Shown here piece after piece: positions 1 through 64,000 of a stretch of DNA of 64,000 nucleotides (positions are counted from its first letter, which is position 1; every line of letters begins with the position of its first letter). The translations under genes and the position numbers were made by a program. Under the pieces are notes generated by a model. That model was given only the letters and a program-made list of their open reading frames with translations. It had not been told where the DNA came from and searched no databases. This DNA is from a virus: IMG/VR virus record IMGVR_UViG_3300008261_000005, one strand, 5' to 3'.

Positions 1-68
1 ATATGCAAACACATTTTTCTGAACGCCAGTCAGTTGCAGTGCAGAGTAAGTTAAGTGTGTTTACATAT
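1..68 (+). repeat. Long-stem hairpin cassette A between tRNAs
   Basis: ATATGCAAACACATTT pairs with AAGTGTGTTTACATAT; ends exactly at the 5' end of the tRNA at 69. Confidence 0.6.
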
Positions 69-144
69 GGTAACGTAGCATAGTGGCTAATGCACCACCT
101 TCATACGGTGTTTATCGTTGGTTCGAGTCCCACCGTTACTACCA
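69..144 (+). tRNA. tRNA-Met/Ile2 (CAT)
   Basis: Acceptor GGTAACG/CGTTACT, loop TTCATAC, T-loop TTCGAGT, CCA end. Confidence 0.9.
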
Positions 145-147
145 AGT

Positions 148-361
148 TTTGTAAGTGTCAGCAAGAGAAAGTCACGCTGTCTAGGTTTCTTCGAAGGACC
201 GAAACAGTAGAAGGCGATGGGTTCGACTCCCACCTGGGCACGTAGTGTCCACGGGCAGAAGGTTGCAAGCTGGACAAGTATTCCAAGTGACGTACCGAGT
301 CCCGCTCGAGTTTATTACACGGGTGAATGGTTGCTATAACGATGGGGCAACTACTTACAAA
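148..361 (+). ncRNA. Candidate ~210-nt structured ncRNA
   Basis: 9-bp closing stem TTTGTAAGT/ACTTACAAA; internal T-loop GGGTTCGACTCCC; helices GTCAC/GTGAC, GGGCAC/GTGTCC, GTTGCT/GGCAAC; no CCA. Confidence 0.6.
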
Positions 362-429
362 TTCAACAGACCCCCGCCTTACAAGTTGTGCGGTGAACAA
401 CTTGTACTAATTCAACAAAGGAGAACGGC

Positions 430-450
430 ATGAAACGTACTAAACGTTAG
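430..450 (+). CDS. Possible minigene MKRTKR
   Basis: AAGGAG at 418-423, 6 nt before ATG; TAG at 448-450; flanked by hairpins. Confidence 0.35.
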   Translation: MKRTKR

Positions 451-510
451 TGTCACTCTAGATCCCCGTATGGTCTAGGGTTGGCACGTAAAATCAATTA
501 ATACGTACAA

Positions 511-586
511 CCCTGTTTAGCGTTAATGGTAGCGCACTTGACTCTTAATCAATGAGGTGTGAGTTCGAATCTCACAGCAGGGACCA
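511..586 (+). tRNA. tRNA-Lys (CTT)
   Basis: CCCTGTT/AGCAGGG, loop CTCTTAA, CCA. Confidence 0.95.
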
Positions 587-589
587 TAT

Positions 590-664
590 GGGGGTATAAT
601 TCAAAGGCTAGAATAGCCGGCTTTTAACCGGTCTATCAGGGTTCGAGTCCCTGTGCCCCTACCA
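590..664 (+). tRNA. tRNA-Lys (TTT)
   Basis: GGGGGTA/TGCCCCT, loop CTTTTAA, CCA. Confidence 0.93.
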
Positions 665-730
665 TATGAAAACATTCTAAAGACGTATAACGCAATGCCT
701 CTTGATGGCTAAGATAGAATGTTTCCATAT
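665..730 (+). repeat. Long-stem hairpin cassette B between tRNAs
   Basis: CATATGAAAACATTCTA/TAGAATGTTTCCATATG 17-bp stem with one mismatch, abutting tRNAs on both sides. Confidence 0.6.
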
Positions 731-805
731 GGTAACGTAGCATAATGGTTGTGCACCGCCTTCATACGGCGCCCGGTGTGAGTTCGAATCTCACCGTTAC
801 CACCA
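731..805 (+). tRNA. tRNA-Met/Ile2 (CAT), second copy
   Basis: GGTAACG/CGTTACC, loop TTCATAC, CCA; paralogue of 69-144. Confidence 0.9.
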
Positions 806-828
806 AAATAAGTTGTAAATAGTTTAAT

Positions 829-905
<77 letters not shown>

Positions 906-912
906 AGAATAT

Positions 913-986
913 GTATCTCTAATGTAATGGCAGCATGACAGTCTCCAAAACTGTTCGTCGGAGTTCGAGTCTCTGGAGGTACGCCA
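913..986 (+). tRNA. tRNA-Trp (CCA)
   Basis: GTATCTC/GAGGTAC, loop CTCCAAA, CCA. Confidence 0.93.
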
Positions 987-992
987 CAATAT

Positions 993-1066
993 GCGGGTAT
1001 GATGTAATGGTAACCTGAAACCTTGCCAAGGTTTATTCGCGAGTTCGATTCTCGCTACCCGCTCCA
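993..1066 (+). tRNA. tRNA-Gly (GCC)
   Basis: GCGGGTA/TACCCGC, loop TTGCCAA, T73, CCA. Confidence 0.95.
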
Positions 1067-1071
1067 ATTAC

Positions 1072-1145
1072 GCCCTTTTAGTATAATGGTATTACACCTG
1101 TTTTGTAATCAGGTTACGGCAGTTCGATTCTGTCATGGGGCACCA
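1072..1145 (+). tRNA. tRNA-Thr (TGT)
   Basis: GCCCTTT/ATGGGGC, loop TTTGTAA, CCA. Confidence 0.9.
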
Positions 1146-1149
1146 GTTA

Positions 1150-1264
1150 AGGATAGTAACAGCAAAAATTATAACTCACTTCTCTTGAAAAGAAAAGGAA
1201 CGGTTCGACTCCGTAGCCGCAAGGTTTGGTGTAACGGTAGCACTATGTTAAATTCTATCCTGTT
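1150..1264 (+). ncRNA. Y-RNA-like ncRNA Y1 with circularly permuted tRNA-like domain
   Basis: Closing stem AGGATAG/CTATCCT plus ACAGCAA; inside, T-arm ACGG-TTCGACT-CCGT, then AGCC-GCAA-GGTT, then D-arm GTGTAACGGTAGCAC (T before D). Confidence 0.75.
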
Positions 1265-1272
1265 TATTTTGT

Positions 1273-1346
1273 TGGCGGATTGTGTAATGGTAGCACAACA
1301 GACTTTGACTCTGTTAGCCTAGGTTCGATCCCTAGTCCGCCTGCCA
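1273..1346 (+). tRNA. tRNA-Gln (TTG)
   Basis: TGGCGGA/TCCGCCT, loop CTTTGAC, G73, CCA. Confidence 0.92.
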
Positions 1347-1351
1347 GCTAT

Positions 1352-1427
1352 GGTGTCTTTAGTGTAGTGGCCTGCACCCTGCTCTGTGAAAGCGGTAGTA
1401 CCGGATCGATACCGGTAAGGCACCCCA
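1352..1427 (+). tRNA. tRNA-His (GTG)
   Basis: G-1:C73 pair, GTGTCTT/AAGGCAC, loop CTGTGAA; T-loop ATCGATA has A54. Confidence 0.92.
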
Positions 1428-1432
1428 AATAC

Positions 1433-1506
1433 AGTTCCTTAGTTTAATGGTAGAACAGTGCGTTGACATCGCGCAGACAAAAGTTCAATTCTTTTAGGAA
1501 CTACCA
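1433..1506 (+). tRNA. tRNA-Val (GAC)
   Basis: AGTTCCT/AGGAACT, loop TTGACAT, CCA. Confidence 0.92.
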
Positions 1507-1512
1507 AATTTT

Positions 1513-1587
1513 GCCTCTGTAGTATAATGGATAATACACTGGTCTACGAAGCCGGGGATTGTGGTTCGATTCCATACAGAGGCACCA
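1513..1587 (+). tRNA. tRNA-Arg (ACG)
   Basis: GCCTCTG/CAGAGGC, loop CTACGAA, CCA. Confidence 0.95.
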
Positions 1588-1595
1588 AACAATAT

Positions 1596-1669
1596 GCTCT
1601 TATAGTTTAATGGTAGAACACTCGCTTGGTATGTGAGTAATCGTAGTTCGATTCTACGTAGGAGCACCA
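1596..1669 (+). tRNA. tRNA-Thr (GGT)
   Basis: GCTCTTA/TAGGAGC, loop TTGGTAT, CCA. Confidence 0.92.
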
Positions 1670-1670
1670 T

Positions 1671-1745
1671 ACCGCTTTCGTTCAATGGATAGGACAACAT
1701 TCTTCTAAAGTGTGAATAGTGGTTCGATTCCACTAAGCGGTACCA
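1671..1745 (+). tRNA. tRNA-Arg (TCT)
   Basis: ACCGCTT/AAGCGGT, loop CTTCTAA, CCA. Confidence 0.93.
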
Positions 1746-1762
1746 CTAGATTAAATACTTGT

Positions 1763-2014
1763 ATGAACTGGTATCCTATTGATAAAAATTTAAACTTTGC
1801 CCAAGAAATATTAGGCAATTCTGATCATGGCGCAGTTACTAATATGTACATAGAAGGACCGTTTGGAACTGTAAAGGCACACGACATAGGATATATTGAT
1901 GATGGATATTACGAACAGTATCCTGACAGACTTTGGGATTTGTACAAGTCTATCTTGTCAGTACTAGATGGACACTATCACTGTTGTTTGTCAGGCAAAG
2001 TTTGGAATCTTTGA
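1763..2014 (+). CDS. Hypothetical protein, 83 aa (leaderless)
   Basis: ATG 5 nt after TAAATA; ORF-track start at 1712 lies inside a tRNA. Confidence 0.55.
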   Translation: MNWYPIDKNLNFAQEILGNSDHGAVTNMYIEGPFGTVKAHDIGYIDDGYYEQYPDRLWDLYKSILSVLDGHYHCCLSGKVWNL

Positions 2015-2199
2015 AATTTTCTTTGTTGCCACCACATGAGCCACGGGCTGATGTGTGCCAAACTCATAACTAACCACATTATTGGCATTTCTAAGAAAAA
2101 ACCACCACAGATGTTGTGCGTGTAGAAATAACTTAATACAGCCCCTAATAAAAATATTGGGGCTGGAGACAAACTAAAAAATAGATTAATTTTTTTCAT
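1978..2199 (-). CDS. Small membrane protein, 73 aa
   Basis: Two hydrophobic segments; TAAATA just upstream on minus strand. Confidence 0.6.
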   Translation of the reverse strand: MKKINLFFSLSPAPIFLLGAVLSYFYTHNICGGFFLEMPIMWLVMSLAHISPWLMWWQQRKFQRFQTLPDKQQ

Positions 2200-2229
2200 A
2201 CAGTATTTAATCTATGTTAACGTTCTATT

Positions 2230-2306
2230 GCCCCACTGGCGCAATTGGTAGACGCGGCTCTCTCAAAAGGAGTGTGTTCCCCGTTCGAGTCGGGGGTGGG
2301 GTACCA
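2230..2306 (+). tRNA. tRNA-Leu (CAA) with short variable loop
   Basis: GCCCCAC/GTGGGGT, Leu-type D-loop, loop CTCAAAA, 5-nt variable loop GTGTT, A73, CCA. Confidence 0.88.
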
Positions 2307-2385
2307 AATTTAATTTTGTAGCATATTACCGATATGCATAGGCTAAAGTTAGAAAGTATTGTATAATAAGGACTGTTAAGCAAAT

Positions 2386-2471
2386 GCGAGTATGGTGAAA
2401 TTTGGTAGACACAAGAGACTTAAAATCTCTCGCCGCAAGGTGTCCCGGTTCGATCCCGGGTACTCGCACCA
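2386..2471 (+). tRNA. tRNA-Leu (TAA)
   Basis: GCGAGTA/TACTCGC, loop CTTAAAA, V-arm GCC-GCAA-GGT, CCA. Confidence 0.95.
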
Positions 2472-2479
2472 GAATTTAG

Positions 2480-2730
2480 TATCATTAGTAAGGGACTAAG
2501 GCTTATTAAGCGACCGTAAAAGGAATTGTACTGATGTGGAAAGTTAGTGCATATTACATCATAGATGTATTGCTTGTTTCAAAATGACGGCGGCGTTAAT
2601 AGCGTACAATGTTGAGGGACAATAGGCTCCATGTTAGGCTAGACTAGTAGAGCAAGTGCTATTAACACTTGGGATGCCTTGGGACTCATCGAGTCTAAAC
2701 CAAAATCTCTCAAGTCCTTTACTCATGATA
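2480..2730 (+). ncRNA. Candidate ~250-nt structured ncRNA
   Basis: 17-bp closing stem TATCATTAGTAAGGGAC/GTCCTTTACTCATGATA; internal GTTAATAGC/GCTATTAAC, TACATC/GATGTA, GACTC/GAGTC; abuts next tRNA. Confidence 0.6.
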
Positions 2731-2805
2731 CTCGTTATAGTTCAATGGATAGAACGAGTTCCTCCTAAGAATTAGATACAGGTTCGATTCCTGTTAACGG
2801 GACCA
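2731..2805 (+). tRNA. tRNA-Arg (CCT)
   Basis: CTCGTTA/TAACGGG, loop CTCCTAA, CCA. Confidence 0.92.
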
Positions 2806-2809
2806 ATTA

Positions 2810-2884
2810 CGGGCTTTGGTGAAATGGATATCATCTCGGTCTTCGAAACCGAGGGTGGGAGTTCGATCCTCTCAAGCCCGGCCA
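2810..2884 (+). tRNA. tRNA-Arg (TCG)
   Basis: CGGGCTT/AAGCCCG, loop CTTCGAA, CCA. Confidence 0.93.
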
Positions 2885-2903
2885 AAATATTTTCAATAGA
2901 CTG

Positions 2904-2932
2904 TTGACAAACAGTTGAAATCACTATATAAT
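2904..2932 (+). promoter_or_regulatory. sigma70-type promoter
   Basis: TTGACA-N17-TATAAT; ATG 6 nt downstream. Confidence 0.8.
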
Positions 2933-2938
2933 TGCACT

Positions 2939-3304
2939 ATGGAAATATTAATTGTTCTAATTTGGTTACAGGTAAAACATTGGATTGTAGACTTTGTTTT
3001 GCAAAGTGATGCACAGATAAAAGGCAAAGGCATATACGGAAATCGTATAGGAATCAGTCACAGTTTAGAACATGTAATCGGTACATTGGCAGCATTGTCC
3101 GTAGCAAGTTTTTACGTAGAACTTTCAGTATTTTGGATCATAGTAGCAGCCGCTGTAGATGGTGTATTACACTATCACATTGATTGGGCAAAAATGAATT
3201 GGGGTAATAGAGATATTACCACTAAAGCATTTTGGAATCATTTGGGTTTAGATCAAATGGCTCACCAAATTTGTTATTTGTTTTTAATCATTGTATTATT
3301 TTAA
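2939..3304 (+). CDS. DUF3307-like membrane protein (HxxxD metal-hydrolase-like)
   Basis: HWIVDFVLQ...K...SHSLEH...HYHIDWAK...DQMAH pattern with TM segments; start set at leaderless ATG 2939. Confidence 0.7.
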   Translation: MEILIVLIWLQVKHWIVDFVLQSDAQIKGKGIYGNRIGISHSLEHVIGTLAALSVASFYVELSVFWIIVAAAVDGVLHYHIDWAKMNWGNRDITTKAFWNHLGLDQMAHQICYLFLIIVLF

Positions 3305-3308
3305 TCTA

Positions 3309-3337
3309 TTGACATTGCTCTTAAGTGATGTTATAAT
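3309..3337 (+). promoter_or_regulatory. sigma70-type promoter for tRNA sub-array
   Basis: TTGACA-N17-TATAAT. Confidence 0.85.
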
Positions 3338-3344
3338 AGATACT

Positions 3345-3360
3345 TGTTCATTAAAAATTT
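3345..3360 (+). promoter_or_regulatory. rrn boxA-like antitermination site
   Basis: TGTTCATTAAAAATTT vs rrn boxA TGCTCTTTAACAATTT (13/16), directly after promoter. Confidence 0.5.
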
Positions 3361-3372
3361 AAAAGTTAATAT

Positions 3373-3448
3373 GCTCGGTTCGTCTATCGGTCTAGGACAC
3401 CGCCCTTTCACGGCGGGAAGAGGGGTTCGATTCCCCTACCGAGTACCA
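3373..3448 (+). tRNA. tRNA-Glu (TTC)
   Basis: GCTCGGT/ACCGAGT, loop CTTTCAC, CCA. Confidence 0.95.
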
Positions 3449-3523
3449 TATTAAAACACATTAGGCAACATCCGAGAATTCTGGAATCGTAAGGTGGCAT
3501 AGCCCCTAGTGTGTTTTAATATG
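3449..3523 (+). repeat. Long-stem hairpin cassette C
   Basis: CATATTAAAACACATTAGG/CCTAGTGTGTTTTAATATG 19-bp stem. Confidence 0.65.
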
Positions 3524-3527
3524 TTAT

Positions 3528-3610
3528 GCCCCGATGGTGGAATGGTAGACACGCTGGTCTTAGAAGCCAGTGCCTAGTGCGTGAGAGTTCGAGTCTCTCT
3601 TGGGGCACCA
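3528..3610 (+). tRNA. tRNA-Leu (TAG)
   Basis: GCCCCGA/TTGGGGC, loop CTTAGAA, long variable region, CCA. Confidence 0.93.
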
Positions 3611-3617
3611 AGTATAT

Positions 3618-3702
3618 GGAGTAGAAGCATCAATGGTGATGCAGTGGACTGTAAATCCGCCGCCTTCGGGCACGCCTGGTTCGATCCCAGGATACTCCAC
3701 CA
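3618..3702 (+). tRNA. tRNA-Tyr (GTA)
   Basis: GGAGTAG/ATACTCC, loop CTGTAAA, V-arm, CCA. Confidence 0.92.
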
Positions 3703-3707
3703 AATTA

Positions 3708-3797
3708 GGAAATGTGGCAGAGTCCGGTTTATTGCAACAGTCTTGAAAACTGTCGTGTCGAAAGGCACCGTGAGTTCGAATCTCACCGTTTCCGCCA
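3708..3797 (+). tRNA. tRNA-Ser (TGA)
   Basis: GGAAATG/CGTTTCC, loop CTTGAAA, long V-arm, G73, CCA. Confidence 0.95.
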
Positions 3798-3800
3798 AGT

Positions 3801-3939
3801 TTTGTTTATGTGTGTACGGTTATCCATATGTGAGTAGTGAGCTAACCAAGTCGCTTATTACTGTACCTGAAGCCCGTAGCAAGTCTGGCTCCATGCCGGA
3901 CTCAGCGCATGCCTTGGATAGTATGTGACGATAGACAAA
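3801..3939 (+). ncRNA. Candidate ~140-nt rod-like ncRNA
   Basis: TTTGTTTAT/ATAGACAAA, TGTAC/GTATG and TATCCA/TGGATA nested helices between two Ser tRNAs. Confidence 0.5.
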
Positions 3940-3947
3940 TTTTTTAT

Positions 3948-4035
3948 GGAGCATTGGCCGACCGGTTAAGGCAACAGATTGCTAATCTGTCATTCAGCAA
4001 TGGGTGAGTAGGTTCGATTCCTACATGCTCCGCCA
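3948..4035 (+). tRNA. tRNA-Ser (GCT)
   Basis: GGAGCAT/ATGCTCC, loop TTGCTAA, V-arm, CCA. Confidence 0.95.
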
Positions 4036-4056
4036 TTATTTTTAAAAAGGTAAAAT

Positions 4057-4284
4057 ATGATGAAACCAACTAGTACATATAAGATGAGTAGCATGACAAA
4101 AGCAAGTTTAGCATTATCTAAATGGAAAGACGCACATGCTCACGGACAGTGGAAACGTGCAATGATTGATGCAGAATTGTGCAGTAGAGTAGTTGTTAAG
4201 ACACGTGACCGCAATGACAAGCGACCACAAGGCACTGCATCATATGTAACAACAAGTAATAGCGCAACACCAAGCGCAGAGTAA
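4057..4284 (+). CDS. Hypothetical protein, 75 aa
   Basis: ORF with AAGG SD filling the gap between tRNAs. Confidence 0.55.
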   Translation: MMKPTSTYKMSSMTKASLALSKWKDAHAHGQWKRAMIDAELCSRVVVKTRDRNDKRPQGTASYVTTSNSATPSAE

Positions 4285-4291
4285 GAACTAT

Positions 4292-4367
4292 TCCGCAGTA
4301 GCTCAGTTGGTAGAGTAGAAGACTGTTAATCTTTTGGTCCGTGGTTCGAGCCCACGCTGTGGAGCCA
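4292..4367 (+). tRNA. tRNA-Asn (GTT)
   Basis: TCCGCAG/CTGTGGA, loop CTGTTAA, G73, CCA. Confidence 0.95.
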
Positions 4368-4368
4368 T

Positions 4369-4569
4369 ACCCCCGGTTTACACTTTAACGTTATTAAAGT
4401 GCGTCATTGCTAGATACGATAGTAGCACGGTGCATTGGATCTACCGCAAGGCTTGTTTAAAGCGACTTGAGAAATCACAAAGGCAGGAACGCTAACCCGT
4501 CTAAATAGAAAAATACGTGGACAGAGTAACAGCTCAGTTTAGGGCCTATGTGGTGTAGGTAGCTAGACA
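4369..4569 (+). ncRNA. Possible structured ncRNA (~200 nt, no ORF)
   Basis: Hairpins CACTTTAA/TTAAAGTG, TGCTA/TAGCA, CCTAT/GTAGG; no clear terminal stem. Confidence 0.35.
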
Positions 4570-4660
4570 CTTTAATCAAATACATTTAGCTTAACTATAA
4601 GTTAGGTTGTAAGGACTGCACACCACCGTTGAGAAAAGTGCTAAGTGTGTTTGATTAAAG
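4570..4660 (+). repeat. Long-stem hairpin cassette D
   Basis: CTTTAATCAAATACATTTAGC/GCTAAGTGTGTTTGATTAAAG 21-bp stem with two G-U pairs. Confidence 0.65.
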
Positions 4661-4664
4661 TTAT

Positions 4665-4740
4665 CGCGGGGAAGGTCTGGTCACTAGCGAGGTCTCATAA
4701 GCCTTTGCCATCCTTGGTTCGAATCCAAGTCCCGCAACCA
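4665..4740 (+). tRNA. Initiator-like tRNA-fMet (CAT), atypical D-arm
   Basis: C1-A72 mismatch (CGCGGGG/TCCCGCA), loop CTCATAA, CCA; A8 and weak D-stem. Confidence 0.8.
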
Positions 4741-4763
4741 ATTAGTGTAATAAGTAAGTTTAT

Positions 4764-4838
4764 GCCGGTTTAGCTCAGTGGTAGAGCATCCGCCTTGTAA
4801 GCGGGAGGTCGTCAGTTCAATCCCGACAACCGGCACCA
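4764..4838 (+). tRNA. tRNA-Thr (TGT), second copy
   Basis: GCCGGTT/AACCGGC, loop CTTGTAA, CCA. Confidence 0.95.
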
Positions 4839-4846
4839 AGGACTTT

Positions 4847-5032
4847 ATGATAGTAACCTCTGTACGTAATGTTTGGGATATGGTTAGTGACCGTTATCGT
4901 AAAACGGTCTATAGGACTGTGGAAGATCCTGTAACACAAAAACAATACATTGAAACAGAAAGATATCTCTATGATAAAACCGGAACAGTAAAACAAAATG
5001 ATACCGGTAACAATATAGATAAAAAAGTTTAA
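4847..5032 (+). CDS. Hypothetical protein, 61 aa
   Basis: ATG after AAGGA; track start 4778 lies in a tRNA. Confidence 0.5.
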   Translation: MIVTSVRNVWDMVSDRYRKTVYRTVEDPVTQKQYIETERYLYDKTGTVKQNDTGNNIDKKV

Positions 5033-5034
5033 TT

Positions 5035-5111
5035 CGGAGTGTGGCGCAGTCTGGTAGCGCACCTGGTTTGGGACCAGGGGGTCCAAGGTTCGAATCCTTG
5101 TACTCCGACCA
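5035..5111 (+). tRNA. tRNA-Pro (TGG)
   Basis: CGGAGTG/TACTCCG, loop TTTGGGA, CCA. Confidence 0.95.
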
Positions 5112-5112
5112 T

Positions 5113-5188
5113 GGGGGATTAGCTCAGTTGGGAGAGCGGCTGCTTTGCAAGCAGTAGGTCGCAGGTTCGATCCCTGTATCCTCCACCA
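5113..5188 (+). tRNA. tRNA-Ala (TGC)
   Basis: GGGGGAT/ATCCTCC with G3-U70, loop TTTGCAA, CCA. Confidence 0.95.
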
Positions 5189-5204
5189 ATTTTAGGAAAT
5201 GGAA

Positions 5205-5375
5205 ATGCAAGTTAGGGTAAAAGAAAACGAAAAAGAATTTGGTCGATGCGGGTGCGGTCGTAGCCCAACTGGCAAGTGTTGCGGCTGGCATGGACTAACG
5301 GAAGAAGAATTTGCACAGCGTAAGGAACTTTACGAAACAGGTAAAGCAGACTTAGCTGGTCGAGAAATAAAATAA
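5205..5375 (+). CDS. CDGSH-like iron-sulfur mini-protein, 56 aa (not in ORF track)
   Basis: MQVRVKENEKEFGRCGCGRSPTGKCCGWHGLTEE...; C-x-C-x2-S...C-x-G-x-H resembles the CDGSH motif; AGGA SD. Confidence 0.65.
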   Translation: MQVRVKENEKEFGRCGCGRSPTGKCCGWHGLTEEEFAQRKELYETGKADLAGREIK

Positions 5376-5381
5376 AAATAT

Positions 5382-5455
5382 GCGGGGTTCGTATAGTGGT
5401 AATACCTTAGCCTTCCAAGCTAATGCTGAGAGTTCGATTCTCTTACCCCGCTCCA
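5382..5455 (+). tRNA. tRNA-Gly (TCC)
   Basis: GCGGGGT/ACCCCGC, loop CTTCCAA, T73, CCA. Confidence 0.95.
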
Positions 5456-5461
5456 CTTACT

Positions 5462-5553
5462 GCCAGCGAGACTTGGTAGTCAGAGAGGTTTTATAAACCT
5501 TTTAGCGCCAGATTAGCGTTCTTGAGAGGGTTCGATTCCCTCCGCTGGTACCA
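5462..5553 (+). tRNA. Non-canonical tRNA with TAT anticodon (Ile AUA-reading by anticodon), long V-arm
   Basis: GCCAGCG/CGCTGGT, minimal D-arm GAC-TTGGTA-GTC, loop TTTATAA, V-arm AGCGC/GCGTT, T-arm GAGGG/CCCTC, CCA. Confidence 0.75.
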
Positions 5554-5559
5554 AAATAC

Positions 5560-5588
5560 TTGACGTAGTACAAGTAGTTTGTTATAAT
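5560..5588 (+). promoter_or_regulatory. sigma70-type promoter
   Basis: TTGACG-N17-TATAAT. Confidence 0.75.
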
Positions 5589-5610
5589 AGTTACTTACTT
5601 AGGAGATAAC

Positions 5611-5841
5611 ATGGCTACACGATACTCAAGTCGAGGTCCAGAGATTGACACAGATAAATGTGTTAAACTTACAAATCAAAATAGATTTCAATTAGTTCTA
5701 GTGGCAGCTGCTCGAGCACGTGAAATCAAACGTGAAGCAGTTAAAAATGGCAACTACACAATGTTACCTATCGTGTCAGCACTTCTTGAAATACAAGAAG
5801 GTAAAGTTGATGCAAATGCATATTTAAATAAATTAAGATAA
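5611..5841 (+). CDS. rpoZ: RNA polymerase omega subunit-like protein
   Basis: NRFQLVLVAAARAREI...PIVSALLEIQEGKV matches the omega pattern; strong AGGAG SD. Confidence 0.7.
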   Translation: MATRYSSRGPEIDTDKCVKLTNQNRFQLVLVAAARAREIKREAVKNGNYTMLPIVSALLEIQEGKVDANAYLNKLR

Positions 5842-5847
5842 GAATTT

Positions 5848-5922
5848 GCCTGGTTAGCTCAGGGGTAGAGCAACGCCTTTACACGGCGAAGGTCCGCGGT
5901 TCGAAACCGTGACCAGGTACCA
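5848..5922 (+). tRNA. tRNA-Val (TAC)
   Basis: GCCTGGT/ACCAGGT, loop TTTACAC, CCA. Confidence 0.95.
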
Positions 5923-5927
5923 AATAT

Positions 5928-6004
5928 GTGGGTGTGCCGCTGAATGGTTAGGCCCCGGATTGCAAATCCGTTTTATGCAGGTTCGAGTCCTGTCACCCAC
6001 TCCA
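5928..6004 (+). tRNA. tRNA-Cys (GCA)
   Basis: GTGGGTG/CACCCAC, loop TTGCAAA, T73, CCA. Confidence 0.93.
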
Positions 6005-6035
6005 AAATATATTTTAGCAGTTTAGCCAAAATATA

Positions 6036-6064
6036 ATGACAAACTATTGTAGATCAACTATAAT
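6036..6064 (+). promoter_or_regulatory. sigma70-type promoter of ncRNA array/TROVE-like operon
   Basis: ATGACA-N17-TATAAT. Confidence 0.65.
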
Positions 6065-6098
6065 AGTCGTATAGCAAGTAACAATGCTAAAGAGTTTT

Positions 6099-6266
6099 AG
6101 GATCGGTACAGCAACATTCATATACTATGAACCGTTGGTCACTGTGGTAGTTAACTGGAGCAGAGTGCGTAAAACCACCGAGCATTGAAGGGGAACTATT
6201 GAAACAAACCAACAAGCTCAGAGTGATGGCCTGAGTAAAATAAAAGCAGTCAACAACGATCCTGTT
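6099..6266 (+). ncRNA. ACAGCAA-motif ncRNA Y2
   Basis: AGGATCG-GT-ACAGCAA ... CGATCCT-GTT. Confidence 0.7.
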
Positions 6267-6272
6267 AGTCAT

Positions 6273-6402
6273 AGGATGACTACAGCAATTTAAACTACAT
6301 CTTAATGCTATAGAAGGTGGTCGGAGGACAGGCAGAAATGCTTTCTAGAAATAGACACTGATAGAATAGATAGGTCCAGAGAATCTGCACGATCATCCTG
6401 TT
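6273..6402 (+). ncRNA. ACAGCAA-motif ncRNA Y3
   Basis: AGGATGA-CT-ACAGCAA ... TCATCCT-GTT. Confidence 0.7.
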
Positions 6403-6408
6403 AAATTT

Positions 6409-6463
6409 AGAATGTTAACAGCAACTTTAACTTTTTCGCTATAAAAGAAAAAACACATTCTGT
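6409..6463 (+). ncRNA. ACAGCAA-motif ncRNA Y4 (minimal, abuts RBS)
   Basis: AGAATGT-TA-ACAGCAA ... ACATTCT-GT, inner hairpin CTTTT-TCGCTAT-AAAAG; followed by AAAGGA SD. Confidence 0.65.
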
Positions 6464-6475
6464 AAAGGAAATATC

Positions 6476-7882
6476 ATGAACGCATTTGTAAATGCAGTAG
6501 CAAATCAAGAAGCCCGTACCGCAAACGGTATGAAGGCTCGTAAGTCAACAGCCAAGGCTACAGTTGACTTGTTCTACAAGATCGGCGCAAGCCGTGGTAA
6601 GGACATCACAGGCGACTTCACAGCCGCCTACGTAGAAAACTCTGATGTAGCACTACGCATCGCACAATGGGCACGTGATGTCCGCGGTGGCGCAGGCGAA
6701 CGTCAATTGTTCCGCGATATTCTAGTACATCTAGAAAAGCGTGACCCAGACGCCGCTTTGGCTCTTCTAAAGAAGATTCCAGAAGTTGGTCGTTGGGATG
6801 ACATCTTTGTCTTCTCTAACCCTGACCTGAAGTCAGCCGCTTATACCATGTTGGGTGATGCCCTACGTGCTAAGAACGGTTTGGCTGCAAAGTGGACTCC
6901 TCGTAAGGGTCAAATTGCCGCTGAAGTTCGTGCCTTCTTTGGCATGACTCCAAAGCAATATCGTAAGAGTCTTGTTACTCTTACAAAGGTTGTTGAAACC
7001 CAAATGTGTGCAGGAGATTGGGATAACATCAATTTCAGTCACGTTCCTTCTGTAGCTGCTCGCAACTACAAGAAGGCATTCAACCGTCACACACCAGCAT
7101 TTGCTGAGTATGTGGCCAAGTTGGTAAGTGGTGATAAGACTGTCAAGGTTAACGCCAGCGCAATCTTCCCACATGACGTACTGAAGGGAATCGCTCACAG
7201 CTACAACAAGCTGAACAAGACAGAAATTGACCATGTGATCGCACAATGGGACGCTCTGCCTAACTACGTAGGTGACGCAAGTATCCTGCCTCTAGTTGAC
7301 GTATCTGGTTCGATGACAACATCTGTTCCGGGTTCGACTGTTCGTTGTTTGGATGTTGCGGTTGGCCTAGGCTTGTACTTGGCTGATAAGAACAAGGGTG
7401 TGTTCAAGGACACATTCTTGACTTTCTCCAGCAAGCCACAACTTGTTACTCTAAAGGGTAACATTGTTGACAAGGTAACCCAAATGTCTAAGAGTGATTG
7501 GGAAATGAGCACTAACTTGCATGCCGCTATGGACAAGATCCTAAGCGTTGCAGTTAAGGGTTCAGTACCAGCAAGCGACATGCCAAAGATGTTGCTGATC
7601 TTGTCAGACATGCAGTTTAACCAATGCGCCCGTTTCGACGACAGCGCAATGGAAATGATCGAACGCAAGTTTGAAACTGCTGGCTATGTTGTGCCACAAA
7701 TTGTTTTCTGGAACCTAAACAGTTCAGACAATGTGCCTGTTAAGGCAGACAAGAGTGGTGCCGCATTGGTAAGTGGATTTAGCCCAAGCATCATGACAGC
7801 ACTGCTGTCAGCGGATATGGACCAATTCACTCCAGAAGGTATCATGCTTAAGACTGTAATGGTCCCACGCTACGATATCTAA
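6476..7882 (+). CDS. TROVE/Ro60-like protein with C-terminal vWA domain (DUF2828-type)
   Basis: RDVRGGAGER, GRWDD, AAKWTPR in helical N-terminal part; vWA MIDAS DVSGSM, LILSDMQF, PQIVFWNL. Confidence 0.8.
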   Translation: MNAFVNAVANQEARTANGMKARKSTAKATVDLFYKIGASRGKDITGDFTAAYVENSDVALRIAQWARDVRGGAGERQLFRDILVHLEKRDPDAALALLKKIPEVGRWDDIFVFSNPDLKSAAYTMLGDALRAKNGLAAKWTPRKGQIAAEVRAFFGMTPKQYRKSLVTLTKVVETQMCAGDWDNINFSHVPSVAARNYKKAFNRHTPAFAEYVAKLVSGDKTVKVNASAIFPHDVLKGIAHSYNKLNKTEIDHVIAQWDALPNYVGDASILPLVDVSGSMTTSVPGSTVRCLDVAVGLGLYLADKNKGVFKDTFLTFSSKPQLVTLKGNIVDKVTQMSKSDWEMSTNLHAAMDKILSVAVKGSVPASDMPKMLLILSDMQFNQCARFDDSAMEMIERKFETAGYVVPQIVFWNLNSSDNVPVKADKSGAALVSGFSPSIMTALLSADMDQFTPEGIMLKTVMVPRYDI

Positions 7883-7898
7883 AAAACATTGTTTTTGA

Positions 7899-7924
7899 AT
7901 AGCACCTTCGGGTGCTATTTTTTT
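7899..7924 (+). terminator. Rho-independent terminator
   Basis: ATAGCACC-TTCG-GGTGCTAT followed by T run. Confidence 0.9.
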
Positions 7925-7932
7925 AGGTGTGT

Positions 7933-7988
7933 TGTTGTAAAAATACAACAACCAATTCGTTGACTAAATTTGTTTTTGATTGTATAAT
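7933..7988 (+). promoter_or_regulatory. TGTTG-N8-CAACA palindrome plus sigma70 promoter
   Basis: Palindrome 7933-7950; TTGACT-N17-TATAAT 7960-7988. Confidence 0.65.
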
Positions 7989-7994
7989 AGTGGT

Positions 7995-8240
7995 ATGAAA
8001 AAAATATATAATGTAATATGGAAGGACACAAGCAATGTTGTTTGTGATAAAGAATTTGATGGCTTAACACCAGCGATGAATTGGGCTAAGACATTGGACT
8101 ACTTTGTCACCATTAGAGGTGGTGAATTTGAAGTAGTTGGTAAATTTGGAGTTGACAGCGTAGAGGACGGTAAGTGTCCAGATGGTGTCGCTTATGATTG
8201 GAACAAAGCATCACGTATTGGTGCAACACGGAGAAGATAA
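7995..8240 (+). CDS. Hypothetical protein (leaderless)
   Basis: ATG 6 nt after -10; stop overlaps next ATG. Confidence 0.65.
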   Translation: MKKIYNVIWKDTSNVVCDKEFDGLTPAMNWAKTLDYFVTIRGGEFEVVGKFGVDSVEDGKCPDGVAYDWNKASRIGATRRR

Positions 8241-8707
8241 TGCCATGGATTGAAAATGTAGCCGCAAGTGATATCCCTATTGGATTTCATCACGATGCTG
8301 GCCCAAACAGTATGCTGATTAGCATTGTGGATCCAGCCAGCTGGCGTCCTGAAGCCAAGCATCAGTTCAAAGAGCGTCACAACTTTGAGTTCCTTGATGT
8401 AGAAGAAAACGACCATGTTGATGATGAAGCAATGAAGTGTAGTCATGAGCAGGCCGCAGAGCTTGTTCGCTTGCTACAACACGCATTGGAAAATCGTATG
8501 AATGTTGTTGTTCATTGCTATGCTGGTATTTGTAGATCGGGTGCGGTTTGTGAAGTTGGAGTCATGATGGGATTCAATGACACAGAGAGGTTTCGTAGTC
8601 CAAACTTGCTAGTCAAGCATCGCATGATGAAGGTACTGGGCTGGACGTATGACGCAGATGAAAAACCCAATATTGATGACTGGCGAACGTTTAAACCTGT
8701 TGCATAA
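8240..8707 (+). CDS. Protein-tyrosine-phosphatase-like (CX5R) protein
   Basis: VVHCYAGICRSGAV = HCxxGxxRS; start at coupled ATG 8240. Confidence 0.8.
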   Translation: MPWIENVAASDIPIGFHHDAGPNSMLISIVDPASWRPEAKHQFKERHNFEFLDVEENDHVDDEAMKCSHEQAAELVRLLQHALENRMNVVVHCYAGICRSGAVCEVGVMMGFNDTERFRSPNLLVKHRMMKVLGWTYDADEKPNIDDWRTFKPVA

Positions 8708-8764
8708 AAACAACACTTATCATCGTATTCTCTAGTTGACAAGTCTAGTTTTTGACTGTATAAT
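8698..8764 (+). promoter_or_regulatory. Second TGTTG-N8-CAACA palindrome plus sigma70 promoter
   Basis: Palindrome 8698-8715; TTGACA-N17-TATAAT 8736-8764. Confidence 0.65.
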
Positions 8765-8796
8765 ATACACATACACTAACAAAACAGGAGTAGAAA

Positions 8797-9081
8797 ATGA
8801 AACAAAATCATACCATGTACATCTACAAAGCAGACAAGCGTACCAAAAGTGGTGAACGTCTTGTTTCAACTACAGTTTGGCAACATCGCGATGAAGCAGA
8901 AATGAAGCGCGAAGTGCGTGAATTGCAATACGAACTTTATCCTACAAGATTGGGTTTTCGAATTGAGTTTCATCCAACAACAGTAACAGTTAAAAATTTG
9001 ATGACCGGTAAAGACGTCCAAATTGATCGCGACACTCCTTGGTGTTGCAATCCAGCTTCGGAGTCATACTGGTCCATGTAA
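8797..9081 (+). CDS. Hypothetical protein
   Basis: AGGAG SD, own promoter. Confidence 0.7.
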   Translation: MKQNHTMYIYKADKRTKSGERLVSTTVWQHRDEAEMKREVRELQYELYPTRLGFRIEFHPTTVTVKNLMTGKDVQIDRDTPWCCNPASESYWSM

Positions 9082-9091
9082 AGGAGTCAGT

Positions 9092-9289
9092 ATGATGATT
9101 GTAGCAAAATTTAAAGATAAGATTGTACAGATCGTTCGGGTTACTGAGACTGTACAATTTTCACAAGACAAGGGCTGGATTTTGGTCTGCTTTGATTTCG
9201 ATAAGCCAATGCGTAAACGAGATCACATCAAGTGGGTAAAAGCCAGCGAAACACAATTTGAATGGGTCCGCGAGTTTGCGGGAGAATAA
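9092..9289 (+). CDS. Hypothetical protein
   Basis: AAGGAG SD before ATG 9092. Confidence 0.65.
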   Translation: MMIVAKFKDKIVQIVRVTETVQFSQDKGWILVCFDFDKPMRKRDHIKWVKASETQFEWVREFAGE

Positions 9290-9290
9290 A

Positions 9291-9839
9291 ATGAAAACAT
9301 GGATCACAAGTGACTTGCACTTTGGTCATGCTAACATTATGAAATTTTGCCCTGTAACAAGGGCAAGATTCAACAACGATGTAAAGTACATGACTGAAGG
9401 CATGATTACAGAATGGAATGAAAGAGTAGGCCGTGATGATTTGGTCTACATCTTGGGCGACGTGGCTTTTTGTTCGGCAAGTGATGCGGCAAAGATCATG
9501 CGTCGATTGAATGGTCGTAAGATATTGGTAGAAGGCAACCATGACCGCAAGTTGGTCAAGGATGTGAGTTTTCAAAATGAGTTTGAAGAAATCCACAAGT
9601 ATTTGGATATCAACTATGATGGTCACAAGATCGTCATGTTTCACTATCCAATTAGCGAGTGGGATCAAATGCACAGAGGTAGCTTGCAGTTTCACGGACA
9701 TTTACATGGCAATGCCAGTGGCTTGGAAAAGTATCGAGCCAAGGATGTGGGGTTTGACTCTACAGGCGAAATTGTAATGTCTATGGAACGTGCCATCGGC
9801 AGTATCAAAAACAACGAAGTAAAAGGACATCATGTATGA
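9291..9839 (+). CDS. Calcineurin-like metallophosphoesterase
   Basis: SDLHFGH, LGD, GNHD, HYP, HGHLH motifs. Confidence 0.88.
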   Translation: MKTWITSDLHFGHANIMKFCPVTRARFNNDVKYMTEGMITEWNERVGRDDLVYILGDVAFCSASDAAKIMRRLNGRKILVEGNHDRKLVKDVSFQNEFEEIHKYLDINYDGHKIVMFHYPISEWDQMHRGSLQFHGHLHGNASGLEKYRAKDVGFDSTGEIVMSMERAIGSIKNNEVKGHHV

Positions 9840-10069
9840 GATGCGAGGATGAAAGCCATTTACCAGTAGCAGAACAAAGCCTAGTGTTCCGCTTGTACAA
9901 ACGAGCAGAAATACGTAGGCAGATTCCGGGAAGATTAGCAGTAGTAGAAGGTAAGCCTGATAAGATTGCTAACCTTCTAGAAGAGGCTGCAATGGAAATT
10001 CAAATGCTACAAGCAACTATTGTCGAAATTAGTAAGCATACCAAAGGAAGGGATAATTTTCAACCATGA
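9836..10069 (+). CDS. Hypothetical protein
   Basis: Translationally coupled ORF. Confidence 0.65.
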   Translation: MRCEDESHLPVAEQSLVFRLYKRAEIRRQIPGRLAVVEGKPDKIANLLEEAAMEIQMLQATIVEISKHTKGRDNFQP

Positions 10070-10527
10070 ATAAATGTTATCAATTGATTGGGGTTCCTGG
10101 CTCGGGAAAAAGCACTTGGGTAGATTCTCAAATTTGGACTTTAACTTGTGTTTGTGTAAGCACTGATAAATGGGTAGAAGTTTATGCCAAAGAAGTGGGT
10201 AAAACTTACTCTGAAGTTTTTGCAGATTTCATGCCCACTGCTGTGGATTTGATGGCTAAGGAAGTTGTTGCCGCAAGAGAAGCAGGTCGAGATATTATTT
10301 GGGATCAGACCAGTACCACTCTTGCAAGCCGAGCTCGAAAGTTTAACATGCTGCCAGATTACTATCATATTGCAGTAGTTTTTAAGACGCCTGAGCATAA
10401 AGAACTTATGCGTCGATTGATGAATCGTCCTGGCAAAGAAATTCCAGATCATGTCGTTGCCAGTATGATTGCTGGCTGGGAAGAACCAACTGAAGAAGAA
10501 GGATTCAAAGAAATTTGGTACGTTTAA
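10066..10527 (+). CDS. P-loop kinase (polynucleotide-kinase-like, AAA_33 type)
   Basis: GVPGSGKST Walker A, DQTS, R..R lid. Confidence 0.8.
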   Translation: MNKCYQLIGVPGSGKSTWVDSQIWTLTCVCVSTDKWVEVYAKEVGKTYSEVFADFMPTAVDLMAKEVVAAREAGRDIIWDQTSTTLASRARKFNMLPDYYHIAVVFKTPEHKELMRRLMNRPGKEIPDHVVASMIAGWEEPTEEEGFKEIWYV

Positions 10528-10555
10528 ATTGGTGGCTTGGGTCACCAATTTTTTT
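10527..10555 (+). terminator. Rho-independent terminator
   Basis: AATTGGTGGC-TTGG-GTCACCAATT then T run. Confidence 0.75.
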
Positions 10556-10582
10556 GACTTTTATTTAAATAGAATGTATAAT
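10554..10582 (+). promoter_or_regulatory. sigma70-type promoter for tRNA-like RNA
   Basis: TTGACT-N17-TATAAT, 6 nt before the RNA start. Confidence 0.8.
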
Positions 10583-10588
10583 AGCATT

Positions 10589-10705
10589 GTGGACGTGAGT
10601 GGAATTTGGTATACCTCCTACTTGGGGTCTGTAAAAAGTAACCAGGTAGGGAATGGCTAGTGATATTATCATGCCTTGGAAGTTCGAATCTTCCCGTCCG
10701 CACCA
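10589..10705 (+). tRNA. Aberrant 117-nt Leu-scaffold tRNA-like RNA with expanded anticodon arm
   Basis: GTGGACG/CGTCCGC-A-CCA, Leu-type D-loop GGAATTTGGTATAC, T-arm GGAAG-TTCGAAT-CTTCC; anticodon arm ~33 nt; long V-arm. Confidence 0.7.
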
Positions 10706-10735
10706 TTTTTAACACACAGGCATACAGAGGCTAGA

Positions 10736-11077
10736 ATGAAAAAGTTTGCAATAGTTTTAATGATGTTGACATCCACTGCACAAGCGCAATGGAGTTTTGA
10801 TAACAGTGGTGGACGTATTTTTGACATGAGCAAGAATATCACTAATAAGACCACAGTTGAATTAAAGTTTGTTGATCAAAAAGATATTCAAAAGACTTGC
10901 GACACTTTGAGCCGTAAGTACGGAAACAATGGTTACGGTTATGGAGTGTTGGCATGTACATTTTTCTGGAAAGACAAATGTGTAGTAGTTGTGCCTACAA
11001 AGGTAGATATGCGAACTGTTGGTCATGAAATGATGCACTGTTTCCAAGGCGATTGGCATGCTGGTAAAAACGAATGA
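10736..11077 (+). CDS. Exported protein with HExxH (zinc-peptidase-like) motif
   Basis: Signal peptide MKKFAIVLMMLTSTAQA; GHEMMH near C-terminus. Confidence 0.6.
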   Translation: MKKFAIVLMMLTSTAQAQWSFDNSGGRIFDMSKNITNKTTVELKFVDQKDIQKTCDTLSRKYGNNGYGYGVLACTFFWKDKCVVVVPTKVDMRTVGHEMMHCFQGDWHAGKNE

Positions 11078-11469
11078 AATACGATTTAGTTGAGGATATC
11101 CGAAACAGCCCTGAAATAATGGCAAAGATTCGTGCGGATGACCGACGCTATGCTCAAAACTTGTATGCGGCATGGTGTAACATGCAATGGTGTAAACGTC
11201 ACACTTGGCCTATACTGGCCGAAAATTATTGGACTGCCAGCTGGCGAGCCTCAGGTGGCATTGTAGCAGACCTTAGAAATAAAAGTGAAGACTACATGGA
11301 CTATTATTGTTCAGGTATGCGTGGCGGATTAAGCTATGATGGTAAGGAAGATGACGACTATTTTGAACGAACTGGTTATCAATCTGAAGGTGTAGTTGCA
11401 GAAGAAATTGCCAACGACCTTGACAAGCTGGACTGGTTTCCAGTACCATACAACGATGACTTTGTGTAA
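11074..11469 (+). CDS. Hypothetical protein
   Basis: Coupled ORF. Confidence 0.7.
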   Translation: MKYDLVEDIRNSPEIMAKIRADDRRYAQNLYAAWCNMQWCKRHTWPILAENYWTASWRASGGIVADLRNKSEDYMDYYCSGMRGGLSYDGKEDDDYFERTGYQSEGVVAEEIANDLDKLDWFPVPYNDDFV

Positions 11470-11476
11470 ATACGTT

Positions 11477-11647
11477 ATGACTAAAACAACCTATACTGTT
11501 GAAGAATTGTTTGAAGATATTCCAGATGATCCAGACAATGTAATTTTTAAAATACCAGAAGAAATATGTAAAGCACAAGGCTGGAAAGAAGGCGATACTG
11601 TGAATATTCGAGTAGAAGATGGTGCAATGATCATTAGTAAAGTATGA
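11477..11647 (+). CDS. AbrB/MazE-like small DNA-binding protein
   Basis: FKIPEEICKAQGWKEGDTVNIRVEDGAMIISK swapped-hairpin pattern; TAAATA 4 nt upstream. Confidence 0.65.
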   Translation: MTKTTYTVEELFEDIPDDPDNVIFKIPEEICKAQGWKEGDTVNIRVEDGAMIISKV

Positions 11648-11859
11648 GTAAAGAACTAATTGAACTAACGGGTGAGGTTTTAGAAGTATGTCCCAATAAT
11701 ACTTTTAGAGTAAAAATTGATGATATGGAACACGTAATGCTTTGTTATTTGGGTGGCAGACTCAAGCAACACAAAATTAAAGTTATCTTGGGCGATCGTG
11801 TTCGCGTTGAAACAAGTCCCTATGATTTAAACAAGGGCAGAGTAACTTACAGGCTATGA
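11644..11859 (+). CDS. infA: Translation initiation factor IF-1
   Basis: IELTGEVLEVCPNNTFRVK...GDRVRVETSPYDLNKGRVTYR. Confidence 0.93.
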   Translation: MSKELIELTGEVLEVCPNNTFRVKIDDMEHVMLCYLGGRLKQHKIKVILGDRVRVETSPYDLNKGRVTYRL

Positions 11860-12530
11860 ACATGAACACCATACTGGAGCGAGCAAACTCTGTATGTGTG
11901 GCCGTAAGAAAAGACTGTGACTTTCCCGTTTCATTTAAAGCCTTGATGACCAAAGCACGTCGTCAATTTAAAAAACACGATTTTGACATTGCCCTAAAAA
12001 CTCAACGTAAAAAATTCTTGGGTCCTGAAGAGTTCTACGTTAATGCCTACTATGACGCAGAGGATGATAAAAATCACGAAACTGCCATAGAAGTATTTCT
12101 TTATCACAATTTTGCAAATACAGAAACATGGGATCACAAGCACGTTACTGATATTTTAGTTCAATTATTTGATGCTGTTGTACACGAATACAGACATCGC
12201 CGTCAAAGTGTAAAAAGGCACTATGCTGTTTACAGCAATCACATGCAAGAACCCTACGTGAACTATCTAGCAGATCCAGATGAACTGGATGCATATGCGT
12301 TATCCATCACCATAGAATTATGCAGAACTTTAGGCAAATATCGAGCCCTAAATTATATGCATCGTTTCACAGCACTTAGTCGTTTTAAAATTCAAAATGT
12401 ATACGTAAGTCCAAATCTCAATGCATATGTTAGCCATTTTGGTAATATTGACGACGGACTAATAAAACGCCTTGCCAAAAAGGTTTATATCCGACTTAAA
12501 AAGATTGACACAGACCACGTATTCGTGTAA
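11856..12530 (+). CDS. Hypothetical protein with HExxH motif
   Basis: VVHEYRH...YLADPDELDAYA, zincin-like spacing. Confidence 0.6.
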   Translation: MNMNTILERANSVCVAVRKDCDFPVSFKALMTKARRQFKKHDFDIALKTQRKKFLGPEEFYVNAYYDAEDDKNHETAIEVFLYHNFANTETWDHKHVTDILVQLFDAVVHEYRHRRQSVKRHYAVYSNHMQEPYVNYLADPDELDAYALSITIELCRTLGKYRALNYMHRFTALSRFKIQNVYVSPNLNAYVSHFGNIDDGLIKRLAKKVYIRLKKIDTDHVFV

Positions 12531-12533
12531 AAT
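12505..12533 (+). promoter_or_regulatory. sigma70-type promoter
   Basis: TTGACA-N17-TAAAAT. Confidence 0.6.
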
Positions 12534-12560
12534 ACAAGTATTAAATTATTTCACGGAGCG

Positions 12561-13274
12561 GTGATGGTCAAGATAAAAGAGTTCCCACTTCAAACAGTTT
12601 TAGAACTAGCTTGTGCCGCACAGCGAGTTAACAAAACTTACCAAAAAGATCTAGAGGCAGTACACGCTGACGGAGACATTTTTGACGGTAAAGTAATGTA
12701 TTACAAATATCCAAATCGTCAGCTAATGTTGTTCACGTTAGGCGAAGATCACACTCAGTATAACGAAAGTTACCCTAAACCCCAATTACTTTGCACCAAT
12801 TTAGATGATCGTGAATTGGCTAACGATATCCAAAAATATTATCGTCGATTACTGTTTGCGGCTATCCAAGGCGACAACGAATTCCAAACTGAAGTAAATG
12901 CATTGTTGAGCAAGTCAGAAACTCCAACCAATAAATTTGGATTTATTGCTTGCCTCCCCAGTGTTTACAAACGAGACTATGCACGTCATCAAACTGAAAA
13001 ACGTGTCAAAACTTTGGATGACGGATATGTGGGTTTGATTGGTGAACAAATTCTAGATAAGGATTGTGAAATTATTAACTCACAACGTTCAAAAAACTTT
13101 GACGCTTGGAACATTGATGCTATAATAGACAATAAGATGGTGTCTTGGTTTAGTCAAGCAGATCTAAAGTTGGGACCTTGTGTTATAATTAAAGGCAAGG
13201 TAAAAGACCATAGCAAGCATTGGAAACATTCGAATGCAGTAACTAGACTTAACTACGTAAAGGCGGCACAATAA
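12561..13274 (+). CDS. Hypothetical protein, possible C-terminal OB-like fold
   Basis: GTG start with GGAG SD; IKGKVKDH...VTRLNYVK end. Confidence 0.7.
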   Translation: MMVKIKEFPLQTVLELACAAQRVNKTYQKDLEAVHADGDIFDGKVMYYKYPNRQLMLFTLGEDHTQYNESYPKPQLLCTNLDDRELANDIQKYYRRLLFAAIQGDNEFQTEVNALLSKSETPTNKFGFIACLPSVYKRDYARHQTEKRVKTLDDGYVGLIGEQILDKDCEIINSQRSKNFDAWNIDAIIDNKMVSWFSQADLKLGPCVIIKGKVKDHSKHWKHSNAVTRLNYVKAAQ

Positions 13275-13445
13275 ATGGCGGGCAAAGCAAAATCAGTTTA
13301 TCTCACAGTAACTACCTTGGATCACAAAACGGTTTTCCATCGTATGTTTTTTGATGCAAAACACTATAACGATTACGTTAAGACTGAAGAATTCAAAGCC
13401 AAATGGCCCACAACTGAATACAAGATTGTAAAAGAGACTTATTAA
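13275..13445 (+). CDS. Hypothetical protein, 56 aa (not in track)
   Basis: MAGKAKSVYLTV...; fills gap exactly between neighbours. Confidence 0.65.
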   Translation: MAGKAKSVYLTVTTLDHKTVFHRMFFDAKHYNDYVKTEEFKAKWPTTEYKIVKETY

Positions 13446-13446
13446 A

Positions 13447-13701
13447 ATGAGTAAAGAAAAACACAAAAAGTATCAATGGATCGATGGTGAAACTGCGGAT
13501 CGTATCACCAGCCTTAACCTAAAAGATTATCGTGCATATTTGAAGAAAGAGCTACGTGAATGGAAGAAGAATCCAAAGAGCGATAGTAACCCTGCGGGTT
13601 ATTGGCTACATCCAGAAGACGTGGGCCTTAACATGCAGACCATTGCGGCACTGGATTTGATTATCAGTCACTTTCCAGAAACATCGGATGAGATAAAATG
13701 A
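13447..13701 (+). CDS. Hypothetical protein
   Basis: Coupled ORF. Confidence 0.7.
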   Translation: MSKEKHKKYQWIDGETADRITSLNLKDYRAYLKKELREWKKNPKSDSNPAGYWLHPEDVGLNMQTIAALDLIISHFPETSDEIK

Positions 13702-14312
13702 AACAAGAACTAGATAAGTTGTTGTGCGAGAAGTATCCAAAGATGATGGTGAACCGCAACAAGAACATGCAGGAAACTTGTATGTGTTGGGGATTTGAAT
13801 GTGGTGATGGTTGGTTCAATATACTGGACCAGCTCATGGGCAATATTCAGCATCACATTGATTGGAAAGAGAAACAGCGTATTGGCGCTATCAAATACAA
13901 CGAAATGGCCGCTCAGGCCAAGGCTGGCAATTTTGAGCTGTTTGAAGAAACAATGAAAGCCTTGCCCAATGACGAGTACAAAGAAAAACGACTGGCGGAA
14001 ATTGTTGCTGGTGACTTTAGAACTGTACCTGAATCGATTCCACAAGTGACCTTGGACCAAGTTAAAGAAAAGTTTGGTACACTGCGTTTTTACTACTCAG
14101 GTGGAGACGATTATATCAGTGGTATGGTGTCATTGGCAGAAAGCATGACTGGAGTCACTTGCGAAAGCTGTGGCAACACAGGTGAACGCCGAGGCGGCGG
14201 TTGGGTGCATACATATTGCACACCATGTGAAGAGGCACGTGAAGCCAAACGTGCTAAAGAGATGGAAGAATACGAATTTAAAAAAATACTCAAAGAAGGA
14301 AACGAGCAATGA
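13698..14312 (+). CDS. Hypothetical protein with C-terminal CxxC...CxxC
   Basis: QVKEKFGTLRFY and CESCG...YCTPC. Confidence 0.75.
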   Translation: MKQELDKLLCEKYPKMMVNRNKNMQETCMCWGFECGDGWFNILDQLMGNIQHHIDWKEKQRIGAIKYNEMAAQAKAGNFELFEETMKALPNDEYKEKRLAEIVAGDFRTVPESIPQVTLDQVKEKFGTLRFYYSGGDDYISGMVSLAESMTGVTCESCGNTGERRGGGWVHTYCTPCEEAREAKRAKEMEEYEFKKILKEGNEQ

Positions 14313-14485
14313 TGGAAAAATTTATGGAATGGTTTGGTCGTAACCGTATAACGATCGGATATGCTATTGGCGGAATAAATGTGTTGAACGGTGTTGCAAG
14401 TGTAGCATTTGGAGACACGTTAAATGGCGTATTTTTTATTGTGCTAGGTTCAGCAATTATTTTTGATTCAAAGGTGTTCAAATGA
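14309..14485 (+). CDS. Small two-TM membrane protein, 58 aa (not in track)
   Basis: MMEKFMEWFGRNRITIGYAIGG...; overlaps both neighbours by 4 nt. Confidence 0.65.
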   Translation: MMEKFMEWFGRNRITIGYAIGGINVLNGVASVAFGDTLNGVFFIVLGSAIIFDSKVFK

Positions 14486-15054
14486 TTACAATGAAAGAAT
14501 GGATGGAATTGGTTGACTATAAAATCACCGAGGGCAGCAATTATGGTTGGGATTGTTACGGTCCAAACAGCTACTCACTAGATAGTTGGAATGGGGTTCA
14601 CGGTACAGGCGGATACAGTTTTAGCATTGTGTTCAGTACCAAGAGCCAAAAGGTGTATGAAGTCAGCGTGTGCGATTATACCAACAATCGTGCTTATCGA
14701 ATGATTGCTGAAAACAAGCAAGAAAAGTATCGTAAAGAAGCAGAACACAAAAGTGTTCTTGCTAACCAAGCATGGGATGATGTTGACTACGTTAACTTGG
14801 ATGTGGTAGATGACTTTATCCAAAAGTGTTTGGCTATTAAGGCCGGCGAAGATTATGACACAAGAGTGCAAGTACCAGTTGACTTTTCAGACGAAGATCT
14901 GTTAAAATACATGAAGATGGCACATGATCGGGATATGACCTTTAACGAATTTGTTGAAGAAGCATTGCGTAATGTGCTTGAAGAGTTTAAGGCAGGTCGT
15001 CTTACTAAAGATAATTTACCAGCGTTCATAACGGCAAAAGAGTATGAAGATTAA
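14482..15054 (+). CDS. Hypothetical protein
   Basis: Coupled ORF. Confidence 0.75.
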   Translation: MITMKEWMELVDYKITEGSNYGWDCYGPNSYSLDSWNGVHGTGGYSFSIVFSTKSQKVYEVSVCDYTNNRAYRMIAENKQEKYRKEAEHKSVLANQAWDDVDYVNLDVVDDFIQKCLAIKAGEDYDTRVQVPVDFSDEDLLKYMKMAHDRDMTFNEFVEEALRNVLEEFKAGRLTKDNLPAFITAKEYED

Positions 15055-15898
15055 ATTGGTTAGTGACTTACATTTGGAATTTTCGGATTGTTTTATCAAC
15101 AATAACGAAGGTGCCGATGTATTGATTTTGGGTGGCGATATTATGATTGCCCAGGATCTACACGATCATCATGCGGCTGATTTCAATCCATATAGTAATG
15201 GTGCGTTAGCTGACCTTAGCCGTAAGATGCAACGAGTAGCTCGCTTTCGTGATTTCTTCAAACGTTGTAGTTTTCAGTTCCCGCATGTAATTTACATTAT
15301 GGGCAATCACGAATTCTACAACGGCAAGTTCTATGCTGGCATTGATTACATGCGGGAAGAAGTTGCCAAGTACCCAAACATCTATATGTTGGAGCAGGAT
15401 ACTAAAATTATCGACGATGTAGTGTTTGTAGGTGGTACACTTTGGACTAACATGAACAAACGTGATCCACTTACCATGCATGCCATTGAAGGTATGATGA
15501 ACGACTTTCGTATCATCCGAAACGACAAGCGTAACTATGCCGCTATGAGTGCGTTGGATGTTGCTATACGTCACGACAAGACACTGGGATATATCAAACT
15601 CATTGTTGAGGAACACAAGGACAAGAAGTGTGTAGTAGTAGGACATCACAGTCCAAGTTTTCAAAGTATGCATCCAATGTATGCAAATGATACTTTAATG
15701 AACGGTGGATACCACAGTGACTTGGGTGAGTTCATCTTGGATCATCCACAGATTAAACTGTGGACACATGGTCACACCCATCATCCGTTTGATTATATGA
15801 TTGGTGAGACACGTATTGTATGTAATCCACGTGGTTACGAAAACGATGGTTACAGCGAAGATACAGGCTGGGACGAGACTAAAATTTTGGAGATTTAA
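15044..15898 (+). CDS. Calcineurin-like metallophosphoesterase
   Basis: SDLHLE, GGD, GNHE, GHH, HGHTH motifs. Confidence 0.88.
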   Translation: MKIKLVSDLHLEFSDCFINNNEGADVLILGGDIMIAQDLHDHHAADFNPYSNGALADLSRKMQRVARFRDFFKRCSFQFPHVIYIMGNHEFYNGKFYAGIDYMREEVAKYPNIYMLEQDTKIIDDVVFVGGTLWTNMNKRDPLTMHAIEGMMNDFRIIRNDKRNYAAMSALDVAIRHDKTLGYIKLIVEEHKDKKCVVVGHHSPSFQSMHPMYANDTLMNGGYHSDLGEFILDHPQIKLWTHGHTHHPFDYMIGETRIVCNPRGYENDGYSEDTGWDETKILEI

Positions 15899-15900
15899 AA

Positions 15901-16053
15901 ATGGCAGAAGAAAAAGTAATGACTGTAGCACAAATGCTACGAACAACAGCTCAAAATACATTCGAGTTACTTAATAAGGTAGCAGATCATGTTGAGAGAA
16001 TAGAACAAGAAAATGCAGAAATGAAACGGAAACTACATGACGACCTTAAATGA
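15901..16053 (+). CDS. Small coiled-coil protein, 50 aa (not in track)
   Basis: MAEEKVMTVAQML...; fills gap. Confidence 0.55.
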   Translation: MAEEKVMTVAQMLRTTAQNTFELLNKVADHVERIEQENAEMKRKLHDDLK

Positions 16054-16363
16054 AAAAGAATTTGCCGAGTTTAAAATTTGGCTTAAAGGACTATTGGCTG
16101 ACGGTGAGGTAAAACTTGTTTTTACCAAAAAAGACGGAACTGACCGTGAAATGACTTGTACTACAAATGATGCGCTTATTCCAGCTACACCAATTAATGA
16201 ATCAGTTGATACTGAGCCTAAAAAAGAAAAGAAAGTAAACGAAGAAGTTATGCCCGTTTATGATCTTGAAGCACAGGGATGGCGTAGTTTCCGTTGGGAT
16301 AGCGTGAAAGAAGTTAAAATTACAATCGGAGAAGATAGTGAGCACGATACGCAGCCACAGTGA
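16037..16363 (+). CDS. WYL_2/DUF2693-like Sm-fold protein
   Basis: FTKKDGTDREMTCT...VYDLEAQGWRSFRWDSV. Confidence 0.7.
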   Translation: MTTLNEKEFAEFKIWLKGLLADGEVKLVFTKKDGTDREMTCTTNDALIPATPINESVDTEPKKEKKVNEEVMPVYDLEAQGWRSFRWDSVKEVKITIGEDSEHDTQPQ

Positions 16364-16577
16364 CGTTTGTGATGTTAAGAACGTTACAAGCAATAAAGTT
16401 GTAGAAGCAGTTGTCCAAGACTTCAAGGAATTAGACACATTATATGTTATAATAAACAAAAGTGTAAAACTTGCCATGAAGTGGAATGGCCGAGTATACG
16501 AAGGTCGTATGGCTGGTATGGATTTTGTCAGCAATGGTCCTAAAATTTCAGTAATAGAAACCAACATTAGAGGATAA
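16338..16577 (+). CDS. Hypothetical protein
   Basis: GTG-start ORF, coupled. Confidence 0.6.
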   Translation: MSTIRSHSDVCDVKNVTSNKVVEAVVQDFKELDTLYVIINKSVKLAMKWNGRVYEGRMAGMDFVSNGPKISVIETNIRG

Positions 16578-16578
16578 A

Positions 16579-17016
16579 ATGAAAATTGGTCTCAGTTATA
16601 GTAGGTGCATTCGTGACATTGTTGACGGCAAAGTTGACATTGACGATGTGCTAGTCATTATCGCTCGAACAGACTTCGATCCGCATAATGACGACCAATG
16701 GCAGGGAATTTGGCAAGGCTACGGTGGCGGCACACCAATTGCCAGCCGTGGGTTCTTTGGACATAGCAATCCTGAATGGGCTGGCTATACTGATGAAGAT
16801 CAATTCCGTAGTGTAAGTATTGAACTTTGGGAACAGGGCAAGTTTCATCAGCCACGCAAGTTCGGAGCACATCCAAGGCGTCGTCCAGAAATTTGGCTAG
16901 AGGCTGTCCTGCCAAGTAGTGAACTAGAATCAAACCCAGCCGCTAAGAAAGCATGGGACAAGTTTCAAACAGTTGCAAGTTTAACAAATGTAAATTTAGA
17001 TAAGGAATACAAATAA
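16579..17016 (+). CDS. Hypothetical protein
   Basis: AGAGG SD, coupled to clpP. Confidence 0.7.
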   Translation: MKIGLSYSRCIRDIVDGKVDIDDVLVIIARTDFDPHNDDQWQGIWQGYGGGTPIASRGFFGHSNPEWAGYTDEDQFRSVSIELWEQGKFHQPRKFGAHPRRRPEIWLEAVLPSSELESNPAAKKAWDKFQTVASLTNVNLDKEYK

Positions 17017-17636
17017 TGCCTAATTTGGTACCAATGGTAATTGAAAGTGAGCCCAAGGGCGAAAGAGCATATGACATTTATAGTCGTTTGCTCAAGGACC
17101 GTGTTGTTATGTTAGATACGGATGTTAACGAGCATACGTCCAGTTTGATTGTGGCGCAGTTGCTCTTCTTGGAGAGTCAAGGTAATGAAGACATTACTTT
17201 CTTTATTAATAGTCCTGGAGGATCTGTTACTGCTGGCCTTGCTATTTACGATACCATGCAATTTGTAAAACCAGATGTAGCAACCTATGTTATGGGACAA
17301 GCCTGTAGTATGGGCAGTTTCTTAGCACAGGCCGGACATCCAGGAAAACGATTTGTGCTTCCAGAAGCTCGTACTATGATTCACCGTGTTAGTTCGGGAA
17401 CTCCGGGAACACGTGGTAGCGTTCACGTTCAAGAACTTCAGTTTGAAGATGCAAAACGTAGCTTTGAAGAAAGTCAACGTATTAATCAGCGTTTGACAGA
17501 ACTGTATGTTAAGCACAATACAGCGGGCAAAACCTATGCTCAGCTGTACGAAGCTATGAAGTTTGATACATTTTTGAGTGCCGCAGAAGCAGTGGCCTAC
17601 GGCTTGGCTGATAAAGTGATTGAAAAACGACCCTAA
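17016..17636 (+). CDS. clpP: ATP-dependent Clp protease proteolytic subunit
   Basis: YDIYSRLLKDR, INSPGG, ACSMGS (Ser), MIH (His), YGLAD. Confidence 0.95.
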   Translation: MPNLVPMVIESEPKGERAYDIYSRLLKDRVVMLDTDVNEHTSSLIVAQLLFLESQGNEDITFFINSPGGSVTAGLAIYDTMQFVKPDVATYVMGQACSMGSFLAQAGHPGKRFVLPEARTMIHRVSSGTPGTRGSVHVQELQFEDAKRSFEESQRINQRLTELYVKHNTAGKTYAQLYEAMKFDTFLSAAEAVAYGLADKVIEKRP

Positions 17637-17641
17637 ACAAT

Positions 17642-18712
17642 TTAGGCTGGTTTGAGGGATCCGTGCAAACTATTCAAAATCTTAGCACCCATATCGGGTT
17701 CAGTGGCATGAATCACAACTGACAAGATCATGTCGTTCACATTGAAATGTTCAGTGCTGACATGCACTTTGCCGTTGGGTGCATCTACTTTTCCATACTC
17801 ACGTACCCCAGAGCCGTCAGCCCAATTTTTATAGTGTCTTTTTATACTGATTTTCATGTTAGGATACAGTGTGGGTGCAATTAGAATAATATTCTTACTG
17901 AACATCTTGTCAGACTTGTAAGCATAGACCCAATTCATTTCTCTAGGTCCAATGTTGTGACCCGTGTCTCTACTGAATTGTTTTACATCCACTTGTTTGT
18001 ATCCTGGTATATTGGGAGCTCCACCAGGCAGTTCAACACCCTTGCCTTGTTCAAGAAGACTGCCACTGATCATGGCGTTTTTTCTCTGCAATGCGGCTTC
18101 TTTCTGCTTGAATGGTGTGTAATCTTTGACATATCCTTTTGGAAACGCTGGACTGCCCGGAGGTATTCTCCAGTCTCCATCTGGAACTCTAACGTAGAAC
18201 GGTGTGGGAATCCACAAGCCGTTGGCAGGATCTATGTAACCAAAGTCCGGTGCTTTCTTAACACCGGGCGGCCATGTTTTGGGATCTTCAGGATCATCAT
18301 TGATTGGATCAATTTCTGGCCCGTTATAATTTCCGATTGGACCATATGGTTCACGTTTTATACTGTTGGGATTTATAGGTTCAAATTTGGTATCGCCTGA
18401 ATCACTGGAAAAATCTGAAATTTTGCCCGGAGCATTGGATTTGTCGGAGTCAGATTTGTCGGAGTCTGACGAGCCGCTGAATGGATTGAACTTGTCAAGA
18501 AAGTCACCAGCTTTGTCGCCCAGGTCACTGCCAAATTTAGCGGCCTTGTCTCCAAACACTCCACCAATGGTTGATCCTATTTTACGGCCAATCTCGCCTT
18601 CAACAACAGGCTTACTAACAATACGACCAGTTCTAGGATCTAGTTCTCGAATGAATTCGCCACCTTTCTCAATGTGTTCTAAATGGTCTATTAGTTTTCT
18701 TAAATCAATCAT
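17642..18712 (-). CDS. Hypothetical protein, 356 aa, Pro/Gly/Ser-rich
   Basis: Long ORF antisense to neighbours; TAAATA at 18740-18745 on minus strand. Confidence 0.75.
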   Translation of the reverse strand: MIDLRKLIDHLEHIEKGGEFIRELDPRTGRIVSKPVVEGEIGRKIGSTIGGVFGDKAAKFGSDLGDKAGDFLDKFNPFSGSSDSDKSDSDKSNAPGKISDFSSDSGDTKFEPINPNSIKREPYGPIGNYNGPEIDPINDDPEDPKTWPPGVKKAPDFGYIDPANGLWIPTPFYVRVPDGDWRIPPGSPAFPKGYVKDYTPFKQKEAALQRKNAMISGSLLEQGKGVELPGGAPNIPGYKQVDVKQFSRDTGHNIGPREMNWVYAYKSDKMFSKNIILIAPTLYPNMKISIKRHYKNWADGSGVREYGKVDAPNGKVHVSTEHFNVNDMILSVVIHATEPDMGAKILNSLHGSLKPA

Positions 18713-18789
18713 ATTCTAATCCCTGGAAAGGTTATTCAGTATTTATTCAAGTGGCTTCACTTATGCGCTAAATATTTGGATATCACATT

Positions 18790-19377
18790 ATGGAAGGCAA
18801 ACCCGTGAAAAAAATCGACGAATTCAATGCGCAGGATCGCATAAACACCAAGTTGCTGGACAACGGCGTTCACTTCTTGTTGGGCGAAATTGAGGATGTT
18901 AATATAAGTGAAGCTATTAAATGGATTGTTTACGAAAATCTTGATAAAAAACAAGAAAAAGTGCTAACTCTTTATATCAATAGCAGTGGCGGTGATTTGT
19001 ATCAAGCATTTGCTCTGATAGATGTGATGCGGGTGAGTACTCACAAAATACGTACAATTGGTATGGGTAATATTATGAGTGCTGCCTTTTTAATTTTTGC
19101 TTCTGGCGAAAATGGTGAACGCTATATTGCTCCAAATACTGGAATCATGTGTCATCAATTCACTGATGGAATGGATGCCAAGTACCACGATATCAAAGCT
19201 CAAATGAAAGAGTCCGAATATTGCAACATGAGAATGGTAAACATTCTAAAAGAAGTAACCGGATTGGATACTCGATCTGTTAAAAATAAACTTTTGCCAG
19301 CATCTGATGTGTATTTGACTGCTGATGAATTAATCGAATTGGGCGTAGCCGATCATATTTTCCAAGAAAAAGGTTGA
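18790..19377 (+). CDS. Second, divergent ClpP-like protease
   Basis: LYINSSGG, IMSAAFLI, MCHQ, LTADELIELGVAD; TAAATA at 18769. Confidence 0.85.
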   Translation: MEGKPVKKIDEFNAQDRINTKLLDNGVHFLLGEIEDVNISEAIKWIVYENLDKKQEKVLTLYINSSGGDLYQAFALIDVMRVSTHKIRTIGMGNIMSAAFLIFASGENGERYIAPNTGIMCHQFTDGMDAKYHDIKAQMKESEYCNMRMVNILKEVTGLDTRSVKNKLLPASDVYLTADELIELGVADHIFQEKG

Positions 19378-19402
19378 CAACCTTGTAGTTGTTTGCTATA
19401 AT
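19370..19402 (+). promoter_or_regulatory. sigma70 promoter with palindrome over -35
   Basis: AAGGTTG-A-CAACCTT; TTGACA-N17-TATAAT. Confidence 0.75.
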
Positions 19403-19435
19403 ATAGACTAATAAACAACATAATTAGGAAATCAA

Positions 19436-20752
19436 ATGAGCGATCCTTGCTACCGCGTTATTAGTGATTTGGAAATTCATCCAAGTCGCCTAAACAAAGA
19501 AGCTATTATCCAAGCACAAGCTGATGCTGGTAATGACGAATTTTTCGAAGGTTGCCGCTTGGCATTTGATTCAATGATTACATTTGGATTGAAACAGATC
19601 CCGGAGAAAAAAGATGAAGATGGCCCTGGGTTACCTTGGGATAGTTTTACTCTCGCTCTTACTGGCTTTACTACTCGCAACGTCACCGGCAATACAGCAC
19701 GTGACATGATTCAAGCCATGATGAAGTCAGCTACAAAAGCAGAATGGAATGGCTGGTATCGTCGTATTTTGATTAAGGATATGCGAGCCGGTTTCAGCGA
19801 AACTACAGTTAATAAAGTAGTGGGCAAAGAACACAAGAAATATATTATTCCCGTTTTTAGTTGCCAGCTTGCACATGATAGTAACGGACATGAAAGCAAA
19901 GTTGCCGGCAATAAACTGATTGAAGTTAAACTGGATGGTGTGCGTGTTATTACTATTGTTCACCCCGATGGTCGAATTGACCAGTTTTCACGCAACGGTA
20001 AAGAGCTTGTGAACTTTCCGCACGTTAAGGAACAAATTGCAAAAGTTGCACATTCCTTTAAAGAAGCAATGGTGTTGGACGGCGAGATTATGTCGTCCAG
20101 CTTCCAAGATTTGATGAAACAAGTGCATCGTAAGAGTGATGTACAAAGTACAGACGCTGTTCTTAACTTGTTTGATATATTGACACTTGAAGAATTTGAG
20201 AACGGTAAAAGCTCAACCACACAAATCAAACGCAGTCAAGCACTTCAAGATTGGGTCAGTGCTAATCACGAAGCCATGCCCAATGTTAAAGCATTGGTGT
20301 TTGAAAATGTTGATCTTGCCACATCTGAAGGACAGTTGCGTTTTAAAGAAATTAATGCACAGGCGGTTGCTGGCGGTTACGAAGGCATTATGATCAAGGA
20401 TCCAGAAGCTGGATACGAATGTAAGCGTAGTGTTGCATGGCTGAAATTGAAACCTTTTATTGAAGTTAGTCTAGAAGTAGTAGCAGTAGAAGAAGGAACT
20501 GGTAGAAATATTGGAAAACTTGGTGCGCTAGTGTGCGAAGGAGAAGATAATGGACAACGAATTCAAGTCAATGTTGGAAGTGGCTTTACAGACAGTAATC
20601 GCGATACTTATTGGGGCGGGCGTGATGCTCTTATCGGCAATATTGTTGAAGTAAGAGCTGATGCTGTTACTCAAAATCAAGATGGAACGTATAGTTTGCG
20701 CTTCCCTCGATTTTTGAGATTTAGAGGATTTGAGATTGGAGAAAAAATTTAA
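19436..20752 (+). CDS. ATP-dependent DNA ligase
   Basis: KLDGVR, LDGE, EGIMIK, WLKLK, VGSG, LRFP motifs. Confidence 0.95.
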   Translation: MSDPCYRVISDLEIHPSRLNKEAIIQAQADAGNDEFFEGCRLAFDSMITFGLKQIPEKKDEDGPGLPWDSFTLALTGFTTRNVTGNTARDMIQAMMKSATKAEWNGWYRRILIKDMRAGFSETTVNKVVGKEHKKYIIPVFSCQLAHDSNGHESKVAGNKLIEVKLDGVRVITIVHPDGRIDQFSRNGKELVNFPHVKEQIAKVAHSFKEAMVLDGEIMSSSFQDLMKQVHRKSDVQSTDAVLNLFDILTLEEFENGKSSTTQIKRSQALQDWVSANHEAMPNVKALVFENVDLATSEGQLRFKEINAQAVAGGYEGIMIKDPEAGYECKRSVAWLKLKPFIEVSLEVVAVEEGTGRNIGKLGALVCEGEDNGQRIQVNVGSGFTDSNRDTYWGGRDALIGNIVEVRADAVTQNQDGTYSLRFPRFLRFRGFEIGEKI

Positions 20753-21123
20753 TGACAAACCCGTTTAGAGATCAAGAAAAATTTATGAAGGCCTGTGGTC
20801 AAAGTGTTGACAAATATAATCAACAACAATACCTCATGTATGTGGGCCTAATCGAAGAAGAATCAAAAGAGTTTGATCAAGCTCTTTTGGATAATGATAG
20901 AGTTGAACAATTAGATGCTCTTATAGACATACTAGTTGTCACTATTGGTGCTATCCATAGTGGCGGATTTGATGCAGAAGGTGCTTGGAAAGAAGTTATG
21001 AGTACAAACTTTGCCAAGATTGATAAAGATACCGGACTTGTGCGCAAGCGTGAAGATGGTAAAGTACTAAAGCCAATTGGCTGGACTGCTCCAGAATTGG
21101 CGCAATTTATTAAAGGAGAATGA
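20752..21123 (+). CDS. MazG-like nucleotide pyrophosphohydrolase
   Basis: LIEEESKE...DALIDIL...EVMSTNFAK...REDGKVLKP. Confidence 0.8.
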   Translation: MTNPFRDQEKFMKACGQSVDKYNQQQYLMYVGLIEEESKEFDQALLDNDRVEQLDALIDILVVTIGAIHSGGFDAEGAWKEVMSTNFAKIDKDTGLVRKREDGKVLKPIGWTAPELAQFIKGE

Positions 21124-21124
21124 T

Positions 21125-21823
21125 ATGTTTGGAGTAAATTATACAGGCGGTGACGGAACTATTTCGTTCCGTAGTGCTAGTGAAATTAATCAAGCAATGG
21201 GCCGTGTTTACGGACACATGAGTCTGGCTGTACTGGTTAGTATGATTGTTAGTTACTTTGTGGGCACTAGTCCAGAGTTGCTACAATTCTTTTTCACTGG
21301 TGTACTAAAGTGGATTGTGATTTTTGCACCACTTGTTGCAATTTTTGGTATTAGCTATGTTCTGGGTAACAATCCCAGTAAAGAAGTTGCACAATTATGT
21401 TTACATGGCTTTGCGGCACTAATGGGATTGAGCTTTGCTATGATCTTTGCTGTGTTCACTATGGGCAGTATCGTCAGTGCCTTTATGGGTGCGGCAATAT
21501 TGTTTGGTACTATGAGCTTTTACGGTTACTTTACCAAACGTAGTTTGGAGAGCATGGGACAGTTCATGTTTATTGGATTAATTGCTATTGTGATTGCCAG
21601 TATCGTTAACATCTTTATTGGTAGTACTGTTATGGCAACAGTTATTAGTGCGTTAGCAATCATCATCTTCTTGGGTCTTACTGCTTATGATACACAGCGT
21701 ATTCGTGAAGCAGTCAGTGTTGATACTGATCCGGCTGTGGAAGTAACGGGAGCATTGACACTATATATGGACTTTATCAACTTGTTCCTAAACTTGTTAC
21801 AACTTTTTGGCGATAGAAAATGA
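21125..21823 (+). CDS. Bax inhibitor-1/YccA family membrane protein
   Basis: ~7 TM; RVYGHM, GLTAYDTQRI, ALTLYMDFINLFL. Confidence 0.88.
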   Translation: MFGVNYTGGDGTISFRSASEINQAMGRVYGHMSLAVLVSMIVSYFVGTSPELLQFFFTGVLKWIVIFAPLVAIFGISYVLGNNPSKEVAQLCLHGFAALMGLSFAMIFAVFTMGSIVSAFMGAAILFGTMSFYGYFTKRSLESMGQFMFIGLIAIVIASIVNIFIGSTVMATVISALAIIIFLGLTAYDTQRIREAVSVDTDPAVEVTGALTLYMDFINLFLNLLQLFGDRK

Positions 21824-22073
21824 TTAGAGAATTTATCAATATTGTAGAAGGTCTGCGGGTCACTGACGATTGGTTTAAGGATGGCGGGTTCAAAACCTAT
21901 AAGCGTCCTGCTAAAGAGCGTTATGAGATTGCTGACACTCTGGATCGGTTGACACCAGCTGGGGCGAGAAGTTACACTACAATCCAGGCGAAGATGTTAT
22001 TGTTCGTCATGGTGAAAACGACTACGGTGTAGTTAAAAAAGATATTTTTGCACAAACATACGAGAAAGTATAA
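21820..22073 (+). pseudogene. Frameshifted PGDYG-like gene
   Basis: Frame 1 MIREF...YEIAD; -1 frame from 21936 reads HSGSVDTSWGEKLHYNPGEDVIVRHGENDYGVVKKDIFAQTYEKV, stop overlapping next ATG (TAATG). Confidence 0.6.
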
Positions 22074-22912
22074 TGGCACAACATTCACGTTATTGGAGTT
22101 GTACTCCGTTTGCAGACTGGCTTCGCGGCACTAAAAAACTCAGTGCAGGCACTGCCGAAGAATGGGACGACTGGACAACAGCCGCACAAATGAAGCATAA
22201 TTTTCGTTACTGGTTAGCCGAAGAGGGCCTAGGCTACATCCAGGATTTTGTAACTTGGCCCGTTAGAAAGATCTACGATGTTAAGTATTACATCAATAAT
22301 CGCTGGGTTAGCCGTACTCATTCTCTTACCGCTCATACTCGTGATATCAAGCCTGGTGCTTGGTGCGATGTTGGCAATCGGTTCTTGCCATGCCTATTTA
22401 ATGAGTTGGTGGATTTCGTCGAAATCGAATCCGCATGGTCGCACATCGCCTGGGGAGATAAAGAAGCTCGTGCTAAGTATGATCCTCCCTTTTGGGCTAG
22501 CGGTTGGTTCCGTTGGCGCACTTGGCGTTGTCCTCAGGCAGGCCTTGATCATTTAGATTGGGCAATGACTTTGACTAACACTGATTGGTGTGGTCCTGAT
22601 CATCCAGACTACGGCAAGCCAACTGGACAAGCTATCCGTGCAAAAGAAATCAAAGAGTTGTACACATGGTGGACTGTGACCTACCGAAACCGTCCTGACC
22701 CATATGAAGCAAGTGGATGGACCGCGGCCTGCGAAGCAAGTCGTATTGCCAACGGTGGCAAGCTAAATTGGGGACGGGAAAAAGATCCTGTGCTTAAAAA
22801 GGCTAGCGATAAGGCGCACGAGCTACTTCAAAAGATTGAAGCAGACTATGAAAAAGAAGATGAAGCTATGATGATCAGATTAATCAAAGCTCGGGACAGT
22901 TTGTGGACTTGA
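22073..22912 (+). CDS. Hypothetical Trp-rich protein
   Basis: 279-aa ORF. Confidence 0.8.
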   Translation: MAQHSRYWSCTPFADWLRGTKKLSAGTAEEWDDWTTAAQMKHNFRYWLAEEGLGYIQDFVTWPVRKIYDVKYYINNRWVSRTHSLTAHTRDIKPGAWCDVGNRFLPCLFNELVDFVEIESAWSHIAWGDKEARAKYDPPFWASGWFRWRTWRCPQAGLDHLDWAMTLTNTDWCGPDHPDYGKPTGQAIRAKEIKELYTWWTVTYRNRPDPYEASGWTAACEASRIANGGKLNWGREKDPVLKKASDKAHELLQKIEADYEKEDEAMMIRLIKARDSLWT

Positions 22913-22999
22913 CCAATATATGTCAACGTCTATGAGGTCTAAGGCGTTATATATGTATACAGATAGTTTTCTGTATATTAACCTAAAGGAAACTTTAAA

Positions 23000-23230
23000 A
23001 TGAAATCAATCGCAATTTTAGTAGCATCAGTGTTTGCAGTATCAGCATTTGCACAAGCACCTGCTAAGAAAGAAGAAGTTAAGCCTGCTGCTCCAGCCGC
23101 AACAGCAAGTGCTCCAGCACCAGCTAAAGTAGAAGCTAAAAAGGACGAAAAGAAGCCTGCAAAAAGTGACAGTGCAAAGAAAGACGCACCTAAAGCAGAC
23201 GCAAAGCCTGCTACTGCTCCAGCGAAGTAA
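23000..23230 (+). CDS. Small exported Ala/Lys/Pro-rich protein
   Basis: Signal peptide ending AFA; AAGGA SD. Confidence 0.75.
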   Translation: MKSIAILVASVFAVSAFAQAPAKKEEVKPAAPAATASAPAPAKVEAKKDEKKPAKSDSAKKDAPKADAKPATAPAK

Positions 23231-23405
23231 TTTTGGTTTAAACGACAGTGACCTCATAATAGACGATGAGGTCACGTTTGGTCGTAATTTAAAAAGCAGA
23301 ACTTTTGGTAAGATAGTTGAAGATGAATTATCAGATTATGTAAGATTTAGATTATGGCTAGCTAGGCAATTAGCTCTTAAAGCGTATCAAAAAGCCCATG
23401 GATAA
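23166..23405 (+). CDS. Overlapping +1-frame ORF, GTG start
   Basis: Ends ELSDYVRFRLWLARQLALKAYQKAHG just before terminator-like hairpin; start uncertain. Confidence 0.45.
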   Translation: MTVQRKTHLKQTQSLLLLQRSNFGLNDSDLIIDDEVTFGRNLKSRTFGKIVEDELSDYVRFRLWLARQLALKAYQKAHG

Positions 23406-23453
23406 AGCCCGTGGGCTTTCTTTTTGGATAAATATTGGGTAAGGAGCTAAATC

Positions 23454-23756
23454 ATGAACAAACTAATTTTCGTTGCAGGACTTGCACTAGCACTATCTTT
23501 TTCAGCACAAGCCGCAGACACTAAGCCAACTGAGAAAAAACCAGCAGTAACTAAACCAGCTGAGAAAAAACCAGCTGATAAAAAACCAGCTGATAAAAAG
23601 CCAGTTGAGAAAAAGCCAGCTGCCAAAGGCCCAGAGCATGTAAAATGCGATATCAAGAAAGATCCAAAATGTAAAGACGTAGTTAAGAAACCATTAACTA
23701 AAGAAGAACGTGAGGCAAAAAAGAAGGCTAAAGAGGCTGCTTCGGCAACCAAGTAA
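23454..23756 (+). CDS. Exported Lys/Pro-rich protein with KKPA(D/E) repeats
   Basis: Signal peptide; TAAATA at 23429 and AAGGAG SD. Confidence 0.8.
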   Translation: MNKLIFVAGLALALSFSAQAADTKPTEKKPAVTKPAEKKPADKKPADKKPVEKKPAAKGPEHVKCDIKKDPKCKDVVKKPLTKEEREAKKKAKEAASATK

Positions 23757-23771
23757 TCTTGCAATTATACT

Positions 23772-23797
23772 AAAAGGATCTTCGGATCCTTTTTTTT
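23772..23797 (+). terminator. Rho-independent terminator
   Basis: AAAAGGATC-TTCG-GATCCTTTT plus T run. Confidence 0.9.
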
Positions 23798-24037
23798 GTG
23801 ACTATATACTCTATGTTTATAGAAACTAGACAGTCTGGATCAAAATGGTTAGCATACGTTTGGGCAGAAAACGAAAATGAAATGGATGTTTATAACGAAA
23901 CATATCCAGAAGAAACTTATGTTTTTATAAATGATTGGTGTAAAACCACATTTGGCAAGCATTCACGCACAGCATACAATGTTTTCGAATTCAAAAAAAG
24001 ACAGCATTTGGATTGGTTTTTACTCAAATGGGCTTGA
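23798..24037 (+). CDS. Hypothetical protein
   Basis: ORF; start GTG 23798 or ATG 23813. Confidence 0.55.
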   Translation: MTIYSMFIETRQSGSKWLAYVWAENENEMDVYNETYPEETYVFINDWCKTTFGKHSRTAYNVFEFKKRQHLDWFLLKWA

Positions 24038-24062
24038 CATTTGGCACAAATTCACATATAAT
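24034..24062 (+). promoter_or_regulatory. sigma70-type promoter
   Basis: TTGACA-N17-TATAAT. Confidence 0.8.
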
Positions 24063-24094
24063 ATACGTATTGTTTAACAAAACGGAGCAAGAAA

Positions 24095-25306
24095 ATGGCA
24101 ACTAAAGCACCAGCTAAAAAGACCCGAGTAACTAAAAAGCAAGTTATTGCACATCGTACTCGTGCTGTCAAAGATCATAGTCCAACTTGGGACAATTCCG
24201 AAGCAATGGACACTAGCCAATTTTTGCGTCATTTCCATACTGCTATGGAATACTACCGTTTAGAGTTTAGTGGTAAAGATTTGAAGCCAGCCATTATTAA
24301 ATGGATGACTAGTGTAGAATGCACTAAAGAAGATATTGCCGCTTTTAAGAAAACACGAGATCAACGTTGCGGTGTTACTATGGGTGCTATTGCAAGTTGT
24401 TTGCTACGTGGCATGCCAGATGTCCGTGCAGATTTTAATGATGGTCGTAGCACTTCTGCGTGGTTACGTGCAGCCATTGTAAAAATTGTAGAGGATGGCA
24501 AATACGATATTGACGAGGAAGAAGAAGCCGCAAAGGCAGAATCAAATAAGAAAGACATACATACACCCAGTATTCAAGAACGTGTGCGTGATGCCGCATT
24601 TGGTATGACCGAAGAGATTGAAGATGCTATCGAAGGATTTCAAACAGAACCAGAAGCGTTTGATCCAAAAGCATTTAAGGTGCTGAACTTGCTCAAAGGT
24701 AAGGGAGTTAAGGCTGCACATGCTCGTATTATTAAAGATTTTTATGCTCGAGATTTATCCGAGTTAGAAGAACTGGCTAGTGGCAAAGCTGACGAGCAGT
24801 TGCGTGAAGGATACAGTCATCTTAGTAAAAAACAAGTTAAAAACTTGATTGCTTTTTATCAAGAAATTGCCAGTGCCTGCGACATGCTTACACAAGAAGC
24901 CAAAGTTAATCGTGCGCCACGTGCTAAGAAAGCTGTTCCAGCAGAAAAGATTGTTGCTAAACTCAAGTACATGAAGACCAATGAGCCTTTGAAACTTGTA
25001 AGCATTAGTCCTACTGATATCATTGGCTCAAAAGAGTTGTGGATATTCAATACTAAGAGCCGTAAGATTGGACGTTATGTTGCAGAGGAATACAAAGAGT
25101 TAGGGGTCAAAGGCACTACAATTACTGGCTTTGACGCAAACTTGAGTGTTCAAAAGACTGTACGCAAACCCGAAGAAAAACTTAAAGAGTTTAAGGCAGC
25201 GGGCAAGGTTCAATTGCGTAAGTTCTTAGATGAAATTAACGCTACTGATACCAAAATGAATGGTCGTATCAACGAAGAAACCATTCTTCTTAAAGTACAA
25301 AGTTAA
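24095..25306 (+). CDS. Hypothetical protein, 403 aa
   Basis: GGAG SD, own promoter, long ORF. Confidence 0.85.
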   Translation: MATKAPAKKTRVTKKQVIAHRTRAVKDHSPTWDNSEAMDTSQFLRHFHTAMEYYRLEFSGKDLKPAIIKWMTSVECTKEDIAAFKKTRDQRCGVTMGAIASCLLRGMPDVRADFNDGRSTSAWLRAAIVKIVEDGKYDIDEEEEAAKAESNKKDIHTPSIQERVRDAAFGMTEEIEDAIEGFQTEPEAFDPKAFKVLNLLKGKGVKAAHARIIKDFYARDLSELEELASGKADEQLREGYSHLSKKQVKNLIAFYQEIASACDMLTQEAKVNRAPRAKKAVPAEKIVAKLKYMKTNEPLKLVSISPTDIIGSKELWIFNTKSRKIGRYVAEEYKELGVKGTTITGFDANLSVQKTVRKPEEKLKEFKAAGKVQLRKFLDEINATDTKMNGRINEETILLKVQS

Positions 25307-25314
25307 AGTACCCG

Positions 25315-25352
25315 AGCATAGATAAATACCTTTAGTAGGTATTTTCTATGCT
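25315..25352. repeat. Long intergenic inverted repeat containing TAAATA
   Basis: AGCATAGA-T-AAATACCT-TTAGT-AGGTATTT-TCTATGCT. Confidence 0.6.
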
Positions 25353-25422
25353 TAATTCCGCTTGAACAGGCAGAATTGCTGATATAGTTTCCTATACTAA
25401 ATATAAGACAAGAGGAAAACTT

Positions 25423-26958
25423 ATGAATCAACTGCTTTCAATTGTGGATGACAAACTAGTAGTGGATAGACTACAGGTAAAGAATACTGAGGGAAATCTA
25501 ACTCACGCAGGTGATATAACTGTGTTGGGATCAGCTATTTTTGCAGCCAACGTACAATTAGCCAAAGACGTCGAAGTGCGTGGCACACTTACGGTAGATA
25601 CTATCAATGCTAAAAACATCGTCACCAATCAAAATAGCAGTTCAACTGGATCTTTAGATTTTTCAGAAGCATCCGAAGCTGCTCTAGACGGTAAAGGTCT
25701 AAACTTTACAGTCGGTGACACTACAAATCAATTCATTTATAAAGAAGGTGGAAAACTTTGGAGTACGTTGAACGTTGACTTAGCTCCAGGAAAGGCCTTT
25801 TTTATTGAAAACTTGCCAGTACTAACTTTAGACACACTGGGCAATTCAGTAACAAAAAGTAATTTACGCAAAGTTGGAACACTAAAGAGCTTGGAAGTAG
25901 CGGGTGCGGCCAAGATTGGCGAATGGGCATATTTTAACCCTGTTCATCAGCGTTTAGGTATTAATACAGATAGCCCAAGCGGTGCAATTACCATCGTTGA
26001 AAACAATGTAGAGTTAGTGTTAAGCAGTTACAAAGTCAATGCTGCCTATGTTGGCACTTATAATAACACTGATTTAGAATTAGGCACCGATAATACTACT
26101 AGACTAACATTGAAGAATACGGGCGAAGTTATTATTGGTCATCCGTCATATAAAAACGGTATTTTAAAAATTAACGGTCGCTTGGAAGTTGATGAAATTA
26201 TCACTACAAGCACTAAAGAAATCAACGAATCCCTAGTGTTTACAGCTACATCTGATAGTGACATTTATGGCACAGGTGTATTTTGGAATCAAGGCCGAAC
26301 ACAAAAACATTTAAGTTATACAGCAGGTCCAGATCGAATTTGGTCAACAGAAATAATTGATTTATCTAATGAAAAATATTATTCAATTGCTGGCCAATTG
26401 GTTTTATCCAAAAATAAGTTAGGTGACGGAGTAAGTAGCAGTCGTTTGACCAGCGTTGGCACACTTCAATCATTAGCAGTTGCTGGTGATACTGCTGTAA
26501 AAGGCTCCATTTCAGTTGGACCACAACAAACTACTATTATATCCGACACTATTAGATTTAATAATGTTAATAATTTTGAATTATCATCATCAGGCATCAG
26601 AGTCAAAGACACGTTTTCAGTGATGTGTGATAGTGAACAAGAATTTAAAATTGATGCAAATGGTGCAATTGAATTTGGAAACGAATACAATGTTAATAGA
26701 CTAGTAAAAGTCTATGGTCAATTAAGTGTTGGCGTAAAGGTTCCTGCTGGTGATGTTGCATTTACTGTAGGCGGAGCAGTTAGCCTTAATGGTAAGAAGT
26801 TTGTTAAGAGTTCTAGTAAACCCACAGTTGGCATTTACCAGAAAGGCGATATTTGTTGGAACACTGATCCTAAAGATACAGACTATATTGGATGGGTATG
26901 TGTTAGAGAAGGATCTCCAGGCGAATGGATGAGATTTGGACAAATAGTATCAAGTTAA
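25423..26958 (+). CDS. Probable virion fibre/beta-rich structural protein
   Basis: Repeated SNLRKVGTL/SRLTSVGTL; C-terminal KGDICWNTDP...GWVCV...W; TAAATA at 25398. Confidence 0.65.
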   Translation: MNQLLSIVDDKLVVDRLQVKNTEGNLTHAGDITVLGSAIFAANVQLAKDVEVRGTLTVDTINAKNIVTNQNSSSTGSLDFSEASEAALDGKGLNFTVGDTTNQFIYKEGGKLWSTLNVDLAPGKAFFIENLPVLTLDTLGNSVTKSNLRKVGTLKSLEVAGAAKIGEWAYFNPVHQRLGINTDSPSGAITIVENNVELVLSSYKVNAAYVGTYNNTDLELGTDNTTRLTLKNTGEVIIGHPSYKNGILKINGRLEVDEIITTSTKEINESLVFTATSDSDIYGTGVFWNQGRTQKHLSYTAGPDRIWSTEIIDLSNEKYYSIAGQLVLSKNKLGDGVSSSRLTSVGTLQSLAVAGDTAVKGSISVGPQQTTIISDTIRFNNVNNFELSSSGIRVKDTFSVMCDSEQEFKIDANGAIEFGNEYNVNRLVKVYGQLSVGVKVPAGDVAFTVGGAVSLNGKKFVKSSSKPTVGIYQKGDICWNTDPKDTDYIGWVCVREGSPGEWMRFGQIVSS

Positions 26959-27010
26959 TTATCCAACCAAAAAACTTTACATTGGCCTAAGTTCGTGTAT
27001 AATTACTATA

Positions 27011-27053
27011 TGCGGACTTAGACATTCATCCCGCAATATAAACTCTGCATGTC
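27011..27053 (+). promoter_or_regulatory. Riboswitch-like pseudoknot leader of queD
   Basis: P1 TGCGG/CCGCA, loop TAGA pairing with TCTG after A-rich linker; starts about +1 of TTTACA-N16-TATAAT (26976-27003). Confidence 0.45.
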
Positions 27054-27076
27054 ATTGTTAACAAAGGAAGACAACA

Positions 27077-27574
27077 ATGGCAAAATATCTATCAACAAAA
27101 ACATACGGTACTGACCGCGGCTTATCATGCTGTTTTAGACAATGGCGAGCAATGCACAGTCACTGCTCGCTATTACACGGATACTCAATTGGTATTCGAT
27201 TAATTTTTGAATCAGAAACACTAGATGATAAAAACTGGGTTATGGATTTTGGTGGCCTAAAGAAGTTCAAATCATGGGCCGACTACATGTTCGATCACAC
27301 TCTTGTCATAGCACAAGATGATCCACATTTAGAAATGTTCAAACAAATGGCTGCTATGGGCAAACAAGATCAAGGTGGTGTATGCGACTTGCGTATTGTT
27401 GAAGCAGTTGGTTGTGAAAAATTTGCAGAGCTTGCTTATACGGAAATGAGTAGAATTTTAGAACAGCTCAAAGAATATCCAGACCAAGATCGTTACCCAG
27501 TAAATCCAATGATTCGATTAAAGTCGGCTGAAGTGTTTGAACACGATGGTAATTCAGCAATTTACGAAGGCTAA
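27077..27574 (+). CDS. queD: 6-carboxytetrahydropterin synthase (QueD/PTPS family)
   Basis: HSHCSLLHGY, WVMDFGGLK, FDHTL, CEKFAE, EHDGNSA. Confidence 0.85.
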   Translation: MAKYLSTKTYGTDRGLSCCFRQWRAMHSHCSLLHGYSIGIRLIFESETLDDKNWVMDFGGLKKFKSWADYMFDHTLVIAQDDPHLEMFKQMAAMGKQDQGGVCDLRIVEAVGCEKFAELAYTEMSRILEQLKEYPDQDRYPVNPMIRLKSAEVFEHDGNSAIYEG

Positions 27575-28270
27575 ATGTCAAGAAGCGTTGTTTGCTTAAA
27601 ATACGGCAACAAGTATAGTGCAGATTATGTTAATAGATTGTTTAATATGGTCAAACGCCATAGTACAAAATCTGTTAACTTTGTCTGCATAACTGAAGAT
27701 GCTACAAATTTAAATCCAGCAATACAAATAGTACCACTTCCTGAAGTTGATTTGCAAGGGTGGTGGTACAAGCCCTATGTTTTCAGTGATAAGTTCCCAG
27801 TAACCGGAACTTTATTATTTTTAGATTTAGACATAGTTATAGTAAGAAACATGGATCACTTCTGGACTCACAGTCCTGGAAAGTTTTGTATTATCAGAGA
27901 TTTCAATCGTTCAATATATCCCGATTGGAAAAGATTTAACAGCTCTGTATTTCGATTAGAAGCACATACCAATCCCACAGTCTGGAAAAACTTAGTAAAT
28001 AATCTAACAGTTACTAAACGTATGCACGGCGATCAGGATTGGATGTTTGATCAAATTAAAACAAATTTTGATTTTTGGCCTGATGAATGGTGTCAAAGTT
28101 ATAAATGGGAAGTTCGAGATCGAAAAGAATTATCTGGTGCAGGCAACAACAAGATGTTTACCAAAATTGTTGAACCTGAGATTAAAACAAATACATCAAT
28201 TTTAGTATTTCACGGATCACCAAAACCAGAACAAGTTAAGGATCCAATTGTAGTTGACAACTGGCGATAA
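27575..28270 (+). CDS. Glycosyltransferase-like protein (GT-A, DxD)
   Basis: CLKYGNKY, WWYK, FLDLDIVI, NSSV, GDQDW, VFHGSPKP. Confidence 0.7.
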   Translation: MSRSVVCLKYGNKYSADYVNRLFNMVKRHSTKSVNFVCITEDATNLNPAIQIVPLPEVDLQGWWYKPYVFSDKFPVTGTLLFLDLDIVIVRNMDHFWTHSPGKFCIIRDFNRSIYPDWKRFNSSVFRLEAHTNPTVWKNLVNNLTVTKRMHGDQDWMFDQIKTNFDFWPDEWCQSYKWEVRDRKELSGAGNNKMFTKIVEPEIKTNTSILVFHGSPKPEQVKDPIVVDNWR

Positions 28271-28282
28271 TTGCTGTATAAT
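28254..28282 (+). promoter_or_regulatory. sigma70-type promoter
   Basis: TTGACA-N17-TATAAT, leaderless ATG at 28289. Confidence 0.8.
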
Positions 28283-28288
28283 AACAGT

Positions 28289-28438
28289 ATGAGACACATA
28301 ATCGCATTTGTTTTATTGGTAGGCTGGATTGCAGGACTTGTCATTGCAAAGGGCTTTTGGTCAACCACGTTTGCAATCTTTATACCCCTATGGTCATATT
28401 ATTTGGTTGTTGAACGTCTTATAGAAAAATTCCTATGA
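28289..28438 (+). CDS. Small membrane protein, 49 aa (not in track)
   Basis: MRHIIAFVLLVGWIAGLVIAKGFW...; coupled to uvsE. Confidence 0.6.
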   Translation: MRHIIAFVLLVGWIAGLVIAKGFWSTTFAIFIPLWSYYLVVERLIEKFL

Positions 28439-29457
28439 AAAGAATTGGTTACGCTTGTAAATGGTTAGATGATGCCTCAGAAGTAAGGGGCATGAAAGTC
28501 AATGCCGCTAATAGAGAATTAAATGGTCGCAGTACTACCATGCGATGGTTACGTGAACATCCGTTAGAAGCTGAACAACGTCTGTACGAACTGATGGATC
28601 ACAACACGTCAGCCGCGATCAAACAGATTGAACGTGTGGCCACTCTGCCGCCTGAGCGAAGAATGATGCGTATTGGTTCAGAAATGCTGAGTGGTTATAC
28701 TGAAAAAGACTGGATCAAATGGTGGCAACATCCAGATCAACAACGTCATTGCGAGAAGATATTTGCTCCAGTGGGCAAAGCGGCTCGCAAACATGATGTG
28801 CGTGTTAGTTTTCATCCAGGACAGTTTTGTGTCTTGGCTAGTGAAAATCCAGGCATTGTAGAAAGATCAATAGAGGAGTTTGAATATCATGCTGACATGG
28901 CCAGATGGATGGGCTTTGGCAAATCCTTCCAGGATTTTAAAATCAACGTACATATCTCGGGTAAACGCGGCCCCGAAGGCATTCGATCTGCCCTCAGACG
29001 GCTTTCCCCAGAAGCAAGAAACTGCATCACAATTGAAAACGACGAAATGTCCTGGGGAGTCGAGTCCAGTCTCGAACTCGTCAATGACTGTGCATTGGTT
29101 CTTGACCTACACCATCACTGGATACGTACAGGTGAATATATACAGTCCACCGATGATAGAGTTAAACGTGTAATTGATAGTTGGCGTGGTGTGCGCCCAG
29201 TATGTCATTACAGTGTCAGCAGAGAAGATGTACTAGTAGGTCACGATCCCAATGTTGTACCCAATCATGCTCAACTGCTTGAATCAGGTTACAAGAAACA
29301 AAAGATGCGGGCACACAGTGATTGGTATTGGAATCAGCCCGTGACCGATTGGGCACTGAGCTTTTGGGAAAACTTTGACATCATGTGCGAAAGCAAAGGC
29401 AAAAACTTGTCTAGTGCCCAGGTGTACAACAGAGCACTAGAACTTAAACTAATATAG
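28435..29457 (+). CDS. uvsE: UV damage endonuclease
   Basis: RIGYAC, RMMRIGS, SFHPGQFCVLAS, INVH, IENDE, DLHHH. Confidence 0.9.
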   Translation: MKRIGYACKWLDDASEVRGMKVNAANRELNGRSTTMRWLREHPLEAEQRLYELMDHNTSAAIKQIERVATLPPERRMMRIGSEMLSGYTEKDWIKWWQHPDQQRHCEKIFAPVGKAARKHDVRVSFHPGQFCVLASENPGIVERSIEEFEYHADMARWMGFGKSFQDFKINVHISGKRGPEGIRSALRRLSPEARNCITIENDEMSWGVESSLELVNDCALVLDLHHHWIRTGEYIQSTDDRVKRVIDSWRGVRPVCHYSVSREDVLVGHDPNVVPNHAQLLESGYKKQKMRAHSDWYWNQPVTDWALSFWENFDIMCESKGKNLSSAQVYNRALELKLI

Positions 29458-29464
29458 TAACAAT

Positions 29465-29489
29465 AAAAAGCACCCAAGAGGTGCTTTTT
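29465..29489. terminator. Bidirectional terminator
   Basis: AAAAAGCACC-CAAGA-GGTGCTTTTT between convergent genes. Confidence 0.85.
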
Positions 29490-29755
29490 TATTTTGCAAC
29501 TTTAGGCTTACGTGGTCCACGTGGCTTCTTGACTGCTGGCTTTTTGTCAAACTGTTGCTTCTTTGCAGGAGCCTTTTTTGGCGCTTCAGTGGTTGCAACA
29601 ACTTCTACAGGCGCAGTTTCTACAGGCGCAGTTTCTACAGGTTGAGCATTCACAGCTTCAACTTTAGCTTCAACTTCTACCTTATATGGTGCCTCTACCG
29701 GTGTCTCTACAACGGCTGGTTTGCCTGTAAAGAATTCTTTAATTGCTTTGAACAT
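29489..29755 (-). CDS. Small Lys/Pro/Ala-rich protein
   Basis: AAGGAGG SD; TAAATA at 29778-29783; PVETA repeats. Confidence 0.75.
   Translation of the reverse strand: MFKAIKEFFTGKPAVVETPVEAPYKVEVEAKVEAVNAQPVETAPVETAPVEVVATTEAPKKAPAKKQQFDKKPAVKKPRGPRKPKVAK
29603..29641. repeat. 15-nt coding tandem repeat
   Basis: TTCTACAGGCGCAGT twice plus a partial copy. Confidence 0.8.
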
Positions 29756-29804
29756 GTTAATGTCCTCCTTAGATTTTTATTTAGTTGTATTAAAACGCAG
29801 TTCG

Positions 29805-30095
29805 TTATAATTTAGAAACGTCTTGCATACTGCTAGCCTTCATATCCCAAATACGCCTATTTTCCACTCCCTTTTTTTGAGCAAACTGTTTAGAATCGCA
29901 GTTGCTACAAACGTGAAAGTAGTTATTACTTAGTCGTTTTGGATCCATCTTACCTTTGTCTCTTCGAAATAACTCATTGCAGTTATCACACCTAAAAAGA
30001 ATCACAGCACGTTTACGAGTATACGCATGTTCTTTTCCTAGCTTGCTAGTCCTAGTATGCTCTGTGAGCTCATATTCAATCTTTATAAACATCAT
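29805..30095 (-). CDS. Zinc-ribbon protein
   Basis: RCDNC...HVCSNC; TAAATA immediately upstream. Confidence 0.7.
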   Translation of the reverse strand: MMFIKIEYELTEHTRTSKLGKEHAYTRKRAVILFRCDNCNELFRRDKGKMDPKRLSNNYFHVCSNCDSKQFAQKKGVENRRIWDMKASSMQDVSKL

Positions 30096-30155
30096 GTATT
30101 TACTTTACATTAAGGTTATAAAATCATGTAGATAAATACCTTATAAGGAACCATA

Positions 30156-30506
30156 ATGATAACAATTTCTGAATCAGCAAAAGCTAAAATTATTGACATA
30201 TTGCGTGAGGAAAACAATCCACGCATGGCACTTAGAACATTTGTGCAAGGTGGCGGCTGTAGTGGTTTTAATTATGGGTTTACACTAGACGAAGAAGTCA
30301 ACGAAGACGACTTTGAAATTGCTTTAGATGAGTTCAAAGTTGTTGTAGATGGTATGAGTATGACTTATCTCACGGGATCAGAAATAGATTACAGTGAGAG
30401 TACCATGGGATCAAGTTTTAACATCAAAAACCCAAATGCAAATAGCACCTGCGGGTGCGGATCTAGCTTTAGTGTAGGGCAAGATTTTCACGAAGAATTA
30501 GGATAA
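30156..30506 (+). CDS. IscA/ErpA (HesB) Fe-S cluster carrier
   Basis: [23 protein letters not shown]. Confidence 0.9.
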
Positions 30507-30510
30507 TATC

Positions 30511-33500
30511 ATGGCAAGACAATCAATCGACATTGGCGTACAAGGTAATGACGGAACCGGCGATAGTATTCGCGAATCGTTCCGCAAAGTTAATGCCAAC
30601 TTTAACGAGCTTTACGCTATTTTCAATACTGGAGACAGGATTGGATTTACAGATCTTGACGGAACTCCCAACACATTAGGTTCAAATCAAATCCTAACAT
30701 CTGATGATGCAGGTGCTGAAGTTTTAGCTAGAGATCTTGTACAGGGCAATAATGTTACTATCGATGTAAGTGATCCTACAAAAATTACAATCTCAGCAAC
30801 TGGCGGTGATATTGTAAACGACGAGTTCCCTACCTTAGGCGGACCATTAAACGGTTTAGGTGTATTCCCAATTGGTAAAATTGCAGAACCAAGTGTACAG
30901 GCTGTTCAAGATTTTAATGATCGTCACGGCCCTGGCGGCACCACTGTTACGATTGACGAGTTGGCTATTACTAAGGGATATGCAGATCGCAGATATATCC
31001 AACAAACTGGCGGGTCAAGTGCTGGACAGATTCGTCTAAGAGATGAGCCATTAAATGCATCAGGTTATACAAAATTAATTGACGTTTTTGCTGACGGTAA
31101 CGCTAGTATTACTGCACATGGTTATGATAGTGGTGCAGATGGTATTGCATTTACCTACAACTCGACGGGCGGTAACGCAACAGGTTTAACTGAAACTGTT
31201 AACGCTGGCAGCTTTGTAGTTGGCAGAACGTATATTATTAGCAGCGCAGGAAATACTACATGGACTAGTATTGGAGCCGTTGATAATCTTTTAGGTACAA
31301 AATTCATAGCAACTGGCGTTGGTTCTGGATCAGGAGTTGCTAAATCAGTTTACTTTTTAAAATATGTAAGTGCATCACAATTAAGCTTCTTTCATACTTT
31401 TGAAGATGCAAGAAACGGAACTAATCGAATTACTGTTAGTGGCGGATCAGGAGTTCAAACATTAACTGATGCATTTTATGATTCAAATTTAGAAGGCTTC
31501 TGGTTAAGCAATGAAGCTTTACCTCGCAAGAGCGTTGTTCGTCGCCAAGGCGACACAATGACCGGTGCGTTAACATTGCATGATCACCCAGGTAGTTTAG
31601 CTGGTTCAGGAACTCCAAACGGTGATGATGACTTACAGGCAGCAACAAAATACTATGTTGATAATTCAAGTTTTGCTAGTACAATTAATTTGTTTGTATC
31701 AGTTAGTGGTGATGACAATCAAACAAACACTCCACCTGGAAAAGAAGGTAGAGCATTAGCATATGCTTTTAAAAGTATCTACACTGCATGTGAATATGCA
31801 GAAACATTAATTGCGGCTGCGCAGCCAGAGCCTGGACCATATCAGCAAGTAATTGCATATGGTGAAGGAATTTCACAGAGTCGTGTTACAAATATTACTC
31901 CAAGTCCAGAAGGTTTTACAAGAATATTCTTCACAAATAATAACGGAACTGAAGTCGATCAAGGAAATCCATTAAACACTGATATCATTCCTGGAAAACT
32001 ATTGCAAGGTATGAATAGTGATGCAAGGGCAACCATTGTATTCTACTATGGTGCTGACGGATCATCTACAATTGGTGAAGACTACATAGATGTAGATGTG
32101 GTCAGTGGTGAGTTTCAAATTAACGAAACTTTGAAATACGGTGAAAGTGTTAAAGAACTTAACATTACAATCAATGTTGAGAGTGGAATTTACTACGAAG
32201 ACTTGCCAATTAGATTACCTGCCAACGTTGCCATAATTGGTGACGAAATGCGTAGAACAATTATTCGTCCAAGAAATAGGATTTCTAAATCCAAATACAG
32301 CAATGTTGCATTCTTTAGAGATAAAACATTTGACGGATTGCGTTTGACCGAGTACACTGGTACAAACCTTGCTCCAGCAACTACTGCAACTTCAAGTCAA
32401 TTAACAGGCGATGTAGTAATTACATTAGGAACAGGTACTGCCAGCAGTACCTGGATTGGCGGATTTTTTAAAGCAACTCAAGGGACAGGCGAATATCCAG
32501 CAGAAGGTGTTATTACAGCGGTCAATACCAACACATTCAATGTTACGTTGCACGATGATTTTTCATCGTTGACCCCTGTTACTAGTGGCAATTGGACAAT
32601 ATTTCAAACAACCAATTACGGCCGTCACTATTTGCAAGATCCTGCATTACGTGAAAATACAATTATTTTAGACATTGAAGATACATATCCAAAAGCATCA
32701 GCTCTATTACTATCTAATAAAGAGTTAATCAAAGACGAAGTAATTAGATATATGGATGTAACATATCCTACGTTACCTTATGATGATGTAGAATTTTCTA
32801 GAAGTGTTGGTTTGATCGTTGATGCTATGTCAGCTGATTTGCTAACTGGTGAAATTGATAACGTGTTGTCTGTTGGAGAACAATACTTTGATCCTAGTCG
32901 TTCACCTTTAGCTGTAACCACACAAAAAACTGAAACGCTAGTTGGCATTCAATACATCAATACTCTAGCACAACAAATAATTACAAACACAACATTATCA
33001 CCTAAACGTGGTACTATTGCACAAGTTAAAGATTTAGTTAATCCAGGAGAAACTGAATCTAGTACACGAATTTCTGGACAAGTTGGAGCAATTAAGGCAG
33101 CAATTGGCAAATACGATGTTGGGTCTATTTACAATCCACCTAAAAATAATTTAGAAATGGATGTGTTTTTATGCAATGACAGTGTTATTTTAAGACAGAT
33201 ATGTGTGCAAGGCCACGGCGGATTTATGATGGTTCTTGACCCTGCTGGACAAATTTTAAGTAAGTCTCCTTACTGTCAACAAAGTTCAAGTTTTTCTGGA
33301 TCAATAAACAAACAACGATTTGCTGGAGGACAGTTTGTTGATGGATTCAATGCTAATCTATCAGCTATTGTTACTACTAAGATAAATTCCACAAATATTG
33401 ATGTTACAAATACTGATCGCAAGCCGCAAGTGCCGGCGTTTTTCCAAGTAAATGCAAATCGATATAGAATTGACGCTGTAAATTATTCTGGTAATGGGTA

Positions 33501-36500
33501 CGAAAATGCTGCGGCATTATTAAAAATTAACAAAAATTTTATCAAAGCACAAGTAGTTGCAAAAGTTGCAGCTGATAATCCAACACTAGTTTACCCTGAA
33601 GTAAAAATTAATATAGAAACTGGTCACATTGTAGATGCTCTGGTACACGATTTGTTATACGGCGGCAACAGCGAAACATTAGAATTATCATATGCGTTTT
33701 ATGTAGGAAGAAAATTACAACTATCTTCAATATATAAACCAGTTTTTCTAACATCGTGTGAATATATTAGAACAATATCACGTGATATTATTGCCAACGT
33801 AACAGTAATACCATTACAGACTGAAGTTACACAAACAACTGGCGCAACAGGTGAAACTCTTGCTCTTGCAAAAATTAATACATTGGTAACTTCTACTTTA
33901 GTTACTGTTATCAACGGTGGTGTAACTGCTGCACCAGCAAGAAGTTACGCTACTTATAGATTATTGCTATCAGGGTCAACCCCGTTGGGATCAACAATAC
34001 TAACATCGTTACCATCCGATATTACTATTGTTGGTGCTGGAAATACAAGTATGTTGTCTAATGACTTTACACAAATTAACGATTTGGGTTATGGTCTTAT
34101 TGCTATAAACAAAGGACTAGTTGAAACAGTTTCAGTATTCTCATACTATTGCCATACGGCATTTTATGCTAAGAGTGGTGGACAGATTCGTTCATTAAAC
34201 GGGTCAACAGCATACGGCGTTTATGGTTTAGTTGCTGAAGGTGGTGATCCGTTAGAAGTACCAGATAATATTACGCTAGCCGACGATATGATTCAAGTGG
34301 CTAGAATTTACAAATTGGGAACATTTGTAAACACAGGTGACCTTAATGATACTTCATGGATTGTACACGACTTTAGTTACCCAATCGCAGCAATTAGCGA
34401 TATTGAAATTAATCACGGATCAACATTGGGTATTGCTAGATATGAAGTAAACCGCTGTGAAGATGTTTCTTTAGATGCTGGATTACCACTTGGATCACTA
34501 ATACGTATCAATTTAACTACCAGTGTATCAGATACACTGGCAGGATTAATTGGACCTCTAACACATGACCAGACCGTTATTGTTAGGGCTAAACGTTCAT
34601 TTAGATTTTATGATGTTACTGAAACAAACCCTATTAGACCTAGCACTGCATTGACGTTCATTGGTGATCCAAGTCCAGAAACTCCAGCAGTTTACAGAGC
34701 TGTTGCATACGCTAGTACAAACTCTCTTGGAGTACCACTACAATCAGCTGCACAATCAATAGTGTCATCTGTATCTAGAACCAGCGGAGTTGCTACAGTA
34801 GTCACCTTAGCTGCTCACGGTTTAATTAGTGGAAAATTTGCGGAAGTTGATGTTAGTATATCATCGTTCAACACCACGTTTGCCACCGTCACTGTAATTG
34901 ACTCTGTAACATTTACATATGCAAATGCTGGCCCTGATGTAGCAACTACAACAGCTACTGGAATTTGTATTCCTAATAAAGAAGCACAGATTCGTATTGA
35001 CCAGGACTACAGATATATTCAATTGACTGTAAAACAACTCAGTGTTGTCAACGGTGATATTGTATCATTAGCAAGAGCAGCAGATGTGGCAACTGTTTAT
35101 ATTGATGAGCCACACGGATTAAATGTTGGTGAAATTATTTCTATCAATGCAGATGATGTGCTATATGATGTTGATTATGTTACAATTCTTTCTACTCCAA
35201 CGCCTTACTCGGTAACATACGCAAACCCAGGAGCCAGTGAAGCTACAAAGGTAGGAACTGGTACATTAAGTATTTTAATAGTATCAAAACTTGGCTATGT
35301 TGACATAAGTTTCATTAGTAGAAATGGCAGTAACGTTGCTCAAGCAGTTTGTGCTCGACCACACGGATTATCCACTGGTAATCTTGTTGATATTAGTATT
35401 GATGATGCTACTTATAACGGAACTGGAATTAGTGTAACCGTTGTTAATCAAACCACCTTTACATATGCAAACACTGGATCATTAGAAACGGAAAAATTTG
35501 TGCTAGGTACATGTATCCGAGGCACAAGTACCTTAGGTGCAACTGCGGGGGATAGGCAATTTGCAATTAGCCGAGTAACAACTCCTGAGATTGCTAGACT
35601 GAACACTGGACAAATGCTTACTGCATGGAATGGTAAAGTTTTTAGAATCACAAACTATTTTGATAAAGGTGTAAGTGCAAACTACGGTATCATATCTATT
35701 GAAGATTACTTTGATATTAATACAGCAGAGGACTCCGTTCCAACAATTGGTCTAACTAGTTCATTGACACACGTAACTAACTTGGATTTATCATCAAACA
35801 TCTTCTCATTACGTGCTGGCTTAGCAGCTGAAGAAAATGTAGAAATTTTAGTTAACATTAGTACTTGTCGTGCTACGGGACATGATTTCTTAGATATTGG
35901 TACTGGTGGATATAACGCTTCAAATTATCCAAGTAAAATTTATGGACGTGGTGGATTACCAGGCGGTCTCAGTGTTGAAGTTGTTGAAAAAACACAAGGT
36001 CGTGTTTTCTGGATATCAACAGATCAAAACGGTTTCTTCCGTGTAGGTAGATTTTTTACAGTTGACCAAGGCACTGGCAGCGTAAGTTTTAATGCTAATA
36101 TTGGTCTTACTGGTCTGAGTTCATTGGCATTGACATCGGGTCGTGAAATTAACGAGTTCTCAGAAGACAGCGAATTTATTGACATGGCTGATGACTCAGT
36201 TCCAACTGAAAATGCCGTTGGTACTTATATTGATAGACGACTTGGAATGAATAAGGAAAATGTTCCAATTTCAAGTCTAGCATTGTCAGCAGTTGGTCCA
36301 GGATATATGGACCGTGCTGGTATTTTGGAAGCAACTGCTGATTTAAGATTTGGCGGATTCAAACTTAAAAACGTTGGCGCTCCAGTATCAGATACTGATG
36401 CTGCACATAAGTTATATGTTGACAGTTTAGTTGCACAATATGATTCCGTTGATGCATTAAAGAACGTAAACATTTTTAGTCCACAACCAGCAGACGTGGC

Positions 36501-38115
36501 AGCTTTCCCAATTGCTGGTGGGGCAATAATTAGTGCAACTATTTCAGGTGATATTACTGCTACATTTAGCAGTGCTGATACAACAACCTTAGTAGGCCCA
36601 ATTACTGGCATAACACAGTTAGATGTCAACAGTGGTATTACTGTAGTGAACATTACTGGATTTCCAACATCAGGCTACTTAAAGATTAACGATGAAATAT
36701 TTTATTATGCCAGCGTAACTGGAGCATCAAACAGATTTGATGATGTTGTACGTTTAAGTGTAAGTTCAGCTACTGATATCAAGTTTGGTCCAGACTTCCA
36801 AGACCCGTCAACTCACAGTGCTGGATCTATAGTTCACGGATTAAATGATGCACAATTAAATTATCAAATTAACCCTGGTGTCATTATTGATGCCGATGTA
36901 AACTCTGGAGCTGATATTGCACAAAGCAAGTTGTTAATGAATTTGGCAACTGCCCGTGCAACAGTTCCAACTGGTACTGCTAGAGCAAAACAAAACTTGA
37001 GCGGATTAGCAAGTTTTGATTCAGCTAATTTTGAAGTTGCAGAAGGATGGGTTGGAATTAAAGCTGGCGGTGTCGCAAGATCTGAAATGGCCAACATTGA
37101 TAATAAAGCAATCTTAGGCAACTTCACAGGAGCTTCTGCGGCACCTCAACAAGTTAGTTCACAAAGTATTGTTGAAGAAGGCTTACGTACAGCATTTAAT
37201 ACTACCGGCGTTGTAACTATTACAGCGGTTGCTGGTACTAGTCCAAACAACGTAAACAGCTATGCTATTACAAGCGTGACTACTACTGGCGGCAATGATA
37301 GTTTAGTAAAAACATTAAGTGCTGGAGAAATTGACGTTAAACAATTAAAAGTTGACGGTTACAAAATAATTGACACTGCAAGTACACACGTTGAATTTTA
37401 CAGTCCAGCTGCTGGAACTGCATTTAACTTTATGAGTTCGGCAGGTACCGATCCAACTGGTACAACTTATATTCATAATAATCTCGATGTTGCCACTGGC
37501 CTAAATGTAACCGGAGTTTTAACTTCAACAAATATCACAACTGGATCGTTATTAGGCAGCGGTTCATTAACGGGTGTTTGGACCTTACAAGATACCAGTA
37601 AACTAGTTTTAGAAACTGGCGGTATAATTGACGCAAGAGCTGGTAGCATAGAAGTTGATGATATCACAACTGGAAGTGCAACAACTCGAGGTGATATCCA
37701 AGGTGAGTGGCATTTGGATGGCACATTTGAAGCTACATACGCTGACTTGGCAGAGTGGTACGCATCTGACCAAGAATATGAACCAGGTACTGTACTAGTA
37801 TTTGGTGGCGCAGCAGAAGTAACAACAACATTTATTTCATCTGATAGTAGAGTTGCTGGTGTGGTAACAACTAATCCAGCCTATGTGATGAATAAAGATT
37901 TACAAGGTACAAGAGCTTGTATTGCGCTCCAAGGGCGTGTGCCAGTAAAAGTATTGGGAATTATTAAAAAGGGCGATCTAATAACTACCGCAGCCCAAGC
38001 TGGTTATGGATGTAAAGCAATGAATCCACAAGTTGGAACTATTATTGGTAAGGCAATTGCTGATAAACTGGACCCTGGCAAGGGAATTGTTGAAGTAGCG
38101 GTAGGGAGAATATAA
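30511..38115 (+). CDS. Giant virion protein (baseplate/tail-fibre-like), 2534 aa
   Basis: N-terminal DGTGDSIRESFRKVNANFNELY like T4 gp9/gp10; three HGL...TFTY repeats; C-terminal ADLAEWY...ALQGRVPVK...IIGKA chaperone-like domain. Confidence 0.8.
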   Translation: MARQSIDIGVQGNDGTGDSIRESFRKVNANFNELYAIFNTGDRIGFTDLDGTPNTLGSNQILTSDDAGAEVLARDLVQGNNVTIDVSDPTKITISATGGDIVNDEFPTLGGPLNGLGVFPIGKIAEPSVQAVQDFNDRHGPGGTTVTIDELAITKGYADRRYIQQTGGSSAGQIRLRDEPLNASGYTKLIDVFADGNASITAHGYDSGADGIAFTYNSTGGNATGLTETVNAGSFVVGRTYIISSAGNTTWTSIGAVDNLLGTKFIATGVGSGSGVAKSVYFLKYVSASQLSFFHTFEDARNGTNRITVSGGSGVQTLTDAFYDSNLEGFWLSNEALPRKSVVRRQGDTMTGALTLHDHPGSLAGSGTPNGDDDLQAATKYYVDNSSFASTINLFVSVSGDDNQTNTPPGKEGRALAYAFKSIYTACEYAETLIAAAQPEPGPYQQVIAYGEGISQSRVTNITPSPEGFTRIFFTNNNGTEVDQGNPLNTDIIPGKLLQGMNSDARATIVFYYGADGSSTIGEDYIDVDVVSGEFQINETLKYGESVKELNITINVESGIYYEDLPIRLPANVAIIGDEMRRTIIRPRNRISKSKYSNVAFFRDKTFDGLRLTEYTGTNLAPATTATSSQLTGDVVITLGTGTASSTWIGGFFKATQGTGEYPAEGVITAVNTNTFNVTLHDDFSSLTPVTSGNWTIFQTTNYGRHYLQDPALRENTIILDIEDTYPKASALLLSNKELIKDEVIRYMDVTYPTLPYDDVEFSRSVGLIVDAMSADLLTGEIDNVLSVGEQYFDPSRSPLAVTTQKTETLVGIQYINTLAQQIITNTTLSPKRGTIAQVKDLVNPGETESSTRISGQVGAIKAAIGKYDVGSIYNPPKNNLEMDVFLCNDSVILRQICVQGHGGFMMVLDPAGQILSKSPYCQQSSSFSGSINKQRFAGGQFVDGFNANLSAIVTTKINSTNIDVTNTDRKPQVPAFFQVNANRYRIDAVNYSGNGYENAAALLKINKNFIKAQVVAKVAADNPTLVYPEVKINIETGHIVDALVHDLLYGGNSETLELSYAFYVGRKLQLSSIYKPVFLTSCEYIRTISRDIIANVTVIPLQTEVTQTTGATGETLALAKINTLVTSTLVTVINGGVTAAPARSYATYRLLLSGSTPLGSTILTSLPSDITIVGAGNTSMLSNDFTQINDLGYGLIAINKGLVETVSVFSYYCHTAFYAKSGGQIRSLNGSTAYGVYGLVAEGGDPLEVPDNITLADDMIQVARIYKLGTFVNTGDLNDTSWIVHDFSYPIAAISDIEINHGSTLGIARYEVNRCEDVSLDAGLPLGSLIRINLTTSVSDTLAGLIGPLTHDQTVIVRAKRSFRFYDVTETNPIRPSTALTFIGDPSPETPAVYRAVAYASTNSLGVPLQSAAQSIVSSVSRTSGVATVVTLAAHGLISGKFAEVDVSISSFNTTFATVTVIDSVTFTYANAGPDVATTTATGICIPNKEAQIRIDQDYRYIQLTVKQLSVVNGDIVSLARAADVATVYIDEPHGLNVGEIISINADDVLYDVDYVTILSTPTPYSVTYANPGASEATKVGTGTLSILIVSKLGYVDISFISRNGSNVAQAVCARPHGLSTGNLVDISIDDATYNGTGISVTVVNQTTFTYANTGSLETEKFVLGTCIRGTSTLGATAGDRQFAISRVTTPEIARLNTGQMLTAWNGKVFRITNYFDKGVSANYGIISIEDYFDINTAEDSVPTIGLTSSLTHVTNLDLSSNIFSLRAGLAAEENVEILVNISTCRATGHDFLDIGTGGYNASNYPSKIYGRGGLPGGLSVEVVEKTQGRVFWISTDQNGFFRVGRFFTVDQGTGSVSFNANIGLTGLSSLALTSGREINEFSEDSEFIDMADDSVPTENAVGTYIDRRLGMNKENVPISSLALSAVGPGYMDRAGILEATADLRFGGFKLKNVGAPVSDTDAAHKLYVDSLVAQYDSVDALKNVNIFSPQPADVAAFPIAGGAIISATISGDITATFSSADTTTLVGPITGITQLDVNSGITVVNITGFPTSGYLKINDEIFYYASVTGASNRFDDVVRLSVSSATDIKFGPDFQDPSTHSAGSIVHGLNDAQLNYQINPGVIIDADVNSGADIAQSKLLMNLATARATVPTGTARAKQNLSGLASFDSANFEVAEGWVGIKAGGVARSEMANIDNKAILGNFTGASAAPQQVSSQSIVEEGLRTAFNTTGVVTITAVAGTSPNNVNSYAITSVTTTGGNDSLVKTLSAGEIDVKQLKVDGYKIIDTASTHVEFYSPAAGTAFNFMSSAGTDPTGTTYIHNNLDVATGLNVTGVLTSTNITTGSLLGSGSLTGVWTLQDTSKLVLETGGIIDARAGSIEVDDITTGSATTRGDIQGEWHLDGTFEATYADLAEWYASDQEYEPGTVLVFGGAAEVTTTFISSDSRVAGVVTTNPAYVMNKDLQGTRACIALQGRVPVKVLGIIKKGDLITTAAQAGYGCKAMNPQVGTIIGKAIADKLDPGKGIVEVAVGRI

Positions 38116-41100
38116 TGGCAAAATTAAATATCAATATTGGTACGGCAGACAAGGGTGACGGAGATCCGTTACGTGTAGCGTTTAGTAAAGTTAACGACAA
38201 CTTTACTGAGCTTTATACAGCACTGGGATTAGATGTTGCTCCTTTAAACCTGGGAGCATTTGAGTTTACGGGCAGTGTGATGAGCACTACTGATAGTTCA
38301 GCAATCACTATCGATCAAGCAACTACTATAACTAGCAACTTGACTGTGGGTGGGGACATATTACCCAGCACAAACTTAGGTGGAAACCTTGGTAGTCCCA
38401 CTCAAATGTGGAAGAGTTTGTATGTTAGCAACAACACCATATACATCAACAATGTTCCATTAAGGATTAACGCTTCTTTAACGGTCACCGATGCCGGCGA
38501 GTTATATGTTGACGGACAGTTATTTTCAGGTGGAGGTGGATCCATATCTGACTTTGGTGAAGGCTTTACTGATTCATTAGATGCTGGAAAGATTACCACC
38601 AGCAAACTGTATAATGAAAATCCTAACCAAGGACTCAACAACCAGTATGTACTGGAAGTCACTAATGGTGGTGTTGTTGTATTGCCAGATCAAAGTATCA
38701 TCAACGGTGCTACACTAAAAACTGTTGCGGGCAACTATGCTGGTATCACAGCAGGACCCGCAAGCCCAGCAGGCAAGGATGAAGATTCGTGGGTGTGGGT
38801 TGACAACAATGGCGCTACTATTGCCACAAAATACAGTACAGATGCTCATACTTGGACATTTAACAACAGTGGTGCATTAACATTCCCACAAGGCACCACA
38901 ATTGCCACCGCTGACGGAACAGATGCATTTATCATAGACGGTGCTGTTGACAAAGATATTCAAATATATACCTACAGTGGTCCTACTCCTACTGCTCACG
39001 GTTGGACGTTTGGCGCAGATGGTAACTTAACACTACCAGCTGGTGGTGCCATTAATAACACCGACGGTATCAAACTTGTGACTGATAGAGGCACATTGGC
39101 CATTGGCACTAACATGGAATTGCCAGGTGTGGCAGGACACTTCCACATTGCCTTTAACGGCAGTAACAGTAATCCACCCGCTAGTGATCTGTTCCTGGGT
39201 GACGACTACAACTATGTTAAATTGCCTGGATCTCAACTCAATCCTGATACATTTGGTGTGGAGATTGGCACAGACAATAGAAACCTTGGCCTGCAGAATA
39301 TTGAAGTTGATGATGTAGATGAACTTGTGCCACCAGGTGGCGTTTGGCGTTTGTTTATTGACCACGAAGATTATCCCAACTTGGGATCTTCGGTCAGCGT
39401 AGGTGACACAGTGACCACATCATGGGGAACACCCATAACTGCCACAATCACAGACGTTGTTGAAGAACCTGGTAACTCCTGGAAAATTCATGTTGCTCAA
39501 GATATTACAGCAGGATTTGAAGAACCTGGTGCAACCCAAACAGTTTCATTTGGTACATCAGGCCTCAGTTATACTTGGCGATTTGGCACAGATGGTGATT
39601 TAGCGATTCCACCGGGCAAGACCATCCGTGACGCTATGACTGGTGATGACTTGCTAGATATCAAAGTGGTTCGTCAAGACACAGCACCCACAGCAGACAA
39701 TGGTACCTTATGGTTCAACACAGTTGAAGGTAGACTCTACATCAAGTACAGCGATGTGTGGGTTGATGCGGCACCTTTAGTTCAACCTCCACCAGACACT
39801 GACATTGATGTCGTATCGATCACATTCCCAGATGCGTCAGTATTAACTTCTGTGGCGGACCTAACTCCAGATAGATTAGTCAGCGGCGTTCATGAACTGG
39901 TGCTTGGCACAGATGGTACACTAACACTACCAAATGGCATGACCATAGATAGTTATGGTACATCGGGTACAAACGCCACTGTTACTATTGGTGGCGACAA
40001 TACTGAGATTAGAATTGACAACGATGGAGCACCTCCGGGATTCCTTATTACAACTGATAAGACCGGAGAAAGTTATCAATGGTTGTTTGGACCAGATGGT
40101 AGTTTAACATTGCCTACCGGTGGACATATTGGTCCGAGTGGCGGTAAAGGACTAGGTACTACGTATGGCGGCGCAAATGATCATTTAGTAAGTTTAACCA
40201 GTTATTATGATAGTGGTCTATATTCCAGTTGTGTTACTGCTTACGCTGATGGTACATTAAACATCACTGCTTATAATGATGGCGGCCCAAATCCGGCTAA
40301 AATCTGGACATTTGCTAATGATGGTACATTAACCATTCCAGGCGACATCCTCAGTGAAAACGGTATTAATATTGACATCAACTTGAGTGACTCAACACTA
40401 CGCAGATGGCGTTTTGGTGAAGAAGGTGATCTGAACCTACCCCAAGGTAGCACAATAGGTGAAACTGCCACTACCACAGTGATTACACCGCCAGGAGCAT
40501 TGCCTGGGCAGAGTTTGGTTATTCGTCCAACAATAGGAATATTTTCTCTATCAACAGATCATCCAGATGGATTTGTTCCAGGCTCAAGCATAACCATAAC
40601 AACGTCTTCAGTACATGGCGGAGTCGGCACATTAGATTATGAATTTACAGGTGCTACTGCCCAGCAACTGGGCCGCGCAACAACTGGCAGTTTGACAGAT
40701 GTTGATTTGAATGCTCCAGTAGACCTAACTTGGACAATACCAGCACAAAGTAGTATGACTACATTTACCTTTACCCTAGTAAGTGGAACTGGGTTTGGGG
40801 GTGTTACTGGATTGCCTATCGAAATTACCGTTACATTAGACGGTTCGGCAGTATCCGAAAACAACCACGTACACTTGCTATCAGGCAATCCTGCGACCAC
40901 TGACCTATACCTAGGCGATGATGACCAGTATGTCAAGATTGAAAAGAATGGTGGCGATGTTGTCATAGGCACTGACACAGATACCAATCACTGGACATTT
41001 GATACCAGTGGTGGGTTGACATTACCTCAAGGTGGTGTTATTGATGAAACGCCCGCCGGCGAAACACTTACTCTTGTAGGTGCTGGACTAGCCGTGGTAA

Positions 41101-41981
41101 ATCAAACCTACACCAAAGTTGGTTCCACACTTTACTCAGGTAGTAATGGTATAACTATTAACAACCAAAGCGGTGCTGGAACTTGGTACTGTCTTGAAGA
41201 AAACGATGCAAAATACACATCAACTGACCTAATTACTTGGAGTAACAGCACAGGAGGATTACCTGTTCCTACTGGCACAATTAACACACTACCTGAAACT
41301 GTTAATATCACAGTTGGCACTGAAACATGGGCATTTGGCGGAGATGGTAGTACAACATTGCCAGGTGTCCTAGTTAACAGCACAGTGGTCAAAGACGGTC
41401 CAGCACCAAATACCACAGGTGTTGCTCAATCACTATCCGCTAATTTTGAAGGGGATTTGACTGGTCTAACTGACAGCACATATGGTCCGTTTACACTAGA
41501 TGTAGTGACATTCAGTATCGTAGTATTTGGCGGGGTACTATCTGGTTTCAGTAATATTACTGTTAGCGGCGAATCTGTTGTTAACGCTGTGATAGGCACA
41601 ATTGACAGCGGCGAATTCAATGGCGTCGCAGCAGGTACCACCATCACTATCACAGTTGCTTCAGTAGTACAACCAACACCCACAGCACTGGATCTAACTA
41701 AATCCGTCAACAAACTAGCAGAAGGCTTATACTCATTAGCCGACGGTGTTGAAGGACAGATCATGTATTTGGTTCTACGAAATGGCAGTGTTCCAGCTAA
41801 CGTAGCTGTATCAGTTGCTAATAGTCGTATTACTGGAATATCGTATATAGGCGGCAGCACATTGTTGCCGTTTCAAACATATGATGGCACTTCTTCTGTT
41901 GTTGACAACACTGGAATGTGTACATTAATCTTTACAGAAGACCACTGGCAACAACAGGGCGGATACTGGGATTACACTTAA
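38115..41981 (+). CDS. Modular tail-fibre-like protein, 1288 aa
   Basis: Same gp9/gp10-like N-terminus; about nine W-x-F-G-x-D-G-x-L-x-L-P linkers. Confidence 0.8.
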   Translation: MAKLNINIGTADKGDGDPLRVAFSKVNDNFTELYTALGLDVAPLNLGAFEFTGSVMSTTDSSAITIDQATTITSNLTVGGDILPSTNLGGNLGSPTQMWKSLYVSNNTIYINNVPLRINASLTVTDAGELYVDGQLFSGGGGSISDFGEGFTDSLDAGKITTSKLYNENPNQGLNNQYVLEVTNGGVVVLPDQSIINGATLKTVAGNYAGITAGPASPAGKDEDSWVWVDNNGATIATKYSTDAHTWTFNNSGALTFPQGTTIATADGTDAFIIDGAVDKDIQIYTYSGPTPTAHGWTFGADGNLTLPAGGAINNTDGIKLVTDRGTLAIGTNMELPGVAGHFHIAFNGSNSNPPASDLFLGDDYNYVKLPGSQLNPDTFGVEIGTDNRNLGLQNIEVDDVDELVPPGGVWRLFIDHEDYPNLGSSVSVGDTVTTSWGTPITATITDVVEEPGNSWKIHVAQDITAGFEEPGATQTVSFGTSGLSYTWRFGTDGDLAIPPGKTIRDAMTGDDLLDIKVVRQDTAPTADNGTLWFNTVEGRLYIKYSDVWVDAAPLVQPPPDTDIDVVSITFPDASVLTSVADLTPDRLVSGVHELVLGTDGTLTLPNGMTIDSYGTSGTNATVTIGGDNTEIRIDNDGAPPGFLITTDKTGESYQWLFGPDGSLTLPTGGHIGPSGGKGLGTTYGGANDHLVSLTSYYDSGLYSSCVTAYADGTLNITAYNDGGPNPAKIWTFANDGTLTIPGDILSENGINIDINLSDSTLRRWRFGEEGDLNLPQGSTIGETATTTVITPPGALPGQSLVIRPTIGIFSLSTDHPDGFVPGSSITITTSSVHGGVGTLDYEFTGATAQQLGRATTGSLTDVDLNAPVDLTWTIPAQSSMTTFTFTLVSGTGFGGVTGLPIEITVTLDGSAVSENNHVHLLSGNPATTDLYLGDDDQYVKIEKNGGDVVIGTDTDTNHWTFDTSGGLTLPQGGVIDETPAGETLTLVGAGLAVVNQTYTKVGSTLYSGSNGITINNQSGAGTWYCLEENDAKYTSTDLITWSNSTGGLPVPTGTINTLPETVNITVGTETWAFGGDGSTTLPGVLVNSTVVKDGPAPNTTGVAQSLSANFEGDLTGLTDSTYGPFTLDVVTFSIVVFGGVLSGFSNITVSGESVVNAVIGTIDSGEFNGVAAGTTITITVASVVQPTPTALDLTKSVNKLAEGLYSLADGVEGQIMYLVLRNGSVPANVAVSVANSRITGISYIGGSTLLPFQTYDGTSSVVDNTGMCTLIFTEDHWQQQGGYWDYT

Positions 41982-42006
41982 CGATAAATATGAATAGGAC
42001 ACTAAA

Positions 42007-42213
42007 ATGGCAATAACATTTCCAACAGAGCCCACACTAGGGCAAGAATACGTAGGTGACAACGCTGTGACCTATCAATGGACCGGCAGCATTTGGAGCA
42101 CATTAGTTCCTTGGCTAGCAGGTAGAGCACAGTATGTAGCAGAGGGCGGGTTTGCTGATCAAACCTACAACAATAACTTAGACAACACCCTAGACGGTGG
42201 CAACGGAGCATAA
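42007..42213 (+). CDS. Small virion-associated protein
   Basis: MAITFPTEPTLGQEY...YQWTGSIW; TAAATA at 41985. Confidence 0.7.
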   Translation: MAITFPTEPTLGQEYVGDNAVTYQWTGSIWSTLVPWLAGRAQYVAEGGFADQTYNNNLDNTLDGGNGA

Positions 42214-42216
42214 ACA

Positions 42217-45200
42217 ATGACAACAAGAATTAAACTACGCCGTGACACAGCGGCAAACTGGACACAAACTAATCCCGTACTAGCCGCCGGCGAACCAGGA
42301 TTAGAAACAGATACTGGCAAGGTCAAGTATGGTAATGGCACCAGTACTTGGTCACAGTTGAGTTATGGTGGTGGTGGAGCCGCAAGTCTTACAGACGAAG
42401 GCAATGTTGTAATCACAGCAGGCTCAACAGAGCATTGGATTGCCACACAGCGTAGCGAAGAAGGAAACACCACTCCCAATGCCCTGCGTTATGACAGCCT
42501 GGGTAATCTTTACTCATTGACTCGAACTGATGAAGATAATGACAATTACTCTATAGCAGTTCTTACCAAATACACAGCCACTGGCACCGTGGCCTGGCAA
42601 AAATCATTCAGTGAGTATTATCCAGTAGCATTGGCCGTAGACAGTTCAGATCGTGCTTACATTACTCTTAACGAAGACGGGCCTCGTGTCACTGTGATGC
42701 AGTTTTTTTCAGTGGTTGATGGTGGTCTAGGACCTAGCATAGTGTTAATAATGGAAATCAGCATCACTGATGGCTCAGTGCTGTTGAAAAAATCCTTACA
42801 GTTGCCCGTAACAGATCTTGTGGTTGTTACAGGTATCGACGTTGACCCTGATGAGAATGTTTTTGTCACTGGTTATTACAACGACACCAATGCTGGTATT
42901 GACAAGATGTTCATTGAAAAACTAGATGAAGATCTAGCGGAGGTGTGGAGCAAGAGTTTAGAAGCACCTGACAACTATGACATGTACGGGGGTGACTGTG
43001 CCAGTGACGCACTGGGCAATATCTATGTGGTAGGTACTTATGAAGTTAAAACTACAAATAGTGATATCAATAACACTCCAGAAGCTTCTGCTGGTATATT
43101 GACCAAACTGAACTCAAGTGGTGCAGTACAATGGACACGCAGACTTGGCCCAGGACCTTGCGGCAGTTGGATCGCAGGATTGACAGCCACTGCCACAGGC
43201 GATGTTTATCTATCATCAGTGACATTTGCCAAGAAAACAGGCCCAATACCCGATGTTCCAGAAAATGGATTAGAAGGTCTTGGACAGAACAAGATGATTG
43301 TGGCTCGCTATGACACACAGGGTGCGGTGATTTGGCAACGCTACGTTGATGTGGCTCACTTAGAAGAAGAGGAACCTAATCAAGGTCCCACCGTCCGTGG
43401 CCAGGCCATAGCAGTATTTGAGGACAAGTTTGCAGTAGACGGTTATGGAGAAAGTTGGAATACTACACCGTTCGACAACGGCAGTTCAGCAGACGACGAA
43501 TACGATTACTTTGTGGTACAGTTGCCCACAGCAGGCACAGACTTGACCATTGGTGGTTTACACTTCACAGAAAGTCGTGTGCCAGGACGCTTTGTTACCC
43601 ACACTACCAGCGACAGTCCTCTAACTCATGAAAACTGGGATGGAACTATTACCGCAACAAATTCCACACTGGTACCAGACGCCGACACCACTGTGGCCAA
43701 CAGCCTAGTACAGAGCGAAACTTATCAGTATACATTTGGTGCTGACGGTACACTGACAATCCCCAATGACGGCGATTTACGACTAACACAGACGCAGGTA
43801 GGTTGGTTTATCGGCCTAGACAGCCGTCCCAGCAATGACGACATCGAAGGCGATTGCGTTGCGGTTGACTCACAGGGCTACAGTTATATAGGTGGCGAAG
43901 AAGACGACAGTGACGATATATTTGTAATGAAGGTCAGTCCTGAAGGTGAAAGACTATGGAGCGTGACCGTTTATGAAGATGCCAACGGCGACGATGGTAA
44001 TATAACCGCCCTCAAAATTCATCCCGTCACAGGCAACATCATGGCATTGGGTTGGGTTTACGGCACCTATACCTACAGCGTGTTATACACTTTAGATCAA
44101 GATACTGGTCGTCTTTTAAATGTTACAGAATTCAAAGACAGTGACGCTGATGTCGAGTTAAACACCATTGCCTGGACCAGCGACGGAGCCTATGTGGTAG
44201 GTGGTAGAAAAATGGGCGAGTTCAGTGCAGAGTTTCCTGTAGTCCCACAAACAGGCAGCGGTGTAGGCACTATTGTGATTTTAAGAAGTGCTGTTCCAGA
44301 AGTTGAGTATATCAATGACGAATGGCAGATTGGCGGAACTGGTATTTCGCCGTTCCAAACTGTTAACTTTTCGGAACGCTACACTGGATTGACTGGTACA
44401 ACACGAGAAGGTTCAGGTGCTGACTTCACCGTCACTGACAATGGTAATGGAACTTACACTGCTCAGGCCGCCCTTGCTGGTACAAACTATCTACCAGGAC
44501 ACAAGATCAAGATTTTAGGTACTGATCTTGGCGGTGCTACACCCGCTAACGATTGTACTATCACAATAGACACAATAACCCTAAGTGGTGGTATTGTCGA
44601 CGTAAGCAATTCCGGAACAGCCGCCGGTACTGAAATACATGTATATTCTGTATCGGGTACTAACTTTGAAGTAGGTTCTGGACTTACCTTTACAATACAA
44701 GGACCGTTCATCGACAACGATTACGGCAGCAATTTTAATATCACTTCTCAAGGTAGTAACTATGTCAATGGCGATGTTATTACTGTTCTAGGTACAAGCC
44801 TGGGCGGTGCTAGCCCAGCCAACAATATGACTTTTACTCTTTTTGTGGACAATGGTCAAGTTCAATATGTATACGATGTTGCAGGCACAAGTCAATCAAC
44901 AACTTGGAAGATAGAAACAACTGCACAAGTTGACTTTAGTGCCGCAGGTAGTTGGTCAGTGACCTACTCACGAGACAATGACTGTGTGCTGATTACTCCT
45001 ACTTGGCAGCGTACATTTGGTACAGCAAAAGAAAAGTTTGATGAAATAATTACACTGACAGTGGACAGTCAAGACAATATCATTGCGACAGGTGATGGAT
45101 ATGGAGAATTGGCAGCGAACAATTTTGATGATCTATCAGTGGTCTACAAGTTCAACAGCACAGGCACATTACAATGGGCTCGTCAACTCAACGGTGGAAA

Positions 45201-46263
45201 CGACGATCACGAAGGACATAGTGTAGTAACCATTGGCACAGACATATATGTTGTAGACGAAAACGACGAAGGTGATTCTTTTGTCAGCAAGTTGGACAGT
45301 GCAGGTACAGTCAAGTGGCAGAGACGCATTGAAGGTCAGGATATAACCATTGCCCGTACACCAGACGGAAATCTATTAGTAGCAGCTGAAGAAAGCTCAG
45401 ACAATCCTACCACAACCGGCGACAGTGCTATTAAAATATTCCTACTAACACCCGCAGGAGAAACTGTTTGGAAGCGTTGGCTGTCTCCTAACATTGAATA
45501 TGATGCTTACATTGGCAGTTCTGGTGAGTGTCTAGTCACAGACATGCACAGTTTCTATATTACGGGACGTAACTATGACGACAATAATAATTGGGCTTGG
45601 GCTGCTCGCTTGCCTCTAGATGGCACGGGCACAGGCGAGTATGGACAGTTCTACTACACAGATGTCAATTCAGATACTAACGATCTCAGCGACATCAACT
45701 ATAGTATTGATGTTGTTGATATAGCGGACTCGAATAACTATGCTGGCCTATTAGGAGACAGCACTGATCCATTGATCAAAACCACGCCCACAGTGACTGT
45801 GACTACTAACAACACTAGCGACTATGACGTTGACGGCTACTATCCACCAATAGTCGTAGAAATTGTACGTGACACAGACGGCGGCAACATGGTGTTTGCC
45901 GATGGTACCAAGCAGAATACTTCAGCCACAGACATTCCACAGAGACTGTTCAATGGTGTAGCATATACGCTGGGTATGGGGGATCGCGGACATCACATTC
46001 TTTGTACTGACGACCTTGAAAGCATTCGTATTCCCTACAATGCTCGTGTAGAGTTTCCCGTAGGCACAGTGATTACCATTGTGAATCCCCGAGGTAATAG
46101 TGTGGCTATCAACACAGAAGGCGGCAGTATACAAGTGCTGATTCCTGGTGATGATAATTACTCAAACGGTGGCAATTTTGATTTGTTTGCCTACGGTATG
46201 GCCACGCTGTTAAAGATTGGCACGGATTCGTGGGTGATCTCTGGCAATGTTGCACCAGATTAA
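42217..46263 (+). CDS. Tail fibre/adhesin with Mtd-type N-terminus and beta-propeller repeats
   Basis: IKLRRDTAANW...GEPGLETDTGKVKYGNG; repeated KY/KL-x3-G-x-V-x-WQK/R blades. Confidence 0.8.
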   Translation: MTTRIKLRRDTAANWTQTNPVLAAGEPGLETDTGKVKYGNGTSTWSQLSYGGGGAASLTDEGNVVITAGSTEHWIATQRSEEGNTTPNALRYDSLGNLYSLTRTDEDNDNYSIAVLTKYTATGTVAWQKSFSEYYPVALAVDSSDRAYITLNEDGPRVTVMQFFSVVDGGLGPSIVLIMEISITDGSVLLKKSLQLPVTDLVVVTGIDVDPDENVFVTGYYNDTNAGIDKMFIEKLDEDLAEVWSKSLEAPDNYDMYGGDCASDALGNIYVVGTYEVKTTNSDINNTPEASAGILTKLNSSGAVQWTRRLGPGPCGSWIAGLTATATGDVYLSSVTFAKKTGPIPDVPENGLEGLGQNKMIVARYDTQGAVIWQRYVDVAHLEEEEPNQGPTVRGQAIAVFEDKFAVDGYGESWNTTPFDNGSSADDEYDYFVVQLPTAGTDLTIGGLHFTESRVPGRFVTHTTSDSPLTHENWDGTITATNSTLVPDADTTVANSLVQSETYQYTFGADGTLTIPNDGDLRLTQTQVGWFIGLDSRPSNDDIEGDCVAVDSQGYSYIGGEEDDSDDIFVMKVSPEGERLWSVTVYEDANGDDGNITALKIHPVTGNIMALGWVYGTYTYSVLYTLDQDTGRLLNVTEFKDSDADVELNTIAWTSDGAYVVGGRKMGEFSAEFPVVPQTGSGVGTIVILRSAVPEVEYINDEWQIGGTGISPFQTVNFSERYTGLTGTTREGSGADFTVTDNGNGTYTAQAALAGTNYLPGHKIKILGTDLGGATPANDCTITIDTITLSGGIVDVSNSGTAAGTEIHVYSVSGTNFEVGSGLTFTIQGPFIDNDYGSNFNITSQGSNYVNGDVITVLGTSLGGASPANNMTFTLFVDNGQVQYVYDVAGTSQSTTWKIETTAQVDFSAAGSWSVTYSRDNDCVLITPTWQRTFGTAKEKFDEIITLTVDSQDNIIATGDGYGELAANNFDDLSVVYKFNSTGTLQWARQLNGGNDDHEGHSVVTIGTDIYVVDENDEGDSFVSKLDSAGTVKWQRRIEGQDITIARTPDGNLLVAAEESSDNPTTTGDSAIKIFLLTPAGETVWKRWLSPNIEYDAYIGSSGECLVTDMHSFYITGRNYDDNNNWAWAARLPLDGTGTGEYGQFYYTDVNSDTNDLSDINYSIDVVDIADSNNYAGLLGDSTDPLIKTTPTVTVTTNNTSDYDVDGYYPPIVVEIVRDTDGGNMVFADGTKQNTSATDIPQRLFNGVAYTLGMGDRGHHILCTDDLESIRIPYNARVEFPVGTVITIVNPRGNSVAINTEGGSIQVLIPGDDNYSNGGNFDLFAYGMATLLKIGTDSWVISGNVAPD

Positions 46264-46272
46264 GGAATCGAG

Positions 46273-48417
46273 ATGCCCATATCACAAATATTATTAACCA
46301 GCAGTAGCAGCGGCGGTGGCGGTCCTTCTATTAACTTCTACGGTTGGTCAGCGGTGATGAATGAAGGGTCAACTAATACCGCAACTGTAGACTTTCAAAA
46401 TTATCCGCCAACTACTATATATTGGCAGATTGTGAATGATAGCACAGCGAACGCTGACTGGGTCACTGCTGAACCTAATGGAATGCCATTAGGATCTACA
46501 CAAATAGAGGGTACTGGTCAATGGTCTTTTAGTTGGACTGCCGCAGGGGATCTCACTACTGAAGGTGACCAGACTTATTATCTAAATGTGGGCACGGCGC
46601 TGGGCGGCAACGATCTCGGCAACTTTTTGTTGACTATCACTGACACCAGTCAAACACCAGAGCCAACATACACACTAACACCTGCCGCCGACAACGTTGA
46701 TGAAGGCAGCAGTTTAGAATTCACAGTTGGTGGAACTAATATCCCCAACGGCATTTATTATTGGACTGTGAACGGCAGCGGCGACTTTAGCACCGTAGAT
46801 GGAACAATTACCATTACAAATAGTAGTGCGTCATTCACAGTGACACCCACTGCTGATGCCGCAACCGAAGGAGAAGAAACATTTACAGCCCGTCTGCGTT
46901 CAGGTAGTATTACCGGAACCATATTAGCAACCAGTGATCCAGTTACCATCAATGACACAAGTCTTGATCCACCAGAGCCAACTTATCAAATAGCACCTAG
47001 AGCCAACAATGTCAATGAAGGCAGTAGTTTAATAATTGATGTAAGCGGAACTAATATTCCCGACGACACTTATTTTTGGACCGTAGAAACCCTTGCCAGT
47101 GATTTTGGTACAAGCAGTGGCGAAGTAGAAATTACCAATAACGCAGGTTCATTTACAGTAACACCTGATGCCGATGCTACCACTGAGGGTAGTGAAACAT
47201 TTACAGTCAGTCTTCGATCAGGCAGCATCACTGGTACAGTATTAGCAACCACCGACAATGACATTACCATCAATGACACCAGTCTTGATCCAGAGCCACC
47301 GTTTAGTTTACAGTTTAATCAACCTCAAGGAGATTATCTATCAACACCTGCCAGCACCGACTGGAACTTGGGCACATCTTGGACCATAGAGTTCTGGTTA
47401 AACGCCAATCGTTCAGGTGATGGCAGCGCAAATATGACTGGCGGCATATGGGGCTTGTTAAATCAAGAAGGTTGGGCCGCAACTAATGCTATAAACATAT
47501 CAATAAGTGACAGCAAATTAGTTGTTGGTCAAGGCGCTCAATATGACGATGTACGATACACTGAACCTACTCCAGCGCAATGGACACACGTGGCCATTGT
47601 CAACGACGCAGGCACACAGAAAGTATTCTATAATGGTGTTGAGCAGACTAAAGTTTCAGGAACATTTGGCACAGCCAACTATACTAACTCTACAGACAGT
47701 TTAGCCATAGGTAATATAAGCGGTGGCAACAACAGTTTTGATGGCAAGATGGCCATGGTTAGAATCAGTAACACGGCCAAGTATGCCGCGGCATTTACTT
47801 CCACAGTGACTTATGGTGTTGAATCAGATACTCGATTGTTCTTGGACTTGGGTTACCCGTTATCTGATACATCTTATTATGAGTTGAATAATGTGGCGTT
47901 GTCCGCCAGTAATGGTGGCCAACTGTATTTTTCTAAATCAACATATCCTAATTTAGATAAACAAGTTCGAGTAGGCAATACCGTAACAAATACTAGCGAT
48001 TCTACAACTTCATTAATCACCGCAGCAGTATTCACAGCAGATCCCGATAATTGGGGAATAAATATTTCACCTCCCCTAAGTGTTGCGGGAGCAGTAAACT
48101 TCACTGGTGCTAGACATACTATCGTCAACAACGGTACAACTGTGAGTGAAGAGTTCCCGAACACATTCACTGGATTGGTACATCCTTATGGTGGCGGCAC
48201 CTTTGGCACTACATACTGTCTTGCAGATAATCCTAGACTTGCTGAGGCTACGGCCATACCAGTCGGTGCTAGAATAACCAGCAACATAGCAGGCTTTGGC
48301 ACTAGAACTGTGACAGGAAATCAGTCAGACGGTGACGGTGGCAGAATCATAACATACGATCATACCGGGTTAACTGGCAACACCAGCACGTCACATGTGT
48401 TTAACTTCTACTGGTAA
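46273..48417 (+). CDS. Adhesin-like virion protein: Calx-beta-like repeats plus LamG/ConA-like domain
   Basis: Repeated NVxEGSS...DAxTEGxETFT...TINDTS; WTIEFW...WTHVAIV...FYNG. Confidence 0.75.
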   Translation: MPISQILLTSSSSGGGGPSINFYGWSAVMNEGSTNTATVDFQNYPPTTIYWQIVNDSTANADWVTAEPNGMPLGSTQIEGTGQWSFSWTAAGDLTTEGDQTYYLNVGTALGGNDLGNFLLTITDTSQTPEPTYTLTPAADNVDEGSSLEFTVGGTNIPNGIYYWTVNGSGDFSTVDGTITITNSSASFTVTPTADAATEGEETFTARLRSGSITGTILATSDPVTINDTSLDPPEPTYQIAPRANNVNEGSSLIIDVSGTNIPDDTYFWTVETLASDFGTSSGEVEITNNAGSFTVTPDADATTEGSETFTVSLRSGSITGTVLATTDNDITINDTSLDPEPPFSLQFNQPQGDYLSTPASTDWNLGTSWTIEFWLNANRSGDGSANMTGGIWGLLNQEGWAATNAINISISDSKLVVGQGAQYDDVRYTEPTPAQWTHVAIVNDAGTQKVFYNGVEQTKVSGTFGTANYTNSTDSLAIGNISGGNNSFDGKMAMVRISNTAKYAAAFTSTVTYGVESDTRLFLDLGYPLSDTSYYELNNVALSASNGGQLYFSKSTYPNLDKQVRVGNTVTNTSDSTTSLITAAVFTADPDNWGINISPPLSVAGAVNFTGARHTIVNNGTTVSEEFPNTFTGLVHPYGGGTFGTTYCLADNPRLAEATAIPVGARITSNIAGFGTRTVTGNQSDGDGGRIITYDHTGLTGNTSTSHVFNFYW

Positions 48418-48420
48418 TTG

Positions 48421-48858
48421 ATGTTTGAACAACGCAGGCTGGCAGTTGACGCAGGGCTGGCAGAACTGATCCAGGAACAGCGTGGATTGGACTATAGACG
48501 CAGATACGGCGCAGGCTGGCAGAGTATAGGGTATACTGGTCAGCCTTTTCCATGGTTTGAATCAACATATAGGGCAGTTGAAGCAGAAGCGGGTAGTATA
48601 GACACATGGTGGTTTAATGCGAACCTACAGGGCGAAGGCACGGGTTGGCATAGTCACAGCCAGTGGGCTAGAGTAGGTGTGCTGTATGTACAGGTTCCTG
48701 CGGGTGTTATAGAGTTCAAGCAGGGTGAAGCATATTGGACAGAGAGTCCTCGAGCAGGTGATTTACTGGTATTTCCTGGTAGTTTAGAACATAGAGTAAG
48801 ACCCAACACCAGCCAGGCAGTTAGGATCAGTATAGCATTCAACTTTAAGAAACGCTAA
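48421..48858 (+). CDS. 2OG-Fe(II) oxygenase superfamily protein
   Basis: WHSH...GVLYVQVP...GDLLVFPGSLEHRV...RISIAFN. Confidence 0.8.
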   Translation: MFEQRRLAVDAGLAELIQEQRGLDYRRRYGAGWQSIGYTGQPFPWFESTYRAVEAEAGSIDTWWFNANLQGEGTGWHSHSQWARVGVLYVQVPAGVIEFKQGEAYWTESPRAGDLLVFPGSLEHRVRPNTSQAVRISIAFNFKKR

Positions 48859-48879
48859 ATATACTAAAGAGATCAGAAC

Positions 48880-49587
48880 ATGCCAATTCAAACAATTTTA
48901 ATAGGTAACTACGCAAACGACGGGTCAGGCGATGATTTACGCACGGCATTTGAAAAGGTCAATGCTAATTTTGCTACTTTTAGTTCAGAAGCTATTGTTA
49001 ACGGTTCATATGTAGTTTCATTGGATTCCAATGGCAACTTGGTCATTCCAGGAACAATCAAAAGCAGCGGCCCTGTAAAAATTATTGCTGGTGGTGATGC
49101 ATTGAACCCCAATATCAATTATGTACAAATGCAATGGGCCAGTGATGTGGATAATCCAGATACTGGAAAAAATCAATATGTTTGGGCAGACACTGATGGC
49201 GTACATATCAATACTTCACTGTTTGGTACAGAAGGAGCCATATACGATAACCGTTGGTGGTTCAAGAATACTGGAATTTTAGAATTACCAAGTTTGGCTC
49301 AATTGGTGCCTTCAGAACCTGGTAACATAGATTTAAAAGCTGGTCCGGGTGGTTGGGCAGAGCTTGCTTCAAATAATGATGGTCAATTTGTTTGGGTAAC
49401 TGATGCAGCAGTTTACATTGGAACTGATTGTTTGAATACTCCTCGCATATGGCAATTTGGATTAGATGGTTCATTGACATTCCCAGATGGGTCAGTTCAA
49501 TTAACCGCTGGCGGAGCTGGAAGTGATTTAGACTTTGGCTCGTTTACAGTGCCAAGCACATACGATTTTGATCTTGGATCATTTTAA
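48880..49587 (+). CDS. Virion protein with gp9/gp10-like N-terminus
   Basis: NDGSGDDLRTAFEKVNANF; TAAATA at 48856. Confidence 0.75.
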   Translation: MPIQTILIGNYANDGSGDDLRTAFEKVNANFATFSSEAIVNGSYVVSLDSNGNLVIPGTIKSSGPVKIIAGGDALNPNINYVQMQWASDVDNPDTGKNQYVWADTDGVHINTSLFGTEGAIYDNRWWFKNTGILELPSLAQLVPSEPGNIDLKAGPGGWAELASNNDGQFVWVTDAAVYIGTDCLNTPRIWQFGLDGSLTFPDGSVQLTAGGAGSDLDFGSFTVPSTYDFDLGSF

Positions 49588-49605
49588 GGATTAGGGGAAT
49601 AATAA

Positions 49606-51180
49606 ATGGCATTACAAATTAGACGCGGTACTGAAGCGCAAAGATTAGCATTATCAGGTGTAGACGTTCCTTCACAAGGCGAACTGTTATACACAACAGA
49701 TACTAAAAAACTGTACATTGGTGATGGTGTTAGTGCTGGCGGACAAGATGCTGGATACTTTTCTTCACTGGCAGTTGCTGGACAGGACGCAGTGTTATCA
49801 TCTGGTGACAATAACGTATTAACAGTTGTTGCTGGCACAAATATCACATTAACTACCAATGACAATACTAATTCATTAACAATTGATGGGCCGGCAAACT
49901 TTAACGGTGGAACCATTGCTGCATTGGCAATAGGTGAAGCTTGGGCCGCCAATCCAACAACTTCTGTTGTGGACATTGAAGGCACTGGAAATAGATTAAT
50001 GCGTATGGCCGTAAACATGTCAACTTATGACAATGACGTAAGCCCAGTTATTCAAATTGCTGCTTATAGGGCCGCGCCCGCTAACAATAATGCTGGACCA
50101 ATGATTGAATTTAGACAATCAACCGTAACAGGATTGGACGAGGTCATAGCAAATATTAGATCAGTTGTTACTAATGTTGCCGATAATGCAGAATCTGGCA
50201 AATTGGTATTTGGAGTTGTTGACGCTGCCAACGTTGTTTCCATTGATGCAACAGGGGTTGTTGGCAATTTAACTGGAGATGTCACTGGTGATTTAAAAGG
50301 CAGTGTATTTGCTGATGATTCCAGTATGTTGGTTGATGCTATTAACGGAAACTTTTTTGGAAATTTAAATGGCAACGTAACTGGCAACGTAACTGGCAAC
50401 GTAACTGGAATTTTAACTGGCCATGTAATTGGTAGCGTGTTTTCCGACGATTCTACAGTATTAGTAGATGGACCATCTGGAGTGCTTAGAGGTGAACACA
50501 TTGGTATACTAACTGGTGATGTGTATGGTAGATTAATAACATCGCAATTAGAAATTGTAAATAACGCCATTGTTTCAAGATCTGGCAATGATTCCATATC
50601 CATGAATCCATCTGGAACTGGAGCAGTTAATATTTCCAGTAACTTAATAACTAATGGTCTTCAGATATTTGGACCATCAACTGACGGATCAAGTGGTGAC
50701 GGATCAATTACTGTAATCTCGCAATCTGTTACTGCATCACCATTAAGATTATTGGAAATACACAATACTCCACTTGGTACAGGTGGGGCTGTATTTGGTA
50801 GAGCTAGGGGTACAATTGTTACTCAAACTACTGTGCAAAATAATGACAGTATTAAAAACTTGATTTTTGCTGGGCACGACGGGACTGATTATAGGTCGTC
50901 TTCAATGATTACTGGTCTAGTTGATGGTACAGTGAGTGCCGGCTATGTTCCAGGAAGATTGGTATTTTCAACAGTTCACACTGATGGTAATCAGCTAACT
51001 AGACTGACCGTTAGTTCAACTGCTATAACTGGAACAGTTCCATTCCAAGTAGTAACTTATGCCGATGCCACTGCTCGTAATACGGCTATTACAAGCCCAG
51101 CGGCAGGTATGATTGTATTCTTAACTGGTACTAGCAAGTTTAGCGGATACAACGGTTCTACATGGGATAACTTAAATTAA
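49606..51180 (+). CDS. Tail-fibre-like protein with Mtd/hyaluronidase-type N-terminus
   Basis: LQIRRGT...QGELLYTTDTKKLYIGDG; GNVT/GDVT repeats. Confidence 0.75.
   Translation: MALQIRRGTEAQRLALSGVDVPSQGELLYTTDTKKLYIGDGVSAGGQDAGYFSSLAVAGQDAVLSSGDNNVLTVVAGTNITLTTNDNTNSLTIDGPANFNGGTIAALAIGEAWAANPTTSVVDIEGTGNRLMRMAVNMSTYDNDVSPVIQIAAYRAAPANNNAGPMIEFRQSTVTGLDEVIANIRSVVTNVADNAESGKLVFGVVDAANVVSIDATGVVGNLTGDVTGDLKGSVFADDSSMLVDAINGNFFGNLNGNVTGNVTGNVTGILTGHVIGSVFSDDSTVLVDGPSGVLRGEHIGILTGDVYGRLITSQLEIVNNAIVSRSGNDSISMNPSGTGAVNISSNLITNGLQIFGPSTDGSSGDGSITVISQSVTASPLRLLEIHNTPLGTGGAVFGRARGTIVTQTTVQNNDSIKNLIFAGHDGTDYRSSSMITGLVDGTVSAGYVPGRLVFSTVHTDGNQLTRLTVSSTAITGTVPFQVVTYADATARNTAITSPAAGMIVFLTGTSKFSGYNGSTWDNLN
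50371..50406 (+). repeat. 12-nt coding tandem repeat (GNVT x3)
   Basis: GGCAACGTAACT three times. Confidence 0.85.
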
Positions 51181-51219
51181 TGTATACTCCCTTGATAAAT
51201 ATTGTATCGAGGGCGAAGC

Positions 51220-53580
51220 ATGTTGAATATTTGGACTGAAAAATCTGGCTACACATTTGGTACTATACAAGAAGGCACAATTGTCAATCTTGCACTGCCA
51301 ATATCTTACTACGACCCAAGTGTTTCTTTTACAGTAATAAGCGGATCGTTACCTCCAGGGCTTAGAATAGTCAGTTCGTCTATTCAAGGAACCGCATATG
51401 AAGTTGCTAGAGCAACCACGTTTACGTTTTGCATACGTGCAACAGATAACGGAGAACGATCTGATCGAACTTTCACTATAAATATAGAAGGCGCAGACAA
51501 CCCTGACTTATTAAACGATGAAGGTTCATTACCAGTTGGTTCAAACAATGCCTTTTTTATTTTAGACTCGTCAGTTATTGATTTTCAAATTGATGCAATA
51601 GACTACGACACCGCAGCTGGTCAAACATTACAATTTTTTATATCCAGTGGAGATGGCGTATTACCTCCGGGATTAACAATGTCCTCAAGTGGAAGGATAA
51701 CTGGCTTAATTAAACCATTGTTAACAATTAACAGTATAAAAGACGGCAGTGGCAGTTATAACTCTGACTTATACGACAGCATTGGTTACGATTTTGGAAA
51801 TCGTCCAGACAACGGTTATGATAGTTTTGTTTATGATACAGTGACTTTTGATTTTAACTTGCCTATCACTACACCAAAAAAACTTAATAGAAATTATGAA
51901 TTTAGGGTAAGTGTAAGTGACGGGGATACTGTTACAAAGAAAACATTTAAAATTTATGTAGTCGGTGACGACTTTTTACGTGCGGACAACACCTTGATGC
52001 ATGTGGGCACTGGCGTATTTACATCAGATGGAACTTTTATAAGAAAGCCTATTTGGATAACTCCAGAAAATTTAGGAACACATCGAGCCAACAATTACTT
52101 GACTATATTATTAGACACGTACGAAGTTCCAGTTATTGGTCAAGTAATTTATAGTTTAGACGCAACAAATCCTGATTCAACTATAAGCGAACTACCTCCA
52201 GGTTTACAGTTTGATGTTACAACATCTGAATTGTTTGGAGTTGTTCCTTATCAACCAGCAATTACCAGGACTTATAAATTTACAATCACTGCCACTAGAT
52301 TTGGCCTTGACAATGAAACTGCTGCATCTAAAAGAACATTTATTATAAGAACATTGGGCGAGGTTGAAAGTGTGATGACTTGGTTAACCCCAAGTTCATT
52401 AGGTAGCATTGATGCAAATTATATTAGCACACTGGTAGTTTCTGCAACATCAACTATTCCAGATGCTACTATTTTATATAGAGTGACCTCGGGAATTTTT
52501 CCACCAGGACTAACATTAGAACTCAATGGTGAAATTACTGGTAAAGTAAATCAATACAGCGATGTGTCAACTCTTGGAATGACAACATTTTCAGATGGTG
52601 TATTCACTAATCAAACGTTTGACGGTGGTGTAACTAGTGTTGATAGAAACTTTGTGTTTACTATTACTGCACAAGATCAATACGGATACAGTGCTATAAG
52701 TAGAGAATTTACTTTAGGCATTAATACTCCCAATGATAGATTATATAGTAGCATTGTTGCTAGAACATTTATGAGTCAAGATAAACGTGCAATCTTTAAT
52801 AGTTTTATTAATGACAGTAACATTTTTACATCCAGTAGCATTTATAGACCCAATGATGTAAATTTTGGAATTCAACGAGATCTTAGAATGACTATTTACG
52901 GCGGTATAGAAACAAAAGTAGCCGGAGAATACGTGTCCGCCATGGGATTAAATCATAAACGTAAACGATTTACATTTGGTGATATAAAAACAGCCAGGGC
53001 CAAAGTTCCAGGAACAAATACAGTAGTTTATGAAGTGATCTATGTTGAGATGTTTGACCCGTTGGAGAAAGGAACAGCATATCTAAATTCAACTGTTACA
53101 CGTTCACCTGATCCTAAAAAGGTAACCGTAGACAGCGGAAATGGCATTTGGGCTCTTAACACCAATACTGCCCTAATGAATCGTGCAGAACCGTACTTGC
53201 CCCGACCAGATAATAGAATTACAATAGATCAAACAAACATACATATTAGCGATCCCAGTTTTAACATACGTTTTCCTAGCTCTATATCTATTTGGAGAGA
53301 AAGACTTAGGGCAGTTGGGTTAACTGAAAGAAATTACTTGCCGTTATGGATGCGCAGTATACAGGACATAACCAAACAAGAATTGGGGTTTACGTTGGCA
53401 GTTCCAATCTGCTTCTGTAATCCAGGAACTTCAGCAGATATCCTGCTGAATATCAAGTATAGTGGATTTGACTTTAAAAATCTTGACTATACTGTAGACA
53501 GATATATAATAGATTCCGTTACTGGTGAGAGTAGCGATAAATATCTAGTATTTAAAGATGACAAGGTAACCATATCATGA
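51220..53580 (+). CDS. Virion protein with putative Ig (He_PIG-like) domains
   Basis: Repeated SGSLPPGL/LPPGLT...G-I-G...FTFxI; TAAATA at 51196. Confidence 0.75.
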   Translation: MLNIWTEKSGYTFGTIQEGTIVNLALPISYYDPSVSFTVISGSLPPGLRIVSSSIQGTAYEVARATTFTFCIRATDNGERSDRTFTINIEGADNPDLLNDEGSLPVGSNNAFFILDSSVIDFQIDAIDYDTAAGQTLQFFISSGDGVLPPGLTMSSSGRITGLIKPLLTINSIKDGSGSYNSDLYDSIGYDFGNRPDNGYDSFVYDTVTFDFNLPITTPKKLNRNYEFRVSVSDGDTVTKKTFKIYVVGDDFLRADNTLMHVGTGVFTSDGTFIRKPIWITPENLGTHRANNYLTILLDTYEVPVIGQVIYSLDATNPDSTISELPPGLQFDVTTSELFGVVPYQPAITRTYKFTITATRFGLDNETAASKRTFIIRTLGEVESVMTWLTPSSLGSIDANYISTLVVSATSTIPDATILYRVTSGIFPPGLTLELNGEITGKVNQYSDVSTLGMTTFSDGVFTNQTFDGGVTSVDRNFVFTITAQDQYGYSAISREFTLGINTPNDRLYSSIVARTFMSQDKRAIFNSFINDSNIFTSSSIYRPNDVNFGIQRDLRMTIYGGIETKVAGEYVSAMGLNHKRKRFTFGDIKTARAKVPGTNTVVYEVIYVEMFDPLEKGTAYLNSTVTRSPDPKKVTVDSGNGIWALNTNTALMNRAEPYLPRPDNRITIDQTNIHISDPSFNIRFPSSISIWRERLRAVGLTERNYLPLWMRSIQDITKQELGFTLAVPICFCNPGTSADILLNIKYSGFDFKNLDYTVDRYIIDSVTGESSDKYLVFKDDKVTIS

Positions 53581-54485
53581 CCAGTGCAATAAACATAGAT
53601 AACATTAGCGGCACGTTTCCAGTAGCCGGGCAAGACAATAATAGCCAAGGTTTTAGGGACAATTTTACAAACATTAAAGCGGGTTTAAATGTTGCAAAGA
53701 GTGAAATCACAACTTTGCAAAATACAACTGCAAAACTTGATGATGACAACGACTTTAACGGACAAATTTTAGAAAACGCTGAATTTAATAAATTTTACGG
53801 TTCTGTTAGAAATAACGGTCCAATCAGTACTAATACTAGTGTAGACGTTAGAAACGGCCCTTTACAAATTTACACAATTGGGGCAAATCTCACATTGCAG
53901 TTTATTCAATGGCCCATAAGTGATAGATTTGCTAAGATCAGACTTCACTTAAAGAGTGATGCTACTATTAGAACTGTGCAATTTACTGCTGAATCAGGAA
54001 CTGGTAATGTAGAGTTTGATAACACATTTCCATTATTAACTGGATCTGCAACTGTACGAGCATTGACCCTGCCTGCAAATCAAGAATATCAGGTTGTTGA
54101 AGCATGGACTTTTGATGGTGGCATCAAAGTTTATATGAAATACTTAGGCTCATATACCGCTAGCGGCCCTCGAAACTTTAGTACAGAGTACACTGGCAGC
54201 GAGAATTTAGTTAGTGGTGCGGCTGCAAGTTTAGTAAAAACTGCAAGTACAATTTCAGTAAGTTCTCCTTCAACCGCCACACTTGCAGCGGGTATTGAGG
54301 GACAAATTAAAGTATTTGCAACTGTTGCTGCCGCTGGTCCTATGGTAATTACTGTTACTAATGCAGGCTGGAAATTGTTTGGCAATGGTACAATAACTTT
54401 GGCCGATGTGGGTGATGCATGTACATTACAATATATTGAAAGTAAATGGTTTTGTGTAGGTAATAACGGCGTAGTATTTGGATAA
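53577..54485 (+). CDS. Probable virion structural protein
   Basis: FPVAGQDNNSQGFRDNF then heptad coiled coil; coupled to upstream gene. Confidence 0.7.
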   Translation: MTSAINIDNISGTFPVAGQDNNSQGFRDNFTNIKAGLNVAKSEITTLQNTTAKLDDDNDFNGQILENAEFNKFYGSVRNNGPISTNTSVDVRNGPLQIYTIGANLTLQFIQWPISDRFAKIRLHLKSDATIRTVQFTAESGTGNVEFDNTFPLLTGSATVRALTLPANQEYQVVEAWTFDGGIKVYMKYLGSYTASGPRNFSTEYTGSENLVSGAAASLVKTASTISVSSPSTATLAAGIEGQIKVFATVAAAGPMVITVTNAGWKLFGNGTITLADVGDACTLQYIESKWFCVGNNGVVFG

Positions 54486-54724
54486 TGCCAGTAATCAATC
54501 CACTAGTTGATGACCTAAGTGGTCTTAAGGATGCCGAAGTCGAAGCTAAAATTGCCGACTTGAGTAAGAAGTATTGGTTGACTAGAAATCCTGACATACA
54601 ATATCAAATTAGCTGTTTCATCCAAATTTACAAGGATGAAATGTCTATGCGCCGTGCTAAAGCATGGGAACAACAAAACCAAAAGAGAAATAAAGATCTT
54701 GACAATTTAATACAAGTCAACTAA
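54485..54724 (+). CDS. Small helical hypothetical protein
   Basis: Coupled ORF. Confidence 0.7.
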   Translation: MPVINPLVDDLSGLKDAEVEAKIADLSKKYWLTRNPDIQYQISCFIQIYKDEMSMRRAKAWEQQNQKRNKDLDNLIQVN

Positions 54725-54733
54725 AATAGCTGT

Positions 54734-55243
54734 ATGACTTCAGATAAATTTGGCAATGTACTCTACGATTCTACCGATATAGTGAATATGCTATATAAGG
54801 GTGATGGCGAACACTTATCCAAAGTGTTATGCGAAAACAGCATTGACTTATCCAAACTAGCAGAAATTGCTAACATCCAACTCAATCACGTTGATCCAAC
54901 ACTATATGACATTGATGTAGAAACTTTTGACAGTATTTGTCAAAATGATTGGATGATGCCCGAAGAATACAAAACATTTGATATTGCTAAATGGGTGTTG
55001 GACAAGTGTGAAAATCAAGATCAGCTACAACGTGTTGGTGCAGAACTGCTTGAATTTCAACGAAGAAATATGTTACCATTGCTACAATGGCTTAAATATT
55101 TCGTAGATTATTGCAGAACTAACAATATAGTTTGGGGTGTAGGTCGTGGATCTAGTGTATCCAGTTATGTGCTATTTCTAATAGGCGTACATAAGATAGA
55201 TTCCATGAAATATAATTTAGACTGGCAAGACTTCTTAAGATAA
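54734..55243 (+). CDS. Stand-alone fragment of DNA polymerase III alpha (DnaE-like)
   Basis: LQRVGAEL...IVWGVGRGSSVSSYVLFLIGVHKIDSMKYNL matches the DnaE GRGS motif; only 169 aa. Confidence 0.75.
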   Translation: MTSDKFGNVLYDSTDIVNMLYKGDGEHLSKVLCENSIDLSKLAEIANIQLNHVDPTLYDIDVETFDSICQNDWMMPEEYKTFDIAKWVLDKCENQDQLQRVGAELLEFQRRNMLPLLQWLKYFVDYCRTNNIVWGVGRGSSVSSYVLFLIGVHKIDSMKYNLDWQDFLR

Positions 55244-55269
55244 ATACTACTATAATCCAGGAGATTAAT

Positions 55270-55491
55270 ATGGCAATGAAAGAACAACAACGCAAAATTT
55301 ACCGTAGTGCTAACGGTAAAGAAGTTGATATTGAGAAACTAAGAAACAAAAATGAACTAACTCCAGCAGTTGGTAATGCTCGAGTCAATGCTCGCGGTGA
55401 TGAATTAGGCCCAGGTGGCAAAATTATCCGCAAGCGTGAAGAAGTAATGGCAGAATATTACAAAGGCAATCCAGCGAAAGGCGAAGAATGA
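55270..55491 (+). CDS. Hypothetical protein
   Basis: TAAATA at 55241, AGGAG SD. Confidence 0.75.
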   Translation: MAMKEQQRKIYRSANGKEVDIEKLRNKNELTPAVGNARVNARGDELGPGGKIIRKREEVMAEYYKGNPAKGEE

Positions 55492-55826
55492 ACGTTGTAA
55501 AAGGTAAAATTAGACCAATCCGAGATCATATACTTGCAGTTGATATGGATTTTGGAGAAGTTAAAACAACCAGCGGAATTGTATTACGTAGCGATGACGG
55601 CAAAGACCACGGGATTAAACCACGTTGGTGTCGAGTCTGGGCTATTGGCAACGAACAAAAAGACGTCAAGGTGGGTGAGTGGATTTGTGTTGAACATGGT
55701 CGATGGACTCGAGGACATACTGTGGAGGATCAAGACGGAAAAGAAATAGTTATTCGTCGAATTGATGCAAACGGTATTATGGTATCGGCTGATGAACCAC
55801 CATCGGATGTATATATTCCCAAGTAA
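55488..55826 (+). CDS. groES: GroES-like co-chaperonin
   Basis: IRPIRDHIL...KTTSGIVL...VWAIG...VKVGE. Confidence 0.75.
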   Translation: MNVVKGKIRPIRDHILAVDMDFGEVKTTSGIVLRSDDGKDHGIKPRWCRVWAIGNEQKDVKVGEWICVEHGRWTRGHTVEDQDGKEIVIRRIDANGIMVSADEPPSDVYIPK

Positions 55827-55847
55827 GTAAACGGTTAACCTAACCCA

Positions 55848-55885
55848 ACAGGACTATTGACTAGTCCTGTTCTTACCTGTATAAT
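55848..55885 (+). promoter_or_regulatory. Hairpin overlapping sigma70 promoter
   Basis: ACAGGACTA-TTGAC-TAGTCCTGT; TTGACT-N17-TATAAT. Confidence 0.7.
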
Positions 55886-55902
55886 ATACAAAAGGAGTGA
55901 TT

Positions 55903-56817
55903 ATGAAACAATTATGGGTAGAAAAGTATCGTCCAGCTAGAGTTGACGGTTATGTGTTTAGAGATGAACATCAAAAAGCACAAGTACAACGCTGGATTAA
56001 AGAAGGAACAATCCCTCATTTGTTGTTTAGCGGTAACGCTGGTATTGGTAAGACGACGCTGGCAAAGATTTTGCTTAACGAGTTAGGTGTAAACGATTTA
56101 GACGTTTTAGAAATTAACGCTAGTCGTGAAAACGATGTAGACACTGTGCGTACTAAGATTATCAACTTTGTACAAATGATTCCGTTTGGTGCATTCAAAG
56201 TTGTAATGTTAGATGAGGCAGATTACTTGAGTCCAAACGCACAAGCAGCCTTACGTGGTGTTATGGAAACGTATGCAACAACTAGTCGATTTATTTTAAC
56301 GTGTAACTATCCTAATCGTATTATTCCAGCATTGCACAGTCGTTGTCAAGGTTTCCACGTTGAGAAAGTTGATCAACTTGAAGTGTTTAAGCGGGTTGAA
56401 ACTATTCTTAAAGCAGAAAGTATTGTGTATGATGACGAAACATTGGCAAATTATGTAGCCGCAACATATCCAGATTTGCGTAAGTGCATCAATTCAGTAC
56501 AAATGAACAGTATGGATGGTAAATTGCATCGCCCAGAAAAGAGTGATGCCGGTGAAGCAGACTACAAATTTGAGATGGTTGAATTATTTAAGGCTGGCAA
56601 AATTGCAGATGCACGTAAACTAGTGTGTAGCCAAGCACGTCCAGAAGAGATGGAAGATATTTATCGCTGGTTATACGACAACATTACAATATTTGGTGAT
56701 GACGCAAAGCAAGAAAAAGCAATTCTTATTATTAAACAAGGCTTAGTTGATCACACGTTAGTAAGTGATGTTGAAATTAACTTGGCCGCAACATTAATTA
56801 GGTTAGCTCATCTATGA
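55903..56817 (+). CDS. Clamp loader AAA+ subunit (RFC small/T4 gp44-like)
   Basis: [36 protein letters not shown]. Confidence 0.92.
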
Positions 56818-57137
56818 CATATTTGGTCACTGAAAACTGTATCAAATGTAAACATACTGATTGTGTAGAAGTATGTCCAGTTGATTGTTTTTACGAAGGT
56901 CCTAATTTTTTAGTAATTAATCCAGACGAATGTATTGACTGCGGTGTATGTGTCCCTGAATGTCCAATTGATGCCATTGTCCCAGATAATGACGTCAATG
57001 TAAATGTTGTATTGTGGACTGATATTAATAAACGTCTAAGTGCTAAGTGGCCAGTTATTACCAAGCGCAAGGCTGCACTGCCAGATGCTGAAGAGTGGAA
57101 CGGCAAACCAAACAAACTTGATTTACTTGAAGAATGA
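56814..57137 (+). CDS. fdxA: 7Fe-type ferredoxin
   Basis: [23 protein letters not shown]...[13 protein letters not shown]. Confidence 0.92.
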
Positions 57138-57604
57138 CAGAAAAGAAATCAAACTTAGCCAAAGGCAGGCATAGTTATGATGCTAAAATTGGCGACAGCG
57201 TAGTTCCATTCTTTAATAGGAATGTAAGCGAGTATCCAACTGAAGCTGGTGGGCCAAAGTTTGATTTAATTCCTGTTACTAAACAAAAAGACATAATGAT
57301 TAATCATGCTAGGATGTATGCCCAGCAAGAATATGATCGTATCATGGAATTAGTAGCAGTATTACAAAAACAAGCAGAAGGTATTAAACGTCGATTAGAT
57401 GTGACTGATGCTGTACACGCTGCCGTTTATCAATTTCAACCTGTGATGGGCAATTATTATTGGCTAGTTTGGGACCAGCGTAAGGAACACATTTTGTTAA
57501 CACAGCACGGTCCAACTGACTGGTCTAGTGGGCCTCCAGAAGATTATGTTTATCAAACACAAGTAAAATACATGGGTGACCATACTTGGTTAGAAATAGA
57601 ATGA
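57134..57604 (+). CDS. Hypothetical protein (DUF2452-like)
   Basis: YPTEAG...[10 protein letters not shown]...FQPVMGNYY; family call from recall. Confidence 0.55.
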
Positions 57605-58119
57605 AACAAAAATATATAGATTTATACAATGATTTTGCTGAACGTACTGCAAAATTAAGCCATGCACGTAGGTTACAAGTTGGTGCAGTTATTGTCAAAG
57701 ACGATACAGTTATTAGTTATGGATATAACGGAATGCCCAGTGGATGGGATAACAACTGCGAAGATAAAGAATTTATGAGTGGTGTTGAGCATGGACTTAG
57801 TCCTGAAGAAATTGAATCGCAATGGCCTTTTGAAGAATGGGTATCTGCACACGGTCGAAAAATGAGATTCAAATTAAAAACAAAACCGGAGGTACTTCAT
57901 GCCGAATCAAATGCGATTGCAAAACTGGCTAAGTCTAACAACAGTGGTATGGGTGCTACTATGTTTATTACCCATGCTCCATGTTTGGACTGTGCCAAAC
58001 TTATATTCCAAAGTGGTATTGGCAGTGTTCTATATAGGGACGCTTATCGGGATACTGGTGGTGTTGCGTTTCTCGAAAAGTCCGGCGTAGAAGTAGTGCA
58101 AATAAAAAAGGGGCCTTAA
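57601..58119 (+). CDS. dCMP deaminase family protein
   Basis: GYNG, HAESNAI, APCLDCAK. Confidence 0.9.
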   Translation: MKQKYIDLYNDFAERTAKLSHARRLQVGAVIVKDDTVISYGYNGMPSGWDNNCEDKEFMSGVEHGLSPEEIESQWPFEEWVSAHGRKMRFKLKTKPEVLHAESNAIAKLAKSNNSGMGATMFITHAPCLDCAKLIFQSGIGSVLYRDAYRDTGGVAFLEKSGVEVVQIKKGP

Positions 58120-58129
58120 GCCCCTTTTT
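58105..58129. terminator. Bidirectional terminator
   Basis: AAAAAGGGGC-CTTAA-GCCCCTTTTT between convergent genes. Confidence 0.85.
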
Positions 58130-58135
58130 AACTTA

Positions 58136-58855
58136 TTAGTTGTCCCCGTACAGCGATAACACCTCCTTTACTGCATCGTGGCGTTCAATATCTTTATGGT
58201 CAAACTGCACTATATCGATATGTTTCATTTGTTTATTTTTGAGTAGGTTGCAAAAATTAATCAAGCCATTGTCGTTCACACGATCAGCTTGTGCTAAGTC
58301 ACCAGTTACTACCATTTTAGAATTTTCTCCTAAACGTGTTAGTAACATTTTCATTTGATTGACTGTGGCATTTTGCATTTCATCAGCAATAATGTATGCG
58401 TTCTTAAAGGTTCTTCCGCGCATATACGCGAGTGGGCTGATTTCAATAACTCCTTCCTCCAACATCTTAGCGATGTCTTGTGCTTTGTAATACTCTCCTA
58501 AGACGTCAAATATAGGACGAGTCCATGGTGCCATTTTTTCATTCAATGTACCTGGCAAAAATCCTAAATCCTCATCTACAGAAACGGCGGGTCTGGTAAC
58601 TATGATTTTATCAACTAACCCTTCCTGATATAACTTAACACCATGCATTACCGCTAGCATGGTTTTACCCGTACCGGCTGGACCGATAGCAAATACAATG
58701 CTAGTCGATTCTTCTTGTAATTTTTGTAAGTAAGTTTTTTGGTTAGAATTACGTGCTGTCATTACTACACGTTGCTTCTTTTGGGGAAGGTATGACTCGA
58801 AATCAATTACTTTAACATCAGATGTAAAACGTTTTTTCACGCGGTTTTTACTCAT
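58136..58855 (-). CDS. phoH: PhoH family ATPase
   Basis: GPAGTGKT, RGRTF, DEMQN, GDLAQAD. Confidence 0.93.
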   Translation of the reverse strand: MSKNRVKKRFTSDVKVIDFESYLPQKKQRVVMTARNSNQKTYLQKLQEESTSIVFAIGPAGTGKTMLAVMHGVKLYQEGLVDKIIVTRPAVSVDEDLGFLPGTLNEKMAPWTRPIFDVLGEYYKAQDIAKMLEEGVIEISPLAYMRGRTFKNAYIIADEMQNATVNQMKMLLTRLGENSKMVVTGDLAQADRVNDNGLINFCNLLKNKQMKHIDIVQFDHKDIERHDAVKEVLSLYGDN

Positions 58856-59019
58856 CTAGTTATTCTCCTACTCTTTAATGTAAAAGTAGAACTTGTAGCG
58901 ACCGCCTCGATAACTACAGAGGTCCTACACAATTACTTATACGTTTGGTGAAATAATAAACACATACTACATAGAACTTTCCTAGCTAAATACTTGAGTA
59001 CAATATAGGACTCAAATCC

Positions 59020-59559
59020 ATGCGCGATATTTTAGAAGTAATTAAAAACGTAGAAAGCATCTATAACAACAATTCCAGCTTGGCTATTCTAAAGGACTTT
59101 GAAAGAGTTCTAGACGAAATGGATATGTACGTATATAAAAACTGGCAAGACGGAGAATTAGCTAGCGGACCAAAAGTAGATAGACATTGGGTTACCGCAG
59201 AATTCATGTGGGACTATAACAAAATGCCAGACCCAATCGCTGCTAAAAGATTAACAGAATTAGGCTGCAAGGTTACGTTTCAAAAAACACAAAAGGTAGA
59301 GCCGCGCAAGATTAGAACACCTGATGATTTACGTCCTGGAACAAAGAAGGGCAAGTTAGATTCCAAACCTATCTGGGTTGTAGAAATTGCAATGCCTAAA
59401 AAATTAGTGTTTGATATTTTTAACGGGTATATGGATCGTATTAGAGAAGAGCGTTCTAGCAAGAACCCAACAGCTGGAAATCAAGGACCAGCTGCACCAG
59501 CAGCAGCACCAGCAGCACCGCCAACCGCGGCAGCACCAGCGGCAGGAGCACCAGCATAA
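59020..59559 (+). CDS. Hypothetical protein, Ala/Pro-rich tail
   Basis: TAAATA at 58987. Confidence 0.8.
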   Translation: MRDILEVIKNVESIYNNNSSLAILKDFERVLDEMDMYVYKNWQDGELASGPKVDRHWVTAEFMWDYNKMPDPIAAKRLTELGCKVTFQKTQKVEPRKIRTPDDLRPGTKKGKLDSKPIWVVEIAMPKKLVFDIFNGYMDRIREERSSKNPTAGNQGPAAPAAAPAAPPTAAAPAAGAPA

Positions 59560-60290
59560 TGCAAATTAATGAAGATTTAGTCGCAGGTGATTTGGTAAAT
59601 TTAATCAGTCACGTTTTTGAAATTGACAGCTATAAAAGTAAAATTGGCGAAGACGGAGATTTGGTTGTACTAAGTTTTACTGCTGATAGTAAAGCCCCAG
59701 CAGATGACCTTGCAAGATTTTTTGAAATGGGTTACGACTTTGTTGTTGACGCTGATGCAACTAACGGACCAGTGGACAACGGAAAATTTAAAGTGTTTGT
59801 TGAGATTGAAAGAACTAAACACGTGTCAAAACAAATTATAGAACTATTAGACGGCGCTAGCAGATTAACTGGCAGCAATAATTGGAAGTTTAGATACTAC
59901 AAGAGTTTTAAAAGTATTCCGGCTGATTTAGAAACTTTGGAAGCAGCAATTCCCAAAGACATAGACAGCTATGATGAAAGAGTTGCAAATAACGAAATGA
60001 ATAATTTTTCTAATTTCTTTAGAAGAGGATTTGCCGAAAACGTCAGTGTACTAGAGGACGACATTAGGTTTGAAAGAGTATTTGCTGAATCTGTTAATAT
60101 GCGTATTAAAGATTTTGATCGTAAAGATGCATTGTACAGCAGAATTCCGGGTGCTATCAAACTAGGATCCAAAGACATGAGTGAGATAATGTTTTTAACA
60201 AAAACTCTTGGCAACTACAACATTACAAAAATTAACAACACATTTATATTTGAAAATAATGGATACGCAGTTGCGTTGGAGATGATCTAA
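59559..60290 (+). CDS. Hypothetical protein
   Basis: Coupled ORF. Confidence 0.8.
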   Translation: MQINEDLVAGDLVNLISHVFEIDSYKSKIGEDGDLVVLSFTADSKAPADDLARFFEMGYDFVVDADATNGPVDNGKFKVFVEIERTKHVSKQIIELLDGASRLTGSNNWKFRYYKSFKSIPADLETLEAAIPKDIDSYDERVANNEMNNFSNFFRRGFAENVSVLEDDIRFERVFAESVNMRIKDFDRKDALYSRIPGAIKLGSKDMSEIMFLTKTLGNYNITKINNTFIFENNGYAVALEMI

Positions 60291-60910
60291 TGGCTCAATT
60301 GGGATGGATGATAAGTTTAATACCAGATGGCATTTTCATTTGGCTCACCTACATTATTATCGCATTGGGTATTGGGCTATATGTAGCCAGTAAGTTGGTT
60401 ACTTGGATTCCTATGATGGGGCAATATAAATTGCCAGCAGAATTGGTAGGAGTTGTTTTATTATCAGCTGGCATGTATTTGTTTGGAAGTTATGGCACTG
60501 AAATGATATGGCGGGCTAGAGTTGAAGAACTTGAAGCAAAAGTAAAAATAGCAGAAGAAAAGAGTCAGCAAGTAAATGTTGTAATTCAAGAAAAAGTAGT
60601 TACTAAAATTAAAGTAGTCAAGGAAAATGTATATGTTAACAGAGAAATTATCAAAGAAGTTGCGGGCAAGCAATTGGATGCTCAGTGTGCTTTGCCTAAG
60701 TCTACTGTCAGCTTGCACGACAGCGCCAGTCGTAATGAAGTGGCCGGACGTGCCGCCGCAACTGATGGAACCCCCAGCGAAGTTAAAGCCAGTCAGCTCC
60801 TCGACAGAGTCGTTGAAAACTACGGAAGCTGTCACGAAAACGCAGCCAAACTAGAAGCATGGCAAGAGTGGTACAAGGAACAAAAGAAAATCTTTGAAAG
60901 CGTTAAATAA
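60290..60910 (+). CDS. i-spanin (Rz)-like membrane protein
   Basis: N-terminal TM segments then long coiled coil; embeds a lipoprotein ORF. Confidence 0.6.
   Translation: MAQLGWMISLIPDGIFIWLTYIIIALGIGLYVASKLVTWIPMMGQYKLPAELVGVVLLSAGMYLFGSYGTEMIWRARVEELEAKVKIAEEKSQQVNVVIQEKVVTKIKVVKENVYVNREIIKEVAGKQLDAQCALPKSTVSLHDSASRNEVAGRAAATDGTPSEVKASQLLDRVVENYGSCHENAAKLEAWQEWYKEQKKIFESVK
60627..60854 (+). CDS. Embedded o-spanin (Rz1)-like lipoprotein
   Basis: +1 frame; lipobox LLSA-C then Pro-rich WPDVPPQLMEPP. Confidence 0.6.
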   Translation: MYMLTEKLSKKLRASNWMLSVLCLSLLSACTTAPVVMKWPDVPPQLMEPPAKLKPVSSSTESLKTTEAVTKTQPN

Positions 60911-60936
60911 TATCATAAACACTGAGGAGCGTTATT

Positions 60937-61053
60937 ATGTTAGATATTTTATTATGGGTAGCAGTAGGAGCATTTGTAGGTTGGAATTTTCCACAGCCTT
61001 TCTGGGCTAAGGCAATTCAGGAAAAAATTCAAACAATGATTGCTAAAAAGTAA
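60937..61053 (+). CDS. Small single-TM protein, 38 aa (not in track)
   Basis: MLDILLWVAVGAFVGWNFPQP...; GAGGAG SD; TAAATA at 60904. Confidence 0.65.
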   Translation: MLDILLWVAVGAFVGWNFPQPFWAKAIQEKIQTMIAKK

Positions 61054-61075
61054 TAGACAAATAGGAGCGAACTAA

Positions 61076-61606
61076 ATGTCAGAAGAAATTAAAAGCGAAA
61101 GCGAAAAGAAAAAAGAAGATTGGATGAATTCAAAATGGCGTCCAATGATGGGTTGGATGTACATGTTGGTCTGCACCATGGACATGGTTGTATTTCCAGT
61201 GTTATGGAGTTTGTTACAGTCATTAAATGGTGGATCAGTTACAAGCCAATGGAATCCACTAACACTACAAGGTGCTGGCTTGTTCCATATTGCTATGGGT
61301 GCTGTGTTGGGTATTGCAGCATTTGGTCGTACACAAGAAAAAATGGCAGGAGCAAACAATGGCGGAATACAAACACCAGGAGCAGGTTTTGCAAACGGAT
61401 CTTCAACACCTAGCCAACCACAATCAGGATTTGGTGCAGCACCAGGAGGATTTGGTTCTCCGGCAGCAAGCCCAACACCAAGTAGCTTTGGTGGTAATAC
61501 AGGATTTGGAGCGGCAACGTCTCCAACACCAGTAACCCCAATGGCTGTTAAAAAACCAGCATCCAGCAAACCAATGGATGACGGGGATATGCCTCTAAGG
61601 GATTGA
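61076..61606 (+). CDS. Holin-like protein (3TM gene-transfer-agent holin type)
   Basis: KWRPMMGW...AMGAVLGIAAFGRTQEK, low-complexity tail. Confidence 0.65.
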   Translation: MSEEIKSESEKKKEDWMNSKWRPMMGWMYMLVCTMDMVVFPVLWSLLQSLNGGSVTSQWNPLTLQGAGLFHIAMGAVLGIAAFGRTQEKMAGANNGGIQTPGAGFANGSSTPSQPQSGFGAAPGGFGSPAASPTPSSFGGNTGFGAATSPTPVTPMAVKKPASSKPMDDGDMPLRD

Positions 61607-61614
61607 TAATCAGA

Positions 61615-61646
61615 ATGTTGACTAGTAGGTCAACATGTTGTATAAT
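61615..61646 (+). promoter_or_regulatory. sigma70 promoter with palindrome
   Basis: ATGTTGAC-N6-GTCAACAT; TTGACT-N17-TATAAT. Confidence 0.7.
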
Positions 61647-61649
61647 TAT

Positions 61650-62489
61650 ATGATGACCTACTACGAAACTCTCGGATTACAATCTAATTGCAGCCAGGCA
61701 GATATCAAAAAAGCATATCGTGCCTTGGCTATGAAGCATCACCCAGATCGCGGTGGTGACGAAAAGAAATTCAAAGAAATTGAAGAAGCGTATCGCACGT
61801 TAAGCGATGAACAAAAACGAGCTGAGTACGATGCTGGCGGTTCACAACAAGAATGGAATCCCTTTGGCAGTGCTGGCGGCTTCCACGACATTAATGAAAT
61901 GTTTGGATTTAGGTTCGGTCCAGGATTTGCCGGTTTTCACCAACAATCTAGACGCAACAGAGATTTGGGCATTCGTCTCAACATATCATTAAAAGACAGC
62001 TTCTTGGGTAAAGAACTAGAAGCACTATATCAAATGATGACTGGTAAACAACAAAGTGTTGTAATTAATATCCCACCTGGCATTGAAACTGGACAAACTA
62101 TACGCTATAATGGATTAGGCGACGATAGTATTCCAGGCGCCCCAAGAGGCAACTTGAACGTTACTATATTTGTAGATCCTGATTTACAATATTTTAGACG
62201 TGGAGATGACATTTGTACGCAAATTGAATTATCCACATTTGACGCTATGCTAGGCGTTGAAAAAATGATCCGTACAATTGATGATAAAACTTTACAGGTC
62301 AAGATTCGTCCAGGTGTTCAACACGGTGACGAATATTCGTGTTCTGGAATGGGGTTTCAAAACTCAAGGCATAGACAAACTGGTAATTTTATCATTATTG
62401 TTAATGTCAAAGTTCCATCAATTACTGATAGTACAATAAGAGCCAAACTAGAAGCCATTCAAAAAGAAATTAATAATTTACCTCAATAA
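61650..62489 (+). CDS. DnaJ-class chaperone (J domain + C-terminal domain, no Zn finger; CbpA-like)
   Basis: YYETLGL...KAYRALAMKHHPDRGGD; start 61650 or 61653, leaderless. Confidence 0.9.
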   Translation: MMTYYETLGLQSNCSQADIKKAYRALAMKHHPDRGGDEKKFKEIEEAYRTLSDEQKRAEYDAGGSQQEWNPFGSAGGFHDINEMFGFRFGPGFAGFHQQSRRNRDLGIRLNISLKDSFLGKELEALYQMMTGKQQSVVINIPPGIETGQTIRYNGLGDDSIPGAPRGNLNVTIFVDPDLQYFRRGDDICTQIELSTFDAMLGVEKMIRTIDDKTLQVKIRPGVQHGDEYSCSGMGFQNSRHRQTGNFIIIVNVKVPSITDSTIRAKLEAIQKEINNLPQ

Positions 62490-62500
62490 CTTCTAAAAAA

Positions 62501-62532
62501 TAACTTGACAAGTTACAAGTTTCGTATATAAT
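62501..62532 (+). promoter_or_regulatory. sigma70 promoter with palindrome over -35
   Basis: TAACTTG-A-CAAGTTA; TTGACA-N16-TATAAT. Confidence 0.6.
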
Positions 62533-62579
62533 AGAGTTTGAAGGTATTGTTTATCTGATATAATAACAAAGGAACGAGA

Positions 62580-64000
62580 ATGGTAGAACCAAGTGAGAAT
62601 TTAAAGTTAGTTTTTGAAAAGGCCATTGATGTAGCCAAAAAACTACAACACGAGTACTTGACTGTTGAGCATTTGCTTTTTTCCATGCTGTGCGAAGAAA
62701 GTTTCTTTAAATGTGTTCAAGGATACGGTGCTGATCCCGAGTATATCAAAAAAAATCTTGAACATTATCTAAAAACTAAACTCAACGATATTGTGACCAA
62801 TACCGTTGGTAAACCTAAAAAGACACAAGCAGTTGAACGTGTGTTAAATCGTGCGTTTACACAAGTGTTGTTTAATGGTCGTCAACAAATTGAACCATCA
62901 GACGTTTTCCTAGCAATGATGGGTGAAAAACGATCATGGGCATTATATTATATTCAACAAGCAGAAATTGACAAAGATAAATTTGCCGATTACATTAACA
63001 ACGAAGTAGAAAGCGGCGAAGAAGAAGTGCATGATAATCAAAGCGAAAGAGCGTTAAAAGCATTCACAACCAATCTTAACGATTCAGTTAAGAAGAATAA
63101 AATTGACCCTGTAATAGGTCGTATTGAAGAATTAGAAAATATTGCTCTAGCAATGGGACGTAGAAGTAAAAATAACGTAATGCTAGTTGGTGATCCAGGA
63201 GTTGGTAAAACCGCTATTGCTGAAGGCCTTGCTTTTAACATTGTTAATGGTGCAGTTCCAGATTTTCTAAAAGATTACCAAGTGTTTAATTTAGATATCA
63301 GTGCCATGCTTGCTGGATCTAAATATCGTGGAGATTTTGAAGAACGTTTTAAACTTGTTCTCAAAGCATTAGAAAAGAAAGGCAAGACTGTACTGTTTAT
63401 TGACGAAGCACACATGATTAGCGGTGCTGGCAGTTCTGGAAATAGTGCCAATGACCTTGCCAACATGATGAAGCCTGCATTAAGCAAAGGTAACATTAAA
63501 GTTGTAGCGTCAACTACATGGGATGAATATCGCAAGCACTTTGAAAAAGATCGTGCGCTCATGCGTCGTTTCCAACGCATTACAGTTGATGAGCCCACTC
63601 CAGAAGTAGCATTGCAAATTCTAAAAGGTCTTAAGAAGTATTACGAGGGTCATCATAAAGTTAAAATTCTTGATGAAGCTTTACATGTTGCAATTAAGTT
63701 GTCCGTTAAATATCAAGCAGATAAGAAGTTGCCTGATAAAGCAATTGACTTAATTGACTGTGCATGTTCTCGATTTAACTTAAAACTTGCAGATGAACGA
63801 GTTGTTGGTGAACGTGAAATCCAATACGAACTAGCACAAATGGTTCAAATGCCAGCAGAGCAAATTGCCGAAACTGAATCCAGTAATTTGTCTACTTTGG
63901 AAACAGAGTTACAAGCAGAGGTGTATGGGCAAGATACTGCTATTACAGAAGTAGTTGATAAAATTCTTGTTGCCCGTGCAGGACTTAAAGCTGATAATAA
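62580..64000 (+). CDS. clpA: ClpA ATP-dependent chaperone (3' end beyond window; not in track)
   Basis: HEYLTVEHLL, DPVIGR, NNVMLVGDPGVGKTAIAEG, YRGDFEER, LFIDEAH, RRFQ. Confidence 0.92.
   Translation, partial: MVEPSENLKLVFEKAIDVAKKLQHEYLTVEHLLFSMLCEESFFKCVQGYGADPEYIKKNLEHYLKTKLNDIVTNTVGKPKKTQAVERVLNRAFTQVLFNGRQQIEPSDVFLAMMGEKRSWALYYIQQAEIDKDKFADYINNEVESGEEEVHDNQSERALKAFTTNLNDSVKKNKIDPVIGRIEELENIALAMGRRSKNNVMLVGDPGVGKTAIAEGLAFNIVNGAVPDFLKDYQVFNLDISAMLAGSKYRGDFEERFKLVLKALEKKGKTVLFIDEAHMISGAGSSGNSANDLANMMKPALSKGNIKVVASTTWDEYRKHFEKDRALMRRFQRITVDEPTPEVALQILKGLKKYYEGHHKVKILDEALHVAIKLSVKYQADKKLPDKAIDLIDCACSRFNLKLADERVVGEREIQYELAQMVQMPAEQIAETESSNLSTLETELQAEVYGQDTAITEVVDKILVARAGLKADN

What the first reader, a model, noticed from the sequence alone, without database searches (positions are those of the whole stretch)
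1150..1264. Circularly permuted tRNA mimic (YrlA-like topology) hidden in the tRNA array
Seen: inside the ACAGCAA stem the order is T-arm (ACGG-TTCGACT-CCGT), a short acceptor-like stem capped by GCAA (AGCC/GGTT), then a D-arm GTGTAACGGTAGCAC almost identical to the D-arm of the neighbouring tRNA-Gln. There is no CCA end. AATT(A)TAAC/GTTAAATT extends the closing stem in place of an anticodon stem. A hairpin TTCT-CTTGAAA-AGAA in the variable position carries the same 7-nt loop as tRNA-Ser(TGA) at 3708. Established: YrlA-class bacterial Y RNAs have this T-before-D permuted tRNA domain on a Ro-binding stem. This independently supports the Y-RNA reading of the 6099-6463 elements. The anticodon-like loop could be a decoy for host anticodon nucleases (inference).
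Basis: partly seen in the sequence, partly recalled or inferred. Interest (0 to 1): 0.85.

Follow-up and report, generated by a model that had tools for sequence, protein, structure and literature searches.

The report
Permuted tRNA mimic on Ro-partner RNA
A 114-base RNA gene hidden among a large phage's tRNA genes is a rearranged, closed-end tRNA look-alike on a conserved RNA "handle", and is most likely a partner RNA of the phage's Ro60-shaped protein, a pairing absent from Rfam and from the papers I searched.

Summary
Window 1151-1264 (+) has a 6-bp terminal stem, a bulged ACAGCAA, a hairpin with a 7-nt anticodon-like loop, a T arm, a 4-bp acceptor-like stem closed by GCAA, a canonical D arm, the 3' stem strand and UGUU. 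Fifteen distinct homologues keep every pair, with two compensatory changes. Sister RNAs with the same handle and T-acceptor-D order covary strongly (10 of 16 pairs).

The 468-aa neighbour (6476-7882; DUF2828/DUF7788) is predicted to fold like Ro60. Three sibling handle RNAs lie directly upstream of it. In a sister lineage a related tRNA mimic ends less than 100 nt before the gene's start codon.

It is not a member of Rfam YrlA. That model gives no hit at E<=10, and ACAGCAA replaces GNCGAA. The handle instead resembles dictyostelid Class I RNAs. Protein binding, expression and the anticodon-nuclease decoy idea remain untested.

Earlier notes of this scan report the same handle/Ro-like pairing on other DNA (96 notes, at least 86 genomes). 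I found no Rfam family or paper describing it. Verdict: a new variant of the Ro/Y-RNA kind.

The parts
1146..1150 (+). 5-nt leader between the CCA end of tRNA-Thr (ends 1145) and the handle
   Evidence: In homologues the element starts 4-7 nt after whichever tRNA CCA end lies upstream.
1151..1156 (+). Handle stem, 5' strand (GGAUAG)
   Evidence: Pairs with 1255-1260. Invariant within this class. Positions 5-6 covary between classes: AG/CT, GC/GC, AC/GT, GT/AC, CG/CG, GA/TC.
1157..1165 (+). 2-nt spacer (UA) plus the conserved bulged motif ACAGCAA
   Evidence: CAGCAA is invariant in 15 homologues. The motif is shared with the RNAs at 6108, 6282 and 6418.
1167..1175 (+). Weak second stem, 5' strand (AAUUAUAAC)
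   Evidence: Can pair with 1247-1254. Only the inner UAAC/GUUA part is kept in homologues, and it is not significant against shuffles.
1180..1194 (+). V hairpin: 4-bp stem with the 7-nt anticodon-like loop CUUGAAA
   Evidence: Compensatory U-A/A-U change in 6 of 15 sequences. The loop is CUUGAAA, CUGUAAA or CUGAAAA in homologues.
1200..1214 (+). T arm (ACGG-UUCGACU-CCGU)
   Evidence: A-U to G-C compensatory change in 5 of 15 sequences. The T stem covaries across 26 sequences of all classes. G53, T54, T55, C56, A58 and C61 equivalents are invariant.
1215..1226 (+). Acceptor-like stem closed by a GNRA loop (AGCC-GCAA-GGUU); no free ends and no CCA
   Evidence: The loop is GCAA or GAAA, and one A-U changes to G-U. 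Sister classes have 5-8-bp closed stems that covary (6 of 7 pairs).
1227..1228 (+). UG linker at the tRNA positions 8-9
   Evidence: The U is invariant in the class. The matching T is nearly invariant in sister classes.
1229..1243 (+). D arm (GUGU-AACGGUA-GCAC) with A14, G18, G19 and A21 equivalents
   Evidence: Invariant in the class. One base differs from the tRNA-Gln D arm.
1247..1254 (+). Weak second stem, 3' strand (GUUAAAUU)
1255..1260 (+). Handle stem, 3' strand (CUAUCC)
1261..1272 (+). UGUU tail and U-rich spacer up to the 5' end of tRNA-Gln (1273)
   Evidence: UGUU is invariant. RNase P cleavage of tRNA-Gln would set the 3' end (inference).
6100..6266 (+). Sibling handle RNA 1 (GGAUCG-GU-ACAGCAA ... 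CGAUCC-UGUU)
   Evidence: A promoter-like site at 6036-6064 matches 11 of 12 consensus bases.
6274..6402 (+). Sibling handle RNA 2 (GGAUGA-CU-ACAGCAA ... UCAUCC-UGUU)
6410..6464 (+). Sibling short handle RNA 3 (GAAUGU-UA-ACAGCAA ... ACAUUC-UGUA)
   Evidence: Weak full-length match to Rfam Dicty_Class_I_RNA: 23.3 bits against a gathering score of 41.5.
6476..7882 (+). Ro60-like protein gene (DUF2828 + DUF7788/vWA), the proposed protein partner
   Evidence: Pfam families. AlphaFold model with pLDDT 91.7. The top 12 Foldseek PDB hits are all Ro60/TROVE, E 1.7e-8 to 7e-6. The DxSxS MIDAS residues D275, S277 and S279 are invariant. Terminator-like site at 7897-7920.
149..388 (+). Tentative further relative: 8-bp end stem, UCAGCAA, internal T arm; the tail is not UGUU
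   Evidence: Not followed up.

Best explanation
The element is a stable small non-coding RNA with two modules.

Module 1 is a 'handle': a 6-bp stem joining the 5' and 3' ends, a 2-nt spacer, an unpaired ACAGCAA, and a 3' UGU(U). Module 2 is a circularly permuted tRNA body (V hairpin, T arm, loop-closed acceptor stem, D arm). It keeps the nucleotides that build the tRNA elbow but cannot be aminoacylated.

Shown here:
- The helices are conserved and covary.
- The handle is strand-specific.
- The handle is confined to the tRNA/Ro region of a relative's genome.
- The neighbouring protein is predicted to have a Ro60 fold.

Inferred:
- The RNA is transcribed within the tRNA cluster 511-1745. tRNA processing releases it: 3' trimming of tRNA-Thr at 1145 and RNase P cleavage at tRNA-Gln 1273.
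- The handle binds the Ro60-like protein encoded at 6476-7882, as Y RNAs bind Ro60.
- The displayed tRNA-like module recruits a tRNA-recognising factor or occupies the ring. This would direct the particle to tRNA or structured-RNA surveillance or repair during infection, perhaps with the phage's kinase and phosphoesterase genes just downstream.
For: Structure:
- Every tested pair is kept in 15 homologues, with two compensatory pairs. RNAalifold agrees.
- In 16 sister RNAs, 10 of 16 pairs show double changes and 99.2% of cells pair; 0 of 500 shuffles reach this. The T stem covaries across 26 sequences.
- Equivalents of U8, A14, G18-G19, A21, G53, T54-T55-C56, A58 and C61 are invariant.

Handle:
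- On the gene's strand, 214 of 319 ACAGCAA sites have the exact complement of the upstream 6-mer within 300 nt downstream. The upstream control gives 15 of 319 and the opposite strand 2 of 74.
- In a 299.6-kb relative, all 8 handle matches lie in one 8.4-kb stretch on one strand.

Partner:
- The protein model has pLDDT 91.7, and its top 12 PDB fold matches are all Ro60/TROVE.
- Three handle RNAs abut the gene in the window.
- A search that started from the RNA pattern found 34 handle-type tRNA mimics. Fifteen had the gene in the fetched locus, all on the same strand, and 11 end less than 100 nt before its start codon. None of 6 tRNA-dimer false positives had the gene.
- Handle RNAs also lie near the gene in four cultured phages: BUCT-ZZ01, RSP15, Citrobacter Ci1 and Rhizobium RHph_I1_18.

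Analogy and context:
- YrlA has the same V-T-AS-D order beside Ro60 (PMC4201824). The phiLo phage Ro60 binds two RNAs encoded upstream of its gene (PMC12135203).
- No promoter or terminator lies next to the element; it sits 5 nt after one tRNA and 8 nt before the next.
- A PNK-like kinase and phosphoesterases lie just downstream.
Against:
- The element lies 5.2 kb from the gene, not beside it.
- Rfam YrlA gives no hit at E<=10, and the YrlA/Ro GNCGAA motif is absent.
- The protein has no Pfam TROVE hit and only marginal sequence matches to Ro60 (E 0.036-0.1).
- Five of nine cultured phages that carry the gene showed no clear handle RNA within 3-6 kb.
- The second stem is weak, and folding energy is not exceptional.
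Confidence: 0.65

Rival explanations
1. It is a tRNA-shaped decoy or sponge that acts alone. The V hairpin mimics an anticodon stem-loop and the elbow mimics tRNA, so the RNA soaks up host anticodon nucleases or other tRNA-targeting defence proteins without needing the Ro-like protein.
For: The 7-nt loop keeps CU-NNN-AA while the middle triplet differs between close relatives: UGA, GUA and GAA here; UCU, UAU and GCA in a sister class. The element sits in a tRNA array of a phage that carries its own near-complete tRNA set. End-healing-type genes lie nearby.
Against: The hairpin stem has only 4 bp. This reading does not explain the conserved handle shared with RNAs that lack any tRNA part, nor its linkage to the Ro-like gene. 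No nuclease target is identified.
Confidence: 0.12
2. It is a processing or spacer element of the tRNA operon. The handle and tRNA-like fold serve only to guide RNase P, RNase Z or RNase E cuts, or to insulate neighbouring tRNAs. The excised piece has no function of its own.
For: It abuts tRNA ends on both sides and has no promoter or terminator of its own. Handle elements occur between tRNAs in many relatives.
Against: Most tRNA junctions in the array have no such element. The same handle heads three RNAs that have their own promoter and lie next to the Ro-like gene, away from tRNAs. Invariance of ACAGCAA and UGUU points to a specific binding partner.
Confidence: 0.1
3. It is a true permuted tRNA gene. 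Its transcript would be cut in the acceptor loop, given CCA and charged, as in the permuted tRNA genes of the red alga Cyanidioschyzon (recalled from memory, not checked here) or as in M. smegmatis YrlA, which is cut by RNase P and receives CCA.
For: All tRNA core nucleotides are present. Sister classes have 7-8-bp closed acceptor stems, some with UCCAU or UUCAU loops. M. smegmatis YrlA with a 7-bp stem is cleaved and CCA-tailed (PMC4201824).
Against: In this element the acceptor stem has only 4 bp and is closed by a stable GNRA tetraloop, with no discriminator base or CCA. The candidate anticodon stem has 4 bp. ARAGORN and the Rfam tRNA model do not call it.
Confidence: 0.04
4. It is a decayed junction of two tandem tRNA genes: the 3' half of one pseudogene followed by the 5' half of the next, with no function.
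For: Tandem tRNAs give T-before-D order, and they matched my DNA pattern as false positives (6 of 40 pattern-derived loci classified).
Against: Only 14 nt separate the T and D stems, and those bases form a complementary stem with a GNRA loop. Compensatory changes and near-invariance across 15 homologues argue for selection. The element is framed by the conserved handle.
Confidence: 0.02

Closest known systems
YrlA, the tRNA-like bacterial and mycobacteriophage Y RNA bound by Ro60/Rsr (Rfam RF02553; Chen et al. 2014, PMC4201824)
   Same: A terminal 5'/3' stem with a short conserved single-stranded motif on the 5' side. The same order of V, T, closed acceptor-like (AS) and D stem-loops. tRNA elbow nucleotides are kept. 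It is encoded on the same strand as a Ro60-fold protein, together with further non-tRNA-like sibling RNAs (compare YrlB).
   Different: The motif is ACAGCAA plus a 3' UGU, not GNCGAAN0-1G. The RF02553 model gives no hit at E<=10; a sister element in L007 reaches 33 bits against a gathering score of 69. The protein belongs to DUF2828/DUF7788, not Pfam TROVE. The element sits in a tRNA array 5.2 kb from the gene. Relatives carry up to 8 handle RNAs, with several different permutation points.
Yrl1 and Yrl2 of Thermus phage phiLo with phage Ro60 (PMC12135203; PDB 9KOP, 9L5Y)
   Same: A phage-encoded Ro60-fold protein with small RNAs encoded upstream of its gene. The RNAs have a stem, a bulge with a conserved motif, and a second stem. 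9KOP is the best fold match of the window's protein.
   Different: The phiLo RNAs carry a CGAA motif and, in the passages I read, are not described as having a tRNA-like domain. The phiLo protein is a recognisable TROVE protein.
Class I RNAs of dictyostelid social amoebae (Rfam RF01414; Kjellin et al. 2021, PMC7919456)
   Same: A 6-bp covarying stem joins the ends. A conserved motif ending in ACAGCAA lies next to the 5' strand. The 3' end is CUGU, whose C pairs with the 5' G. The interior is variable. The sibling RNA at 6410-6462 aligns full-length to the model, with these features in register.
   Different: Class I RNAs are 42-65 nt, eukaryotic, have their own DUSE promoter and no tRNA-like insert. 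The score here is below the gathering score (23.3 against 41.5), and the 114-nt element itself gives no hit. Common descent is not shown.
Canonical tRNA and naturally permuted tRNA genes
   Same: D arm, T arm and core tertiary nucleotides. The D arm is one base away from that of the phage's own tRNA-Gln.
   Different: The acceptor stem has 4 bp and is loop-closed. There is no CCA and no proper anticodon arm. tRNA finders do not call it.

Membership tests
YrlA (Rfam RF02553; Chen et al. 2014) | V, T, AS (closed acceptor-like) and D stem-loops in that order inside a 5'/3' stem | tested here: met
   Sequence; pair counts; RNAalifold.
YrlA (Rfam RF02553; Chen et al. 2014) | Conserved nucleotides that allow tRNA-like tertiary contacts (U8, A14, G18-G19, T54-Psi55-C56, A58) | tested here: met
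   The equivalent positions are invariant in 15 homologues. The contacts themselves were not probed.
YrlA (Rfam RF02553; Chen et al. 2014) | GNCGAAN0-1G motif near the 5' end | tested here: not met
   The conserved motif is (A/U)CAGCAA.
YrlA (Rfam RF02553; Chen et al. 2014) | Covariance-model score at or above the gathering score (69 bits) | tested here: not met
   No hit at E<=10 in 1-8000 or in 1140-1275. Sister element L007:7886-8011 scores 33 bits, E 0.002.
YrlA (Rfam RF02553; Chen et al. 2014) | Encoded within about 4 kb of a Ro60 orthologue and on the same strand | tested here: inconclusive
   Same strand, but 5.2 kb upstream. Related tRNA mimics in a sister lineage end less than 100 nt before the gene.
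YrlA (Rfam RF02553; Chen et al. 2014) | The partner is a TROVE-domain Ro60/Rsr protein | tested here: inconclusive
   No Pfam TROVE hit; vWA_Ro60 at E 0.051. The fold search gives Ro60/TROVE as all top 12 hits.
YrlA (Rfam RF02553; Chen et al. 2014) | Bound by Ro60 in vivo and modified by TruB and DusA | not testable with these tools
   Needs experiments.
CAGCAA-handle RNAs beside DUF2828 Ro-like genes (no Rfam family or paper found; noted before by this scan) | 6-bp covarying end stem, 1-3-nt spacer, NCAGCAA, 3' strand followed by UGU; same strand as the gene and clustered with it | tested here: met
Dictyostelid Class I RNA (Rfam RF01414) | 6-bp end stem, motif ending ACAGCAA next to the 5' strand, CUGU at the 3' end | tested here: met
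   Sequence compared with the description in PMC7919456.
Dictyostelid Class I RNA (Rfam RF01414) | Length 42-65 nt and model score at or above 41.5 bits | tested here: not met
   The element is 114 nt and gives no hit. The sibling at 6410-6462 scores 23.3 bits.
tRNA (Rfam RF00005; ARAGORN) | 7-bp acceptor stem with free 5' and 3' ends, and an anticodon arm between the D and T arms | tested here: not met
   Not called by either tool. The acceptor stem has 4 bp and is closed by GCAA.

The most novel reading that the evidence does not exclude
The ACAGCAA handle may be an ancient, portable docking module for DUF2828-type Ro-like rings, on which phages mount exchangeable cargo. The cargo would include permuted tRNA bodies whose anticodon-like triplet is swapped between close relatives. 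The particle would act as a bait or adaptor that couples tRNA-targeting host defences, or damaged tRNAs, to phage end-healing and ligation enzymes. The same docking module may also underlie the unexplained Class I RNAs of social amoebae.
Probability: 0.12. Interest if true: 0.9.

Novelty: new variant of a known kind. Interest (0 to 1): 0.7.

Why it matters
Ro60/Y-RNA particles are known in animals, in about 5% of bacteria and in a few phages. Their tRNA-like Y RNAs (YrlA) remain functionally unexplained.

tblastn matched this DUF2828-type protein in 711 phage records of the collection searched, yet no RNA partner is reported for it in Rfam or the papers I searched. A conserved handle that marks its candidate partner RNAs has two consequences if it holds. 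It would assign a role to many unannotated or "pseudo-tRNA" genes in phage tRNA islands. It would also offer cultured systems (BUCT-ZZ01, RSP15, Citrobacter Ci1, Rhizobium RHph_I1_18) for testing what a tRNA mimic on a Ro ring does during infection.

The resemblance of the handle to dictyostelid Class I RNAs, if it reflects a shared protein partner, would make a long-open question directly testable.

Tried and rejected
- Rfam YrlA gave no hit on the element, either in 8 kb or in 136 nt at E<=10.
- A sequence search of the protein against PDB found nothing. A profile search gave only marginal Ro60 hits.
- The window's own assembly is not held. The nearest record held is a 30-kb fragment with no useful match.
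- The second stem (AAUUAUAAC/GUUAAAUU) was tested by duplex energy against shuffles and is not significant. The alternative pairings UAACA/UGUUA and AGCA/UGUU, proposed by MFE folding and RNAalifold, are not kept in variants and show no covariation.
- The MAFFT alignment across all classes (A3) misplaced the D arm of the short-acceptor classes, so I used it only for the T stem.
- My handle search found no clear handle RNA within 3-6 kb of the gene in Vibrio nt-1, Stenotrophomonas DLP_6, Ochrobactrum OC, Klebsiella fENko-Kae01 or Pseudomonas Milchi. That search required a perfect 6-bp stem, so this is weak negative evidence.
- I considered the pseudogene and tRNA-dimer readings and rejected them (see rivals).
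- I did not test whether Dictyostelium encodes a DUF2828 protein.

Full report
**What is there.** The window opens with a dense phage tRNA array: 30 tRNAs by ARAGORN and two more by Rfam, all on the + strand between 69 and 6001. tRNA-Thr ends at 1145 and tRNA-Gln starts at 1273. Neither tool calls the 127 nt between them.

Read directly, the stretch contains, in order:
- GGATAG (1151-1156), then TA;
- ACAGCAA (1159-1165), then an A/T-rich stretch;
- a hairpin TTCT-CTTGAAA-AGAA (1180-1194);
- a T arm ACGG-TTCGACT-CCGT (1200-1214);
- a 4-bp stem closed by a GNRA loop, AGCC-GCAA-GGTT (1215-1226), then TG;
- a D arm GTGT-AACGGTA-GCAC (1229-1243);
- GTTAAATT (1247-1254), CTATCC (1255-1260) and TGTT.

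That includes the one-base difference from the D arm of tRNA-Gln and the identity of the 7-nt loop with the anticodon loop of tRNA-Ser(TGA).

**Is it real?** Single-sequence folding is unremarkable (z = -1.0), so the case rests on comparison with related sequences.

The element is conserved at 87-100% identity in related IMG/VR contigs. I collected 15 distinct versions (alignment A2). All 22 pairs of the five clear helices are kept in all sequences. There are compensatory changes in the hairpin (U-A/A-U, 6 sequences) and in the T stem (A-U/G-C, 5 sequences). The covariation score is reached by 0 of 500 shuffles, and pairing collapses when the partners are slid. RNAalifold finds the same helices without guidance. 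The acceptor loop alternates between GCAA and GAAA.

The positions equivalent to U8, A14, G18-G19, A21, G53, T54-T55-C56, A58 and C61 are invariant.

Only 4-6 AU pairs (UAAC/GUUA) persist, and they are not distinguishable from shuffled controls.

**It belongs to a large family.** The frame GGAUNN-NN-ACAGCAA ... NNAUCC-UGUU recurs up to eight times per related phage locus. The sizes fall into classes of about 50, 110-130, 160 and 225-260 nt.

An unbiased count on 80 loci oriented by the neighbouring protein gene gave these results:
- On the gene's strand, 214 of 319 ACAGCAA sites have the exact reverse complement of the 6-mer that lies 2 nt upstream, within 300 nt downstream.
- The same test looking upstream gave 15 of 319.
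- On the opposite strand it gave 2 of 74.

In a 299.6-kb relative, all eight matches fall in one 8.4-kb stretch on one strand.

Several paralogous classes carry a tRNA body in the same T, closed-acceptor, D order, but with different sequences and 5-8-bp acceptor stems. In 16 such sequences, 10 of 16 pairs show changes on both sides and 99.2% of cells pair. The T stem covaries across all 26 sequences compared. The permutation point differs between classes. In some, an anticodon-like arm follows the D arm. In others, a true anticodon stem merges into the closing stem.

**The neighbour.** The 468-aa protein at 6476-7882 matches Pfam DUF2828 and DUF7788 and has only a faint vWA_Ro60 hit.

With a 69-sequence alignment, AlphaFold gave pLDDT 91.7. 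The top 12 Foldseek matches in PDB are all Ro60/TROVE proteins: the phage phiLo Ro60, Xenopus and human Ro60, and Deinococcus Rsr. Their E-values run from 1.7e-8 to 7e-6, over the full length. The MIDAS DxSxS residues are invariant.

Three handle RNAs (6100-6266, 6274-6402, 6410-6464) lie between a near-consensus promoter (6036-6064) and this gene, and a terminator follows it.

Linkage also holds when the search starts from the RNA. A DNA pattern for T arm plus D arm found 34 handle-type elements. Fifteen had the Ro-like gene in the fetched locus, all on the same strand. Eleven, from a class with the handle GGUUAA-GUU-CCGCAA, end less than 100 nt before its start codon. None of six tRNA-dimer false positives had the gene.

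Handle RNAs also sit near the gene in four cultured phages: BUCT-ZZ01 (three in tandem upstream), RSP15, Citrobacter Ci1 and Rhizobium RHph_I1_18 (three in tandem). Five other cultured phages showed none within the flanks examined.

**How it most likely works.** The element has no promoter or terminator of its own and abuts tRNA ends, so tRNA processing should release it (inference).

By analogy with Ro60 and Y RNAs, the handle would dock on the Ro-like ring. The analogy rests on two papers: Chen et al. 2014 (PMC4201824) for YrlA, with its V-T-AS-D order, and PMC12135203 for phage phiLo. The displayed tRNA body would then recruit a tRNA-recognising factor or gate the ring.

Genes just downstream encode a dual-specificity phosphatase-like protein, two metallophosphoesterases and a kinase that matches the polynucleotide-kinase PHROG. 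RNA ligase, CCA-adding enzyme or kinase genes flank the homologous gene in other phages. This fits an RNA-repair or surveillance setting, but it is context only.

It is untested.

**Comparison with what is known.** In topology and context this works like YrlA.

It is not a member of Rfam YrlA. The model gives no hit at E<=10, even on 136 nt, and GNCGAA is replaced by ACAGCAA. A sister element in L007 does reach 33 bits (E 0.002, full length) against the YrlA model, which is still below the gathering score.

The handle matches the description of dictyostelid Class I RNAs: a 6-bp end stem, a motif ending in ACAGCAA and a CUGU 3' end (PMC7919456). The short sibling at 6410-6462 aligns full-length to that Rfam model at 23.3 bits, below the gathering score of 41.5. 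I treat this as a resemblance, not as shown homology.

**Novelty and earlier notes.** Tool-less and follow-up notes of this scan report the same handle/Ro-like pairing on other DNA: 96 notes in at least 86 genomes. My tests were made independently on this window and agree with them.

I found no Rfam family and no paper that describes RNA partners of DUF2828 proteins. I rate this a new variant of the Ro/Y-RNA kind.

Confidence that this is a conserved structured RNA with a permuted tRNA body is about 0.9. Confidence that it partners the Ro-like protein is about 0.65.

Noticed in passing
window 149-388 (+): An RNA candidate of about 240 nt directly after tRNA-Met. It has an 8-bp end stem (TTGTAAGT/ACTTACAA), UCAGCAA after the 5' strand and an internal T arm (GGGTTCGACTCCC). 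It may be a diverged handle RNA, comparable to YrlB, which also has a T arm.
   Followed up: partly
window 8198-10527 (+): Directly downstream of the Ro-like gene lie a dual-specificity-phosphatase-like protein (8198-8707), a metallophosphoesterase (9258-9839) and a P-loop kinase matching the polynucleotide-kinase PHROG (10066-10527). Together they look like an RNA end-healing set. A second metallophosphoesterase is at 15044-15898 and an ATP-dependent ligase at 19436-20752.
   Followed up: partly
L127 (Klebsiella phage fENko-Kae01), L129 (Rhizobium phage RHph_I1_18), L125 (Citrobacter phage Ci1), L124 (Stenotrophomonas phage DLP_6): In other phages the homologous gene is flanked by annotated RNA ligase, RNA ligase 2, nucleotidyltransferase or CCA-adding enzyme, kinase and metallophosphoesterase genes. 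The RNA-repair neighbourhood therefore recurs.
   Followed up: partly
L125:8012-8275 (Citrobacter phage Ci1): The record annotates a 114-nt 'tRNA-Pseudo-AAC / tRNA-OTHER' 0.6 kb after the Ro-like gene. Next to it, at 8143-8275, lies a handle element (GGATGA-CT-ACTGCAT ... TCATCC-TGTC) with T, closed-acceptor and D arms. Public annotations may be mislabelling such RNAs as pseudo-tRNAs.
   Followed up: partly
L090:4520-4800 (Synechococcus phage BUCT-ZZ01, downstream of its DUF2828 gene): Two tRNA-like genes in normal D-before-T order share a roughly 30-nt insert in the anticodon region that contains CATTCTGTAAAGAATG. This recalls the CTGTAAA loop variant of the element studied here.
   Followed up: no
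L009, L011, L029, L074 and others: Sister tRNA mimics have 7-8-bp closed acceptor stems, some with UCCAU or UUCAU loops. By analogy with M. smegmatis YrlA, RNase P might cut them and CCA might be added.
   Followed up: no
window 3618-3699 and 5928-6001 (+): Rfam calls two tRNAs that ARAGORN missed (33.6 and 46.3 bits). By eye their anticodons are GUA (Tyr) and GCA (Cys).
   Followed up: no
window 6260-6290 and 6396-6424 (+): The UGUU tail of each tandem handle RNA can pair with the ACAG of the next one (CTGTTAGTCAT...ATGACTACAG; CTGTTAA...TTAACAG). These inter-unit hairpins might be processing sites or alternative folds.
   Followed up: no
window 17016-17636, 18790-19377, 21077-21823, 27077-27574, 28435-29457 (+): Two ClpP-like protease genes, a Bax-inhibitor-1 family membrane protein, a QueD/PTPS-like gene and a UvdE UV endonuclease. 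These are the auxiliary genes of a large phage.
   Followed up: no
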